NCBI GenBank assembly: GCA_016223025.1
Contig: JACRPU010000021.1
Span: forward strand, 14,380-78,379
DNA: 64,000 nt
DNA from: Nitrosomonadales bacterium
GTDB lineage: Bacteria > Pseudomonadota > Gammaproteobacteria > Burkholderiales > Gallionellaceae
Direction of reading: 5' to 3'
Program-made: the position numbers and the translations under genes
Part shown: one piece after another, positions 1 to 64,000 of the stretch
Layout of the letters: each line of letters starts with the position of its first letter
How positions within the stretch are numbered: the stretch's first letter is position 1
Notes under the pieces: generated by a model
The model's input: only the letters and a program-made list of their open reading frames with translations
The model's database searches: none
What the model was told of the DNA's origin: nothing

Positions 1-2
1 CG

Positions 3-317
3 ATGCACGAGGGAGTGGATTTTGTCGTGCCGGAAGGCACGCCCATCGTGGCGGCTGCCAGCGGCATCGTGGTGTACGCGGGTTACCACGAGCAATATGG
101 TAATATGCTGGAAGTGGATCACGGCCATGACATCGTCACGCGCTATGCGCACGCTTCCAGGCTGCTGGCCAAGGTCGGGCAAATCGTGCGGCGCGGGCAG
201 GAAATCGCCAAGGTCGGCAGCACGGGGCGCTCCACCGGCAACCACATGCATTTTGAAGTGAGATACAGGGGCGTCGCCCAAAACCCCGACCGTTTGTTGG
301 GCAGCGCAGCAGGCTGA
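3..317 (+). CDS. M23/LytM family metallopeptidase, C-terminal part (5' end outside window)
   Basis: ORF reads HEGVDF...DHGH...GNHMHFEV, the zinc-ligand motifs of M23 peptidases. Followed by a hairpin plus T-run. Confidence 0.8.
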   Translation: MHEGVDFVVPEGTPIVAAASGIVVYAGYHEQYGNMLEVDHGHDIVTRYAHASRLLAKVGQIVRRGQEIAKVGSTGRSTGNHMHFEVRYRGVAQNPDRLLGSAAG

Positions 318-349
318 TGGGTGATGGTTTAGAGCCTGTTTCAGTGCAA

Positions 350-379
350 GGGTGAGGTGTGGCATCTCACCCTTTTTTG
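350..379 (+). terminator. Rho-independent terminator after the M23 peptidase gene
   Basis: GGGTGAG-gtgtggcat-CTCACCC followed by TTTTTTG. Confidence 0.7.
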
Positions 380-393
380 TTTGTACCAGTTAA

Positions 394-553
394 GGGGTCG
401 AGAAACAATAACTTGAAAATCCTGGCCGCGCTGACGGGCGCGTTGCGGCGTTGCCAGCCGCTTGCATGGAATGGCCATGCGGCGCGCCTGGCGCCTTGCA
501 TCGCATCCCGCCAGCACACCCATAATTGTCCAAGTTATTGTTTCCCGGTCCCC
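394..553. mobile_element. MITE-like element, family A, copy 1 (no coding capacity)
   Basis: Bounded by inverted termini GGGGTCGAGAAACAATAACTTG / CAAGTTATTGTTTCCCGGTCCCC. The core is near-identical, in reverse orientation, to 27975-28112. Confidence 0.65.
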
Positions 554-588
554 AATAATCGCAAACCCAGAAAAAACCCGGATAAACA

Positions 589-3306
<2,718 letters not shown>

Positions 3307-3328
3307 TTCCTTTTTCCTGGAGAGAACC

Positions 3329-3829
3329 ATGACAACTGACGATTTGATTTTGCAGGCGCTGCGCAACTCCACCCTGACCGAGGAACTGCGCGATTCTGAA
3401 ATTGATGCGCTGGCGGGCATCATCACGGTGCGCGATTTCAAGGCCGGCGATGCCCTGGTGCAGCCGGGCGAGAATACCGGGATGAGGGATACGCTGCTGA
3501 TCCTGGGCAGCGGGGAAATCGAGGCCAACGCCGTGATCGGCGGCGAGAAAATGACGCTGCACCTGCTCAAGCCGGGCGACCTCGCGGGCATCATCGGCTT
3601 TGTCGGCGGCAGCGTGACGCAGGTGAGCGCGACCGTGGTCGCCAGGACCGACAGCAAGGTGCTGCTGCTCGACCGCGTGCGCTTCGAGTCGTTGCTGAAC
3701 ACCCAGCCGGCCATCGTGTATTACGTGATGCGCGGCATCGTGCGGCATGTGCATGGCATCGTGCGGCGCATGAACATGCAGTCGGTGGAAATGAGCAACT
3801 ACATTTACAAGCAGGGCGGGCGGTACTGA
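3329..3829 (+). CDS. Cyclic-nucleotide-binding-domain-like protein
   Basis: 166 aa with a beta-roll-like segment ([12 protein letters not shown]...[10 protein letters not shown]...[12 protein letters not shown]). The assignment is motif-level only. Confidence 0.55.
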
Positions 3830-3852
3830 CCTGCAACAAGGATCACAGCATC

Positions 3853-5082
3853 ATGCCGGTCAACCTCCAACCTCCCGCCGCCGGTGACCTGCTGCCCGTC
3901 CGCGGCGTGCTGCTGGGCACGGCGGAGGCATCCATCAAAAAACCCGGCCACAGGGACCTGCTGGTCATGCATTTAACCTCCCAGGCCGCGGTGGCTGGCG
4001 TTTTCACGCAGAACCGTTTCTGCGCCGCGCCGGTTACGGTGGCGCGCGAGCACCTGGCATCTGGCAAAGGCATCCGCGCCCTGGTGGTCAACACCGGCAA
4101 CGCCAATGCCGGCACCGGCGAGCCGGGGCTGGCGGCGGCGCGCGCCACCTGCGCCGAAATCGCCAACCTGCTGGATTGCGGGGCGGAACAGGTGCTGCCG
4201 TTTTCCACCGGCGTCATCATGGAGCCGCTGCCGCTGGCCCGCGTCCTCGCCGGATTGCCGCACTGCGTGGCGGGCCTGCGTGAAGACAACTGGCTCGATG
4301 CCGCGCACGCGATCATGACGACCGACATCGTCGCCAAGGGAACGTCCCGGCAACTCTCGCTGGCGGGCAAGACCGTCACTATCACCGGCATCGCCAAGGG
4401 CTCCGGCATGATCCACCCGGACATGGCGACCATGCTGGGCTACATCGCCACCGATGCGGCGGTGGCGCAACCCCTGCTGCAACAGATGGCGCGCCACGCT
4501 GCCGGCGCCTCGTTCAACTGCATCACCGTGGACGGCGACACCTCCACCAACGATGCGCTGATGCTGATCGCCACCGGATCAAGCGATGCGCCCGCCATCA
4601 CCGACGCAAACGGCGAAGCGTTCGCCAAATTGCAGGCGGCGGTGACCGGGGTGGCCGTTTTGCTGGCGCAGGCCATCGTGCGCGACGGCGAGGGCGCCAC
4701 CAAATTCATCACCGTCCGGGTGGAGGGCGGCAATACCGTGGCGGAGTGCAGGCAGATCGCCTATGCCGTGGCGCGCTCCCCGCTGGTCAAGACCGCATTC
4801 TTCGCCTCCGACCCCAACCTGGGGCGCATCCTTGCCGCCATCGGTTATGCCGGCGTGGCGGACCTCGATGTGCGGCGCATCAGGCTGCATCTCGATGACG
4901 TGCTGGTGGCCGAACACGGCGGGCGCGCCGCCGGCTACCGCGAGGAAGCGGGGCAGCGCGTCATGGAGCAGAGCGACATCACCGTGCGCGTGGCGCTGGA
5001 TCGCGGCGCGGCGGCGGCCACGGTGTGGACCTGCGATTTCTCCTACGATTACGTCAAGATCAACGCCGGCTACAGAAGCTGA
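3853..5082 (+). CDS. argJ: Bifunctional ornithine acetyltransferase / N-acetylglutamate synthase ArgJ
   Basis: 409 aa. Contains the autoprocessing region [11 protein letters not shown] and a C-terminus ...[15 protein letters not shown] typical of ArgJ. Confidence 0.95.
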
Positions 5083-5144
5083 TCCGCCGTTCCCGCCTGC
5101 GCGGAAATATCGAAAACAAGAGCACCTCTGAAGCTATTCCGGCG

Positions 5145-5468
5145 ATGAAAACCCCCATGCCCACAGAAGAGGGCGTCCGCTCCGCCCTGTGCGACGTCAT
5201 AGACCCCGAAGTCGGCATGAATATCGTTGATCTCGGCCTGGTATATGTCGTGGAAATCCGGGACGACATGCTGCGGGTTGATCTCACCATGACTACCCAG
5301 GCTTGCCCGATGTCCGACATGATCCTCAACGACGCGAGGATGGCGCTGGAATCGCTGGCGCCGGACAACGCCAGGATCGAACTCAATCTCGTCTGGGAGC
5401 CACCCTGGACTCCCGCCATGATGACGGCGTGCGCGCGCCGCCATTTCGGCTGGGATGAGCCTGCATGA
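5145..5468 (+). CDS. DUF59 / SufT-like Fe-S assembly domain protein
   Basis: An internal ATG at 5145 gives MKTPMPTEEGVRSALCDVIDPEVGMNIVDLGLVY, the DUF59 signature. The upstream part of the 5025 ORF overlaps the argJ end and looks non-coding. Confidence 0.75.
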   Translation: MKTPMPTEEGVRSALCDVIDPEVGMNIVDLGLVYVVEIRDDMLRVDLTMTTQACPMSDMILNDARMALESLAPDNARIELNLVWEPPWTPAMMTACARRHFGWDEPA

Positions 5469-6579
5469 CAACAATCTCATGAGCGGAAACACGGCCACGC
5501 GACCCGGCGATTTCGGCGTTCCCTTTCGTCTGCCCCTGCTGGTTCTGGGATTCCTCTCGCTGGCGACCGGCGTGGGCGCGGGGTTGTTGCGCATGGGCTG
5601 GGCCGCGCCGTTTCCCCCGGCGGAACTGGCGTTGCTGCATGGGCCGCTGATGTTGTCCGGTTTCCTCGGCACCGTCATCGGGCTGGAGCGCGCCGTCGCC
5701 CTGGGCCGCCGCTGGGCCTATGCGGGGCCGCTGCTGACTGGGGTGGGCGGCATTTGCATCTTGCTGGGATTGCCGCAGGCTGCCGGCGCGACAGCCATCT
5801 CGTGCGGCAGCATCGTGCTGCTTGCCGGTTCGGCGCTGATCGCGCAGCGCCAGCGCGAACTGTTCACGGCTACCCTGGCGCTCGGCGCGGCAAGCTGGCT
5901 GGCGGGCAACCTGCTGTGGCTGTCCGGCTTGCCGGTGGCCGCAGTGGTGGCGCTGTGGATCAACTTTCTGGTGCTGACCATCGCCGGGGAACGCCTGGAA
6001 CTGTCCCGCTTCCTGCCGCCTTCGCCTGTTGCCAGGCGAGTCTTTGTCGCCATTCTGGCAATGTTGCTGGCAGGCGGCGCGCTGATCCTGCTGTCCGCAG
6101 GAACCTGGCTGTATGCTTTCGGGCTGCTCGCCCTCGCGCTGTGGCTGCTGCGCCAGGACATCGCGCGCCGCACCGTGAAAGAGCGGGGGCTGACCCGCTT
6201 CATCGCCGTGTGCCTGCTCTCCGGCTATGCCTGGCTCGCCCTGGGCGGCTTCACCCTGCTTGCCGCCGGCAGCCTGGGCGGCCCGATGTACGATGCGGTG
6301 CTGCACGCCATCCTGATCGGTTTCGTGTTCTCGATGGTGTTCGGCCACGCGCCGGTCATATTTCCTTCGGTGGTGCGGGTCAGGATGCCCTACCACTGGA
6401 CGTTTTACCTGCCGCTGCTGGTGCTGCACGCATCGCTGGCCGCGCGTTTCTGCGGCGGCGCGCTCGATCTGCCGCAGTTGCGCAATCTGGGGGGCTTGCT
6501 GAACGCGGCAGCGCTGGCATTATTCGTTCTGGGCACCATCGCCAGCGTGATCCGGGGGCGTAGCGCAGCAAAAACCTGA
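5455..6579 (+). CDS. Polytopic integral membrane protein, function unknown
   Basis: 374 aa, about 10 or more hydrophobic segments, conserved-looking His residues (LLHGPLMLSGF, FGHAPVIFP). The start overlaps the previous stop. Confidence 0.5.
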   Translation: MSLHDNNLMSGNTATRPGDFGVPFRLPLLVLGFLSLATGVGAGLLRMGWAAPFPPAELALLHGPLMLSGFLGTVIGLERAVALGRRWAYAGPLLTGVGGICILLGLPQAAGATAISCGSIVLLAGSALIAQRQRELFTATLALGAASWLAGNLLWLSGLPVAAVVALWINFLVLTIAGERLELSRFLPPSPVARRVFVAILAMLLAGGALILLSAGTWLYAFGLLALALWLLRQDIARRTVKERGLTRFIAVCLLSGYAWLALGGFTLLAAGSLGGPMYDAVLHAILIGFVFSMVFGHAPVIFPSVVRVRMPYHWTFYLPLLVLHASLAARFCGGALDLPQLRNLGGLLNAAALALFVLGTIASVIRGRSAAKT

Positions 6580-6610
6580 TGAGCAATTGAATTGCCGGAT
6601 CAAACCGGCT

Positions 6611-7585
6611 TCAGGAAACCTTCCGGTAGTAATGGTTCTGCGGGTGGTTGGCCTCGGCGAAAAAGAACCAGCGCTCGGCCAGCAGCCCCGCATATTGCAA
6701 AATAAACGCGACCGGCAACAGGAAGGGAGCGGTCATTCCGCCAGCGAGCAACGCCAGCGGCACGAAAAATGCCAGGATCAAGAAGGCCGGTTTGATCGCC
6801 CGCATGAAGGCCGTGCTCCTGCCGTGAAAGAATTCGCGCGTGTTGAACGAGCCGCCCATTGCGCCCTGGGCTATCTGCGCGATGCGCGGGTGTTTGATGC
6901 CGATTGCCGTGCGTACGGACGACTTCGGCTTGAGGCGCGCATTGCGCAGCAGCGATGCGGTGCGCCCGGCAAGGGCGAGCAGGGTCAGAATCATCGCCCA
7001 TCCGGCATGGAAGCCCGATAGTTGCGGCGCTGCCAGGGCCGAGAAGGCGGCAGCCAGCACAAAACCGGAAGCGCCGCCGAGCAGGGTATAGTTGATCACC
7101 GTGAGCGGCGTGTGCCATTCCTGCAGAAAGCGCAGGCTGGCATAGACCATCGCCGTGCAGCCAAACAGCGCGAAACCCAGCAGCGTGGCCAGCGCGCCGA
7201 GTATCAGCGTGGGGTCAACGGCGCGCCCGCCGGGCAACTCGAACAGCGGCGCGTGCCAGCAGAACCAGTGCGCGCAGCCATACAGCAGCACCATCCCCAT
7301 GAATGCCGGCAGGGCGATTACCTCGCGCGACAGCCACGAGGCTCGCCACTGCGCGGCGGCGCGCCAGGCTCGTTCGGGGTGGCCGAGGTGAAAGAATGAG
7401 GCGATCAATCCGGCGCAGAGAAATGCCAGGGCGAGTACGCTGCCGGCAGCGTAATAGGAACGGCTGTCCTGCGCGGGCAGGAGATCGAAGAAGGCGTACA
7501 ACTGCCCGGTGTAGAGGGCGAGGAACAGCCCCTGGCCGGCGCCGATCAGGGTGGTGAGAAAGATAACCGAAAAAGCGGGGCGCAT
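6611..7585 (-). CDS. soeC: DmsC-type membrane anchor subunit, read as SoeC
   Basis: 324 aa polytopic protein directly downstream of the Fe-S subunit. Size and position fit the anchor of a three-subunit complex iron-sulfur molybdoenzyme. Confidence 0.6.
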   Translation of the reverse strand: MRPAFSVIFLTTLIGAGQGLFLALYTGQLYAFFDLLPAQDSRSYYAAGSVLALAFLCAGLIASFFHLGHPERAWRAAAQWRASWLSREVIALPAFMGMVLLYGCAHWFCWHAPLFELPGGRAVDPTLILGALATLLGFALFGCTAMVYASLRFLQEWHTPLTVINYTLLGGASGFVLAAAFSALAAPQLSGFHAGWAMILTLLALAGRTASLLRNARLKPKSSVRTAIGIKHPRIAQIAQGAMGGSFNTREFFHGRSTAFMRAIKPAFLILAFFVPLALLAGGMTAPFLLPVAFILQYAGLLAERWFFFAEANHPQNHYYRKVS

Positions 7586-7588
7586 ATT

Positions 7589-8299
7589 TTACCAACTGGT
7601 CACATCGTCGAGCGTGGGTTGCTGCCTGGACGGTTTGGGCAGCTTGCCGTCTATCTTGAGCGGGTTGTCGGCGCGCACCAGTTGATCCTCGTGTATTGTG
7701 ATCGTGGTTTTGCGCCGGGGCAGATAATGGTTGGCGGGTTGCGTGCCCCATTCCGGCATCAGGGTGTAGCCTGACACGACCGAGTCGGGATCGTGTATGT
7801 CGCCGAACAGGCGCGCGCCGGGCGGGCATGCCATCACGCAGGATGGCCTGCGATCCGCTTCGGGCAGGGTTGTGCTGTAAATGCGATCCACGCACAGCGT
7901 GCATTTCTTCATCACCTTCTGCTTCTCGTCCAGTTCGCGCGCGCCGTACGGGCATGCCCAGGAGCAATACTTGCAGCCGATGCACCTGTCGTAATCCACC
8001 AGCACGATGCCGTCTTCCTTGCGCTTGTAGGACGCGCCGGTCGGGCATACCGGCACGCAGGGCGGGTCTTCGCAGTGCAGGCACGACTTGGGGAAATGCA
8101 CCGTTTCGGTTTGCGGAAACTCGCCGACTTCAAAGGTCTGCACCCGGTTGAAGAAGGTGCCCGTCGGGTTGGCGTCGTAGGGGTTGCAATCGCTCAACGG
8201 GCCGGCAGCGCCGGAGGTGTTCCACTCCTTGCAACTGGTCACGCAGGCGCTGCAACCCACGCAGACGTTGAGGTCTATGACCAGGGCGAGTTGAGTCAT
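7589..8299 (-). CDS. soeB: 4Fe-4S ferredoxin-type electron-transfer subunit, read as SoeB
   Basis: 236 aa with several Cys clusters (CVGCSACVTSC, CLHCEDPPCVPVCP, CIGCKYCSWACP, CTLCVDR). Confidence 0.75.
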   Translation of the reverse strand: MTQLALVIDLNVCVGCSACVTSCKEWNTSGAAGPLSDCNPYDANPTGTFFNRVQTFEVGEFPQTETVHFPKSCLHCEDPPCVPVCPTGASYKRKEDGIVLVDYDRCIGCKYCSWACPYGARELDEKQKVMKKCTLCVDRIYSTTLPEADRRPSCVMACPPGARLFGDIHDPDSVVSGYTLMPEWGTQPANHYLPRRKTTITIHEDQLVRADNPLKIDGKLPKPSRQQPTLDDVTSW

Positions 8300-8874
8300 T
8301 TCGAGATCTCCGTCTCTTCTGGTGTTTCCGGGAAATCTGAAAGGCCGTAAATCCCCCCCAGCCCCCCTTTTTCAAAGGGGGGGGCATTCTTGCTTTCCCT
8401 TTTTGCAGAGGAGATATTCTCACTCCCACTCTCTTGCAAAGTTGAGGCATCTTCACTCCCCCCTTTGCAAAAGGGGGGCTGGGGGGGATTTGGTTTTTGA
8501 TTCTGATTTGGATTTACCCGCTCACCAACCACTCGTGCAACCTCGCCCAGCACCGCCTCCAGCTCGCGCAACACCTGCAAATTGTCGAATCGCAAAACCC
8601 GAAGTCCCACTCCTTGCAGATAGCCGTCTCGCACCGCATCTCTTTGTGCATGTTCCTGCTCGAAATGCTGCGAACCATCCAGCTCTATTACCAGCCTGGC
8701 TTTGGGCGCATAAAAATCCACGATATAGCACCCAAGAGGTTTCTGCCGGTAAAACTGCACACCGTGAATTTGCTTGCGCCGCAGCTTCGACCATAGGGTT
8801 TGCTCGGCATCGGTCATGCATTGGCGCAAAGCGCGGGCATGTGTTTTAAGACCACGGTTATATTTCACTATCAC
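8296..8874 (-). CDS. DUF559 (Vsr-like endonuclease fold) protein with a repeat-encoded low-complexity tail
   Basis: ARALRQCMTDAEQTLWSKLRRKQIHGVQFYRQKPLGCYIVDFYAPKARLVIELDGSQH matches the DUF559 pattern. The GTG start overlaps the soeA stop (GTGA) and the stop overlaps the soeB ATG (ATGA). Confidence 0.7.
   Translation of the reverse strand: MIVKYNRGLKTHARALRQCMTDAEQTLWSKLRRKQIHGVQFYRQKPLGCYIVDFYAPKARLVIELDGSQHFEQEHAQRDAVRDGYLQGVGLRVLRFDNLQVLRELEAVLGEVARVVGERVNPNQNQKPNPPQPPFCKGGSEDASTLQESGSENISSAKRESKNAPPFEKGGLGGIYGLSDFPETPEETEISK
8349..8491. repeat. Inverted pair of C/G-tract hairpin repeats
   Basis: AAATCCCCCCCAGCCCCCCTTTTTCAAAGGGGGGGGC at 8349-8385 and its near reverse complement at 8456-8491. 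Both lie inside the DUF559 ORF tail, where they are translated as PPFCKGG / PPFEKGGLGG. Confidence 0.8.
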
Positions 8875-11771
8875 TTCTTGCTCCCCGCAAAATACGCCAG
8901 CCAATCGCCGAGAAATGGCCTGGTTCCGGGATAGGGTTTCATGGGCTCGAATTGCGGCGACGTTTGCTCCGGCTCACCCGGCTTAACCGGGTAGATGCGC
9001 ACACGCACATCGAACCATGCCGCCTGGCCGGTGATGGGGTCGGAATTGGATTGTGTGCCACCGTTGCTTGCGGGCAGCTCTTCCGAGATGACAGGGTTGA
9101 GCAGGAAGCCAAGTTGCGATTCGTTGGCGTTTGGCGCCAGGTTCCATGCGCCGGCGGATTTCCCGATGGCATTCCAGGTCCATACCGTTTCCGGCTCCAC
9201 GGCCTCGGAGTAGCGGCACATGCAGCGCACCTTGCCCCATTGCGATTCGATCCACATCCAGCCGCCATCTGCTATGCCTGCCGCTTTTGCCGTGCCCGGA
9301 TTGACGAACAGGTAATTGTGCGCATGAATCTGCCGCAGCCAGGCGTTCTGCGAATCCCACGAGTGGTACATGGCCATCGGGCGCTGCGTGATGGCGGCAA
9401 GCGGGTACTTGTGCCGGTCGGTCGCCTGGGATTCCAGCGGCTCGTAGTAGAACGGCAAGGGGTCGAAAAAAGTCTCGACACGCTTCCTGAGATGCTCCGG
9501 TGGCTTGCGCGAAATACCCTTGCCTTGCGCCGCGAGGCGGAACGACTGCAACACTTCCGAATAGAGATGGATCTGGATCGGGTCGGCGTAGCGCGTGATG
9601 CGGTTGCGCTGCGACCATTCGAGGTAGCCCTTGTTCCAGTTGCGCATGTACTGGTAGGAAAGCGGCAATTCGTAGTGGTGGATGCAATTGTTGGCGGCAT
9701 ACATCTCCAGTTGGCGCGGGTTGGGCTCGCCACTCAGCGACTTTTCTCCATTCTTGCCGCGCCAGCCGGACAGGAAGCCGATGCCGGAACCGGGCTCGGT
9801 TTCGTAGTTGACGATGAAATCCGGATAGTCGCGGAATTTGCGCGTGCCGTCTTTTTTCACGAAGGCTGGCAGCTTGAGGCGCGAGCCGAGTTCCACCAGC
9901 ACTTCCTGAAACGGTTTGCATTCGCCTTTGGGGGGGAAGATCGGCACGCGTATCGCGTCCACCGGCCCGTCAAATTCTGAGATGGGGCGATCCAGCATGG
10001 ACATGACATCGTAACGTTCGAGGTAGGTGGTGTCGGGCAGGATGAGGTCGGCGAACGACGTCATTTCCGACTCGAAGGCGTCGCACACCACCAGGAACGG
10101 AATCTTGTGTGCGCCCTGCGCATCCTTGTCGTTCAGCATCTTGCGCACCTCCACCGTGTTCATGGTGGAATTCCAGGCCATGTTGGCCATGAAGATGAGC
10201 AGCGTATCTATCGGGTAAGGGTCGCCGCGCCAGGCGTTGGTGATGACGTTGTGCATCAGGCCATGCACCGCCAGCGGGTGCTCCCAGGAGAACGCCTTGT
10301 CTATCCGCACCGGCGAGCCATCCTCGTGTACGAAGAGATCGTCCGGTTCGGCGGGCCAGCCGAGCGGCATGCCGTCGAGCGGCGTGTTCGGCCTGATGGC
10401 CAGCGGCGTGTCGGGCGTCTTTGCGCACGGCGGAATGGGGCGCGGGAACGGCGCCTTGTGCCGGAAACCGCCGGGGCGATCAATGGTGCCAAGCAGCGAC
10501 ATCAGGATCGCCAGCGCGCGGATGGTGTGGAAACCGTTGGAGTGCGCGGCCAGCCCGCGCATCGCGTGAAAAGCCACGGGGTTGCCGGTGACGGTGTCGT
10601 GCTCCTTGCCCCAGGAATCGGTCCAGGAAATTGGCAGCACCACTTTCTGGTCGCGCGCCGTAACGCCCATTTCGTAGGCGAGGCGGTGAATGGTCGCGGC
10701 GGGGATGCCGGTGATTTCCGCAGCCCAATCGGGGGTGTAGTCCCGCACGCGCTCCTGCAACAACTGGAAAGCGGGCTTGACCGGCGTGCCGTCTGCCAGC
10801 TTGAACTCGCCGAACAAATACGGGTCGGCGCCCTCGGCGTGGGTGATCACCGGGCGATCGCTGACACGGTCCCACCACAGTTTGTTTTGCGGGTCGAAGC
10901 AGCCTTCTTCCTTGGGCACTTCGGAGCGCACGAACATGCCGAACTCGTCATGCACCGCATCGAGGTTGACCAGTTCTCCGGCATTGGTATAGCGCGCCAG
11001 GAATTCGCGGTCATACAGGCCCATGGCGATAATCTCGTGGATCAATGCGAGCAGCAGCGCGCCGTCGGTGCCGGGCTTGATCGGCACCCATTCGTCGGCG
11101 ATGGCCGAATAACCGGTGCGCACCGGGTTGATCGAGATGAACTTGCCGCCGTTGCGTTTGAATTTGGCAATGGCGATCTTGAGCGGGTTGGAATGATGAT
11201 CCTCGGCGGTGCCGATCATGATGAACATCCTGGCGCGCTCGAGATCCGGGCCGCCAAATTCCCAGAATGAGCCGCCGATGGTGTAGATCATGCCGGCGGC
11301 CATGTTCACCGAGCAGAAGCCGCCGTGCGCGGCATAGTTGGGTGTGCCGAACTGGCGCGCGAACAGGCCGGTCAGCGCCTGCATCTGGTCGCGCCCGGTG
11401 AACAGCGCAAATTTCTTCGGGTCGGTGGCGCGGATTTTTCCCAGCCGCTCGGCGAGCAGGGCGAATGCCTGCTCCCAACTGATCGCCTCGAAATCGCCCG
11501 CGCCGCGCTCCGCTCCCGGCTTGCGCAGCAGCGGCTGCGCAAGCCGCGCCGGCGAATATTGCTTCATGATGCCGGAGCTGCCCTTCGCGCAGATCACGCC
11601 CTTGTTGAGCGGGTGTGCGGGGTTGCCGTCAATGTAGCGCACCTCGCCATCGCGCAGATGCACGCGGATGCCGCAACGGCACGCGCACATGTAGCACGTG
11701 GTGGTGTACGTTTCGGTTTTTGCGCCCGAAACGGGCTCCGCCAGCGGATCGTGAAGTGGGGTTGATGACAT
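8871..11771 (-). CDS. soeA: Molybdopterin (bis-MGD) oxidoreductase catalytic subunit without Tat signal, read as SoeA (sulfite dehydrogenase, quinone)
   Basis: 966 aa. N-terminal Fe-S motif CYMCACRCG...VICAKG. No twin-arginine leader in the ORF. Followed by Fe-S and anchor subunits and sits in a dsr-containing genome. Confidence 0.7.
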   Translation of the reverse strand: MSSTPLHDPLAEPVSGAKTETYTTTCYMCACRCGIRVHLRDGEVRYIDGNPAHPLNKGVICAKGSSGIMKQYSPARLAQPLLRKPGAERGAGDFEAISWEQAFALLAERLGKIRATDPKKFALFTGRDQMQALTGLFARQFGTPNYAAHGGFCSVNMAAGMIYTIGGSFWEFGGPDLERARMFIMIGTAEDHHSNPLKIAIAKFKRNGGKFISINPVRTGYSAIADEWVPIKPGTDGALLLALIHEIIAMGLYDREFLARYTNAGELVNLDAVHDEFGMFVRSEVPKEEGCFDPQNKLWWDRVSDRPVITHAEGADPYLFGEFKLADGTPVKPAFQLLQERVRDYTPDWAAEITGIPAATIHRLAYEMGVTARDQKVVLPISWTDSWGKEHDTVTGNPVAFHAMRGLAAHSNGFHTIRALAILMSLLGTIDRPGGFRHKAPFPRPIPPCAKTPDTPLAIRPNTPLDGMPLGWPAEPDDLFVHEDGSPVRIDKAFSWEHPLAVHGLMHNVITNAWRGDPYPIDTLLIFMANMAWNSTMNTVEVRKMLNDKDAQGAHKIPFLVVCDAFESEMTSFADLILPDTTYLERYDVMSMLDRPISEFDGPVDAIRVPIFPPKGECKPFQEVLVELGSRLKLPAFVKKDGTRKFRDYPDFIVNYETEPGSGIGFLSGWRGKNGEKSLSGEPNPRQLEMYAANNCIHHYELPLSYQYMRNWNKGYLEWSQRNRITRYADPIQIHLYSEVLQSFRLAAQGKGISRKPPEHLRKRVETFFDPLPFYYEPLESQATDRHKYPLAAITQRPMAMYHSWDSQNAWLRQIHAHNYLFVNPGTAKAAGIADGGWMWIESQWGKVRCMCRYSEAVEPETVWTWNAIGKSAGAWNLAPNANESQLGFLLNPVISEELPASNGGTQSNSDPITGQAAWFDVRVRIYPVKPGEPEQTSPQFEPMKPYPGTRPFLGDWLAYFAGSKK

Positions 11772-11970
11772 GCGCCGCGATTATGCCGCTATTCCATCCA
11801 GCAAGAGCAGAAAATGTTGCAGATGCAACAAAGTACCAGTATGCGGAAGAGAGTGGTTTGTTAGCTATAGCCGTAATGAGGGGTGGTTATATAGCCCATA
11901 TGGGGGATTGCCGGGGGCATCTGCCAGTTGCGAGGCATTGCAACCGGACCTGAGGGGGATTTGTATATAG

Positions 11971-12783
11971 CTAAGGTTGCGGATAAAACAGAAACAGCCG
12001 GTACCCCGCCGGTTTCAGGTCGGTGGTGTCGAGGTGCAGCTTGACGCCGGTTTCGCGGTTGGGGGCCAGCCCTTGTTTTTCGTCTTCGCCGGAGCGGAGG
12101 TATTCCGCCGGGCGGAAGGTGCGGCGCGCCAGCGTCTTGTCCTGCACGTCGGTCAGCGTGAGTTCGAGGTCGGGAAAGGCTTGCGCGTAGGTGGCGCGGT
12201 TGCGCAGGGTGGCGTTGAGCGTGATGGCGCTGGATTGCGACGGGTCGGCTTCCATGTCGGATGACTCGATGCTCATCAGGTCTGCCTGTTGCGGCAGCGG
12301 GATGCTGCATTGGAGCAGGCTGCAATAGGCGGCGAGCGCGGGCTTGAGGCCGGGCAGATGCGCGGCGAGCTCGACGCGGAAGGTATATGCCGCCTGCGCC
12401 AGCAGAACTGTCAACAGCAGCAGGCTGCCGATGGTCCACGGCCAGCGGCGGTGCTTCGCGGCTGGTTTGCGGGGGACCTCCGGCGGTTCTTCCGCGATGG
12501 TGACCTGTTGTGCCAGCGTGAGAGGGGGAGATTCTTCCGTTGTGCGGGCCGCGCTGGAGGCGGGTTGTTCCTGCGCCGCTGGCGGGGTATGCCGGGGCGC
12601 CGGTTCTTCCGTCACGATGGGCAGGCTGAGTTGCGGGCTGGGCTCGTCGTCGTGTAAATTTTCGATGGCGTTGAACACTGCCTGGCAGCGCCCGCAGCGC
12701 ACCATGCCGCGATGCGCCTCAAGCTGCTCCTGGCTGGCTTTGAAACGGGTATTGCAGGTCGGGCATCGGGTTATGGCGCTCAT
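11971..12783 (-). CDS. Zinc-ribbon plus DUF3426 membrane protein
   Basis: MSAITRCPTCNTRFKASQEQL...VRCGRCQAVFNA zinc ribbon, one TM segment, C-terminal DUF3426-like domain. Its ATG overlaps the prmA stop (ATGA). Confidence 0.75.
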   Translation of the reverse strand: MSAITRCPTCNTRFKASQEQLEAHRGMVRCGRCQAVFNAIENLHDDEPSPQLSLPIVTEEPAPRHTPPAAQEQPASSAARTTEESPPLTLAQQVTIAEEPPEVPRKPAAKHRRWPWTIGSLLLLTVLLAQAAYTFRVELAAHLPGLKPALAAYCSLLQCSIPLPQQADLMSIESSDMEADPSQSSAITLNATLRNRATYAQAFPDLELTLTDVQDKTLARRTFRPAEYLRSGEDEKQGLAPNRETGVKLHLDTTDLKPAGYRLFLFYPQP

Positions 12784-13670
12784 CGTTTCACACCGGACAA
12801 ACAGGCCCATCCATCTTCCGTCACCGGCGGTTCCAGGTCAAACCAATGCGCATAGATTTTCATCACGTCTTCCGCCTGTTCGCCGAGTATGCCGGACAGC
12901 ACGATTTGTCCGCCCTGCCGGGTCGCGCCGGCGAGCAGCGGGGCGAGCATCTTGAGCGGGTTGGTGAGGATGTTGGCGACGACGATGTCAAACTGCCGTT
13001 GCGGGGTTTTATCCGGCAGGCAGAATTCTGCCGTTATACGGTTGGCCGCCGCGTTGTCGCGGCTTGCCTGCACCGCCTGCGCGTCCGCGTCCACGCCGGT
13101 GGCGCGGGAGGCGCCCAGCTTGAGCGCGGCGATGGCGAGAATGCCGGAGCCGCAGCCGTAATCCAGCACGCTTTCGCCGCCCGCGATGTTGGCGTCCAGC
13201 CAGCGCAGGCATAGGCGGGTGGTGGGGTGGCTGCCGGTGCCGAAAGCCAGGCCGGGGTCGAGCGTGATGTTGGTGGCGCCGGGATCGGATGGCGTGTGCC
13301 AGGTCGGCACGATCCACAGCCGCTGCGAGATGCGGATGGGGTCGAACTGCGCCTGGGTCAGGCGCACCCAGTCGTTGTCTTCCAGCGTTGCAATGCGGTA
13401 GGCGGGAGGGTGGGGCAGGCCGATGGCCTGCGCCGCTTCCGTCATGATGGCGGCTATCGGCGCATCTTCGGGAAACAGGGCGGTGATACGGTTATGCTGC
13501 CACAGGTGCGGGGCAGGCTCGCACGGCTCGCCGAAAACGGCTTGCTCGGCGGGGGTGCCGGCATCGGCATCGTGCAGGTCCACCGATAGTGCGCCGAGCG
13601 CCAGCAAGGCTTCGCTCAAACCATCGGCCTGGTGTTCGGGGACTGTGACCGTCAGCATCAGCCAGGCCAT
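12780..13670 (-). CDS. prmA: Ribosomal protein L11 methyltransferase
   Basis: 296 aa. SAM motif VLDYGCGSGILAIAA and the typical PrmA N-terminal domain. Confidence 0.92.
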   Translation of the reverse strand: MAWLMLTVTVPEHQADGLSEALLALGALSVDLHDADAGTPAEQAVFGEPCEPAPHLWQHNRITALFPEDAPIAAIMTEAAQAIGLPHPPAYRIATLEDNDWVRLTQAQFDPIRISQRLWIVPTWHTPSDPGATNITLDPGLAFGTGSHPTTRLCLRWLDANIAGGESVLDYGCGSGILAIAALKLGASRATGVDADAQAVQASRDNAAANRITAEFCLPDKTPQRQFDIVVANILTNPLKMLAPLLAGATRQGGQIVLSGILGEQAEDVMKIYAHWFDLEPPVTEDGWACLSGVKR

Positions 13671-13742
13671 GTTATCTTTGCGAACGCGGCCGATAGGGTT
13701 GCGGCAGCGGATTCACCTCGCGGAGGCAAGTCCGCATCTGCC

Positions 13743-15068
13743 TTACCCTTCCCGTCCGATGCCGTGATACTCGATGCCCAGCGCGGCGACGTTTGACGGT
13801 TCGAACAGGTTGCGGCCATCGAAGATGACGGGCTGCTTGAGGCGTGACTTGATCGCCCCGAAATCCGGGCTCTTGAAGGCCTTCCATTCGGTGACAATAA
13901 TCAGCGCATCCGCATCCTGCAGCGCATCCAGCGGAGTTTCGGCGTAGCGCAGGTCTTTGCGTTCGCCGTAAATATGGAGGGTTTCCTTCATCGCCACCGG
14001 GTCGTGCGCGGTGACGGTCGCGCCTTTTTCCCACAGCCCTTCCATCACCACGCGGCTGGTGGCGTCGCGCATGTCGTCGGTGCCCGGCTTGAAGGCCAGC
14101 CCCCAAAGCGCAAAATGCTTCCCCTTGAGGTCGCTGCCGAAGCGGGCGGTGATTTTTTGCAGCAGCACCCTCTTCTGCGCATGGTTCACCTCTTCCACCG
14201 CATTCAGGATTCTCAGCGGCAGACCGTGTTCTTCACCGGTGCGTTGCAGCGCGCGGATATCCTTGGGGAAGCAGGAGCCGCCATAGCCGCATCCGGCATA
14301 CAGGAAGTGATAGCCGATGCGCTGGTCCGAGCCGATGCCCTTGCGCACATGCTCGATGTCGGCACCGACCTCCTCGGCGAGGTTGGCCAGCTCGTTCATG
14401 AACGAGATGCGCGTGGCGAGCATGGCGTTGGCGGCGTACTTGGTCAGTTCCGCCGACTTGATGTCCATCACCATCAGGCGGTCGTGGTTGCGCTGGAACG
14501 GCGCGTACATCTCGCGCATGACATTGATCGCCCGCTCGTCCTCGGCGCCGATCACGATGCGGTCCGGGCGGTTGAAGTCATCTATTGCCGCGCCTTCCTT
14601 GAGGAATTCCGGGTTGGAAACCACGCTGAACCCGATTTCCATCCCGCGCTTGTCCATCTCTTCCTGCACCGCCTGTTTGACCTTGCCGGCGGTGCCGACC
14701 GGCACCGTGGATTTATCCACGATCACCTTGTATCCGGTCATGGCGCGACCGATGGCGCGCGCGGCGGCGACAACATACTGCAAATCCGCAGAACCGTCTT
14801 CGCCCGATGGCGTGCCCACCGCGATCATCTGCACCAGCCCGTGCGCCACGCTTGCGGCAACATCGGTGGTGAAACGCAGGCGACCGGCGGCGACATTGCT
14901 TTTGATGACTTCTTCCAGTCCCGGCTCGTAAATCGGCACACCGCCGCTGTTGAGGATAGCTATCTTGCGCGGGTCAACATCCAGGCAAATGACATCGTTG
15001 CCCAGCTCGGCCAGACATGCGCCGGACACCAGGCCCACATAGCCGGAACCGATTACAGTAATTTTCAT
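13743..15068 (-). CDS. ugd: UDP-glucose 6-dehydrogenase
   Basis: 441 aa. [20 protein letters not shown] Rossmann start and catalytic GGSCFPKD motif. Confidence 0.92.
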
Positions 15069-15264
15069 TTCACCGAACCTTCAAAAATCAAAGTGCGCAT
15101 TATGCCGTAGAATGGCCGGACTAGTCAGCGCCGCTGGCCAAATACCCTGTGAGACGGGGTTTCTTGTTGGGCAGAGAGATGGCAATCTTGTGATTGCCGC
15201 TACTGTATTTGTCTGGTGCGTTCGGCTAAACTGCGCGCCGATTAGCTCGGAGGGCGGGTGTGAT

Positions 15265-15381
15265 TTAACGTGAAACTCGCGCAACGAGGGCTTCGCCCTC
15301 TCTCCCTCTGGGAGAGAGTAGAGTGAGGGAACGGGCATGGCGAGTTTCATAATCAGGGGTGGCTACTCGCCATGCCCGTTA
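15265..15381 (+). mobile_element. MITE-like structured element, family B, full copy 1
   Basis: TTAACGTGAAACTCGCGCAACGAGGG, then an internal CTCTCCC...GGGAGAG hairpin, then GGGAACGGGCATGGCGAGT-loop-ACTCGCCATGCCCGTTA (perfect 16 bp stem). The same architecture occurs at 20280, 31012 and 61253. Confidence 0.8.
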
Positions 15382-15547
15382 GCGTGAAATACATTTACGA
15401 AAACAGCCGTATGTTGCATGGAATCAATCTGTTACTCTGTGGATAAGTTCAGGCCTCAAGGGCAAGATTGACCTTCGGTTATTGCGCCTTCAACCCGATA
15501 ACCCAGTCTCTTATGAGCCAACTCTTCACATTTTTTGAGCGGATTCC

Positions 15548-15607
15548 CGTAGGTGCGAATGTATTCGCACGATCATCAGGTTATGTGCGGATACATTCGC
15601 ACCTACG
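15548..15607. repeat. REP-like hairpin
   Basis: CGTAGGTGCGAATGTATTCGCAC ... GTGCGGATACATTCGCACCTACG, about a 22 bp stem with one mismatch. Confidence 0.7.
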
Positions 15608-15767
15608 TTCGTTTGGTTCCGGCTCGCCCGGCTTAGGGCGCGAGCGCAGGCTCGAAGAGCCACCTGATGGATTATCTGGGTTCAAATGTAATTTTTCTCA
15701 TGTGTGCTGTTGGCGGATGAGGTGGTGAAATGAAATCTGTTGGCAACTCTGGGGTGTTGCGCAAGCC

Positions 15768-16580
15768 ATGACCCAGGCCGATCTGCAACTCACGTCTGTC
15801 GCGCGTATCCACGGCGAACCGCTGCTGGAGATGCCGCAGGATTTGTATATCCCGCCGGATGCGCTGGAAGTGGTGCTGGAAGCCTTTCAGGGGCCGCTCG
15901 ACTTGCTGCTGTACCTGATCCGCAAGCACAATCTGGATGTGCTCGATATTCCGATGGCGCAGCTCACGCAGCAGTACATGGGCTACATCGAGATGATGCG
16001 GCGCAACCGCATGGAGCTTGCCGCCGAGTATCTGCTGATGGCGGCGGTGCTGATCGAGATCAAGTCGCGCATGTTGCTGCCGCGCCCGCCCAGGGCGAGC
16101 GAGGGGGAGGGCGCGGAAGATCCGCGCGCCGAGCTGATGCGCCGCCTGATCGAATACGAGCAGATGAAACGCGCCGCGCAGAAGCTGAACGAGCTGCCGC
16201 AGGCCGGGCGCGATTTCGAGCTGGTGCAGGTGCTGATCGAGCGCGCCGTGGAGCAGCGCCTGCCGGGCGTCGCCGTGGAGGATTTGCGCCACGCCTGGCT
16301 GGCCCTGCTGGCGCGCGCCAGGCTGAACGCGCACCACAAGGTGCGGCGCGAGGAGCTGTCGGTGCGCGAGCAGATGACCAAAGTGCTGCGCCGACTGCGC
16401 CACGGCGAATTCGAACCGTTCGAGAATCTGTTCGACGCGGGCGATGGCATCGCGCAACTGGTGGTGACATTTATTGCCATTCTGGAACTGGCCAAGGAGT
16501 CCTTGGTTGAAATCACGCAAACCGAAACGCTGGGGAACATTTATGTCCGAGCAAGCCGCAGCCTTACCGCAGCAGAGTAA
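15768..16580 (+). CDS. scpA: Segregation and condensation protein A
   Basis: 270 aa. FQGPLDLLLYLIRKHNLDVLDIPMAQLTQQY is the kleisin ScpA signature. Confidence 0.9.
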   Translation: MTQADLQLTSVARIHGEPLLEMPQDLYIPPDALEVVLEAFQGPLDLLLYLIRKHNLDVLDIPMAQLTQQYMGYIEMMRRNRMELAAEYLLMAAVLIEIKSRMLLPRPPRASEGEGAEDPRAELMRRLIEYEQMKRAAQKLNELPQAGRDFELVQVLIERAVEQRLPGVAVEDLRHAWLALLARARLNAHHKVRREELSVREQMTKVLRRLRHGEFEPFENLFDAGDGIAQLVVTFIAILELAKESLVEITQTETLGNIYVRASRSLTAAE

Positions 16581-16644
16581 TTTTCCCGCTTCTCCGGAAG
16601 GGGCCGGGGGTGGGGGAGCCAACGATGCAGAGACTGCCACCATC

Positions 16645-17280
16645 ATGAACTCCCTCACCCCAACCCTGATGGAACCACTAGCCATTCGACCAGGCTGCCC
16701 GGATGCCGCAGCCAAGCCGCCGGTTATCTCCCAAAGGGAGAGGGAGCAGATGTTGCGCGTGCTGGAAGCCGCGCTGCTGACCGCGCAGGAGCCGCTGTCG
16801 TTGGCCGAGCTGAAGAAGCTTGGCGATGTGCCGACAGACAGCGGGATTATCGGAGAACTGCTCGAACATCTGGCGCGGGGTTATTAGAACAGCGGCGTGG
16901 AGCTCAACCGCGTGGCGAACGGCTGGCGTTTCCGCGCCCGCCCGGAAATGCAGCCCTATCTGGATCGCCTCAATCCGCAGAAACCGCCGCGCTACTCGCG
17001 CGCGGTGATGGAGACGCTCGCCATCATCACTTACCGCCAGCCGGTGACACGCGGCGATATCGAGGAAATACGGGGGGTGGCGGTATCTTCTCAGATACTG
17101 AAAACACTGGAAGCCCGCGGCTGGATAGACGTGGTCGGCACGCGCGATGCGCCGGGCAAACCCGCGCTGTACGCCACCACCAAGCAGATGCTGGACGATC
17201 TCAACCTGTGTTCCTTGCAGGAGTTGCCGCCGCTGGAGGAGATCAGCGGCTTGCTGGAACAGGAGCCGGGCACGGCATGA
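16645..17280 (+). pseudogene. scpB: Segregation and condensation protein B interrupted by an in-frame TAG (16885-16887)
   Basis: ORFs 16474-16887 and 16897-17280 are in the same frame. The joined sequence ...[29 protein letters not shown]...[32 protein letters not shown] is a colinear ScpB. The start is uncertain (ATG at 16543 or 16645). Confidence 0.8.
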
Positions 17281-17284
17281 GCCG

Positions 17285-18241
17285 TCAACTGCCTTCCGGC
17301 GCAATCCACGATCGGCCGGTCGCCCGCAACCCCTGATCGAGCGAGAACGGTGGATGCCAATTCAGTTCGCGGCGGATCTTGCCGTCATCCACCTGCAACG
17401 AATCCAGCAAGCGCCCCATTTGTTGGGATTTCCCGGCCAGTTTTCCGGCAAGCCGCAGCAAGGCGGCAGGGCAAGGGAACAGGCGCGAAGGAACGCCCAT
17501 TCCGCCTGCCAGTTGCCGCAGCAGGCCTGAAGTCGAGATGTCTTCGCCATCGCATACCAGGTAGGTCTGTCCGGTAGCTGCAGGATGGGTTGCGCAGACG
17601 ATCAGCGCATCCGCCAGGTTGCCCACATAAATCAGGCTGCGGTAGTTGCATACCGAGGCGAAAGGCAAGGGGATGCGCCCGGCAACCACGTTGAGCATCT
17701 GCGCGAAATTACCTTTCACGCCGGGGCCGTACACCAGCGGAGGGCGCACGATAACCACTTCCAACCCGGTTTCCCGTGCAATGCGCCGCAATTCCTGCTC
17801 GGCTTCCCGCTTTGAGACGGCATAGGGGTCCTGCGGGGCAGGCGGGTCGGCCTCGGAGAATTTTTGCCCATTACGGGTTGCTTCGCCGTTCACCTTGATC
17901 GAGCTGACGTAGACCAACCGCTTCACGCCGGCACGCGCCGCCTGACGCGCGAGGTTTATCGTGCCATGCAGATTGACCTCGAGAAACTCTGCCAACGGGT
18001 CGGCGGCGGTATCGCTCATCACATGCACGCGGGCGGCGAGATGGATCACCGCGCCCACGCCGTGCAATGCAGTTGCCCAGTCCGTCGCACCGTCAATCCG
18101 ACCGACGGCCACCTGTTCGGTTTTACCGGTTGGCCCATCGGCGGCACGCACAGCCGCACGGACGGACTGCCCCCGCCGGAGCAGTTCGGCGCAGAGCGGT
18201 TTGCCGACAAAACCGCCGGGCCCGGTAACCAGATATTTCAT
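17285..18241 (-). CDS. NAD-dependent sugar-nucleotide epimerase/dehydratase (SDR family)
   Basis: The internal ATG gives MKYLVTGPGGFVGKPL (Rossmann GxxGxxG). YAVSK catalytic motif present. Confidence 0.8.
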   Translation of the reverse strand: MKYLVTGPGGFVGKPLCAELLRRGQSVRAAVRAADGPTGKTEQVAVGRIDGATDWATALHGVGAVIHLAARVHVMSDTAADPLAEFLEVNLHGTINLARQAARAGVKRLVYVSSIKVNGEATRNGQKFSEADPPAPQDPYAVSKREAEQELRRIARETGLEVVIVRPPLVYGPGVKGNFAQMLNVVAGRIPLPFASVCNYRSLIYVGNLADALIVCATHPAATGQTYLVCDGEDISTSGLLRQLAGGMGVPSRLFPCPAALLRLAGKLAGKSQQMGRLLDSLQVDDGKIRRELNWHPPFSLDQGLRATGRSWIAPEGS

Positions 18242-18498
18242 GTTTGTTCCGAAGCCCTTTGCATATTGCGTACTCCACGGCATTCGGCCACCTGCTCCAC
18301 GATGATCCGACCGGGTCAGTCGGAGCGAAGCGACGCAAGATTTTCAGGTTAAGTTGTTTGGTCGCCGCCTGTCAATTTTCCCATTTCTTTACGCATCAAT
18401 TTGCCGGTCAAATTGATCCGGTAGCTGATCGCGTTGGTGAGGTAAGCCCGGCATGCCGCTTCAACCCGGCTGTTATGTCGCGCGGTTTGCGGGGGCGT

Positions 18499-18649
18499 GC
18501 AGGCATGGCGAGTTTCATTTAGCCGCAAGCTCGAAACTTCGCTTCGCTCGTTTGGCCGCAAGCTCGAAACTTCGCTTCGCTCGTTTGGCCGCAAGCTCGA
18601 AACTTCGCTTCGCTCGTTTTCAGGGGTGGCTACTTTGCCATGCCCGTTA
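18499..18649 (+). mobile_element. Family B element, hairpin half only, loop expanded by a tandem repeat
   Basis: GGCATGGCGAGTTTCAT ... GGGGTGGCTACTTTGCCATGCCCGTTA. The terminal TTA is the complement of the dsrM TAA stop. Confidence 0.7.
18518..18616. repeat. Tandem repeat, 3 x 33 bp
   Basis: TTT(A/G)GCCGCAAGCTCGAAACTTCGCTTCGCTCG repeated three times head to tail. Confidence 0.95.
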
Positions 18650-19372
18650 TTCTCCCGTTTCCAGTTTGGCCGCCCACGCTGCCAGATGGCGCTTTTCGCG
18701 CGGGTTGTCGGCCTGGTTGCGGGAGGGCGAGAAGAACACCCCCGGCGCGTGCAGCAGCTTGCTGAAAGGGAAAATAACCAGCAGCAGCGCGACCAGCAAA
18801 AGGTGCAGATAGAGCGCGAAGTCGGAAGGCAGCGTCTGGAAATCGAAGCGCATGAGGCCGAGAATGAAGGCCTTGGCGCCGATGACATCGGTGTGGAAAA
18901 CAAACGCCATCAGCGCGCCGGAAAGAGCAATGAGAAGCAGCAGCACCAGCATCAGATGATCTGACGGGGTCGAAATGTAGCGGATGCGCTCGACAAAAAA
19001 ACGCCGCGCCAGCAGCCCGGCAAGCGCGAGAACCATGACCGGCGAGGCATAAAGGCCGAACGGCTGAGCAAGCGCAACCCAGAGCCAGACCGGTTCGGTA
19101 AAGTAGCGCAGATGCCGTATCAGAACCAGCACCAGGCTCAAGTGGAAAAGCCAGCCCAGCGCCCATGTCCAGAGGTTGGATTTGAACAGGCTTTCAAAAA
19201 ACACCACTTCCCTGCACATGCGCAATACGACGCCGCCGCCGGTGACGGGCGCCGGGGTGGTCGGGATTTTCAGCGGCGCCGGCGTGCGCGCAAAATCATA
19301 AATCTTGTACCCCACTCCCAGCACCAGTACCAGGAATGCGAGGTAGAACAAAATGGCGAAGAGCAAGCTCAT
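18647..19372 (-). CDS. dsrM: NarI-like dihaem membrane subunit, read as DsrM
   Basis: 241 aa with 5-6 TM segments and conserved His, positioned immediately after dsrC in a dsrABEFHC array. Confidence 0.7.
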   Translation of the reverse strand: MSLLFAILFYLAFLVLVLGVGYKIYDFARTPAPLKIPTTPAPVTGGGVVLRMCREVVFFESLFKSNLWTWALGWLFHLSLVLVLIRHLRYFTEPVWLWVALAQPFGLYASPVMVLALAGLLARRFFVERIRYISTPSDHLMLVLLLLIALSGALMAFVFHTDVIGAKAFILGLMRFDFQTLPSDFALYLHLLLVALLLVIFPFSKLLHAPGVFFSPSRNQADNPREKRHLAAWAAKLETGE

Positions 19373-19411
19373 TTTCGGTATGACGGGAGCCAGGGGTCAG
19401 GGGGCAAGGGC

Positions 19412-19470
19412 CAGGAATCGGGTATCAGAAATGGGGCCGGTGCCCGGCTTTTTCTGACCCCTGATTCCTG
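19412..19470 (-). promoter_or_regulatory. Long stem-loop in the dsrC-dsrM spacer (candidate mRNA stabiliser or processing site)
   Basis: On the transcript: CAGGAATCAGGGGTCAGAAAAAGCCGG-GCA-CCGGCCCCATTTCTGATACCCGATTCCTG. An outer 8 bp stem, a middle TCAGAAA/TTTCTGA stem and an inner GCCGG/CCGGC stem. No U-run follows. Confidence 0.4.
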
Positions 19471-19493
19471 TTACCCGATACCCGACACCCGGA

Positions 19494-19829
19494 TCAGATG
19501 CAGCCGGTCGGTTTGGGCAGCCCCGCAATCTTGCATGCCTGCTTCCCCGGCCCGTAGGGAAACAGCTCGTAGAGGTACTGGCTGTTGCCTTTGTCCGGCC
19601 CGAATTTCTTGCCGATAGCCTTGGTCAGCACGCGGACCGCCGGGGCGATCTGATATTCTTCATAGTACTCGCGCAGAAAGTTGACCACTTCCCAGTGGTT
19701 GTCGGTCATGTTCAGGCTTTCCTGCTGCGCTATGAAATTGGCGACATCGGTGTTCCAGTCGGCGAGATTGATGAGGTAACCTTCCTCGTCGGTTTCATAG
19801 GATTTACCGCTTACTTCGATGCTGGCCAT
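19494..19829 (-). CDS. dsrC: DsrC sulfur carrier, both C-terminal cysteines present
   Basis: 111 aa. C-terminus PGKQACKIAGLPKPTGCI carries the two conserved Cys. Confidence 0.92.
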   Translation of the reverse strand: MASIEVSGKSYETDEEGYLINLADWNTDVANFIAQQESLNMTDNHWEVVNFLREYYEEYQIAPAVRVLTKAIGKKFGPDKGNSQYLYELFPYGPGKQACKIAGLPKPTGCI

Positions 19830-19860
19830 GGTGATTCTCCTCTTTTAACTTTAACCGGGT

Positions 19861-20157
19861 TCAAAGCCAGGATTGGCAGTTTTTATTGGCGGCGACGAGA
19901 TCAACAAAACCGCCGTAATCTACTTTCGCAACTCCTTCGATGATGCGATCGGCAAGCCCGCGCGCTTCGAGGTCGGGCAGCAGGATATGTATCTTTAACC
20001 GGCTCATCGCTTCGCGCACTTTGCCCTCCATCGCGTTGCCTTTTGTTGCGGCATAAACCGCGTCTTCGATAAGCAGGATGTCGCCTGATGCGGCGACGCG
20101 CAGGCAGGCATCGAGCGAGTTGTTACCCAGCGGCGACTTGTTGATGATGTGCAGCAT
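19861..20157 (-). CDS. dsrH: DsrH (TusB-like)
   Basis: 98 aa. MLHIINKSP... DsrH/TusB pattern and position in the dsrEFH set. Confidence 0.85.
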   Translation of the reverse strand: MLHIINKSPLGNNSLDACLRVAASGDILLIEDAVYAATKGNAMEGKVREAMSRLKIHILLPDLEARGLADRIIEGVAKVDYGGFVDLVAANKNCQSWL

Positions 20158-20198
20158 TTTGATTCCTTACTTTTGTAGAGCTACTGAAACCCTTGGTC

Positions 20199-20268
20199 CG
20201 TCATTCCGGCGAAAGCCGGAATCCGGTGCTTTTGATCGAATGGACACCGGCCTTCGCCGGTGTGACGA
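20199..20268. repeat. Double-hairpin repeat, family C
   Basis: CGTCATTCCGGCGAAAGCCGGAATCCGGTG ... TGGACACCGGCCTTCGCCGGTGTGACGAC. A second copy is at 58073-58140. Confidence 0.8.
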
Positions 20269-20279
20269 CCATGTTCCTC

Positions 20280-20401
20280 TAACGGGCATGGCGAATAGCC
20301 ACCCCTGATTATGAAACTCGCCAAGCCCGTTTCCCTCACCCCAACCCTCTCCCGCTGGCGGGAGAGGGGGCGAACGAACCGCTGCGCGAGTTTCACGTTA
20401 A
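20280..20401 (-). mobile_element. Family B element, full copy 2 (reverse orientation) between dsrF and dsrH
   Basis: Its reverse complement aligns end to end with 15265-15381, with a variant central hairpin CTCTCCCGCTGGCGGGAGAG. The terminal TTAA contains the dsrF stop. Confidence 0.8.
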
Positions 20402-20763
20402 AAGCTCAGCACCACATCCTGCTCATCCATGAGCGCGCCCATTTCCCTGCTGCCCAGGACGGTCACATCCACCAGCAGGTCTTCTTCGGTCAGGCCGCGC
20501 GCGTCGAGCGATTCCTTTTCGACGTAGAGTTTTTCGACATCGTAACCATCCAGCGCGCGGTAGGTGGGGGAAAAATTCTTGGTTTCTATCCCCTTTGTCT
20601 GCTGGCCTTTCTTCAACTGATACACGCCGTCGTCAAGAAATGCCAGCGACACGTCCTGATCGAAAGCGGCGGTGATGAGCACCACCTCCAGCGATTCCAG
20701 CGCGTAAATCGTGCCGTAGGGCGCCTTGCGGTTGACGAACAGGAATTTTTTGACTTCGTTCAT
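20398..20763 (-). CDS. dsrF: DsrF (TusC-like)
   Basis: 121 aa, DsrE/F fold pattern, second gene of dsrEFH. Confidence 0.85.
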   Translation of the reverse strand: MNEVKKFLFVNRKAPYGTIYALESLEVVLITAAFDQDVSLAFLDDGVYQLKKGQQTKGIETKNFSPTYRALDGYDVEKLYVEKESLDARGLTEEDLLVDVTVLGSREMGALMDEQDVVLSF

Positions 20764-20771
20764 ATGTTTCC

Positions 20772-21131
20772 TCAGTCGCCGAATACCACTACGCGGTCGG
20801 TCTGGATGCCGGCCTCGACCAGTTGCCCGAGACCGGAAATGCGGAACCCGTGCGCCAGGTTCTCGTCCTGGATGCCGCGCCGCAGGGCTGCCGCGACGCA
20901 GACCACGAGGTCAATCTTGTGCTCTTCGGCCAGCTTGCTCCAGCGGATCACGATGTGGCGGTCATCCTGCGGCGGCTCAGTCAGCCGCGTGGCGTTGTTG
21001 ACGCCGTCGTGGTAGAAAAAGACGCGCCAGATTTCGTGCCCCTTTTCGACTGCGGCCTTGCAGAACAGATAGGCCGAGTCGCTTGCCTGGTGCTGGTAGG
21101 GACCCTCGTTGACGACGATGCCAAATTTCAT
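20772..21131 (-). CDS. dsrE: DsrE (TusD-like)
   Basis: 119 aa. MKFGIVVNEGPYQHQAS... with the conserved Cys in DLVVCVAAALRRG. Confidence 0.85.
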   Translation of the reverse strand: MKFGIVVNEGPYQHQASDSAYLFCKAAVEKGHEIWRVFFYHDGVNNATRLTEPPQDDRHIVIRWSKLAEEHKIDLVVCVAAALRRGIQDENLAHGFRISGLGQLVEAGIQTDRVVVFGD

Positions 21132-21146
21132 GTTGTCTGTTCCCGG

Positions 21147-22223
21147 TCAGAAACGGATATGCGTAGAAGCGTTCAGGTTGGCGCGCGAGCCTCTCCAGTC
21201 ATCAATCAGGTACTTGGTGAAAGGCAGGCCGGTCTTCTCGAAAAAGCGCGGCCAGCCGATCCGCTCGATCCAGTCGGACATGCGCTCCCACGGCCTCGCG
21301 TCGGCCTTGTACGTGTGCAGGATTTTCTTTACCACCGCGCTGACTTCTGGCCAGCGCGGGGGGTTGTTGGGCAGCCCGGACGCGACCATTTTCATGAAGG
21401 TCGGTTTGCTGCGCGCATTGGAATTTTTTCCGCCGACCCAGATAGCCAGCTTCGAGTATTCCGGGTCATTGATCTGCATCGGCGGGCAGGGCGGGTAGCA
21501 GGCCCCGCAACACATGCATTTGCTCTCGTCAATTTCCAGCGAGGGTTTGCCGTTCACCATCGCCGGGCGGATCGCCGCCACCGGGCAACGCGCCACCACC
21601 GAGGGGCGCTCGCAAATGTTGGCGACCAGGTCGTGGTTGATTTTTGGCGGTTTGGTGTGCTGGATGATGACGGCGAGATCGGCCTGTCCGCCGCAGTTGA
21701 TTTCGCAGCAGGAGGTGGAAAGGCGCACCCGGTTGGGCATCTCTTCGTGCCGGAACTCTTCGATGAGTTCGTCCATCAGCGCCTTGACCGCGCCCGATGC
21801 ATCGGTGCCCGGAATGTCGCAATGCAGCCAGCCCTGGGTGTGGGCGATCATGGACACCGAATTGCCGGTGCCTCCCACCGGGAAACCGCTCGCTTCGAGT
21901 TCGGCGACCAGGGGGGCGACCTTGGACGCGCTCGACACCATGAATTCGATGTTCGAGCGGATGGTGAAGCGGACATGACCTTCCGCGAATTTGTCGGCGA
22001 TGTCGCACAGCTTGCGGATGGTATGGACATCCATTTGCCGCTGCGTGCCGGCGCGCACCGACCATACTTCGTCGCCGCCGTGCGAGACATGGTGCAGCAC
22101 GCCGGGGCGGGGCCGGTCATGGTATTTCCAGTTGCCGTAGTTTTTCGCCAGCAGCGGATGCAGGTATGGCTTGTTGTCGGGAACGCCGCTTTCGGTGGGG
22201 CGGCGCATTTGCGGTTGGGCCAT
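21147..22223 (-). CDS. dsrB: Dissimilatory sulfite reductase beta subunit (reverse/oxidative-type context)
   Basis: Start at ATG 22223 (MAQPQMRRPTESG...), GGGAGAA RBS 14 nt after the dsrA stop. Siroheme/Fe-S Cys clusters (CCEINCGG, CPVAAI, CMCCGACYPPCP). Confidence 0.93.
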   Translation of the reverse strand: MAQPQMRRPTESGVPDNKPYLHPLLAKNYGNWKYHDRPRPGVLHHVSHGGDEVWSVRAGTQRQMDVHTIRKLCDIADKFAEGHVRFTIRSNIEFMVSSASKVAPLVAELEASGFPVGGTGNSVSMIAHTQGWLHCDIPGTDASGAVKALMDELIEEFRHEEMPNRVRLSTSCCEINCGGQADLAVIIQHTKPPKINHDLVANICERPSVVARCPVAAIRPAMVNGKPSLEIDESKCMCCGACYPPCPPMQINDPEYSKLAIWVGGKNSNARSKPTFMKMVASGLPNNPPRWPEVSAVVKKILHTYKADARPWERMSDWIERIGWPRFFEKTGLPFTKYLIDDWRGSRANLNASTHIRF

Positions 22224-22236
22224 TTCGTTCTCCCGG

Positions 22237-23544
22237 TTATCTGTTTTGCGCGCCAGCCTGTTTCCTGGCGTTGATTTTTGCCACTTCCTCGTCCCATCCG
22301 TCGGTGCGGACATAGGGGTTCATGCGCGGAGAGGAAACCATGTTCGGATCCACTTCGAGTTCCATCGCCTCAAGGAAATTGGCGAGACCGATGCGCTCGA
22401 TCATTTCCCCGGTGCGCTCGTGCTCCAGCGCGTTCTCGGCAAAGAAATCAATGGTGCGTTGCGCGAGGTCCACCAGCTTCTCCAGGTCTCCGTCGCTTTC
22501 GAGTTTCATGAAGGGAACCACCACCGTCCCCATCAGGTCGCCGATCTTGAGCGTCCGTTTGCCGCCCATCAGGATGGTGACCCCCTTGTCCCTGCCGGGA
22601 GCCAGCGCGCCGGTCATGACGTTGATGCAATGCATGCAGCGCACGCAATCCCTGTTGTCAATTTCGATGGCGTGGGTATCGTTGATCGCCACGCTGGAGA
22701 TGTGCTCGCCCTTCCTGACATCCTTGAGTTGTTTGAGCAGGAATGTCCTGGTCGGACAGCGGGCAACCACATCGTTCACCAGTTCGTCCATGCCGTGTTT
22801 CGCGAACCATTTTCTGGCCAGCGCCTCATCGGTGCGCATGTTGTCGCGCCAGGTGCCGATGACCGCCATGTCGGCGCGCTGGATCGAGTTCATGCAGTCG
22901 TTCGGGCAACCGGAAAACTTGAACTTGAATTTGTAGGGCAGGGAAGGGCGATGCATATCGTCGAGGAAGGTGTTCACTACGGCGCGGTGCGCCTTCGCTT
23001 CATCGAAGCAGGACTGCTCGCAGCGGGCTGCGCCGACGCAGGACATCGAGGTGCGCACCGCCGGGCCAGCGCCGCCCAGATCGAACCCCATTTCGTTGAG
23101 TTCATCGAACGCCTTTTGCACGTTTTCGGTCGTTGCGCCCTGGAACATGATGTCGCCGGATTGGCCGTGAAACGCGATCAACCCGGAACCGTGTTTCTCC
23201 CAGATGTCGCACATTTTGCGCAATACCCCGGTGGTGTAGTGCATACCCGCAGGGGGCATGATGCGCAGAGTGTGGAATTCCGCCGCATCCTTGAAAACGG
23301 GTTCGCCGTTTTCATCCTTCAGTTCGGTGAAGCGCGGGATGACGCCGCCGCCGTAACCGAACACGCCCACCGTGCCGCCCTTCCAGTAGCCCTTCCTGGT
23401 GCGGTACGAGGTTTCGAGTTGGCCGAGCAGGTCAACCGCCATGTTGTTGTCCTGCGCCAGGCGTTTGATCCCGGTGACAAAACTCGGCCACGGACCGCTT
23501 TCGAGCTGGTCCAGATTCGGTGTGTCATGCAGTTTCTTGGCCAT
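22237..23544 (-). CDS. dsrA: Dissimilatory sulfite reductase alpha subunit
   Basis: 435 aa. GYWKGGTVGVFGYGGGVIPRF, SCVGAARCEQSC, FSGCPNDC and CVRCMHCINV motifs. Confidence 0.95.
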   Translation of the reverse strand: MAKKLHDTPNLDQLESGPWPSFVTGIKRLAQDNNMAVDLLGQLETSYRTRKGYWKGGTVGVFGYGGGVIPRFTELKDENGEPVFKDAAEFHTLRIMPPAGMHYTTGVLRKMCDIWEKHGSGLIAFHGQSGDIMFQGATTENVQKAFDELNEMGFDLGGAGPAVRTSMSCVGAARCEQSCFDEAKAHRAVVNTFLDDMHRPSLPYKFKFKFSGCPNDCMNSIQRADMAVIGTWRDNMRTDEALARKWFAKHGMDELVNDVVARCPTRTFLLKQLKDVRKGEHISSVAINDTHAIEIDNRDCVRCMHCINVMTGALAPGRDKGVTILMGGKRTLKIGDLMGTVVVPFMKLESDGDLEKLVDLAQRTIDFFAENALEHERTGEMIERIGLANFLEAMELEVDPNMVSSPRMNPYVRTDGWDEEVAKINARKQAGAQNR

Positions 23545-23818
23545 GAATCTTCCTTTCCGTCATGATGCGGCACAAGCTGAAAACTCCTCCGCGCGAAGCA
23601 ATAGTGACGCATCTGTCAAGCACATTAAATAGCCCTGATGGGGGGGTGTGCCAATAATCCCTTGGTGTTACCTTGTCGCTCCCCCGTGATGGCTATAGAC
23701 GCTTTTGCCGGAATTTTGCTCAATATCGCTTGCAAAACAAGGCAAAACACAATGTTGGTGAAACCGGTATCGCTGCGGGGTAGTATATAAAAATTCCGGA
23801 AAAACAGATGGAGAAAAA

Positions 23819-24043
23819 ATGGCGCATGTCAGCGAGCTGGAGAAATTCAGGGTGCCGCTGGGCAACCAGCAAATCGAGTTGCAGCAGGTTGACCATGCCG
23901 GAGGCGGAATGAGCCTGCTGCGCATCCGCATACGCGAAGGGCGGCGCTTCACCATTTTTGATATTGACCCCGCGACAGCGCGGCGCTGGAGCGACGCGAT
24001 GCGGCACTGGGCGGACGCGCAGGAGGCGAAGGCAGTTGAATGA
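23819..24043 (+). CDS. Small hypothetical protein (74 aa), first gene of the operon divergent from dsrA
   Basis: GGAGA RBS upstream, tight spacing to the next gene. No recognisable motif. Confidence 0.5.
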   Translation: MAHVSELEKFRVPLGNQQIELQQVDHAGGGMSLLRIRIREGRRFTIFDIDPATARRWSDAMRHWADAQEAKAVE

Positions 24044-24053
24044 AGCGCCTGAC

Positions 24054-24629
24054 ATGACGGATGTCGCCTTCGGCTTGCGGGGCGAGCTCGTTCCGGCGGG
24101 CTATGCCTTCGCGTTGTGGGATGAAGTGGCGCGTTGCCTGCCGTGGCTGGAAGCCGACGAGTTTGCCGGGATAGTCCCCTTGCGCGCTGCGGCAAGCGGG
24201 GGCAACATGCTGTTGCCGCGTCGCGCGAAACTGGTGTTGCGCCTGAGATCGCAGTTTGCGCAGCGCGCAAGGTCGCTGACCGGGCGGGAGCTGGATGTTG
24301 GCGGCAGCATGTTGCGGGTGGGCGAAGCCGAGGAACGGTCGCTGAAACCGTACCCGACGCTCCACGCGCAACTGGTGGAGAGCGCCAGCGAAGAGGGGGC
24401 CTTTCTTGCCGGCATGGCCGCCCGCCTGCAAGAAATGGAGGTTGCCTGCAAGCTGGTCTGCGGCAAGCGGCTTGCGGTGGCGGGAGAAAAGCAGCAGGTT
24501 GCCGGATACAGCCTCGTGCTGCACGACCTCAAGCCGGAAGGCTCCTTGCAGGTGCAGCGGATGGGGCTGGGCGGCAGCCGCCGTTTCGGCTGCGGAATTT
24601 TTGTGCCATACAAAACCATTGTAACGTGA
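24054..24629 (+). CDS. Cas6/Cmx6-like RAMP-fold protein, orphan (no CRISPR or other cas genes in window)
   Basis: ATG at 24054. N-terminus MTDVAFGLRGELVPAGYAFALWDEVARCLPWL and C-terminal glycine-rich loop GLGGSRRFGCGIFVP match my recollection of the subtype MYXAN Cas6 (Cmx6) family pattern. Confidence 0.5.
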   Translation: MTDVAFGLRGELVPAGYAFALWDEVARCLPWLEADEFAGIVPLRAAASGGNMLLPRRAKLVLRLRSQFAQRARSLTGRELDVGGSMLRVGEAEERSLKPYPTLHAQLVESASEEGAFLAGMAARLQEMEVACKLVCGKRLAVAGEKQQVAGYSLVLHDLKPEGSLQVQRMGLGGSRRFGCGIFVPYKTIVT

Positions 24630-24661
24630 GCTCGCGCAACGGGCGCTTACAGGAGGCAAAA

Positions 24662-24991
24662 ATGTCATATGTCATTGCAGGCAGGGAACTGGAAACCGAC
24701 CCGGAGGGATATTTGCTGGAACCGGACTACGGCGATGAAATTGCCGGTGTGATCGCGGCGGCGGAGGGGATCGAACTGACTCCCGCGCACTGGCAGGTCA
24801 TCAGTTATTTGCGCGACCAATATCGCGAACACGGCCACACGCCGAACTTTCGCAATATGCTGAAGGGCGTCCAGGAATTCTGGCCGGAAGCGGACAGCAA
24901 GGCGCTTTATGATCTTTTTCCGCTGGGCCCGGCAAAGCAGGGCGCAAAAGTTGCCGGGTTAACACAGCCCCTCGGAAAAGGCGGATACTGA
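24662..24991 (+). CDS. DsrC/TusE-family protein lacking both conserved cysteines
   Basis: AGGAGG RBS. Colinear with DsrC (ETDPEGYL..., HWQVISYLRDQY..., LYDLFPLGPAKQGAKVAGLTQPLGKGGY). The protein has no Cys at all: Gly replaces the internal Cys, and no Cys is present in the slightly longer C-terminal tail. Confidence 0.82.
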   Translation: MSYVIAGRELETDPEGYLLEPDYGDEIAGVIAAAEGIELTPAHWQVISYLRDQYREHGHTPNFRNMLKGVQEFWPEADSKALYDLFPLGPAKQGAKVAGLTQPLGKGGY

Positions 24992-25026
24992 ACCGGCCAA
25001 TAACCACATACACGGGAACCTGAAAA

Positions 25027-25512
25027 ATGAGCACACACGACATTCACGCCAATATGGTTCTGGACATGAAGGGGTTGACCTGTCCCGCGCCGCTGCTGGG
25101 CGCCAAGAAACTGGTGGACGATTTGCGGGCGGGGCAGATATTGCTGCTGATATCCGACTGCAAGGGAACCCAGGACGACCTTTTCGCATGGGCCCGGCAA
25201 ACGGGCAACCAGGTGCTGAAAACCGCGCAGATGCCGGATGGCGGCACCGGCTATTACATCATGAAGGGCAAGGACAAGACGCTCCAGGCCCATGTGACGC
25301 TGGATATACGCGGGGTCGCCTGTCCGGGGCCGATTGTCGAGGCAAAGAAATTGCTGAACGGCATGAAGCCCGGAGAAGTGTTGAAACTCGTTAGCAACTG
25401 CCCCGGAACCCGTGACGACATCACCAGTTGGGCAGCCACGACCGGAATGAAGCTGCTCGATACGGTCAAGGTTGCCGCAGACGATTACGAGTTCTACATT
25501 CAAAAGGCGTGA
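25027..25512 (+). CDS. Tandem double TusA/SirA-domain sulfur carrier
   Basis: 161 aa with two TusA modules, each carrying the CPxP motif (MKGLTCPAPLL and IRGVACPGPIV). Confidence 0.85.
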   Translation: MSTHDIHANMVLDMKGLTCPAPLLGAKKLVDDLRAGQILLLISDCKGTQDDLFAWARQTGNQVLKTAQMPDGGTGYYIMKGKDKTLQAHVTLDIRGVACPGPIVEAKKLLNGMKPGEVLKLVSNCPGTRDDITSWAATTGMKLLDTVKVAADDYEFYIQKA

Positions 25513-25538
25513 CGCCAGCGATCCGGAGCATTCGCCCG

Positions 25539-26114
25539 ATGCGTGTCAAAAGCAAATGGTTCAAGAGCGGGCGGGTGAAAACGCCGCAGGAAATCGCGGG
25601 TGCGATGGCATTCATCGTCTGGCGCATCGGCCTGAATGCGCTCAAAAACACGCGCAAGGCCGATTTTGATGTCGCTGTCGGGCCGCAGTATTTTGCATTT
25701 CTTTCGGAGTTTCTGATTTTTCTGGTGCAGGTTGCGGACCGGATTGCCTATGGCCGGTTCGGCGCCGAAGACCGCACCTCCTTTACCACGGCGCTTGCCG
25801 TGCGGCTTGCCGAAATACTGGCCGAGAACCGGAGCGAATTGCTCGGCGGCACAACCGCCGAACACGAGAGCAGCTTCATCGCGCAGCTAAACCGGCGCGC
25901 CGGGGAATACGCGGAATTCGAATATGGCAGCGGCGGCCCGGAATTCTCGTTCATCCGTCATCTCGGTTACTGCATGCTCGACCTTGTCGCCGAGAAGGAT
26001 AAAAGCTGGGTGGTTGACCAGATGATGACCTTCGAGGCGCCGGAGGCCGTGGCAACGGCGGAAAAAGCCTTGCGGGGCTTGCTCGAAGATGCCCCCGCGC
26101 AACATGCCGCTTGA
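25539..26114 (+). CDS. Hypothetical protein (191 aa)
   Basis: The ATG at 25539 follows the double-TusA stop. Mostly helical-looking, with no motif I recognise. Confidence 0.5.
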   Translation: MRVKSKWFKSGRVKTPQEIAGAMAFIVWRIGLNALKNTRKADFDVAVGPQYFAFLSEFLIFLVQVADRIAYGRFGAEDRTSFTTALAVRLAEILAENRSELLGGTTAEHESSFIAQLNRRAGEYAEFEYGSGGPEFSFIRHLGYCMLDLVAEKDKSWVVDQMMTFEAPEAVATAEKALRGLLEDAPAQHAA

Positions 26115-26135
26115 CCGGGTTGAGGGATCATTGAA

Positions 26136-27068
26136 ATGATGATACCCCTCGCGCAAACATGCTCCAGCCCGGGCCCGTTCGGTTTCGGCGATGAAACCGC
26201 ATACCGGCGCTGGCGCGAGCGGAAACTGGAACAGGCTCCGCAGACGGTTGCCGAACTGATCGTCGAGGTCGGCGATGCGGAAAACCTGTCCGCCGCAGAA
26301 CATGCCGCGCTCCTGGCGCGCTGCCGCCGCGCCAACATGGCCATCTACGCCAACCGGAAGCGCGGTGCCGGCAAGGATGTCGCACGCATCGTCGGGCGGC
26401 AGTTCGGGCTGGAAAACCTGGATGCCAACTGGCTTGCCGACGAGGATGGGGTTTCGCAGATAACGGTATGCGGCGGCAGCGCGCGCCAGGATTTTATCCC
26501 CTACACCAACCGCCCGATCAAGTGGCATACCGACGGCTATTACAACCCGCCGGAACGGCAGATCCGCGCGATGGTGCTGCATTGCGCCCGGAGCGCGGCG
26601 GAAGGTGGTGAGAACTGCCTGATGGATCACGAAATGGCTTATCTGCTGCTGCGCGACGCCAACCCGGATTTGGCCCGCGCCCTGTTTGCGCCGGACGCGA
26701 TGACGATTCCGGAGCGCGTGGACGAAGGCGGCGTGGCGCGCGCCGCCCAGACCGGCCCGGTTTTTTCCATCGAAAAAAATGGCGCGCTGCACATGCGCTA
26801 TACCGCCAGAACCCGCAGCATAGAATGGAAGCGGGACGAAATGACGCTGGCGGCAACCTCCCTGCTGGAAAAACTGCTGGCTTCAGATTCGCCCCGCATT
26901 TACCGCGCCCGCCTTGAGCCCGGCATGGGGTTGCTGTGCAACAATGTGCTGCACGATCGCGCGGGCTTCCGCGACGACGCGGATCATCCCCGGTTGCTGC
27001 AACGCGCGCGGTTCTACGACCGCATAATGGCCCCGCGCAGCCAGCCCCGCGCAGCCGGCCTTGACTGA
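26136..27068 (+). CDS. TauD/TfdA-like Fe(II)/2-oxoglutarate dioxygenase superfamily protein
   Basis: 310 aa. WHTDGYY (HxD facial triad) and a distal His in CNNVLHDR. Overall length fits the family. Confidence 0.6.
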   Translation: MMIPLAQTCSSPGPFGFGDETAYRRWRERKLEQAPQTVAELIVEVGDAENLSAAEHAALLARCRRANMAIYANRKRGAGKDVARIVGRQFGLENLDANWLADEDGVSQITVCGGSARQDFIPYTNRPIKWHTDGYYNPPERQIRAMVLHCARSAAEGGENCLMDHEMAYLLLRDANPDLARALFAPDAMTIPERVDEGGVARAAQTGPVFSIEKNGALHMRYTARTRSIEWKRDEMTLAATSLLEKLLASDSPRIYRARLEPGMGLLCNNVLHDRAGFRDDADHPRLLQRARFYDRIMAPRSQPRAAGLD

Positions 27069-27091
27069 TGTGGCCGGGAAGCCTACGATGG

Positions 27092-27372
27092 ACGTGAAGC
27101 TCGCGTAGCGAGTCCGTGTCCCCTCGCCTGCGTGTGTTGTTGTGGCTTCATCGCAACTGCAGCGCACCTCCCGCGGAATGTTGCGGTATAAACGGCGATC
27201 AAGCCGGCGCCCTTTGCCGGCTTGGCCGAACGGCTATAACTTGATGGTTTGCCCGGCGGTTCTTGCCGGATAGCCGGTTGCTTCACCATCTGCTGCATCC
27301 AGAGAGCGGTGGTGAGGGAAGCGGACAGGGCGAGTTTCATTTCCAGGGGTGGTTTCTTTGCCATACCCGTTA
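27092..27372 (+). mobile_element. Family B element, degenerate copy with a large internal insertion
   Basis: Left end ACGTGAAGCTCGCGTAGCGAG and right end GGTGAGGGAAGCGGACAGGGCGAGTTTCATTTCCAGGGGTGGTTTCTTTGCCATACCCGTTA. Confidence 0.55.
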
Positions 27373-27452
27373 GACCGTGAGATATCCATTGGCTCACAGG
27401 CATAGAAGTCCACGTGTAGAAGTTGGTTCAATTTCTTATTCGGGAGACAGAC

Positions 27453-27683
27453 ATGACTGACCAAATCCAAATCTCCATTGACCGCGAAGTCTACGACCGG
27501 CTGAAAGTGCTTATGGTACCTCCCATCAGCGATGCCAACGCGGTAATCAGGGAACTGCTGTATCAGGATGGGCGCGCCAGCCCCGCCTCCGTTGCCGTGG
27601 GGGCCTCCGAGCAACATTTCACCATGGCGCAGGAGCTCGAACGCTCCAGGCAGGGCATCTACGATTCCGGAGGAAACACCTGA
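27453..27683 (+). CDS. Small ribbon-helix-helix-like protein (orphan)
   Basis: GGGAGA RBS. MTDQIQISIDREVYDRLKVL...ANAVIRELL resembles a strand-helix-helix DNA-binding fold. Weak call. Confidence 0.35.
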   Translation: MTDQIQISIDREVYDRLKVLMVPPISDANAVIRELLYQDGRASPASVAVGASEQHFTMAQELERSRQGIYDSGGNT

Positions 27684-27974
27684 TCCTGCGGTCGGAATCG
27701 CACTGGAAGCCCGGATGAAACGCAGTGCAACGGGGAAGCGGAAGCCCCCGGATTCTGCTGTCGCTGCATCCGGGCTACAGAGTTCTTGTTAACGCGCTGT
27801 TGTCGGCGCGGCTGGGCGGTTGCGTGATGCACATTAGATGGATGCGTGGGTGGCGGGGGTATGGCCCATGTTGCAAAGCGAGCGCCTTTATTGCACTTTT
27901 CACCATTTTTGTGTGCTCTTGCGCTGACTTGTTGGGCATTCGTGCTTATCTGGTTTACACCCACGACCTGCTTG

Positions 27975-28112
27975 GGGGTCGAGAAATAATAGCTTGGGCA
28001 ATTATGGGTGCGCTGGCGGGGTGCGATACAAGGCGCCAGGCGCGCCGCATGGCCATTCCATGCAAGCGGCTGGCAACGCCGCAACGCGCCCAGAATATTG
28101 TTTCTCGACCCC
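27975..28112. mobile_element. MITE-like element, family A, copy 2
   Basis: GGGGTCGAGAAATAATAGCTTG ... CAGAATATTGTTTCTCGACCCC. Its core is the reverse complement of 394-553. Confidence 0.65.
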
Positions 28113-28129
28113 TTGGTAATGGTTGCCCA

Positions 28130-29122
28130 TCATTTATATTCGATCAGGCGCGCCGTTTTTCCGGCCAGCCTGTTATGGAAAAATCTCAACTGGCCCGCTA
28201 CCTCCGGAAACTTGCACAGCACCAGAAACAGGGCGCGCCACCAGTTTTCGCTCGTGGATCGCGTGCCGCGCGAGGCGAGGCGGACGACTTGCGCGGGATA
28301 AATCAACAGTAGCGCCAGGCCCCAGGCTCCCATCCAGACAGACAGGGCCGCCGCGAGCGCCGGGATGCCAAGCCCCCACGCCCAGACGCGCCGGGATTCC
28401 TTTACGCGGTGCCGCTCCGGTGGCGAGCCGTGCAGATGCGCGCCCTCGGCATAGGCATATCCGCAACGCATGTTCCGCTTCCACCACTGCCCGAAACGGG
28501 TAATCGCGGCATCGTGCAGCGTCATTTCCTCGCCGAGCCTCCATATTTTCCAGCCTGCCGCCCTGAGCCGCACGCAGAGTTCCGGCTCCTCTCCGGCAAT
28601 CAGGCTGCCGCGATACCGCCCCGCACGCTCAAAAGCGCCAGCGCGCATCAATGCGTCGCCGCCGCAGGATTTCGCCTCGCCTACGGGAGTATCCCATTCG
28701 ATGTCACATAACATGTTGTACACGGAATGATCCGGAAAACGTTCGCGGCGGCGACCGCAAACTACGGCGACATCAGGGTGTTCATCGAGAAACCGGGTCG
28801 CTTTTTCCAGCCAGCCCGGCACAACCTCGCAGTCTCCGTCCACGAATTGCACATAGCCCAGTTCCGGCGCTATCTTGCACAGGCAAGCAAACCCCTCATT
28901 CCTTGCCCTGGCGGCCGTAAACGGAACGGACATATCCAGCCCGATCACCTCGACCCCGAGGGCGCGGGCCATCTCTACAGAGCCATCCGTGGAGCCGGAG
29001 TCCACATACACTATCTTGCCCGCCAGACCCACAACGGACAGGAGGCATTTGCGCAGGCGCTCGCCCTCGTTGCGGCCTATAGCCACGATTCCGACCGGTA
29101 AAATGGGGGCGCTTTCAATCAT
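28130..29122 (-). CDS. Glycosyltransferase family 2
   Basis: 330 aa. VAIGRNEGERLRKCLLSV...VYVDSGSTDGS and DGD motifs. Confidence 0.8.
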   Translation of the reverse strand: MIESAPILPVGIVAIGRNEGERLRKCLLSVVGLAGKIVYVDSGSTDGSVEMARALGVEVIGLDMSVPFTAARARNEGFACLCKIAPELGYVQFVDGDCEVVPGWLEKATRFLDEHPDVAVVCGRRRERFPDHSVYNMLCDIEWDTPVGEAKSCGGDALMRAGAFERAGRYRGSLIAGEEPELCVRLRAAGWKIWRLGEEMTLHDAAITRFGQWWKRNMRCGYAYAEGAHLHGSPPERHRVKESRRVWAWGLGIPALAAALSVWMGAWGLALLLIYPAQVVRLASRGTRSTSENWWRALFLVLCKFPEVAGQLRFFHNRLAGKTARLIEYK

Positions 29123-30008
29123 CCGGCAATGCCCATTCCAGTGATTTCGCCGCAGTTACCCGCTTGAAATTCCGGCAGTTCACGTCTGCGCCGAGCCATT
29201 TCCCCAACTGTGCCAGATCGCGGTCAAACTCCGCCTCCAACCGGCCGCGAGCCTCTTCGCCCAGGGCAGGGCGTTCCCGCATGCGCAATTTCATCTTGAT
29301 CGCATCGCGCAGGCTTTGCGGTATGAAGCGGCGGCGAAACCAGGTTGCCGGGGCGGAATCAACCAGCAGCCCGTACAGCGGAAATTTTCGGATACGCTCG
29401 CTGGAGACATTGTCCGGCTCCATATCCTTCACCCAGGCCGGCTGGCCCCGATAACCGATAAACCGGCAGATGCGCTCCAGCTCCGACTGGGGTTCATGAA
29501 CCAGGCGGTCGAAAAATACCGGCAACACGGCAGCGCGGCCAAAAGTGGCGAAATAGGGCTCAAGCTGCATGGCATAGCGGCCATAGGCGATCAACTCGGG
29601 ATATTGTTTTACCGCTTGCTCGATGCCGCAGTGATAAATTCCCGTGCTCCATTCATGCATGTAGTGAGAAACCAGGCGGTCCACCGGGTGGCGCATCACA
29701 TATACAAAGCGCGCATCGGGTAGATGTTCCTTCAAACGATCAACGGCATCGGGATGGGTGGGAAGCTTGGTGTAATGTGTGCTGGCCTCGCCCAGCAGGC
29801 TGCCTTGTGGCGCGCCGGCAAACAGGCCCGAATACCACGCCATGCCTCTGGCATACTGATCGGTGTCGCTGAAAAAGTTTGGCTCCTTCGGGATGCACAT
29901 GAATATGCCCGGCTGCACGGCCAGTTGCTTTTGCAGCGATGAAGTCGCCGACTTCATCGCACCGACGATGACGAAATCCGGCAAACGCAAACCAGGTTCT
30001 TTGTTCAT
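29115..30008 (-). CDS. Sulfotransferase family protein
   Basis: The ATG at 30008 overlaps the upstream stop (ATGA). PDFVIVGAMKSATSSL is the PAPS 5'-phosphosulfate binding loop, and a RHPVDRLVSHY region follows. Confidence 0.8.
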   Translation of the reverse strand: MNKEPGLRLPDFVIVGAMKSATSSLQKQLAVQPGIFMCIPKEPNFFSDTDQYARGMAWYSGLFAGAPQGSLLGEASTHYTKLPTHPDAVDRLKEHLPDARFVYVMRHPVDRLVSHYMHEWSTGIYHCGIEQAVKQYPELIAYGRYAMQLEPYFATFGRAAVLPVFFDRLVHEPQSELERICRFIGYRGQPAWVKDMEPDNVSSERIRKFPLYGLLVDSAPATWFRRRFIPQSLRDAIKMKLRMRERPALGEEARGRLEAEFDRDLAQLGKWLGADVNCRNFKRVTAAKSLEWALPDD

Positions 30009-30982
30009 GGGTTGGGCGGGGTATAGTGTTTTAGCGGATTGTGCCAGTTTGTCCAGATATCCAGCCATTGCCCTTCAATGGCCCCCTTGTCTGATCGCCC
30101 GAGCAATTGCCGGATCCCGGATACCGACCGCCCCGCCCACCACAGCAGGTTCGCGCTCATCATGCCAAACCAGCCGGAGGCCTGGTAATAGTATCGGGTG
30201 CGGGACTCGTAGAAATATCTGGGTACCCGTTTCTTTAATCGGGTCTGTTTTTTGACCGGCGAGCTTCCGCCGCGCAGATGCACGACCCGTGCATCGGGAT
30301 TATGCACGATCTCCCATCCGGCCTTGCGGGCGCGGCGGCAAAATTCCACATCCTCAAAATACATGAAATACCCCTCGTCCAGAAGGCCGACCTGCTGAAA
30401 CACTTCATCCGTCACCAGCACGCAGGCAAAACTGGTCCACTGGGGTCGCGCGATTTGTGTCTGCACCGGCAAGGCCACGATGTAACGGCTGAAACACCTG
30501 GAAATCAAGCCGGTTTGGGCGGCGGCGATCAGTTCGCTGAATGGGGTAGGGAACCGGAAACAGCTTTCCTGCCCGACGCCGTCCGGCCATTCGAGGCGCG
30601 GGCTGACCAGACCGGCCTCGGGGAAGCGCGTTGCGGTATCCAGAATGATCCGTATCGCTCCCGGGCGAATCAGGGTATCGCTGTTCAATAACAAATAATA
30701 ACGGGCATTGCAGGATTTGATCCCGATATTGTTGCCGGAAGCGAACCCGGAATTGTGTTCCGACTGAACAAAAAGAACTTTGTTGACAGCGTCATGCTGC
30801 GCCAGCCACGCTCGGATAATTTCGGGCGAGTTATCCGCCGAATGGTTATCCACGATGACGACCCGCGCATCCATGCCATCGAGTTCCGGCAGAAGCGTCG
30901 TCAGGCAGTCAATAACGAACGCCGGCGTGCGGAAATTCACTATGACAACGGATAACTGTGGCGACATCCGCATTGATTCCAT
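30005..30982 (-). CDS. Glycosyltransferase family 2 (rhamnosyltransferase-like)
   Basis: LSVVIVNFRTPAFVIDCL...VVIVDNHSADNS. Start ambiguous (30982, 30973 or 30967). Confidence 0.8.
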   Translation of the reverse strand: MESMRMSPQLSVVIVNFRTPAFVIDCLTTLLPELDGMDARVVIVDNHSADNSPEIIRAWLAQHDAVNKVLFVQSEHNSGFASGNNIGIKSCNARYYLLLNSDTLIRPGAIRIILDTATRFPEAGLVSPRLEWPDGVGQESCFRFPTPFSELIAAAQTGLISRCFSRYIVALPVQTQIARPQWTSFACVLVTDEVFQQVGLLDEGYFMYFEDVEFCRRARKAGWEIVHNPDARVVHLRGGSSPVKKQTRLKKRVPRYFYESRTRYYYQASGWFGMMSANLLWWAGRSVSGIRQLLGRSDKGAIEGQWLDIWTNWHNPLKHYTPPNP

Positions 30983-31011
30983 GCATATCCCGATATTTCA
31001 ACGACAGGCCC

Positions 31012-31180
31012 TAACGGGCATGTCGAGTAGCCACCCCTGATTATGAAACTCGCCATGCCCGTTTCCCTCACCCGTGCGTGGCTGTTGCCGCTTCAGCGGC
31101 TTTACAGCCACGGCCTGCCCCTTGCGGGTGCAACCCTCCCCCGCTGGCGGGAGAGGGGGCAAACGAATCGCTGCGCGAGA
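31012..31180 (-). mobile_element. Family B element, copy 3 with an extra nested hairpin insertion and an altered end
   Basis: TAACGGGCATGTCGAGTAGCCACCCCTGATTATGAAACTCGCCATGCCCGTTTCCCTCACCC, plus an inserted CGTGGCTGT...ACAGCCACG hairpin, then CCCGCTGGCGGGAGAGGGGGC...GCTGCGCGAG. Confidence 0.7.
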
Positions 31181-31231
31181 TTATGGTGGCATCACGCGCA
31201 ACGGTTTCTTGCGAGCATAGCTGTTCTAACG

Positions 31232-32563
31232 CTAAATCCGGGTAAGGGCGGGCCAGGCCTGCACCACGACCAACACCGAAACGGCAAGGAGTATCAGGTC
31301 GAGCTTGGGCTGCCATAATCCATTGCGGAACATCACGCAGGCATACAAAGGGTACACTACCCAGTTGGCCGCTGCCACACCCATCACGAGACCGCTTCCC
31401 CCGCCGAGGCGGTATCCGATAAACATCACGCTGAACTGGCATACGACCTGAATGGCGGTCAACAGCGTCGAGGTGGCAACCTTGCCCAGCGCCATCAATA
31501 CGCCCGCATAAGACCCCCACACACAAGCGGCGAGCAATCCGGCGGCGAGCTGCTCCAGCATGAGCCCCGAACCGTGATAACGCTCATCGTATAGTATTTC
31601 CATAACCTGAGAGCCAAAGAAGATGAATAGTACTGACAGGCTCAAACTGGGCAAAATCAGCAGCAACCGCGACTTGAACAGGACTGCCATGAAGTTTTTC
31701 GGGTTGCTGCGATAAGCCTCGGAATAGGCAGGAAAAAACACGCCCCACGCCAATTGCTGCATGGCCTGCCAGAACACGAGGTTCATGGTGCTCGCCAATG
31801 TAAACAGGGCCAGTTGGCGCATGTCAAGCAAAGCGCCGATTACCAGGCGCGCGCCCTCCAGCGACAGGAAAGTAAGGCCGGAACTTAACAGTATCCAGCG
31901 TCCAAACCCGATTAAATGATCGAGCGCACCGCGATCCCAGGCAAACTGATTCCTTATGCCACGCAGCAACAAATGGCTCGCAAACATTTTCAGGCTGGTT
32001 GTAATAACATGGCCCCAAACCAGCGCCCAAACTGAACGCTGTAGCCAGGCAAGATATACCGTGACGAGCAGCCCGATCGAGGAAGCGGCAACGTCAATCT
32101 GCGCAACCCGCGCCACCGCCAGATTGCGTTGCGCGCTGTACAGTTTGGTGGAGTTAAAGCCCTGGATAATTGCGCTCAATCCAACAACGGGGATCATGCC
32201 GGCAAGCAACGGCTCCCCATAAAGCTTGGCCAGGGGCAACGCCAGCGCGCAAAGCCCTCCCCAAACGAGAACGCCCCGCGCGATCTGGACGGTCCACGCC
32301 GTATTCAGGAAAACCGGATCGTTTCCCTGGTTCTTCTGGATAATCGAAGGGCCGATTCCCATATCGGTAAGCATATGCACGCCAAAGATCACGGCCTGAA
32401 CAACCGCCATCAAGCCAAACGCCTCCGGAAACAGCAGGCGCGTAAGAATGAGGTTCCCGCCCAGGCGCAAAGCCTGGTTTACGCCATATCCCGCCAGGGA
32501 CCAGGAACCGGACTGCAGGACACGCTGCTTGAGGGTGAGTGCGGGTTTTGATGAGGTTGGCAT
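31232..32563 (-). CDS. Polysaccharide/O-unit flippase (Wzx-like, MOP superfamily)
   Basis: 443 aa with about 12 or more TM segments. N-terminus ...SGSWSLAGYGVNQALRLGGNLILTRLLFPEAFG is typical of PST-family flippases. Confidence 0.75.
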   Translation of the reverse strand: MPTSSKPALTLKQRVLQSGSWSLAGYGVNQALRLGGNLILTRLLFPEAFGLMAVVQAVIFGVHMLTDMGIGPSIIQKNQGNDPVFLNTAWTVQIARGVLVWGGLCALALPLAKLYGEPLLAGMIPVVGLSAIIQGFNSTKLYSAQRNLAVARVAQIDVAASSIGLLVTVYLAWLQRSVWALVWGHVITTSLKMFASHLLLRGIRNQFAWDRGALDHLIGFGRWILLSSGLTFLSLEGARLVIGALLDMRQLALFTLASTMNLVFWQAMQQLAWGVFFPAYSEAYRSNPKNFMAVLFKSRLLLILPSLSLSVLFIFFGSQVMEILYDERYHGSGLMLEQLAAGLLAACVWGSYAGVLMALGKVATSTLLTAIQVVCQFSVMFIGYRLGGGSGLVMGVAAANWVVYPLYACVMFRNGLWQPKLDLILLAVSVLVVVQAWPALTRI

Positions 32564-32693
32564 TTATTTGAGGCGCTGGCGCGGCTAAGGTGCGGCCCTG
32601 TCACGGTCCGGCTGAATTTCGGGCAGGGCGCGCGAAGGATACGTTTTATAATGAAATACTATGCGAGCCACCTGAGACCACAGCAAATCTGAT

Positions 32694-34175
32694 ATGCCGC
32701 CATATATTGTTGTTCTCGTCCTTGCAATGGCCGTCTTTGTTACTGTTTACCGGCATGCCTTGGTTTTTACGGAGGCGGGGAATCTTACACGAAGACGGAA
32801 TCTTTGGCTCGCTTTGACGCTTTTGGCCTTCCTGGCGCCCAACTTCTGGGTGTACACATTCATCGCCATTCCGTTGCTGGTTTTCGCGAACAAACGCGAA
32901 CCTCATCCGGCTGCACTGTATTTCTTCATCCTGTTTGTGCTTCCCACAAGTGAAATTGTAGTCCCCGGAATGGGTGTGGTTGATTTTCTTTTCAGGCTTT
33001 CCCCTCCCAGACTGCTGGCGCTGTTCATTCTGTTTCCGGCATTTATTGCCCTGCGACGGCAAAGCGATTCCCTTCCCTTTGGGCGGACCGGGGCTGACAG
33101 GATGATTGCCGCCTATCTCTTTCTTGCAGTTGCACTGTTACTGCGCGATACCAATCCAACGAATGCCTTGCGCAATGCCTTTTACCTGTTCGTGGATGTA
33201 TTTCTGCCCTATTTTGTCTTTAGCCGCTCGCTGAAGAATATGCAAGCCTTCCGCGATGTGATATTGAGTTTCGTGGTGGCTGTCATGACCCTTGCCTTGA
33301 TCGCCGTTTTCGAGATATCCAAGCACTGGCTGCTCTACAGGGAACTGGATGGCAAACTTGGGCTGGAAGCAATTGGAGGGGGCTATCTTGAGCGCGAAGA
33401 AATGGCCAGGGCCGTTGCTTCAGCCTCCCAACCCCTCGCTTTGGGTTTTATCCTTGCGGTAGGAACGGGCTTTTATCTGTTCCTGCAACGATTCATCCAG
33501 CAAGCGCTCATCCGACAGCTTGGAATGGTGCTGCTGATTGCCGGATTAATTGCCCCTTTGTCGCGCGGCCCGTGGGTAGGTGCGGCGGTGTTACTGCTCG
33601 TTTTCTTTGCCACCGGACGCAACCCGGTACGCCGCGTGATGGCCTTTGCGCTTGCTGCGATGCTCACTTTTTCTTTGATAGCCGCGCTTCCCGGGGGCGA
33701 AAAGATAATTAACCTGTTGCCCTATATCGGTGAGACCGAAAAAGCAAACATCGAATACCGCGAGCAACTATTCACCAATTCGATGATCGTGATCCAGCGC
33801 TACCCGTGGTTCGGCTCCGACAATTACCTCGAAACACCAGAAATGGAGGCCATGCGCCAGGGCCAGGGCATCATAGACATCGTCAACAGTTACCTCCGCG
33901 TAACCCTGAGATCCGGGCTCGTGGGACTCGGCTTGTTTGTCGGGTTCTTTGCCCTGGTGCTCTCTGGCATATACCGGGCCATGCGCTCGATTCCGGACAG
34001 GGACAGCGAAGGATATCTGCTTGGCAGGGTGTTGCTGTCCACGTTGCTGGGTATTCTGGTAACCATCGCTACCGTGAGCAGCATTGGGTTTGTTCCGCTG
34101 GTGTACTGGCCCGTTGCAGGAATGGGGGCGGCATATGTCCAAATGGTGCGGAAGCAGATGGCAGCCGGGAATTAA
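32694..34175 (+). CDS. O-antigen ligase/polymerase-like membrane protein (Wzy_C-type)
   Basis: 493 aa polytopic protein. The LIAPLSRGPWVGAAV loop resembles the Wzy_C motif. Visibly lower GC. Confidence 0.6.
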   Translation: MPPYIVVLVLAMAVFVTVYRHALVFTEAGNLTRRRNLWLALTLLAFLAPNFWVYTFIAIPLLVFANKREPHPAALYFFILFVLPTSEIVVPGMGVVDFLFRLSPPRLLALFILFPAFIALRRQSDSLPFGRTGADRMIAAYLFLAVALLLRDTNPTNALRNAFYLFVDVFLPYFVFSRSLKNMQAFRDVILSFVVAVMTLALIAVFEISKHWLLYRELDGKLGLEAIGGGYLEREEMARAVASASQPLALGFILAVGTGFYLFLQRFIQQALIRQLGMVLLIAGLIAPLSRGPWVGAAVLLLVFFATGRNPVRRVMAFALAAMLTFSLIAALPGGEKIINLLPYIGETEKANIEYREQLFTNSMIVIQRYPWFGSDNYLETPEMEAMRQGQGIIDIVNSYLRVTLRSGLVGLGLFVGFFALVLSGIYRAMRSIPDRDSEGYLLGRVLLSTLLGILVTIATVSSIGFVPLVYWPVAGMGAAYVQMVRKQMAAGN

Positions 34176-34278
34176 GCGCCGCCCAGAAAATTTCTGCATT
34201 CGCAGAAGGGCCTTCATTTTACGTTGCGAGAACTTTGCTGCGCTGGTTTTGCCGCGAGTTCGTGTGCGCGGAAGCCAA

Positions 34279-35361
34279 TCAACGCGCTGCCCAGAAGAGC
34301 AGTTTACGCGGTGGCACAAAAAGCCATTTAAGGCCAAGTTTCGGCGCCAAAACTGCCACCAGTAACGGCACACCAACGCCAAAGAGCATCCCTAGCGCAA
34401 GATGCAGGCTAACATCGGTTATTCCAAAGAGTTTCTGCAGCACAATCCGGATACCGCCTGAGCATATGGTATGAACCAGATAGATTTCCATTGAGTGGCG
34501 GCCGAGAAATGCCAGCCACCGCATTTCAAATCTTGCCAGCAAGCGGCATGAGGCCATGACGAAAGCGATCCCGGAAAATGCGAGCAGCAGACGGAACTGC
34601 TCGCCACCGTTGCCCAAATTGTCGGGCAAGCCATGAAATAGGTATTGGCTTCCCACGAATACCAAAGCAGCCAACAAGAATATCAACAGCGCCCGATATT
34701 GGGCCGCATCGCCGCGAAACAGTAAGCTGCTGGCGCTGACACCGAGAGCAAAAAAGACAAAGCTCCTGCCGAATAAATTAATCGTGTGGTAATTGATGGA
34801 AGGCAAACCAGAAAAATACAGAATCACCGCCAAGGCCAGGATCGCCGTTGACCAGTAGATATCGTTTCGGCGATACAAAGCTGCTGAAGCCAGGTATATG
34901 AAGAACAGTGTGTAAAGAAACCAGAACTGGGCGCGAGGCAACCACAGCAATGACAGCACCTGCCCAAGCGTGGCAGCACCATTGGTAAAGTCCGCGAGCG
35001 CAACCTCTATCAACCCCTGGACCAATGACCAGATGATATAGGGGTAGAAAACCACTTCAAATTTGTTTTCGATCAGCTTGCGGCCACCGCGCCTCGCCAG
35101 CGACCCGGGGAATAACGCTCCTGAAAGAAAGAAAAACAGTGGCATGTGAAAGCTGTAAATGACACTTTCTATCAGCTCGTGCCATTCTCTGTCCATGGGA
35201 AGCTTTGCGCTTAGTAAGCCATGTGCCACATGACCATATACGACCAAGAGAATGCCGATTCCCTTGGCATAATCAAATACGATGTTTCGCTCAATGATCA
35301 AGTTCAGGTTTGCCCGTGGTGGGAAATAGGCTTTCTGTGAACTATCCCCAGTGTCACGCAT
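34279..35361 (-). CDS. Membrane acyltransferase family 3
   Basis: NIVFDYAKGIGILLVVYGHV start motif and about 10 TM segments. An alternative TTG start at 35301 would remove the overlap with the upstream gene. Confidence 0.7.
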   Translation of the reverse strand: MRDTGDSSQKAYFPPRANLNLIIERNIVFDYAKGIGILLVVYGHVAHGLLSAKLPMDREWHELIESVIYSFHMPLFFFLSGALFPGSLARRGGRKLIENKFEVVFYPYIIWSLVQGLIEVALADFTNGAATLGQVLSLLWLPRAQFWFLYTLFFIYLASAALYRRNDIYWSTAILALAVILYFSGLPSINYHTINLFGRSFVFFALGVSASSLLFRGDAAQYRALLIFLLAALVFVGSQYLFHGLPDNLGNGGEQFRLLLAFSGIAFVMASCRLLARFEMRWLAFLGRHSMEIYLVHTICSGGIRIVLQKLFGITDVSLHLALGMLFGVGVPLLVAVLAPKLGLKWLFVPPRKLLFWAAR

Positions 35362-36233
35362 TCGATATTTTTTTTATCCAGCCCCTCATATTTCTTGTTA
35401 ACTCTCACGCGGACTGGCTGGAACAGGGATTCTTCTTCCACCAATTCAAATCCTGCCTGGCTGAAAAGATTCAACCACTCTTCCCGCTGCACCCGGTTGA
35501 AATACTGGACATCGTTTTCAAAGCAGAGCTTCCACGCGGCATCCGAATATTTCAGGTAATTCTTTTTGCAAACGCTCTGATCGTAAATTTCGAGATGGTC
35601 TGTGAGGTCAATTGTTATGAAAGAGTAGCCGCCGGGTTTCAGCAAGCGATAAATATCCTTGATATATTCGGGAAGGATTGCCTGGTCAATGTGTTCAAAG
35701 ACATTGCAGCTGAAACAGGCGTCATAGGTTTCCGGTCCGAGTTTGCGAAGCGTTCCGGTCGGCTCGATCACATACCGAAACCCCAGCAAGTCGTATAAGC
35801 CGGCAAATGAATGCGCCGTTACAATTGCCTCCAGCAGTTTTCGCGCTTCCTTGTGCCTGGGTGAGGATATTCCTATTTCATTATCGAAAACATCGCAAAG
35901 CCCGGAAGCGTAGGCTTTGTACGCCTGGAATTGCCGGTTATCCCAAACGTCGAACAGCGTGAATTCTGCATTGTAGAATAGCCTCAATACCGTTGACTCC
36001 CAATGAACCCACCCTGTTCCCAGCTCGATTAGCTTGGCGCCTTCTTGCGGGATATTGTATTTCTCGAAAATGCTCAATATCCGCTTTGCGCGATATACAT
36101 AGCTTGCGGGAAGACCGGCTTTCGCACGGCTTCTTGCCCCGACGGTGTTCCCCAGAAAACGGTACATCTTTTTTGTCTGGGGCGACAACGAGAATATTTT
36201 CAGTGCACATGCGGTTGCGAGGTATTTGATCAT
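35304..36233 (-). CDS. Class I SAM-dependent methyltransferase
   Basis: 309 aa. LIELGTGWVHW (motif I-like) and LLKPGGYSFITID. Low GC. Confidence 0.65.
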   Translation of the reverse strand: MIKYLATACALKIFSLSPQTKKMYRFLGNTVGARSRAKAGLPASYVYRAKRILSIFEKYNIPQEGAKLIELGTGWVHWESTVLRLFYNAEFTLFDVWDNRQFQAYKAYASGLCDVFDNEIGISSPRHKEARKLLEAIVTAHSFAGLYDLLGFRYVIEPTGTLRKLGPETYDACFSCNVFEHIDQAILPEYIKDIYRLLKPGGYSFITIDLTDHLEIYDQSVCKKNYLKYSDAAWKLCFENDVQYFNRVQREEWLNLFSQAGFELVEEESLFQPVRVRVNKKYEGLDKKNIECVTLGIVHRKPISHHGQT

Positions 36234-36432
36234 TTAGCCTGAAACCCTATGGAATGCTGGAATGCGGCGCGCGCATGTTACCCGCGTCTGCCTCGTTCGG
36301 GCAAGCCCAAGCCTCTTCCAGGTTCATTTGCCCAGGTTCATTTGCGCCGGTTGCTATGTGAGGCAACGGGGGAGCCGGGCACTACGCAGAGATTTTATGT
36401 GGCAGACCGAACCATTCGGCGGAATGCTTCCG

Positions 36433-36948
36433 CTACGCCGGTTCTTGCGCGAGGCGCGCCCGATAAAGCGCGAGGTCGCTCGCCGAGAAACAGCAGAAAA
36501 TCACTTCCTGCAACGAGCGCGGCGTGCGCAGGAATTCCCGCACCGCCGCGACGGCCACGTCTGCGGCCTGCTCCGGCGGATAGCCGTAGACACCGGTGCT
36601 GATGCAGGGAAACGCGATGCTGGCGAGCTGGCGCGAGGCGGCGAGCGCCAGGCTTGCCCGGTAGCAGGAAGCCAGCAGCCCCGCTTCATTTTTCGTGCCG
36701 CCATGCCAGACCGGGCCGACGGTATGGATGACGAACTTCGCCGGCAGCCTGTAACCGTGCGTGAGCCTGGCCTGGCCGGTCGGGCAGCCTCCCAGGGAGC
36801 GGCATTCCTGCAACAGCTCCGGCCCGGCCGCGCGGTGGATGGCGCCATCCACGCCGCCGCCCCCCAGCAGGGAAGAATTCGCCGCGTTGACGATGGCGTC
36901 AACCTTCAGCCGGGTGATGTCGCCCTGGAGCGCTCGCAGCATGGTCAT
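36433..36948 (-). CDS. ymdB: Macro-domain O-acetyl-ADP-ribose deacetylase
   Basis: 171 aa. [30 protein letters not shown] and [12 protein letters not shown] motifs. Confidence 0.85.
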
Positions 36949-38381
36949 GGACAGCCCTCATGAAAAATTTCTCCGGCGCATTGTATTCCGCTCATCACCG
37001 CGCTTTCCAGCGTGGCCGGGTAATCGCCCGCCGTGTAGTCCCCTGCCAGCAAGACATTGCTCAGCGGCGTGGTGTGGGCGGGGCGCGCGAGGCCGGGTTC
37101 GCAGGAAAAAGTGGCGCGTTTTTCGGCGATGACCTGGTGCCATAGCGGCATTGCCGTGATGCCGAGTCGCTCGCGCAATTCCTGCACCACTTTCTGCGCG
37201 AGTTGCTCGTGTTCCAATTCCTGGTGCAATCCTTCCGCGCTGATGACGGCGGCAATCAGGCCATGCTGCCCGGCGATTCGCCCCTTGTCGAACAGCCATT
37301 GTGCGAAGCCGCGGTCCAGGCCCAGCATGGGGTGAGGCAAGCGCACGGCCTCGTGGTATTGCAGATAGACGGTGTAGATGGGCTGGAAGGCCAAGGCCGC
37401 AATCTGTGCTGCGACGGGCGCGAGCTGCGGCACGGCGCGGAACAGGCGCGCGGAAGAGGCGGGCGAGGCCGCGCAGATGGCGTGGCTGAACAAATTGGTG
37501 CGTAAAACGCACCCTGCATCCCGCGTGGCAGTTAATTCGATTGTATCGCCATGCGGAACAATGGCTTCCACGCTGCAAGAGGTATGCACCGTGCCGCCGT
37601 GTTGTTTGACATATTCCGCAGCCCTGTCCGGAAACAGTGCGGAAAAATTGACGCGCGGCAACAGGATGTCACTATCCGGGCGTGAACCGTTCAGGCTGTC
37701 ACGCAGCACGTTCAGCAACACTTGCGCGGACGCCTTGCGAACCGGGGTGTTGAGCGCGGCGATGCAGATCGGCTCCCACAGCAGGCGGGCCAGTTCTTCA
37801 TCCTGGTTGTGGGTGCGCAACAGGTCATGCGCAGTCGTGTCGCGCGGCAATATGAACCGTATGCGGCGCAGGGCGAGCATGAAGCGCGCGGCGCTGAACC
37901 GCTGCGCGAACGACAAGCCCTGCGCAGTCAGCAGTCCGGCCAGCATAACCAGCGAGCTGGCTGGCGTTGTTTGCCAGCCTGCTCGAATGGCTAGTTGTTC
38001 TATCAGGTGCAGCGGGGCGGGGAGGTGCGGCGCTTTCAGTTCAAATCGGTTGTGCAGGGTGAGTTGCAGCGGCAGGCGCAGGAAGTCATCTCCGATATTG
38101 CCGCCGACCTGCCCGATGAGTTTCAGCGTGTGGCGGTAGCAGCCGAGCAGGATGTGCTGGCCGTTGTCGAGCTGGGTGCCGTTGTGCCACACGCCGCGCG
38201 CGCGCCCGCCAAGCTGCTTTGCGCTCTCGAATACCGTGACGGGGATGTCCCTGGCGGAGAGCGCGACAGCGGCAGCCATGCCCGCATAGCCGCCGCCGAT
38301 AATGGCCAGATTCAATCCATGATTTTTACGATTGCCCCCTCTCCCTCCGGGGGAGGGTTGGGGATGGGGAGTCGTATTCAA
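36945..38381 (-). CDS. hpnE: Hydroxysqualene dehydroxylase HpnE (FAD amine-oxidase fold)
   Basis: [17 protein letters not shown] Rossmann motif. Follows hpnC and hpnD. The start is uncertain: the first 20 or so codons are a palindromic repeat ([13 protein letters not shown]), and a TTG just before NLAIIGGG is an alternative. Confidence 0.8.
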
Positions 38382-39211
38382 TTACTGACCCAGGTCTTCC
38401 ACGCCAGCCACAGCTTGCGCAGCGGAGTGAGCGAGATGCGCTCTTTTAGTACATGGCAACCGCTGGCAACGATCTCATCCAGCGTGGCGCGGTAGATCGC
38501 CGCCATGGCGAGGCCGGCGCGCTGCGCCTTGCGGTCTGCCGCAGGCAATTGCTCGAATGCTTGCCGGTAGTAGCTCTGCGCGCGCTCGATCTGGAACTGC
38601 ATCAGCTTCTGGAAGCCCTCGGTTTCGCGCCGGTTCAGGATATCGTCCGGGCTGACGCCGAACCGGTGCAGCTCGTCCAGAGGCAGATAAATGCGCCCGC
38701 GCCGCGCATCTTCGGCCACGTCGCGGATGATGTTGGTGAGCTGGAAAGCCAGCCCAAGATCGTGCGCGTACTGGAGCGTTTTGCGGTCGCCGTAGCCGAA
38801 TATTTCTGCGGCGAGCAGGCCGACCACCGAGGCGACGCGGTAGCAATACAGTTGCAGGGCTTTGAAGTCGTCATAGTGCCGTCGCTGCAAGTCCATTTCC
38901 ATGCCGTCTATGATCTCGATCAGTTGCTCCCCGGGCAGGTTGAATTGCCTGGCTACCGGCGCCAGGGCTTGAGCCACGGGATGCTGCGGCTTGCCTTCGT
39001 ATATCGCCGCCACTTCGCTGCGCCACCATGCCAGCGTGGCACGCGCCACATTTTCGTCCGAGCATTCGTCCACCACATCGTCCACTTCGCGGCAAAAGGC
39101 ATACAGCGCGGTGATGGCGCGGCGCTTGTCCGGCGTCAGAAAAAGGAAGCTGTAGTAGAAGCTGGAGCCGCTTTGGGCGGCTTTGCCCTGGCAGTACTGG
39201 TCGGGGGTCAT
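38378..39211 (-). CDS. hpnD: Presqualene diphosphate synthase HpnD
   Basis: 277 aa. SSFYYSFLFL...ALYAFCREVDDVVD squalene/phytoene synthase motifs. Confidence 0.85.
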   Translation of the reverse strand: MTPDQYCQGKAAQSGSSFYYSFLFLTPDKRRAITALYAFCREVDDVVDECSDENVARATLAWWRSEVAAIYEGKPQHPVAQALAPVARQFNLPGEQLIEIIDGMEMDLQRRHYDDFKALQLYCYRVASVVGLLAAEIFGYGDRKTLQYAHDLGLAFQLTNIIRDVAEDARRGRIYLPLDELHRFGVSPDDILNRRETEGFQKLMQFQIERAQSYYRQAFEQLPAADRKAQRAGLAMAAIYRATLDEIVASGCHVLKERISLTPLRKLWLAWKTWVSN

Positions 39212-39217
39212 TTTGAG

Positions 39218-40033
39218 TCAGAAAGAAAACGGCGCACTTTTTCCCAGCATGATAACCCAGTCGAGCGGGCGCAACACCGGGCGGTGGCGGAACATGTCGA
39301 ACCGCGCGCTTTCCAGCTTGTTGAGTATGCGGTTGCCGCCCGCGATGATGAGGCGCATTTCCAGCCCGATACGCCCGGTGAGTATGCTGCCGAGCGGCGC
39401 CCCGCTCTTCATCATGTCGCGCGCGCGCTGCACCTGGAACTGCATCAGCTCGCGCCAGGCCGCATCCGCGCGGCCTTCGGCAATGCGCCTTTCGGTCACG
39501 CCGAAGCGCGCCATTTCATCCTGCGGCAGGTAGATGCGCCCGATGGCGTAATCCCTGGCCACGTCCTGCCAGAAGTTGATGAGCTGCAAGCCGGTGCAGA
39601 TGGCGTCGGAATACGCCACGTTTGCTGGTGTGGCTTCTTCGTACAGATGCAGCAGCAACCGGCCCACCGGGTTGGCCGAGCGGCGGCAGTAATCCTGTAC
39701 CTCGTCAAAATTGGCGTAGCGTTTTTTGACTACATCCTGCGAGAAGGCATCGAGCAGGTCGTGGAAAAGTTGCAGCGGTAACTGGTGTTGCGCAACGACC
39801 CCGGCTATATCGTGGAACAAGGGAGTTTGCGGCGTTTCACCAGATGCAACGCGCTCCAGCTCGGCGCGAAAGCCATCCAGTTTCGCCAGGCGCTCTTCGT
39901 TGGAAATGTCGCCCTCATCGGCGAAGTCGTCGGCCTGGCGCGCAAAACGGTAGATAGTTTCCACCGGTCGCCGCAGGCGCCTGGGCAGCAGGATGGAGGC
40001 GACCGGGAAGTTTTCGTAATGGTCAACGGCCAT
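39218..40033 (-). CDS. hpnC: Hydroxysqualene synthase HpnC
   Basis: 271 aa. MAVDHYENFPVAS...IYRFARQADDFADEG. Confidence 0.85.
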   Translation of the reverse strand: MAVDHYENFPVASILLPRRLRRPVETIYRFARQADDFADEGDISNEERLAKLDGFRAELERVASGETPQTPLFHDIAGVVAQHQLPLQLFHDLLDAFSQDVVKKRYANFDEVQDYCRRSANPVGRLLLHLYEEATPANVAYSDAICTGLQLINFWQDVARDYAIGRIYLPQDEMARFGVTERRIAEGRADAAWRELMQFQVQRARDMMKSGAPLGSILTGRIGLEMRLIIAGGNRILNKLESARFDMFRHRPVLRPLDWVIMLGKSAPFSF

Positions 40034-40709
40034 TATTGGCGGCTAGCGAGCGTAGCTTGCTCGTCCATTCGCGGAAGTGTACGCACTCAGCTTCCATAAC
40101 GGGTAATGTTATGCGCTCTGCACCGAGTGGCCCATGGCGTGTTTTTTGATACTTTGGCCGCAACAAGCTTTCAAGCCTGCGCGACGGTTTGGTTTCAAGG
40201 TTGTCGTTGATATGTTCTGGTGTTTGGAAAGAGTTGCGGACAGCAGAAAGCTTGAGAAGATAGCTATGCCATGTTGGTTCAACGTCACATAAAGCTGCCA
40301 CATTTGAAAAAAGCAACCCTTCGAATTCATATGGCTGAATGTGTGGAATAAAGCGCTCAGGTCGGCAACCGGCATATTCAACAATTGCTTGGTGAAGTGC
40401 GCTTTCCAAGCAGGCTGTTCGCGTGTAGATGTCTGATTTATCTTTCGCATCCAGATAAGCAGGAAAGTTGGTCTCTAGTGCATAGAGATCAAGGAATGTG
40501 CTCAACACTGTGTTGGGATTTTGTCGCAATGTGTTGCGTGCATTGAATTTGAGCCGGTCAAAACTGACCGCCCCACCGTATGCATCCCGTGATGTTTTGA
40601 GCATTTGCGGCTTTACAAATACTTGCGCAGGCCGCAGCGATGGAGCAACAACACGCTTTATGAATTGTTCTTCGGTAGGTCCTTCAGCAAAGACAATGAC
40701 ATCTGCCAT
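40023..40709 (-). CDS. DUF4276-like protein (Toprim-like N-terminal motif)
   Basis: The ATG at 40709 is 1 nt after the ATPase stop. MADVIVFAEGPTEEQFIKRV resembles the hhhhEG-TE start of DUF4276 and OLD-type Toprim domains. Its last 11 nt overlap the hpnC start. Low GC. Confidence 0.65.
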   Translation of the reverse strand: MADVIVFAEGPTEEQFIKRVVAPSLRPAQVFVKPQMLKTSRDAYGGAVSFDRLKFNARNTLRQNPNTVLSTFLDLYALETNFPAYLDAKDKSDIYTRTACLESALHQAIVEYAGCRPERFIPHIQPYEFEGLLFSNVAALCDVEPTWHSYLLKLSAVRNSFQTPEHINDNLETKPSRRLESLLRPKYQKTRHGPLGAERITLPVMEAECVHFREWTSKLRSLAANNGR

Positions 40710-40710
40710 G

Positions 40711-41793
40711 CTACGGCCTCCCGCCCAAGACATTGCTTTTCCATAGCTCCCCCATGGAATACTGCTCCAGCCAGCCAGCCAGTTCATTTTGGGTAAAGCG
40801 TTTGAAGGTTGATGCACCATCTTGTTGATCTACCACAATCACGTCCTCTGGCGACAGCTCATTAATAAGCTCAACAGATTGCGTGGATACGATGAGCTGG
40901 CGATTCTCGGACACCTTCTTAAAGATTTCGGCGAGCACCGTGATGGCGTAGGGGTGTAGCCCTAACTCCGGCTCGTCAATGAGAATGGTGTGGGGCAAGA
41001 GGGCTGTTGGTTGTAGTAGCAAAGTTGCCAGGCAAATAAAGCGCAACGTACCGTCGGATAGCATGTGCGCTTTGAAGGGGATGTCGGGCTTACCTTTTTG
41101 TGTCCATTCCAATGCTATGAATTCAGTATCATCAGAACGATGCACGAAATCATCGAAAAATGGGGCGACCAGATGGATGGCATCAACAATACGTTGGTAT
41201 TCCTTAGGGTATTTAGCCTTCAGCATCCGCAGGTATGGAGCTAAATTCGCCGCATCTGGCAGTAAGCGCAGATTGAGATTGGAAGCCTGAGGTTGCTTGA
41301 CCTTGGCGTTCTCGCTGGTGTCATGGAAATGGTATACACGCCAATTGCTTACTGATGGGCGCACATAAGGCGAGTATTTGTCTTTTGCTTCTTTAAGCTT
41401 TGATTCGTCATGCCCCACCCCAAGTGTTGCACTTGGAGTGGTATCGAAAAATATGCCTCTAAACCAACTGATTTCTCTTTCAAATATTAATCGGTTGTCG
41501 TTGGTTGGTATGAGATCAAATTTGTAACCGTTGCGATCAAAATAAAATTCGGCATGTAATTTGTCTGTGGTTTGTCGTCCGAAATGTAGCAGCGCATCCG
41601 GCCCCCCTTGTTTTTGGATAAACACCTGCAATTGCTGCTCGTACATTTCGTTCAGCAGACGGAATAGGCCTATAAAATTACTTTTCCCTGCACCGTTGGC
41701 ACCAATCAACACATTGAGATCAGTTAATTTGAAATCTCGCAGCTCACGGATTGACTTATAGCCAGTTATTGTTAAGGAGAGAACGCCTGACAT
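40711..41793 (-). CDS. ABC/AAA_15-like ATPase (SMC-like, OLD/PARIS-type ATPase architecture)
   Basis: ATG at 41793 (AAGGAAA RBS). Walker A GANGAGKSN, signature-like LSDGTLRF, Walker B ILIDEPELGLHP. Low GC. Confidence 0.8.
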   Translation of the reverse strand: MSGVLSLTITGYKSIRELRDFKLTDLNVLIGANGAGKSNFIGLFRLLNEMYEQQLQVFIQKQGGPDALLHFGRQTTDKLHAEFYFDRNGYKFDLIPTNDNRLIFEREISWFRGIFFDTTPSATLGVGHDESKLKEAKDKYSPYVRPSVSNWRVYHFHDTSENAKVKQPQASNLNLRLLPDAANLAPYLRMLKAKYPKEYQRIVDAIHLVAPFFDDFVHRSDDTEFIALEWTQKGKPDIPFKAHMLSDGTLRFICLATLLLQPTALLPHTILIDEPELGLHPYAITVLAEIFKKVSENRQLIVSTQSVELINELSPEDVIVVDQQDGASTFKRFTQNELAGWLEQYSMGELWKSNVLGGRP

Positions 41794-41806
41794 GTTTTTC
41801 CTTACG

Positions 41807-42715
41807 CTAACAAAGAATGTCGCTGCGATGCAGCATAAACACAAATTCATCCCCCGCGCTGACCTCCAGCCAGGTGAACGGCAGCTCGGGGCAGGCGGCT
41901 TCCAGCGCGGCGCGGTTGTGGCCGACTTCCACGATCAGCACGCCATCTGGCGTCAGGTGTGCGGCGGCAAGCCTGAGAATCTCGCGCGTGGCATCCAGCC
42001 CGTCGGCCCCGCTGCCCAGCGCAAGCAAAGGCTCGTGCCGGTATTCCTGCGGCAGCGCGGACAGGGATTGCGCGTCCACATAAGGCGGGTTGCTTATGAT
42101 GATGTCATATTGCCTGCCACCCAGCCTGGCGAACAGATCGGATTCAATCAGGTGAACGCGGTCTTCCAGACCATAGTCGTCCACGTTGCGCTGCGCTACA
42201 TCCAGCGCGGCTGGGGATATATCCACCGCATCCACCTCGGCATGGGGGAAGGCGTGCGCGGCAAGGATGGCGAGGCAGCCGCTGCCGGTGCATAAATCCA
42301 GCACCCGCGTTACGTTTTCCGGGTTGTCCAGCCACGGAGCGAGTTGTTCGCGCAACAGTTCGGCGATGAAGGAGCGCGGCACGATCACGCGCTCGTCCAC
42401 ATAAAAGCGGAAATCGCCCAGCCAGGCTTCGTGCGTCAAATAGGCTGCCGGTATGCGGTTCCCGACCCGTTTTTCGATGATATTCAGCACTTCATCCAGC
42501 TCGGCTCGCGTGAGTCTGGCATCGAGGAAGGGGTCCAGGCGATCCGGCGGCAGGTGCAGGGTGTGCAGGATGAGGTAGGCGGCCTCATCGTAGGCCGTTT
42601 CGCTGCCGTGGCCGAAAAACAGCCCGTTCCGGTTGAACCGGCTGACCGCGAAGCGCAGGCAATCCCGCACCGTTACCAGCGCGTCGCGCGCGTCGGCAAG
42701 AAAGCTGGCATCCAT
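41807..42715 (-). CDS. prmB: Ribosomal protein L3 N5-glutamine methyltransferase
   Basis: 302 aa. VLDLCTGSGCLAI and ISNPPYV motifs with a PrmB-type N-terminus. Confidence 0.88.
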   Translation of the reverse strand: MDASFLADARDALVTVRDCLRFAVSRFNRNGLFFGHGSETAYDEAAYLILHTLHLPPDRLDPFLDARLTRAELDEVLNIIEKRVGNRIPAAYLTHEAWLGDFRFYVDERVIVPRSFIAELLREQLAPWLDNPENVTRVLDLCTGSGCLAILAAHAFPHAEVDAVDISPAALDVAQRNVDDYGLEDRVHLIESDLFARLGGRQYDIIISNPPYVDAQSLSALPQEYRHEPLLALGSGADGLDATREILRLAAAHLTPDGVLIVEVGHNRAALEAACPELPFTWLEVSAGDEFVFMLHRSDILC

Positions 42716-42812
42716 CAGTTCCCGCCTTTGCCGCTGCGGAGTTCCGGCGAGCGGAGCGCCGCCCGGAAAAGCTGGAGAAAGAAAGCCGGAAGAACCGGTT
42801 GTGGCAATGCGG

Positions 42813-43955
<1,143 letters not shown>

Positions 43956-44167
43956 TTATCGTTAAGTTATTGCCACGGGCGAGAGACTAAGCTATCGCAG
44001 TTGGGAGCGCAAATATCCTGTGAGTATTTTGGGGTAAATAGTTATCGCCATGCGGGCCGTTGGTTATAATCCTGCGCCAACGCACCCTTTCGCGTCAATA
44101 ACCGCGCCGGGTTGCCCGAAACGAAACCCCGTGAAGCGCTACGCAATTACCGGATATTTGCCCTCCC

Positions 44168-45988
44168 TTGAAAACGGACGACTTCGACCCCAAACCGTTC
44201 CTCGCCAGCCTGCCCCTGTTGCCCGGCGTGTACCGAATGCTGGATAAAGACGGCCAGGTGCTCTACGTCGGCAAGGCGGCGCAACTCAAGAAGCGCGTCG
44301 CGTCGTATTTCCGGAAAACCAATATCTCGCCGCGCATCCGGCTGATGGTGTCGCACACCGCCAGCGTCGAGGTGACGGTGACGCGCACCGAGGCCGAGGC
44401 GCTGCTGCTGGAAAACAATCTCATCAAGACACTGAAGCCGCGCTACAACATCCTGTTCCGCGACGACAAGTCTTATCCCTACATCGTGCTGACCGGGCAC
44501 AGGTTTCCGCGCCTGACCTATTACCGGGGCGCGACCGAGAAGCGGCACCAGTATTTCGGCCCCTATCCCAACGCCAGTGCGGCGAAGGAGAGCGTGCAGT
44601 TGTTGCAGAAGATTTTCCGCATCCGCACCTGCGAGGACAGTGTGTTCAACAACCGCGCGCGCCCTTGTCTGCTGCACCAGATTCACCGCTGCACCGCGCC
44701 ATGCGCCGGGCTGATTTCGGAAGAAGGTTACGCCGGCGACATCCGCAATGCCGCGCTGTTGCTGCGGGGCAAGCATTCCGAGGCGGAGGGCGCGCTACAG
44801 CAGGCGATGCGGGATGCGGCGGAGCAGCAGCATTACGAGCGGGCGGCGGCGCTGCGCGACCAGTTGGCCGCCTTGCACACGGTGCAGCAGAAGCAGTTCG
44901 TGGAAAACGCGCGCGCCGCCGATGCGGACATCGTCGCGGTGGCGGAACTGGACGGCATGATGTGCGTGAACCTCGCCATGGTGCGCGGGGGGAGGCATCT
45001 GGGCGACAAAAGCTTCTTTCCCCAGAATTTATATGGCGGGAACGCGGAAGGGCAGGCGCGCAGCGAGGTGCTGGAGGCTTTCCTCGCCCAGCATTATCTC
45101 AACCGCAGCGTGCCGCCGCTGATTATCACCAGTGAAGAGATCGCGGCCGGTGCGCTGGAGGAGTTGTTCGGCGCGCAGTCCGGCGGCAGGGTGCGCATCC
45201 TCGGCGGCGCTTCCGGCGAGCGCAGGGAATGGCTGGAAATGGCGGCGCAGAACGCTTCGCTCGCGCTGCGCCGCGAGGCGGAGAAAAAGCTGGGGCAGCG
45301 CGCGCGGCTTGATGCGCTGCGAGAGGCGCTCGATCTGCCGGAGCTCGCGCGCATCGAATGTTTCGACATCAGCCACACCTTGGGCGAGGCGACGGTGGCT
45401 TCGTGCGTGGTGTACGACAACTTGGCCACGCGCAATTCGGAATACCGACGCTACAACATTGCGGGTGTCACGGCGGGCGACGATTACGCCGCGATGCGCC
45501 AGGCGCTGGCGCGGCGCTACCAGAAGTTGCGGGAGGGCGAGGGCAAGCGGCCAGATTTGATCCTGGTAGACGGCGGGGCGGGGCAGCTCGGTGTGGCGGT
45601 AGAGGTGATGGCAGAACTCGGATTGGATATTCCTCTGCTCGGCGTGGCCAAGGGGGCGGAGCGCAAACCCGGCATGGAGCAATTGTTGCTTCCGCACCGG
45701 GAAAAGCCGCTACAATTGCCGCCGGACAGCCCCGCGCTGCATTTTGTCCAGCAGGTGCGCGATGAGGCGCACCGCTTTGCCATCAGCGGGCACCGCGCGC
45801 GGCGCGGCAAGGCGCGCACGGCGTCCGCGCTGGAGGAAATCGGCGGGGTAGGTGAGAAGCGCAGGCGCAGCCTGCTGGCCCGCTTCGGCGGCTTGCAAGG
45901 CGTTTGTCAGGCCAGCGTGGACGAACTGGCGCAGGTGGAAGGCGTCAGCCGCGCTCTGGCGGAAAAAATATACCAACAGTTGCATTGA
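44168..45988 (+). CDS. uvrC: Excinuclease ABC subunit C
   Basis: 606 aa. [25 protein letters not shown] domain, UVR domain, C-terminal HhH. TTG start. Confidence 0.95.
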
Positions 45989-46179
45989 GGGGTTGCAACT
46001 ACTAGTGTCGCAAACCAGAAATAACGAAACATGAAACGGCGTCTTTTCCCGCCATGCCGCGTTGCATCCACTTGCCGTATATCCCATACGGCTGCTGGTC
46101 TGCGCCTTGCCCGGCGAAAAAACCCATCGGTTTCATTACGTCAAGCCGTTTGCGAGGCGCTACACTAGCGCCCACCGTT

Positions 46180-46755
46180 ATGCCACTCAACATTCCCAAC
46201 TTGCTGACCTGGTTCCGGATAGTGATGATCCCGGTGTTTTTTGCCGTGTTTTACGTGTCCGACAATACGCTCAGCCTGCACCACAAGCATCAGGTCAGCA
46301 CCCTTGTTTTTGTGCTGGCAGCCGTCACCGACTGGCTGGACGGCTATCTGGCGCGCACGTTGAACCAGTCTTCGGCGTTCGGCGCGTTTCTTGATCCGGT
46401 CGCGGACAAGCTGATGGTGGCCGCCGCGCTGGTTGTCCTGGTCAACCTGGATTATGTGGATACCGCCATCGCCTTCATTATCATTGGCCGCGAAATCGCC
46501 ATCTCGGCCTTGCGCGAATGGATGGCGCAACTGGGCAACAGCAAGAGCGTGGCGGTTTCCCTGCTGGGGAAAATCAAGACCACCTTCCAGATGATCGCCA
46601 TTTCCCTGCTGCTTTATCACGAGCGCGTGCTGTTTATTTCCGCGCATGAAATCGGCACGCTGCTGATTTATGTCGCCGCTCTGCTCACCCTCTTCTCGAT
46701 GTTCTATTACCTGATGCTGGCAATGCCGCAAATCGCGCAAAAATCGCGCGAGTGA
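46180..46755 (+). CDS. pgsA: CDP-diacylglycerol--glycerol-3-phosphate 3-phosphatidyltransferase
   Basis: The ATG at 46180 gives MPLNIPNLLTWFRIVMIP. DWLDGYLAR...DPVADK CDP-alcohol transferase motif. Confidence 0.9.
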   Translation: MPLNIPNLLTWFRIVMIPVFFAVFYVSDNTLSLHHKHQVSTLVFVLAAVTDWLDGYLARTLNQSSAFGAFLDPVADKLMVAAALVVLVNLDYVDTAIAFIIIGREIAISALREWMAQLGNSKSVAVSLLGKIKTTFQMIAISLLLYHERVLFISAHEIGTLLIYVAALLTLFSMFYYLMLAMPQIAQKSRE

Positions 46756-46812
46756 GCGATGGAGAAATCCGGGGCGGCGCAAACCGCTGCGCCCTATAAC
46801 TGTGGGCGGCGG

Positions 46813-47406
46813 CTATTGGGCGCCGAGCCGGGCCTCGATTTTGGCGAAAGTCTGCGTAATGTCCCCCGCCTGAACCTCTATGCCCAACTGGCGCGCGATC
46901 TGCGTCGCGGAAAACAGGCCGCAAACGACTTCGCTGCCATCGCCGCTTTCTTCCACCACGATGGCGTGCTGGCGCCTGGCCTGTTTCAGGGTGGCCACGA
47001 TCTGGCCGACTTTGGCGCCAGCCACATCCGGCAGTTTCATTACCTCAAGCTCGCGTTGCGTGGTCATCACGTCGCGCACCAGGATGTCGGCATGGGCGCC
47101 GCCCATGTGCTGCAGAAACCGTATGGGTTTGTCTCCCAGAATATCGGTCGCCGTAATCAAGCCTGCAACCTTGTCGGCGTCATCGAGCACCAGCAACAGG
47201 CGCACGCCGTAGCGGATCATCCTGGCGTTGGCGCTCTCCATGGGTGCCTTGGCACGCACGTTGACCAGCGACACGACTTTCAGGTCGGTCATCACGTCGC
47301 GGGCGGGGTCATCCAGAGCTACCCGCTCCGGCAATTGCTGGGCGGGGCGGGCAAACGAGGTGTTGGCCTTGAGCGGGTGCGCCTTCAGGGGAGCGTATTT
47401 TTTCAT
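46813..47406 (-). CDS. CBS-domain pair protein
   Basis: ATG at 47406 (MKKYAPLKAH...). Two CBS-like repeats (ARDVMTDLKVVSL and VRDVMTTQRELEV). The longer upstream ORF extension is Arg/Ala-rich and looks non-coding. Confidence 0.8.
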   Translation of the reverse strand: MKKYAPLKAHPLKANTSFARPAQQLPERVALDDPARDVMTDLKVVSLVNVRAKAPMESANARMIRYGVRLLLVLDDADKVAGLITATDILGDKPIRFLQHMGGAHADILVRDVMTTQRELEVMKLPDVAGAKVGQIVATLKQARRQHAIVVEESGDGSEVVCGLFSATQIARQLGIEVQAGDITQTFAKIEARLGAQ

Positions 47407-47435
47407 TATTAAGGGCCTGTCGTGGAAATTAAAAA

Positions 47436-47957
47436 TCACCCGCCTGAAACCAGCCGGTGCGCCTCGTAGCGTTTCACCTGCTTGGTCGGCGGCAGATAGC
47501 GCACCAGTTCGTTCAGGGCCAGGCAATACACATCCCGCTTGAACTCGATCACGCTGTCCATCTCGATCCAGTAGTCCGCCCAGCGCCAGGCATCGAACTC
47601 GGGGTGGCCGGATGCGCGCAGGCAAACATCGCAGTCGCGCCCGACCAGGCGCAACAGGAACCATATCTGCTTCTGCCCCTTGTAGCTGCCGCGCCATTCG
47701 CGCTTGACCCAGTGTTGCGGCACTTCGTAACGCATCCAGTCGCGCGTGCGTCCCAGTATTTGCACGTGGCAAGGCTGCAAACCCGTTTCTTCCTGCAATT
47801 CGCGGTACATCGCCTGCTCCGGTGATTCGCCGTGCTGGATGCCGCCTTGCGGAAACTGCCACGAGTCCTGCCTGATGCGCTTGCCCCAAAATACCTGGTT
47901 TTTTGCGTTAGTGAGAATAATGCCGACATTGGGGCGGTAACCGTCACGGTCAACCAT
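47436..47957 (-). CDS. rppH: RNA pyrophosphohydrolase (Nudix)
   Basis: [15 protein letters not shown]... and Nudix box [23 protein letters not shown]. Confidence 0.88.
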
Positions 47958-48109
47958 CTTCGCCACCTGTTCGGTTAATTTCGATGGGCGGATTTTTTCA
48001 TATTTCACGACGGAAGAAAAGCTTTCTTGTCACAACCTTGTCACAACCGTTGCGGCATGAGCGTCTGGTTCGCTGTAGAATCGGCCTTCCTTGAGTTGAG
48101 TCAAACATC

Positions 48110-49816
48110 ATGCGCGTTTCGCAATTTTTCATTTCCACCCTGAAAGAAGCCCCTTCCGAAGCCGAACTGGTCAGCCATCGCCTGATGCTGCGCGCCGGTT
48201 ACATCAGAAAGCTGGCGAGCGGCCTGTATACCTGGATGCCGCTCGGCCTGCGCGTGCTGCGCAAGGTGGAAAACATCGTGCGCGAGGAAATGGACAGAAG
48301 CGGCGGTATCGAGTTGCTGATGCCCGCCGTGCAGCCCGCCGAATTGTGGCAGGAAACCGGGCGCTGGGAGGTGTTCGGCCCGCAGATGCTGAAAATCAGG
48401 GATCGCCACGAAAACCTTTTCTGCTTCGGGCCCACCCACGAGGAAGTCATAACCGACATCGCGCGCCGCGAAATCAAAAGCTACCGCCAGTTGCCGCTGA
48501 ACTTCTACCAGATCCAGACCAAGTTCCGCGACGAAGTGCGCCCCCGTTTCGGCGTAATGCGCGCGCGCGAGTTCGTGATGAAGGACGCTTATTCCTTTCA
48601 TGGCAGCTTCGAGAGCCTGGAGCAGACCTACCAGGTGATGCATGGTACTTACAGCCGCATCTTTGCACGCCTCGGCCTGCAATTTCGCGCCGTAGCGGCG
48701 GATACCGGCGCCATCGGCGGCAGCGGCTCGCACGAGTTCCATGTGCTGGCGGATTCCGGCGAGGATGCGCTGGCGTTCTGCCCGGGTTCCGATTACGCGG
48801 CGAATGTGGAGATGGCCGAGGCGGTCGCGCCACGGGTTGTTCCCCCCGCGCATCTGGAAACGATGGTGAAAACAATCACTCCCGGCCAGAAAACCATTGA
48901 GGAAGTTGCGGCTTTCCTGAATGTTGCGCCGCAAAAAGTGCTGAAATCCATCGCCGTGATGGATGGGGAAGGCCGCTTTGTATTGCTGCTGCTGCGCGGA
49001 GATCACACGCTGAACGAGCTCAAGGCCGGCAAGGTGCTGGGCGGATTCCGCTTTGCGAGCGACGAAGAAATCCAGCAAAACATGGGCTGCCGTCCCGGTT
49101 ACATCGGGCCGGTAATTATTGCCGTGCGCGTCCTGGCCGACCGTAGCGCCGCCGCGATGGATAATTTTGTCTGCGGCGCCAACGACGACGGCTTTCACTA
49201 TACGGGGGCAAACTTCGGGCGCGATATTTATCTGGATGAGGCAAACGTGCATGATTTGCGCAACGTCGTCAGCGGCGACCCCAGCCCGGACGGCAAGGGG
49301 AAGCTGGAACTGTGCCGCGGCATCGAGGTCGGCCACATCTTCCAGTTGCGCACCAAATACTCGGAAGCGCTCAAGGCCACTTTTTTGAACGAGAACGGCC
49401 AGGCGCAAGCGATGGAAATGGGCTGTTACGGCATCGGCGTATCGCGCATCGTCGCCGCCGCCATCGAGCAGAATTACGACGAGCGCGGCATCGCCTTGCC
49501 CGCCGCGATGGCCCCGTTCGCGGTCGCCATCGCCCCCATCGGGATCAAGAAAAGCCCGGCGGTGCGCGAGGCGGCTGAAAAGATTTACGCCGAGCTTGCC
49601 GCAGCGGGCATCGAAGTATTGCTGGATGACCGCGACGAGCGCCCCGGCGTGATGTTTGCCGACCTGGAACTGATCGGCATCCCGCACCGCATCGTAATCG
49701 GCGAGCGCGGCCTGAAAGAAGGCATGGTGGAATACAAGGGGCGGCGCGATTCAGAAGCGCAACCGATACCCTTGCAAGATATCGCCAGGCTCGTACAATC
49801 CAAACTATGCACCTGA
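48110..49816 (+). CDS. proS: Prolyl-tRNA synthetase
   Basis: 568 aa. [34 protein letters not shown] and class II motifs. Confidence 0.96.
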
Positions 49817-50463
49817 CCCAAAACCGGTATTCGCTCCGCTTCGCCCTGCCTTTGCTGGTGGGCGGACTGTTGTTCGCCCCTGCGGCGCAGGGCGGCGCAC
49901 AAAATTACCAGCCCCTTTCCGCCAGCGTGCGCGGAGTGCTGCACCGCGCCGTTTCAGATCGGGCCGCATCCGCATCCGTATTCGGCTCGCAACAGGAAGC
50001 CGACACCTGGCTGGGCAATATGTCGCACCGCATCGAGAAACGCATCCCGGATGCCGCCTCGCGCATGGATTTTCTCAGAACCGCGCATTACGAAGCCAAG
50101 CGCGCAGGGCTGGACCCGCAACTGGTGCTCGGGCTGATCGAAGTGGAAAGCGGTTTCAGGAAATATGCCGTTTCCAGCGCGGGAGCGCGCGGCTACATGC
50201 AGGTCATGCCGTTCTGGGTGAAAGAAATCGGCGCGAAAGGGCACAACCTGTTCCACCTGCGCACCAACCTGCGCTACGGATGCGCCATCCTGCGCCACTA
50301 TCTGGATATGGAAAACGGCGATCTCTACCGCGCGCTGGGCCGCTACAACGGCAGCCTGGGCAAGCCGGAATACCCCAACCTGGTGCGTGCCGCCTGGCAC
50401 AAATACGGGGACACCGCCCGCCGCACCGACATCCCAAAAGGGAAGCAATTCGCTGCCAGCTAA
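49807..50463 (+). CDS. Lytic transglycosylase (SLT domain) with signal peptide
   Basis: [28 protein letters not shown] catalytic Glu motif. Confidence 0.8.
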
Positions 50464-50698
50464 AAAAGCAAGGGTGTCGTTTATACCGGCAGGTCATGCC
50501 GGAGAGGCTGCGGATACGGAATTAGAGAGGTCACGCCCGACTTGGGCGATACTGCTGGCGGCACGGGCAAAAAACAAATCAAACGCGGCCCCTTTTCTCA
50601 TGCATGAATTCATCTGACGCCTATAACATGAAAAACAATGCGGGTGGCCCCTTTTATCCTACTTTTGTCCTTTCGATGCTGCCCCTTTAGATTACAAA

Positions 50699-50959
50699 TC
50701 AGGCCGCAGCCCGCTTGCGGGGCGCACGTTTGGCGTGCGTAATTGTTTGCGCTTCCTGAGTAAAAGCCAACATGCTGGCCAGCGCCTTGTTGACGGCCTC
50801 GGAGGTTGGAAACGCCTTCTGTATCTCGGGTTGCAAAACCACCACATTGCTGCCCTGCATAAACTGCTTGTGATACTTCCCGCGCACACCCACGCCAAGC
50901 TGTTCCCGCGTATATTCGGGAATGTCCTGGTCATCCTTGCTTGTAGATCGTTTTTTCAT
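50699..50959 (-). CDS. brnA: BrnA-like antitoxin
   Basis: The ATG at 50959 overlaps the restored brnT 3' end. ...GVGVRGKYHKQF motif typical of BrnT partners. AT-richer region. Confidence 0.55.
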   Translation of the reverse strand: MKKRSTSKDDQDIPEYTREQLGVGVRGKYHKQFMQGSNVVVLQPEIQKAFPTSEAVNKALASMLAFTQEAQTITHAKRAPRKRAAA

Positions 50960-51206
50960 ATCGAGTCGCCTTTCGCGCGCTAATGATTCTGGCATTGTTC
51001 CTTCATTCCGTGTGTACCACCACGAGCAGCCGCCCTTTGTTTGAAATGCCGTAGGTTCGGCTTCTGTCTTCCGCTTCAGAGTGGTCGCAATCCGAAAACG
51101 TCAGCGCCATCGCATTGGCAAACACGCTGACGGTCTCTTCAAACGAGACACTGTGCTTCTGCACATTGCTTTCTGCTTTCCGATAGTCCCACTCAAACTT
51201 GAACAC
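50931..51206 (-). pseudogene. brnT: BrnT (DUF497) toxin with in-frame TGA at 51003-51005
   Basis: MFKFEWDYRKAESNVQKHSVSFEE...GRLLVVVHTE*RNNARIISARKATRYEKTIYKQG. The sequence after the stop continues the conserved IRIISARKA block in the same frame. Confidence 0.7.
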
Positions 51207-51410
51207 GCCGCATGCCCCTTAACCTCAATGCCGACACATCCTAGCAAAAACAAAACGACTCCGGTACTTTGGGTCTTGCCGGTACTTTTGGTCTTGGGTG
51301 CGATTTATTAGTTGATCGGGAATTGGGATTTGAAAATACTGGCGGCTGATGCCGCCATGGAATCGTTTACTCGCTTGACGCAGGTCGGCTAATGGGTGAC
51401 CCCATTAGCT

Positions 51411-51896
51411 CTATGCGCCTATCTTATTTTCTTCAAAAAATTGAATCAGATTTAGATGTCTGACGCGAAGTTCTTTACATACTTCCCCTAAGCCATAATC
51501 AGCAAGTTTCTTGGTTTCGCCAGACACAACCGTACAACCATCTACATTTCTAGCGAGCGCAATAACCCAAGGATCGGCACCAATCATGAATCTGTCTCGC
51601 TGCTTATTAACGAGAAAAACATCATTCCTTGCTTCAATCTCACCCACTATAGAGCCATATTCATGCTCGACCTCCTCGCTCATACGAAACATTTTGTCCG
51701 CGCGCAAGATGAAATCTTTTCGCCAGTCGTCAGCTTTCTTTTCTAGCTCGATTTTTACAAAATCGACGGAGATTATTCCGTTGTGATCTATGCCTTGGTA
51801 CAAGTGATCCCAAATTGGGGCAAAGACTGGCAAGTGCGCTGGGTAATGTCGCTCCCCTAAACTAACCAATGCTGAAGTGTCGAGGCAATATTTCAT
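51411..51896 (-). CDS. DUF4411 (PIN-like nuclease) protein
   Basis: 161 aa. MKYCLDTSALVSL... and GADPWVIALA motifs as I recall for DUF4411. Its start overlaps the upstream stop. Confidence 0.7.
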   Translation of the reverse strand: MKYCLDTSALVSLGERHYPAHLPVFAPIWDHLYQGIDHNGIISVDFVKIELEKKADDWRKDFILRADKMFRMSEEVEHEYGSIVGEIEARNDVFLVNKQRDRFMIGADPWVIALARNVDGCTVVSGETKKLADYGLGEVCKELRVRHLNLIQFFEENKIGA

Positions 51897-53053
51897 TAGC
51901 GCATATTTGAAAGTAGCCTATCGATTTTCTTCACCCTCAAATTGAGGATGTTTGAAGCATCGAACACATTAAGTAATCCAGTGGAGTAGGCCTCCAAAAC
52001 TGTATTAAACATGGGACGCCCCAAGTCTATGCGCATCAATATTTCTCTGGGTATCTTTACTTCTACTTTCTGGGTTGTGTGAGTTCTCTCATTTGCATTT
52101 TTCCGTAGTTCCAGAAGATGAGCCAGTTCTTGTTGGTTAATTAAATTAATTCTCTTTAGACATACGGCGGCTGTCGAATAGGTGACCTTAAAGATTTTTG
52201 AAAGGGCCTCCATTTTTTCAACCAAGTTCATACCCTGATAGTCAGCAAAATTAATCTTTTCTGACGGGACCAATATCTCGGCTGCGATTCGGTTGCAGCT
52301 TACTTCCAGTTGAGTTTCGGGTGAATTGATTGCGTCAATGATTTGAGCGCGAGCGTCATTTATTGCAGATTGGCCGATAAGCAAATGAGCATACTCATGT
52401 AGTAGTGTGAACAATCTTCGCTCATTAAAGTACCCCCCTCTCTTCAGAAGGATGATCGGACAGGACTCGTAAAAAATCGCGGCACCTATGACACCTGAAG
52501 CATCAGGGATGTATTGAGACTCGTAAACAAGGACGCCATCATTTTCAATTTTTTCTTTCCAGAATGCATACGCCTCATCGTAAGTTAAAGCGTCAATTTC
52601 CGCATCTAGTATGCCGAGTCGTTTTCGTACGATACTTCCAATATTTTTTTCGAGCTCAGCCACGGGGAGTAATTGGAATAGTTTTATTGGGACATCAAGT
52701 CTAATTGCTAAATCAATGAATACTTCCCTGCGATCACGACACTTTTTAATTTCAAGGTTTAATCTGTAATGGTCGGCACCAGCCAAGCCCGGTTCAATAC
52801 GGAAATCCGGCATTGGGGTGTACGTTTTTTCGCGAGGTGGTTTTGATAAATAGAAATAACCAAAAGGGAAATCAAATTTCTCCGCTGCTTTTCGGAGCTG
52901 ATTCAACGTCAAGGGCTTCTCACCAGATTCTGCCGCTTGAAGTGTTTCGACAGACACTCCTATAGCTTCGGCTGCTTGCTCAAGCGTATAGCCGACCTCT
53001 TCACGTGCCCAAATAAGCATCTTTGAGTTATTGCTTGTTCTGATGGTGGACAT
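51896..53053 (-). CDS. XRE-HTH fused to ImmA/IrrE (COG2856) zinc metallopeptidase
   Basis: N-terminal HTH (GYTLEQAAEAIGVSVETLQAAESG) and HEYAHLL HExxH motif. Low GC. Confidence 0.8.
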   Translation of the reverse strand: MSTIRTSNNSKMLIWAREEVGYTLEQAAEAIGVSVETLQAAESGEKPLTLNQLRKAAEKFDFPFGYFYLSKPPREKTYTPMPDFRIEPGLAGADHYRLNLEIKKCRDRREVFIDLAIRLDVPIKLFQLLPVAELEKNIGSIVRKRLGILDAEIDALTYDEAYAFWKEKIENDGVLVYESQYIPDASGVIGAAIFYESCPIILLKRGGYFNERRLFTLLHEYAHLLIGQSAINDARAQIIDAINSPETQLEVSCNRIAAEILVPSEKINFADYQGMNLVEKMEALSKIFKVTYSTAAVCLKRINLINQQELAHLLELRKNANERTHTTQKVEVKIPREILMRIDLGRPMFNTVLEAYSTGLLNVFDASNILNLRVKKIDRLLSNMR

Positions 53054-53076
53054 CGTGCGTAATTAACTTGATTTAT

Positions 53077-53175
53077 CTATAGCAGCAAAAGAGCAAAAGG
53101 GGCCAGGTTCGGGTTAAATGCATTCAGCCAACTGGCGAAGCGCCGGGGAAGTTGCGCATCGACCAGGAATTTCAT
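53077..53175 (-). pseudogene. Remnant (about the first 17 codons conserved) of a DUF5615/Mut7-C-type toxin gene
   Basis: The ATG overlaps the DUF433 stop (ATGA). MKFLVDAQLPRRFASWL matches the usual DUF5615 start, then diverges and stops after 32 codons, exactly where the GC content drops. Confidence 0.5.
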
Positions 53176-53396
53176 GCTGCCAGGCGTTCAAGCCGTTTTA
53201 CATGGGTCAGTCGCGCGGCGTAGGAAAGCGCCGCCAGGATGTCTTCGCGTTCCAGGTCTTCATAGTCTTTCAGGATTTCTTCTGTGGTCATGCCGCTGGC
53301 CAGCCACTCCAGCACGTTTTCCACCGGATAGCGCAGGCCGCGTATGCAGGGTTTGCCGTGGCATACGCCGGGATCGATAGTGATGCGGTCGCTCAT
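53172..53396 (-). CDS. DUF433 antitoxin-like protein
   Basis: 74 aa. ITIDPGVCHGKPCIRGLRYPVENVLEWLASGMTTEEIL is the DUF433 signature. Confidence 0.8.
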   Translation of the reverse strand: MSDRITIDPGVCHGKPCIRGLRYPVENVLEWLASGMTTEEILKDYEDLEREDILAALSYAARLTHVKRLERLAA

Positions 53397-53459
53397 TGCT
53401 GCCTCCTGCTCGTAAATTTACGGAAGAATCTTACACCAGCTTGTATCTGAGGGAGTGGC

Positions 53460-53503
53460 TTTCCCCCTCTCCCCAGCCCTCTCCCGCGAGGGGAGAGGGG
53501 GTG
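53460..53503. repeat. Palindromic repeat, family B-type hairpin (stand-alone)
   Basis: CCCCCTCTCCCCAGCCCTCTCCCGCGAGGGGAGAGGGGGTG. The same CTCTCCC-loop-GGGAGAG core occurs inside the family B elements and at 38330-38372 and 59541-59588. Confidence 0.75.
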
Positions 53504-53511
53504 TGCAGAGG

Positions 53512-55176
<1,665 letters not shown>

Positions 55177-55287
55177 GGTTGTCTGGTTGGGTGCTATTAA
55201 AAGGGGCGCAAGCTTAACCTATAGCGCCGGACTTGGGGAGAGCGGGCCTTGTCCAATGCAGGGCTAATTTGTTCTTCAGAGAATTAT

Positions 55288-55428
55288 GGGCACCTCTAAA
55301 AATCCAAATTTCGTCGCAATACTGCGTTGCTCACAAAAAATTACTCCTTACATATCACACATATGCCGCGTCGTAATTTTTTGCTCGCGCCTTGTCTTGC
55401 TTAGAACTTTGAATTTTTAGAGGTACCC
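55288..55428. repeat. AT-rich element with about 23 bp terminal inverted repeats and an internal imperfect palindrome
   Basis: GGGCACCTCTAAAAATCCAAATT ... AACTTTGAATTTTTAGAGGTACCC. Inner pair CACAAAAAATTAC / GTAATTTTTTGCT. Confidence 0.5.
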
Positions 55429-55578
55429 TTATTAACAAAACCCAACAACGCGCCGCCTGGGCAACATCTCACAAATCACCTTCGTCCAGTGCTCATGTCC
55501 GGATTGGAAAATATTGAGCAAGCCGCCAACGCGCATGGCAAAAAGTCGCCCTGCCCGCGCATCAGCGGGGCTACCGGG

Positions 55579-55680
55579 TTATTTTCCTTCTTTCTTGGCT
55601 TTCTTTTCCGCCTTCTTTTCTTTCGCGGTCTTGACCGGTTGCTTTTTGGTTTCCTTCTTGGTGTCCTGGCTCTTACCCAT
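55579..55680 (-). CDS. Possible small lysine-rich protein (33 aa)
   Basis: AAGGAG RBS 7 nt before the ATG. MGKSQDTKKETKKQPVKTAKEKKAEKKAKKEGK. No homology check was possible. Confidence 0.3.
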   Translation of the reverse strand: MGKSQDTKKETKKQPVKTAKEKKAEKKAKKEGK

Positions 55681-56118
55681 AATTGCCGCTCCTTAAGATG
55701 TTGGTTTACAAAACTACCCCGACCCACGATTCAACGTTCAAACAACAACGTTGCAGGCAGGCATCCTACCCGCATGAATCGCGCTTTTCAATTCCCGCAA
55801 TGCACAGCCTCAATTGATGCGCCTCCTTCGTCGGCACATCCTACGCAACTACCGGCGCCCTTTCCTTCCGCCACAGCGGCGCACGCAACCGGATACCGCC
55901 AACCGGGCTGGCGCGCTCGCCGATATACACCACGCCGACACCCGCATCCAGCAGCGTCCTCAAATGGCGCACCGCCTGGTTTGCCGGAAAGCCGCCCTTC
56001 GCCCAGCGCCGGTTTCTGCGCATCGCATCCAGCCCCCGTAAGGCGAGATCGGTAGCGGGTAACCCGGATGTCAAGCAGTGAAATCCGGGAGCGCCCGGAC
56101 GGGCGCATGGGTTTATCC

Positions 56119-56280
56119 TAAAAACCTCAATTCAAGCCACAGAGAACACAGAGGTCACAGAGAAATCAGCGGTACTACACGTTTTTATGGCACACCAAAA
56201 AGGTGAATCAATTTCTTGGTTCAACCGTTTGTTTTTACTCTGTGATCTCTGTGTTCTCTGTGGCTGACAGAGTTTTTAAG
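56119..56280. mobile_element. 162 bp MITE with long TIRs, flanked by an 8 bp direct repeat GTTTATCC
   Basis: TIR core CCACAGAGAACACAGAGGTCACAGAG (56137-56162) versus its reverse complement at 56238-56263 with one mismatch. Outer ends TAAAAACCTC / GAGTTTTTAAG. GTTTATCC is present at 56111-56118 and 56281-56288. Confidence 0.7.
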
Positions 56281-57128
56281 GTTTATCCATATGCCAGGAA
56301 ATCCCCGGATTTCGCTGTGCTTCGCGTAAATTTCATAATCCCGGAATCCGCTGCGCTTCTTCCGGGCTACGCTGGCTTGCGGGCTTTTCACAACCGAAAC
56401 CGGGTTGAGCCAGAGCCAAAGTTTTCTGCGCCGCGCCGTAAAGCCCAGCACGCCCAGCCCGGCCAGCAGCATCGCAACCATTTCCGGTTCGGGAACGGCG
56501 GCGACAACGGATTGTCCGGGGCGCACAGCCCACGCGAACATATTGAAGTTCTTGTTGTACGCGTCCTGGTAACCGTAGCCCGTATAGAAGCCCCACGCGC
56601 TGTAGGTATTCGGCGCGTACTCCGTACCGGACCAGTAGGGGTAGGACTGAACGTTGCTGAAGGGGCCGGTGTTGGTCAGGCCCCAGCCTGCTTGCGGATA
56701 GGCGCCAGATGTACTGACATATCCCAAGTTGCCCAGATCACTGTACCACAGGTGAGCCATTTCTCCGGTCGAGGCAGTGTTATAGCCATGGTCACCCGTG
56801 CCATCATACCAACTACCCGAAATGCCCGGCGCGCCGGTATCGGTCACGGTGGGCAGGCGCCAGTCGTTAAAGCCCAGGTAGTTGGCGCTGTTCATCGCGC
56901 CGATCCAGTTTTGCGCGGTGTTCCAGTTCATGTAGCCAGCCGGGGTGATCCGCTCACGCCGAAGGTGTTGCTGGCGGCCAGGTTGGCGTTTTGCAGCCAG
57001 GTGAGGTTGAGGTCGGAATCGTACACGCCCTGGCCGCCGAGAGTCAGGGTCAGGGCGGCGTGGGCGGTGGCGGCAGAAAGCAGGCCGGCGCCGAGGGCAA
57101 TAGCAAGCAGAGTTTTCTTGGTTTTCAT
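56221..57128 (-). pseudogene. Secreted DUF1566-like protein with PEP-CTERM anchor, frameshifted near 56950 and with a read-through tail
   Basis: Signal peptide MKTKKTLLAIALGAGLLSAATAHA. ...NTFGVSG in one frame continues as ITPAGYMNWNTAQNWIGAMN...FNDWRLPT in another. VPEPEMVAMLLAGLGVLGFTARRRK is the PEP-CTERM motif, and about 60 extra codons run into repeats. Confidence 0.75.
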
Positions 57129-57347
57129 TTTTCCTCCGTGGTTGAGCGGGTCGGTTTCAAGTTGCATGGCATAGCAGGGCAAACCGGTGGCACCTGTTCG
57201 CGCGCTTTATACCAAGCTTTCCCGGCTTTGGATACTGTACTGTGGGACAGGTGGGCGGAATGCAAGAAGGGGCGCGGCTTTCGCCCATCAAATACCGTTA
57301 CAGCCACGAAAAACGCGGAACATGGCGGGGCAGGGTAGGGTGATTGC

Positions 57348-59978
57348 CTACGTGGATTGCAGCGCCCGCAATGGCGGCATTTGCTCCATGCGCCGCGTGG
57401 CCAGCCAGCCCGCCAGCGTCACGACTAGGATACCGCCGCCCACACCGGCCAGCCAGATCATTGCGCTGAAGCGATACGGGATTTCCAGCACATGATGCGC
57501 CAGCACCCAGCCCAGCGCCACTGCGCCCGCTGCCGCGAACAACCCGCTCAATGCGCCCAGCACGGCAAACTCGGCCAGATGCAGCCGCCGCAGGTAGCGG
57601 CTGTCCGCCCCCAGCGTGCGCAGGATGGCGGCCTGCTGGATGCGCTCGTCCTGCGTGGCAAGCAGCGCGGCATACAGCACCGCAAGGCCGCTCAACAAGG
57701 TGAACAGGAATATCACGCTGACGGCCTGCGCGATCTGCTCCATGATGCCGCGCACCTGCTCGATCATCGCGCCGGTGTCTATCACCAGCAGGTTGGGGAA
57801 TTCCCGCACCAACTGGTCGCCTGCGCGCACCCTGTCAGGCGGCAGGTAAAAACTGGTGATATAACTGGCCGGAAAATCCCTGAGCAACTCCGGCGTGGAG
57901 ATCACGAAAAAATTCACCCGCATCGAATCCCATTGCACCTTGCGCAGATTGGAAACGCGCGCGGTAAAGCGGTTGCCCGCCACGTCGTAGATGAGTTCAT
58001 CGCCCAGGCGGATACCGAGCCGGTCGGCGATACCTTCCTCGACGGAAAGCTCCTTGCGCTCGCTTGGGGTTTCGTCATTCCGGAGAAGGCCGGAATCCAG
58101 TGTTTGTAATGAACTGGACACCGGCCTTCGCCGGTGTGGCGATATATCTGTATCCGCACTTTGAGGTATCCACCAACTGCCGCTCACCAGCTCGTTCCAC
58201 TCCGGCATCTTTTCGGCATAAGACAGATTGAATTCGCGCTCCACCAGATCTCGCGCGTGCGGGTCGGCATAACTGTCGCCATTGATGGCCGCAGCATTGA
58301 TGGCGATCAATCGCCCGCGCACCATCGGCAGCAACTGCGGCTGCGGCATGGGCTGGCGCGCGAAAAAGTCCAGCAGCGGCTGCCGCTGATCCGGCTGGAT
58401 GTTCACGATGAAGCGGTTTGGCGTATCCGGCGGCAGCTTGCCCTGCCAGCTTTGCAGCAGATCGCCGCGCACCAGCGTCAGCAACAGCAGCGCCATGCCG
58501 CCCAAGCCGAGCGCCACCACTTGCAGGGCGGAGCCGCGCCCGTGCCGCACCAGGTTGTTGAGCGCATGTCGCACCTGCGCCGGAAAGCGGAACGAATAGC
58601 GCGCCAGCCCATGCAGCAGCAGCCAGGCCAGCAGGCCGAAGCACAACAGCCCCGCGAGCAGCCCGCCCAGCATCGCGAATCCCAGCCTGGCCGAGCCGGA
58701 ATGCCACAGGAACAATCCCGCCAGCACCAGCACGGCAAGGCCCCAGGCCAGTACGGCGTTTGGCTGCGGCGCACCCAGCTCACGGCGCAGCACGCGCAGC
58801 GGCGACACCCTGCGCAATTGCAGCAGCGGCAAAAAAGCAAAACCGAGCAGCAGCGCAAAGCCGCTGGCCGCGCTCTTGATCGCGGGCAGCACGGAAGGCT
58901 GCGGCAGCTCCGCATCGCGCACCGACTCGATGAATCCGGCCAGCAACGCCTGCGTGACATAGCCCAGCGCACAGCCGAGCAGAACCGCGACCGCGCCGAG
59001 CAGCAGGAACTGGTACAGGAACAGGCGCAACACCTGCCCCTGCTGCGCGCCGAGGCAGCGCATCACCGCGCAGGTATCCAGATGGCGCAGCACGAAACGC
59101 CGCGCCGCCAGCGCCAGCGCCGCACCCGCGAGGATCGCCGCGGTCAGCGCGGCCAGCCCGAGGAAATGCTCGGCACGTTCCAGTGCGCTGCGTATTTCGG
59201 GGCGCGCATCGCGCACGTCTTCCAGCTTCTCGCCATTTGAAAGTTCCGGCTTCAACTCGTCGTGCAACGCCTCGATCTGCCGCACTTCGCCCGCCACCAT
59301 CAGGCGGTAAACGATGCGGCTGCCTTCCTGCAGCAGGCCCGTCGCGGCGAGGTCGTCGCCGTGCATCAGCACGCGCGGCGCGAAGCTGTAGAAGCCGACT
59401 GCCCGGTCAATGTCGCGCACGATGCGCGCCGCCACCGTGAAGCGCTGCGTGCCGATGCCGACCTCGTCACCGACGCGCACATCCAGCCGGCGCAGCAGCC
59501 GCCCGTCCACCCACACCGTGCCGCGCAGGGGATTGCCCCCGCTTACTCCCTCCCCCTTGACGGGGGAGGGCTGGGGTAGGGGTGAAAGCGTTGAGTGCGC
59601 ATCCCCTCCTTTACCATCGTCAACCACTATTTTGCCGCGCAGCGGATAGCCCGCCTCGACCGCCTGAATCTCGGAGAGCAAGGTCTGCTCGCCATGCGCC
59701 ACCATGCTCAGAAATGCGCGGCTCTCCACCGTGCGCAGCCCGCGCGCCTGTGCCGCAGCACGGTATGCAGGCGGCAACGGGCGCGCCGAGACGATGCGCA
59801 AGTCTGCCCCGATCAGGCTGGTCGCCTCCTGTTGCAGCGCCTGCCGCACGCGGTCGGCGAACAGCCCGACAGTGGCGATACTGCCCACCGCCAGCACCAG
59901 CGCCACGAGCAGCACGCGCCACTCCCCGGCGCGCCAGTCGCGGCGCATAAGGCTGAGGGAGAGGCGGAAGAGGTTCAT
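57348..59978 (-). CDS. FtsX-family ABC transporter permease (YbbP-like, duplicated FtsX domains)
   Basis: 876 aa with 10 or so TM segments and two large periplasmic loops. No ATPase gene is adjacent. Confidence 0.85.
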   Translation of the reverse strand: MNLFRLSLSLMRRDWRAGEWRVLLVALVLAVGSIATVGLFADRVRQALQQEATSLIGADLRIVSARPLPPAYRAAAQARGLRTVESRAFLSMVAHGEQTLLSEIQAVEAGYPLRGKIVVDDGKGGDAHSTLSPLPQPSPVKGEGVSGGNPLRGTVWVDGRLLRRLDVRVGDEVGIGTQRFTVAARIVRDIDRAVGFYSFAPRVLMHGDDLAATGLLQEGSRIVYRLMVAGEVRQIEALHDELKPELSNGEKLEDVRDARPEIRSALERAEHFLGLAALTAAILAGAALALAARRFVLRHLDTCAVMRCLGAQQGQVLRLFLYQFLLLGAVAVLLGCALGYVTQALLAGFIESVRDAELPQPSVLPAIKSAASGFALLLGFAFLPLLQLRRVSPLRVLRRELGAPQPNAVLAWGLAVLVLAGLFLWHSGSARLGFAMLGGLLAGLLCFGLLAWLLLHGLARYSFRFPAQVRHALNNLVRHGRGSALQVVALGLGGMALLLLTLVRGDLLQSWQGKLPPDTPNRFIVNIQPDQRQPLLDFFARQPMPQPQLLPMVRGRLIAINAAAINGDSYADPHARDLVEREFNLSYAEKMPEWNELVSGSWWIPQSADTDISPHRRRPVSSSLQTLDSGLLRNDETPSERKELSVEEGIADRLGIRLGDELIYDVAGNRFTARVSNLRKVQWDSMRVNFFVISTPELLRDFPASYITSFYLPPDRVRAGDQLVREFPNLLVIDTGAMIEQVRGIMEQIAQAVSVIFLFTLLSGLAVLYAALLATQDERIQQAAILRTLGADSRYLRRLHLAEFAVLGALSGLFAAAGAVALGWVLAHHVLEIPYRFSAMIWLAGVGGGILVVTLAGWLATRRMEQMPPLRALQST
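58073..58140. repeat. Family C double hairpin, in-frame inside the permease ORF
   Basis: CGTCATTCCGGAGAAGGCCGGAATCCAGTG...TGGACACCGGCCTTCGCCGGTGTGGC, translated as SPHRRRPVSSSLQTLDSGLLRNDE. Confidence 0.8.
59541..59588. repeat. Family B-type palindrome, in-frame inside the permease ORF
   Basis: CTCCCTCCCCCTTGACGGGGGAGGGCTGGGGTAGGGGTGA, translated as SPLPQPSPVKGEGVSGG. Confidence 0.8.
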
Positions 59979-60265
59979 TTGAGCAGAACGATCATGGCGC
60001 AGGCCACCCCGAATGATGAGGAGAGGGGTGCGGTATGCCCTCGCTGCGCGAGGTTCACGTTACAACCCGGCCTCTACCACCGGTGGCGGCGGGGTTAAAA
60101 AGGCGCTTCTGATTTACAAAACGACCGTTCGCACCGAGGTTGCGGAGCGCGATTTACACATTTTTGAAATACCGCCCGAACCAGCTTGCCAACCCCCTCC
60201 GGCGCCCCCTGATGCGGAGCGCGGGAAGCCCGCGTAATTGCGCGGTTTTCCTGTTTCCTGCGCGG

Positions 60266-61159
60266 CTATCTCCTGCCCGCCATTACTGCTTCGTTGTGCG
60301 CCAGCATTTGCTCCATCAGCGCCAGCATCGCGTTCATGTGGCGGCCCGCCATACCCTTCATCGGTTGCCCTGCGCCGCTCATCTTGTGATCGCACTTCAT
60401 GCCGCTACCCATCCTGTGGCCGCACTTCGCGCCGTCACCGCCCATGCAGCAGCCCTTCATGCCGCCCATCCTGTGATCGCACCTCATGGGGTCTATCGTG
60501 GAACTCTGCCCGGAAGAAGAGGGCGCTTCCATCTGCTCCTTGTCCAGCAGATCCATGCCGCATTTCTGGCAGATACCCGGATGATCCTGGACAACATCGG
60601 GATGCATCGGGCATGTCCAGAGCTTCTTTGCAGAGCCGGCCGGGGCATCGCCGGAACCGGCTGCCTGATCGGGGTTGGATCGGGCAACAGCAGCGGCGTC
60701 AGCGTTGCCCTCATGCTGGCCGGACAGAGGCATCTTCATGTGGTCGCACTTCATGCCCGTCATATTTCCGCCCATCTTGCCGGCGCCCGCCCTGTTGCCG
60801 CTCATCATGCGGCCTGCCATGGGGCCGGACGGGGCTAGCCCCACCGCCATTTCAGCCATCATTTCGCGCAATATCCCGATGCTGTCGCGCATGCTTTTAT
60901 TGTGTTCCTGCAGGAGCTTCTGACGTTTCTTCTGATCCCTGGTCTGGTTGATCTGCGCCATTTGCGCGCGCATTTTCTGCAATGATTGCTGCAACATGTT
61001 CTCGTGGTCGCACATCATTTCAGCCGGTGCAGCCGTATCTTCCGGGGCTGCCTGTGCGGTGCTGCCGCTGTCGTGGGCATGCTCGGCAAAGGATGGTCGG
61101 GCAAACAGCACAACGGCAGCAAGGGCAAGCGCGGATAAAACAAGTTTCTTCATTTTCAT
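60266..61159 (-). CDS. Periplasmic Met/His/Cys-rich protein with a heavy-metal-binding (HMBD/YHS-like) motif
   Basis: Signal peptide MKMKKLVLSALALAAVVLFARPSFA. WTCPMHPDVVQDHPGICQKCGMDL. Five (M/K/R)C(D/G)H repeats (MMCDH, MKCDH, MRCDH, AKCGH, MKCDH) and many Met. Confidence 0.7.
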   Translation of the reverse strand: MKMKKLVLSALALAAVVLFARPSFAEHAHDSGSTAQAAPEDTAAPAEMMCDHENMLQQSLQKMRAQMAQINQTRDQKKRQKLLQEHNKSMRDSIGILREMMAEMAVGLAPSGPMAGRMMSGNRAGAGKMGGNMTGMKCDHMKMPLSGQHEGNADAAAVARSNPDQAAGSGDAPAGSAKKLWTCPMHPDVVQDHPGICQKCGMDLLDKEQMEAPSSSGQSSTIDPMRCDHRMGGMKGCCMGGDGAKCGHRMGSGMKCDHKMSGAGQPMKGMAGRHMNAMLALMEQMLAHNEAVMAGRR

Positions 61160-61252
61160 TTCTCCAGATTAACGAAGGGGTTTGTCGCCAATTGCAAGGT
61201 AAAGAAGGGGGTGCGGGTTTGCGGGAAGCGGGAGTTTACCGGATAAGGCCTG

Positions 61253-61378
61253 TTAACGTGAAGCTCGCGCAGCGAGGGCTTCGCCCTCGCTCCCTCTGGG
61301 AGAGAGTAGAGTGAGGGAACGGGCGTGCCGAGTTTCATAAGCAGGGGTGGCTACTCGCCATGCCCGTTCGGATTGCGC
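61253..61378 (+). mobile_element. Family B element, full copy 4
   Basis: TTAACGTGAAGCTCGCGCAGCGAGGGCTTCGCCCTCGCTCCCTCTGGGAGAGAGTAGAGTGAGGGAACGGGCGTGCCGAGTTTCATAAGCAGGGGTGGCTACTCGCCATGCCCGTT. Ends 3 nt from the msrB stop. Confidence 0.8.
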
Positions 61379-61381
61379 GAT

Positions 61382-61876
61382 TTACGCCCTGTCCGGAACA
61401 AACTTCAGCGCCACACCGTTGTTGCAGTATCTCAAGCCGGTCGGCGGCGGGCCATCCTTGAACACGTGCCCCTGGTGTCCGCCGCAACGCGCGCAGTGAT
61501 ATTCGGTTCGCGGCATAATCAGCTTGAAATCGGTCCGGGTTCCGACGTGGCCGGGCAGGACATCGGTAAAACTCGGCCAGCCGGTGCCGCTGTCGAACTT
61601 GAAGCGGGACGGAAACAGCGCCAGCTCGCAGGCGGCGCACACGAACACGCCGTTGCGGGATTCATGCTCCAGCGGGCTGGTGAAGGGAGGCTCGGTGCCT
61701 TCCTCGCGCAGCACGTGATATTGTTCCGCCGTGAGCAGTTTTTTCCATTCTGCGTTGGGCCTGCTGATTTTCTCGATAGGTTCTGCCGCCATAGCCTGCT
61801 CCGGTTCGACGAATTTCAATAATGCCAACACGCCGGCCCCGCCCGACGCCAGCCGGATGAATGAGCGCCTGTCCAT
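61382..61876 (-). CDS. msrB: Peptide-methionine (R)-S-oxide reductase MsrB with twin-arginine signal
   Basis: ATG at 61876 (AAGGAGG RBS). MDRRSFIRLASGGAGVLALL Tat leader, zinc CxxC pairs (CAAC, CARC) and catalytic RYCNNG. Confidence 0.88.
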   Translation of the reverse strand: MDRRSFIRLASGGAGVLALLKFVEPEQAMAAEPIEKISRPNAEWKKLLTAEQYHVLREEGTEPPFTSPLEHESRNGVFVCAACELALFPSRFKFDSGTGWPSFTDVLPGHVGTRTDFKLIMPRTEYHCARCGGHQGHVFKDGPPPTGLRYCNNGVALKFVPDRA

Positions 61877-62344
61877 GATTCCCCTCCTTCGTCCAAAGGA
61901 AATAGGCCCGTTTGACAGCAAGCCCGAAACAAAATTGCATCCGGCCAATTATTTTTTACGGGTTGATCTGCGCGAATAAATTCGCACCCGCAGAATCGCA
62001 TAGCCAGTTGAAATACCAGAATGTTGCTCATCAACTGTGGCGTTTAGAGTTTCATTGCATGTTGGTGCAGACCGGCTCGTTTCTCGCTGGAGATATGGCT
62101 CGCCTTCTGACTCATTATCATATTTGCCGGGAAAGTCTTGCGCGGTTGCGCGCACGAACGAAAGCCGCTATATTGCGGCCATGCATTTCTCCCGTTACAT
62201 CTCGCAATCGCATTCCACGTTCAGCCTGCTTGCCGCGCTGCTGCTGCGCCACGCGCGCTGACTTTGCACCCCCTCTCATTTCTTGAAACTGGCGGTATCC
62301 GGATGGATCGCCGCAGGTTGAAACAATTCGCAATGGAGCCTGGC

Positions 62345-63880
62345 ATGGCCGACAAACTCATAATATTCGACACCACTTTGCGCGATGGAGAGCAAAGCCC
62401 CGGCGCTTCCATGACCAGGGAAGAAAAAATCCGCATCGCGCGCCAACTGGAAAAGCTTGGTGCGGATGTCATCGAGGCAGGCTTTGCCGCCGCCAGCCCC
62501 GGCGATGCGGACGCGATAAAGAGCATCGCCAGAATCATCGAACGCTCCGCGGTCTGTTCGCTGGCCCGCGCCAACGAGCGCGACGTGCGCGCTGCCGGCG
62601 AGGCGATCGGCCCGGCCCGGTCCGGGCGCATCCACACCTTCATCGCCACTTCGCCCATCCACATGGAAAAGAAGCTGCGCATGACGCCCGACCAGGTCGT
62701 CGAGAACGCCGTCAAGGCGGTGAAGCTCGCGCTGGAATACACCGATGACGTGGAGTTCTCCGCCGAGGACGCGGTGCGCTCGGAAATGGATTTTCTGGTG
62801 CGCGTGTTCGATGCGGTGATCCTGGCCGGGGCAAAAACCCTCAATGTGCCGGATACCGTCGGCTACAGCATCCCGGCCCTGTGGGGCGAGCGCATCAGGC
62901 AGTTGATCGAGCGCGTGCCGGGCAGCGACAAGGTGGTGTGGTCCACCCATTGCCACAATGATCTCGGCATGGCGGTAGCCAACTCGCTGGCCGCCGTGAT
63001 GAACGGCGCGCGCCAGGTGGAATGCACCATCAACGGCCTGGGCGAACGCGCGGGCAACGCCTCGCTGGAGGAAATCGTGATGGCGGTGAAGACCCGCCGC
63101 GACGTGTTCCAGTGCGACTCGCGGATTGACACCACGCAGATCGTGCCGACTTCCAAGCTGGTATCCAGCATTACCGGCTATCCGGTGCAGCCGAACAAGG
63201 CCATTGTCGGCGCGAACGCTTTCGCGCACGAATCCGGCATCCACCAGGACGGCATGATCAAGCACCGCGAGACTTATGAAATCATGCGCGCCGAAGACGT
63301 GGGCTGGAGCACGAACAAGCTGACTTTGGGCAAGCTTTCCGGACGCAACGCTTTTCGCACGCGCTTGCAGGAACTCGGCATCGTGCTGGAAAGCGAGGAG
63401 GCGTTGAATACCGCCTTTGCGCATTTCAAGGATCTGGCCGACCGCAAGTCGGAAATTTTCGACGAGGACTTGCAGGCGCTGGTCACCGAGGAAGCCGCCG
63501 CGCATGTCAGCGAGCATTACCGCCTGGTGTCCATGCGCGCGCACTCCGAAACGGGCGAACCGCCGTCCGCCAGGGTGGTGCTCGGTATTGGCGGGCATGA
63601 GCACGTTGCGGAAGCGAAGGGCGGCGGCCCGGTGGACGCCACGCTCAAGGCCATAGATCAAATCGCGCAGAGCGGCACCGAATTATTGCTGTTCTCGGTG
63701 AACAACATCACCAGCGGCACCGACGCTCAAGGCGAGGTGACGGTGCGGTTGTCCAGGGGCGGGCGCATTGTCAACGGCCAGGGCGCGGACACCGATATTG
63801 TGGTGGCTTCCGCCAAAGCCTATCTCAACGCGTTGAACAAGCTTCATGCGGGGGCGGAGAGGGCGCATCCGCAGGTGTAG
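62345..63880 (+). CDS. leuA: 2-isopropylmalate synthase
   Basis: The ATG at 62345 gives [39 protein letters not shown] motif and C-terminal LeuA dimerisation domain. Confidence 0.95.
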
Positions 63881-64000
63881 GATGTGCGGGCGGGGCAGCC
63901 TGTTTACGGGCAAGCTCCCATAGCGGATTTTCTGGCAGGGAACTCGAATGACGACTCAAATCAAACGTGTAAACATGCGGCTGCTTTCGCTCGTTGAGAA

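Follow-up and report, generated by a model that had tools for sequence, protein, structure and literature searches.

Among described anti-phage systems, the closest counterpart of the locus analysed here is HEC-01 (Hma-embedded candidate 01; Payne et al., bioRxiv 10.1101/2024.01.29.577857), in which the gene of an ABC-type ATPase (HEC-01A) precedes that of a DUF4276 protein (HEC-01B) on the same strand. Its activity is disputed: the representative tested by Payne et al. gave no protection against any tested coliphage in E. coli, whereas a second study, whose text contains no effect size and names the AAA_21 domain only, reports that E. coli B carrying a representative was protected from one or more of the phages T4, T5 and T7. 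Both studies used other homologues, from another subfamily and another host than ours. A literature search returned no mechanistic study of HEC-01, which makes the system, with its disputed activity, a reasonable target for biochemistry. DUF4276 proteins are abundant (2,680 clusters at 50% identity), and both Mad3-Mad4 of MADS and AbiL have been listed as systems pairing an ABC ATPase with a Toprim protein. In PARIS, an ATPase scaffold sequesters a nuclease, which is released by a phage trigger and cleaves tRNA-Lys.

The window, a stretch of 64,000 nt, contains a pair of this type in a string of housekeeping genes, all on the minus strand: dapE (42813-43952), prmB (41807-42715; 50S ribosomal protein L3 Gln-N5 methyltransferase), the ATPase gene (40711-41793; 360 aa; ATG at 41793, stop codon 40711-40713), the DUF4276 gene (40023-40709; 228 aa; ATG at 40709, ORF end at 40023), hpnC (39218-40033; squalene synthase HpnC; ATG at 40033), hpnD (38378-39211) and hpnE (36945-38381). 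The order dapE-prmB-hpnCDE is kept in relatives and is interrupted by the cassette in the window. All five housekeeping products score above their NCBIfam equivalog cutoffs (PrmB, TIGR03533, 431.5 bits vs 229.7; HpnC, TIGR03464, 373 vs 250; HpnD, 403 vs 279; HpnE, 431 vs 283; DapE, NF009557, 557 bits). Exact matches to the proteins are MBI5658506-8, from an 88-kb contig in the MAG of a Nitrosomonadales bacterium. An assembly artefact was rejected, as many independent assemblies show the arrangement.

The insertion is tight, with spacings of 13, 1 and -11 nt between prmB and HEC-01A, between HEC-01A and HEC-01B (the single nucleotide 40710), and between HEC-01B and hpnC. The 13-nt leader from the prmB stop to the ATPase ATG (41794-41806, minus strand) reads CGTAAGGAAAAAC and contains a Shine-Dalgarno-like AAGGA, while the 11-nt overlap with hpnC (40023-40033, minus strand), AATAATGGCCGTTGA, includes the last HEC-01B codons and the TGA stop. 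These coordinates agree with those of a preliminary description of this DNA, apart from a trivial correction: that description placed the prmB stop properly at 41807 but counted a spacer of 14 nt. Its choice of start codons is the one seen in all homologues, which begin at the equivalents of 41793 and 40709; the longer starts offered by the ORF finder (41850 and 40820) are not real.

By profile matching, the pair is a member of HEC-01, already catalogued in PADLOC as a candidate anti-phage system. The ATPase matches PDLC04175 (E = 2.9e-147; residues 5-360 of 360 against model positions 7-362 of 363) and its partner PDLC04188 (E = 1.1e-68; residues 1-223), so that both proteins match the HEC-01 models end to end, with the same order, tight spacing and combination of an ABC ATPase with a DUF4276/Toprim-like partner. 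Of the 87 related loci listed, 70 likewise have A before B, with the two genes 1-26 nt apart in nearly all of them; copies that depart from this pattern are truncated, lie at a contig end or have a disrupted frame. The idea of a candidate defence module, put forward in the preliminary description, is thus borne out by the PADLOC check, while the novelty it implied is lost: the pair is HEC-01, was tested as such by Payne et al., and has Mad3-Mad4 relatives in MADS. Likewise, its remark that the DUF4276 pairing is experimentally uncharacterised holds for the mechanism but fails for a system that has been named and phage-tested. As one more copy of HEC-01, the window locus leaves knowledge of defence systems unchanged.

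HEC-01A contains the hallmarks of ABC ATPases, namely a Walker A motif (GANGAGKS-N, residues 31-39), an LSGG-like signature (LSDGT, 245-249) and a Walker B motif with its catalytic Glu (ILIDEPE, 270-276), and K37, S246, D247, G248, D273 and E274 are invariant among 50 homologues. Pfam assigns it to AAA_21 (E = 4.1e-29). In a Foldseek search with its AF2 model (pLDDT 73), the best match was PtuA of retron Ec83/Septu (E = 1.6e-12), and PtuA, RecN, SMC and Rad50 heads were all retrieved with probability 1.00 (E = 1.6e-12 to 1e-10). The model thus shows a predicted ABC head fold of the SMC/Rad50/PtuA kind with intact catalytic motifs.

HEC-01B is a DUF4276 protein (PF14103; E = 1.9e-47; 162.5 bits vs a cutoff of 30.2), in keeping with the family assignments made for both proteins in the preliminary description, whose quoted motifs (GANGAGKSN, LSDGT, LIDEPELGLHP and VIVFAEGPTEEQF) are all present. 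Its AF2 model (pLDDT 93.4) comprises an N-terminal domain (approximately residues 1-125) of beta-alpha-beta-alpha-beta-alpha-beta topology, an order that fits Toprim, and a helical domain at the C-terminus. In a set of 118 representatives (30-65% identity), five residues never vary (E9, G10, D74, E128 and E165) and four others hardly do (E13, G45, G46 and E130); every family-invariant acidic residue is intact in the window protein. As in Toprim domains, a Glu ends strand 1 (E9 of VIVFAEG, at the end of modelled strand 2-8). D74 lies at the end of modelled strand 3, where Toprim has DxD; here the sequence is D74-L-Y, with a family consensus of DxYGLP, and the second Asp is absent throughout the family, which has D-x-Y. 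Further ligands could be supplied by E128/E130.

The Toprim-like character ascribed to the partner in the preliminary description therefore finds a divided answer. Two papers place DUF4276/HEC-01B in the Toprim superfamily by structure comparison, one of them describing a metal site superposable on that of BpOLD; according to one of the two, the paper on Menshen, the DUF4276 domains studied there retain E and DxD. Our own searches gave no significant match: the lowest E value of Foldseek against the PDB was 0.024, and the hits listed include no Toprim protein; profile searches of PDB sequences with shallow and deep family alignments returned no match; and neither BLASTP against the Old Toprim region nor hhalign comparison of the DUF4276 profile with P2 Old and a GyrB Toprim domain was significant, although hhalign did set the EG-TE of the family on VEGKTE of P2 Old (probability only 1.4%). 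The best neighbour in BFVD was an RloB-like protein, a weak match (E = 0.023, probability 0.97, TM 0.43-0.45). We regard HEC-01B as a putative Toprim-like metal-dependent nuclease effector, with the Toprim assignment taken from the literature. All of the best 150 of the 2,680 DUF4276 representatives are stand-alone proteins of at most 250 aa, with zero fusions. In a search of plasmids for Old homologues from which to build a Toprim profile, the hits mostly end before the DxD region.

Several better-known systems share parts of this design. MADS reportedly comprises eight genes (Maestri et al. 2024). Its Mad3-Mad4 likewise join an AAA_15/21 ABC ATPase to an adjoining DUF4276 protein, and the PADLOC mad3 model matches the window ATPase (E = 1.1e-25), but the NCBIfam MAD3 equivalog NF047739 reaches 101.8 bits against a cutoff of 420, and the window pair stands alone between prmB and hpnC, with no other mad genes (methylase etc.). 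In PARIS, too, an ABC ATPase and a small partner of the Toprim family are the products of two adjacent genes; its AriB is however a DUF4435 protein, whereas the window partner has only a DUF4276 match in Pfam, none to DUF4435, and solely HEC-01B models in PADLOC. The match of the window ATPase to the PADLOC AriA model (E = 1.8e-26) mirrors Pfam AAA_21, covering the same 304 positions (residues 26-311), and with 360 aa the protein is much shorter than the published AriA of 53-55 kDa. AbiL also combines an ATPase with a Toprim-superfamily partner, its AbiLi model matches the window ATPase (E = 1.3e-24), and RloB-like proteins are the weak structural neighbour of HEC-01B mentioned above; AbiLii itself is RloB-like (PF13707) rather than DUF4276. 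Among solved structures, PtuA entries (9e90, 9n69 and 8eea, E of about 1e-12) come nearest to the ATPase model, and Septu and the PtuA-PtuB retrons, too, use an ABC ATPase with a separate small nuclease, but PtuB is an HNH nuclease and sequence identity to PtuA is 12-17%. OLD and Gabija GajA follow the same ABC ATPase and Toprim logic with both domains fused in one polypeptide instead of separate genes; VFAEGPTEE of HEC-01B resembles LLVEGKTET of P2 Old, an alignment with which hhalign agrees at a statistically insignificant level, whereas OLD has DxD in place of D-x-Y, and no helicase (GajB) adjoins the window pair. From HEC-01 as originally described, the window pair differs in its setting, a housekeeping string in place of Hma or another defence operon.

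The cassette stands out from its surroundings in base composition, as the preliminary description had judged by eye. In 400-nt windows its GC content is 0.42-0.51 against 0.60-0.65 on either side; the two genes have GC of 0.47 and 0.48 and GC3 of 0.51 and 0.44, compared with 0.61-0.64 and 0.74-0.79 in dapE, prmB, hpnC, hpnD and hpnE. PrmB itself is of native composition (GC 0.63), and the left boundary of the drop falls within the 13-nt leader. In 20 relatives the prmB|hpnC junction is empty (2-19 nt). HEC-01 occupies the same junction in ten other Gallionellaceae-like loci, giving at least 11 with the window, and in every one of these ten the cassette is poorer in GC (0.43-0.50) than its flanks (0.51-0.63). 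A PstI-type restriction-modification (R-M) pair and a lone methylase occupy it in one locus each (L028 and L034).

To compare cassette and host histories, neighbour-joining trees on simple distances were built for both. The cassette tree unites the window with locus L081 (bootstrap 100/100) and L088 with L090 (98/100), two groupings that receive 0/100 in the host tree, where L081 pairs with the empty locus L056 and L088 with the empty locus L002 (both 100/100); the hosts of L088 and L002 share 93% amino acid identity, yet one carries the cassette and the other lacks it. This conflict argues that the cassette moves between lineages into the slot. Between the window and L081, nucleotide identity rises from ~0.70 in the flanks to ~0.81 in the cassette, with the steps at the cassette boundaries. 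With the empty junctions and the conflicting trees, the cassette is horizontally acquired, foreign to the prmB-hpnC locus, as the preliminary description had proposed, and inserted without spare DNA.

Window and L081 share 88% and 82% amino acid identity in the two genes, but only 0.47 and 0.61 identity at four-fold degenerate sites; sequence divergence thus shows both genes to be under strong purifying selection. Among all other slot copies four-fold degenerate sites are saturated, which rejects a recent sweep. In one copy (L135) an internal deletion has taken away the last third of A together with the greater part of B. It coexists with an intact copy (L104) whose flanks are 99.8% identical, and the cassette is therefore dispensable and decays.

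No promoter-like site was predicted within the insert, and terminator-like matches in the scanned region occur at chance level (11 found vs 8.3 expected). In relatives, hpnC either overlaps prmB or follows it after 2-19 nt. With no predicted promoter of its own and no convincing terminator, the cassette would be expressed by host read-through, and the tight spacing in both relatives and window makes it very probable that hpnCDE are transcribed through the insert, much as the preliminary description had it.

Outside this junction, Gamma- and Deltaproteobacteria carry the same pair in unrelated settings, with ATPases 74-82% identical to that of the window. Some close homologues are flanked by the mod and res genes of type III R-M systems (Thiocystis, L089 and L105); others adjoin type I HsdR, an MmeI-like enzyme, a reverse transcriptase or large helicases. 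Other copies have housekeeping neighbours (lpdA, hisA/F, gyrB, leuS, glnD, glmM) and are always tightly packed; such solo two-gene copies are frequent and occur in several phyla. Only one homologue, a distant one (50% identity), turned up in 2.9 million viral contigs, and the cassette is thus not typically phage-borne.

The best explanation, which we hold at a probability of roughly 60%, is a horizontally acquired two-gene HEC-01 unit with no predicted promoter of its own, residing in the dapE-prmB-hpnCDE string of a Gallionellaceae-like betaproteobacterium and acting as an ATPase-controlled nuclease defence. The analogy of PARIS and Septu makes it most likely that the ATPase is a sensor and keeps a Toprim-like nuclease under its control. 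The pair would be transcribed by read-through from host promoters and translationally coupled to its neighbours, and the ATPase would complex with the DUF4276 protein and hold it inactive. Binding or hydrolysis of ATP may then serve to sense a cue from the phage, which would free or activate the Toprim-like metal-dependent nuclease. The nuclease would attack either RNA, whether tRNA or another kind (the precedent of PARIS), or DNA (that of OLD/Gabija), and stop the infection, probably at the cell's expense. Among related species, the cassette would spread by homologous recombination in the conserved ends of the genes on either side (3' of prmB, 5' of hpnC), and other defence cargo would be exchanged at the same slot. 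Alternatively, the pair may have no real part in phage defence and be a selfish module of the addiction or toxin-antitoxin type, in which loss of the cassette or imbalance between A and B unleashes the nuclease and embedding in operons serves expression and co-inheritance. The largest test, that of Payne et al., found no defence, and these authors themselves raise a selfish benefit of embedding; Pfam describes AAA_21 as 'putative AbiEii toxin, Type IV TA system', and the cassette, devoid of a predicted promoter and of mobility genes, is tightly packed in housekeeping and defence contexts alike. Strong addiction is nevertheless difficult to combine with an L135-type deletion that is viable in a natural population and with empty alleles that are common in close relatives, and one study reports phage protection, while the related ABC ATPase and Toprim pairs of PARIS, AbiL and MADS3-4 are regarded as defence systems. 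We consider this alternative unlikely.

Less probable still is that the pair is an orphaned sub-module, functional only inside a larger system (MADS Mad3-Mad4, type III R-M or Hma) and inert, decaying cargo between prmB and hpnC. The many close homologues between mod and res or beside HsdR and MmeI-like enzymes, the DUF4276 components of MADS and the deletion derivative are what such a history would leave, but strong purifying selection acts on the solo pair, its family-invariant residues are all intact, solo copies beside housekeeping genes are frequent in several phyla, the MAD3 score falls too far below its cutoff for a MADS orthologue, and PADLOC treats HEC-01 as a self-contained two-gene system. 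An ancestral, vertically inherited component of the prmB-hpnC region with a housekeeping role (e.g. DNA repair by a RecF/RecN-like ATPase and a nuclease) that was lost many times is compatible with the presence of the pair at one junction in at least 11 loci, with a possible monophyly of all slot-resident cassettes, which a bootstrap of 23/100 neither supports nor excludes, and with saturated four-fold sites between most copies. It is largely refuted, and very improbable, in view of the conflict between the trees (100/100 vs 0/100), the difference in carriage between hosts 93% identical, the cassette GC3 of 0.40-0.51 against 0.54-0.87 in the flanks despite synonymous saturation, the occurrence of the pair in Gamma- and Deltaproteobacteria, and the R-M genes in the same slot of other relatives.

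The window contains no tRNA genes and no Rfam families, no direct or inverted repeats flank the cassette, no integrase, transposase or recombinase lies next to it, and no conserved non-coding ends were found among 40 cassette copies, which together reject a transposon- or integron-like insertion. Guidance of the insertion by homology between prmB (a HemK-type methylase) and the mod genes in front of other copies was considered and discarded, the upstream sequences of the copies sharing nothing obvious. We tentatively suggest, as a possible but somewhat doubtful reading, that the Gallionellaceae prmB|hpnC junction is a recombinase-free 'cassette exchange slot' in a housekeeping operon, whose defence cargo (several HEC-01 lineages, the PstI-type R-M pair and the lone methylase, with no predicted promoter of their own) is swapped by homologous recombination through conserved gene ends and expressed by host read-through. 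If this is true, expression of hopanoid-precursor genes (hpnCDE) would be coupled to the carriage of immune cassettes; if it is general, 'guilt by embedding' would extend from defence operons to core-gene operons, and seamless AT-rich inserts in otherwise invariant junctions would be a heuristic for new immune genes.

The junction amounts to a natural experiment, a single tight core-gene junction that is empty in 20 loci, occupied by HEC-01 lineages in at least 11 and by R-M genes in 2, at which lateral exchange and decay are both evident. It indicates that housekeeping operons, too, are colonised by 'embedded' defence cassettes, which would rely there on host transcription, and bears on how cassettes without mobility genes spread and could be found. 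At the edges of the insert, the right-junction sequence AATAATGGCCGTTGA is also present in L081, the sister copy of the window cassette, and a leader of the TAAGGG-N-AAnC-ATG type, similar to that of the window, occurs in L092 and L119.

The AT-rich two-gene cassette between prmB and hpnC (window 40023–41793) pointed out in the preliminary description was confirmed. On the minus strand, positions 36945–43952 carry, in this order, dapE (42813–43952), prmB (41807–42715), an ABC-type ATPase gene (HEC-01A; ATG at 41793, stop codon at 40711–40713; 360 aa), a DUF4276 gene (HEC-01B; ATG at 40709, ORF end at 40023; 228 aa), hpnC (39218–40033), hpnD (38378–39211) and hpnE (36945–38381), the five flanking genes each matching an NCBIfam equivalog model above its cutoff. 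The ATPase gene begins 13 nt after prmB, not 14 nt as originally stated, whereas the single nucleotide between the two cassette genes and the 11-nt overlap of the second with hpnC stand. Both start codons proposed earlier are common to all homologues, and every quoted motif occurs in the translated ORFs. The compositional difference noted by eye is clear, with a GC content of 0.42–0.51 in the cassette vs 0.60–0.65 on either flank and a GC3 of 0.51 (ATPase) and 0.44 (DUF4276) vs 0.74–0.79 in the five flanking genes. The proteins are identical to MBI5658506-8 from a Nitrosomonadales MAG (exact matches).

The cassette belongs to the already known candidate system HEC-01. Pfam assigns its proteins to AAA_21 (E = 4.1e-29) and DUF4276 (E = 1.9e-47), and against PADLOC-DB the ATPase matches HEC-01A over its full length (E = 2.9e-147) and its partner HEC-01B (E = 1.1e-68). 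Other PADLOC-DB defence models match much more weakly (AriA, 1.8e-26; mad3, 1.1e-25; AbiLi, 1.3e-24), with Old (3.6e-17) and GajA (1.4e-13) likewise far below HEC-01, and the NCBIfam MAD3 equivalog (cutoff, 420 bits) scores no more than 101.8. In homologues of the ATPase, the residues of Walker A, the signature and Walker B do not vary, and its AF2 model (pLDDT 73) matches the ABC-ATPase heads of PtuA, RecN, SMC and Rad50 (E = 1e-12 to 1e-10).

The partner had been likened to Toprim/OLD-type nuclease domains, and a Toprim fold remains putative, supported by published assignments. Payne et al. (bioRxiv 10.1101/2024.01.29.577857) found the BpOLD Toprim metal site superposable with HEC-01B, a Menshen study adds DUF4276 and RloB to the Toprim members and describes Mad4 of MADS as a DUF4276 protein, and the PARIS structure paper counts AbiL and MADS3-4 among ABC ATPase + Toprim systems. 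In our AF2 model of HEC-01B (pLDDT 93.4), an N-terminal beta-alpha-beta-alpha-beta-alpha-beta domain is followed by a helical domain. Across 118 representatives (30–65% identity), E9, G10, F16, D74, E128, P164, E165, P175, F212 and W215 are invariant and E13, G45, G46 and E130 nearly so. The conserved Toprim-type Glu is present; in place of the canonical DxD, the DUF4276 family has D-x-Y throughout. A Foldseek search of the PDB produced no match with an E value under 0.02, nor was any of the matches listed a Toprim protein; profile searches with the family over all PDB sequences were empty, and BLASTP against the Toprim region of Old gave no match. Among viral models, the best match (E = 0.023, probability 0.97, TM 0.43–0.45) was an RloB-like protein. 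Aligned with P2 Old by hhalign, at a probability of only 1.4%, a deep DUF4276 profile places residues 5–57 on Old 394–444, pairing EG-TE with VEGKTE and GG with GKG; by our reading of the VEGKTE/DGKG/DCD motifs, this Old segment is probably where its Toprim domain begins.

The pair had been interpreted as an insertion, and empty prmB–hpnC junctions do occur in relatives. A PrmB scan with one genome per species yielded 80 loci from Gallionellaceae, Sideroxydans, Nitrotoga, Sulfuricella, Thiobacillus and Nitrosomonas; in 20 of these, hpnC starts 2–19 nt past prmB, some junctions being an overlapping TAATG. HEC-01 sits exactly at prmB|hpnC in one further locus of this genome set (L008), in two reached via the closest ATPase homologues (L081/82 and L083/84), and in seven metagenome contigs (L088, L090, L092, L100, L104, L119 and L135). 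At L028 (6880–9284), an Eco57I-type methylase and a BsuBI/PstI endonuclease (PADLOC E = 9.4e-180 and 8.4e-130) fill the slot as a complete type II R-M pair, and at L034 (6874–8325) the methylase stands there alone. Since it holds such other cargo, the junction acts as a small defence hotspot. In every Gallionellaceae locus, the GC content of the HEC-01 cassette (0.43–0.50) is below that of its flanks (0.51–0.63). The Thiocystis cassette (L085 6001–7083) has a host-like GC3 of 0.73, so AT-richness is not intrinsic to HEC-01 genes. Separately, the prmB–hpnC spacer of L064 (6865–7016) and L011 (6249–6367) holds an inverted-repeat element of ~120–150 nt (GGATTCCCGCTTTCGCGGGAATGAC) that looks like a REP or MITE.

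To follow the history of the slot, we compared neighbour-joining trees of the cassette (concatenated HEC-01A and HEC-01B) and the host (DapE, PrmB, HpnC and HpnD). In the cassette tree, the window and L081 form one group (bootstrap 100/100) and L088 and L090 another (98/100); in the host tree both groupings score 0/100, L081 instead joining the empty-site locus L056 and L088 the empty-site L002 (each 100/100; the latter pair 93% identical in amino acids). Monophyly of all slot-resident cassettes receives an indecisive 23/100, and monophyly of the HEC-01-bearing hosts scores 0/100. Nucleotide identity of the window to L081 rises from ~0.70 in the flanks to ~0.81 in the cassette, the change falling at the cassette boundaries. 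Junction sequences sort into types, which suggests that the slot alleles may be mosaic: the 11-nt overlap is common to the window and L081, a TGA-ttatttA-ATG junction to six other loci, and the left leader of the window cassette is similar to those of L092 and L119. The window holds no tRNA genes or Rfam matches, no repeats flank the cassette, and the copies compared have no conserved non-coding ends. The simplest reading is that the slot is polymorphic for presence and absence, with alleles moving by homologous recombination through conserved gene ends. What this adds to a known candidate system is an operon-embedded, recombinase-free defence slot with evidence of lateral exchange and decay.

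The earlier statement that hpnCDE must be transcribed from within or through foreign DNA is, from sequence, a reasonable inference: the insert contains no sigma-70-like promoter site, terminator-like matches in the region scanned do not rise above chance (11 vs 8.3 expected), and in relatives the prmB–hpnC junction leaves no room for an intergenic promoter. AAGGA precedes the ATPase gene, and GGGAGG precedes its partner, inside the end of the ATPase gene.

The ATPase is unusually well conserved: of at least 8,000 matches, the top 120 are 74–94% identical and include Thiocystis, Acidithiobacillus, Polaromonas and Panacagrimonas; the best 120 partner matches (64–89%) include Desulfuromonadales, Competibacteraceae, Magnetococcales and Thiocystis. 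For a putative immune sensor, the conservation of the ATPase is striking: its homologues (P0121–P0240) are 74–82% identical between Beta-, Gamma- and Deltaproteobacteria, the partner only 64–71%. Clustered at 50%, DUF4276 comprises 2,680 representatives, of which the top 150 are without exception stand-alone proteins no longer than 250 aa, with no fusions.

The identity, intactness, selection and mobility of the cassette are established. Beyond these, we read it, at a probability of roughly 0.6, as a defence against phages or MGEs in which the ATPase controls a DUF4276 nuclease effector. The ABC ATPase would serve as a sensor or regulator governing a separate small nuclease, by analogy with PARIS, where AriA controls AriB, and with Septu and retrons, where PtuA partners PtuB. 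Elsewhere the pair has two kinds of neighbourhood. Defence contexts place it in type III R-M systems, between mod and res (Thiocystis; L089, L105), behind a type I HsdR (human-gut clade) or an MmeI-like enzyme, or beside a reverse transcriptase or large helicases; in housekeeping contexts it is a solo pair adjoining lpdA, hisA/F, gyrB, leuS, glnD or glmM. Copies in type III R-M systems and in the prmB|hpnC slot abut their neighbours by a few nt or by overlapping stop/start codons, and viral contigs held only one distant homologue. A selfish addiction-type module is a rather unlikely reading, a sub-module requiring a partner system is less probable still, and an ancestral housekeeping pair is very improbable. 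L135 (about 2056–2060), otherwise 99.8% identical to L104, has an internal deletion of 1,034 bp (L104 4633–5666) that takes out the 3' third of the ATPase gene and most of its partner, so intact and decayed cassettes coexist.

HEC-01 was defined as an ABC ATPase + TOPRIM pair embedded in Hma systems, and its representative failed to protect against any coliphage in the tests (Payne et al., bioRxiv 10.1101/2024.01.29.577857). A cold-seep metagenome study lists a cloned HEC-01 locus as one of four candidates that protected E. coli B from one or more of the phages T4, T5 and T7, its text giving no effect size for HEC-01. The pairing, earlier described as not experimentally characterised, has thus been named and put to first tests; for its mechanism that description holds, full-text literature searches having found no mechanistic study of DUF4276, HEC-01 or 'Hma-embedded' pairs.

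A second low-GC (0.43–0.46) two-gene cassette, on the minus strand at 51411–53053, is flanked by genes for an ABC-F ATPase and a transglycosylase-like protein. Its first gene (51896–53053) specifies a 385-aa HTH_3 + Peptidase_M78 protein (ImmA/IrrE, HEYAH motif), matched weakly by PADLOC (RmrA, 1.7e-11; capP, 2.4e-09); the second (51411–51896), which overlaps the first by 1 nt, specifies a DUF4411 (PIN-like) protein of 161 aa with no PADLOC match. The two are a candidate toxin-antitoxin or defence pair. At ~29100–36233, a lower-GC (0.47–0.58) surface-polysaccharide cluster contains an acyltransferase_3 and a SAM methyltransferase confirmed by Pfam, together with products that, judging by their translations, are probably sulfotransferase-like, a GT2 glycosyltransferase, a Wzx-type flippase and an O-antigen ligase/polymerase-like membrane protein. 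Directly downstream of hpnE and overlapping its end (36945), a minus-strand gene (36433–36948) encodes a Macro-domain protein (PF01661, E = 5.4e-49), possibly an ADP-ribose-processing enzyme co-transcribed with hpnCDE.
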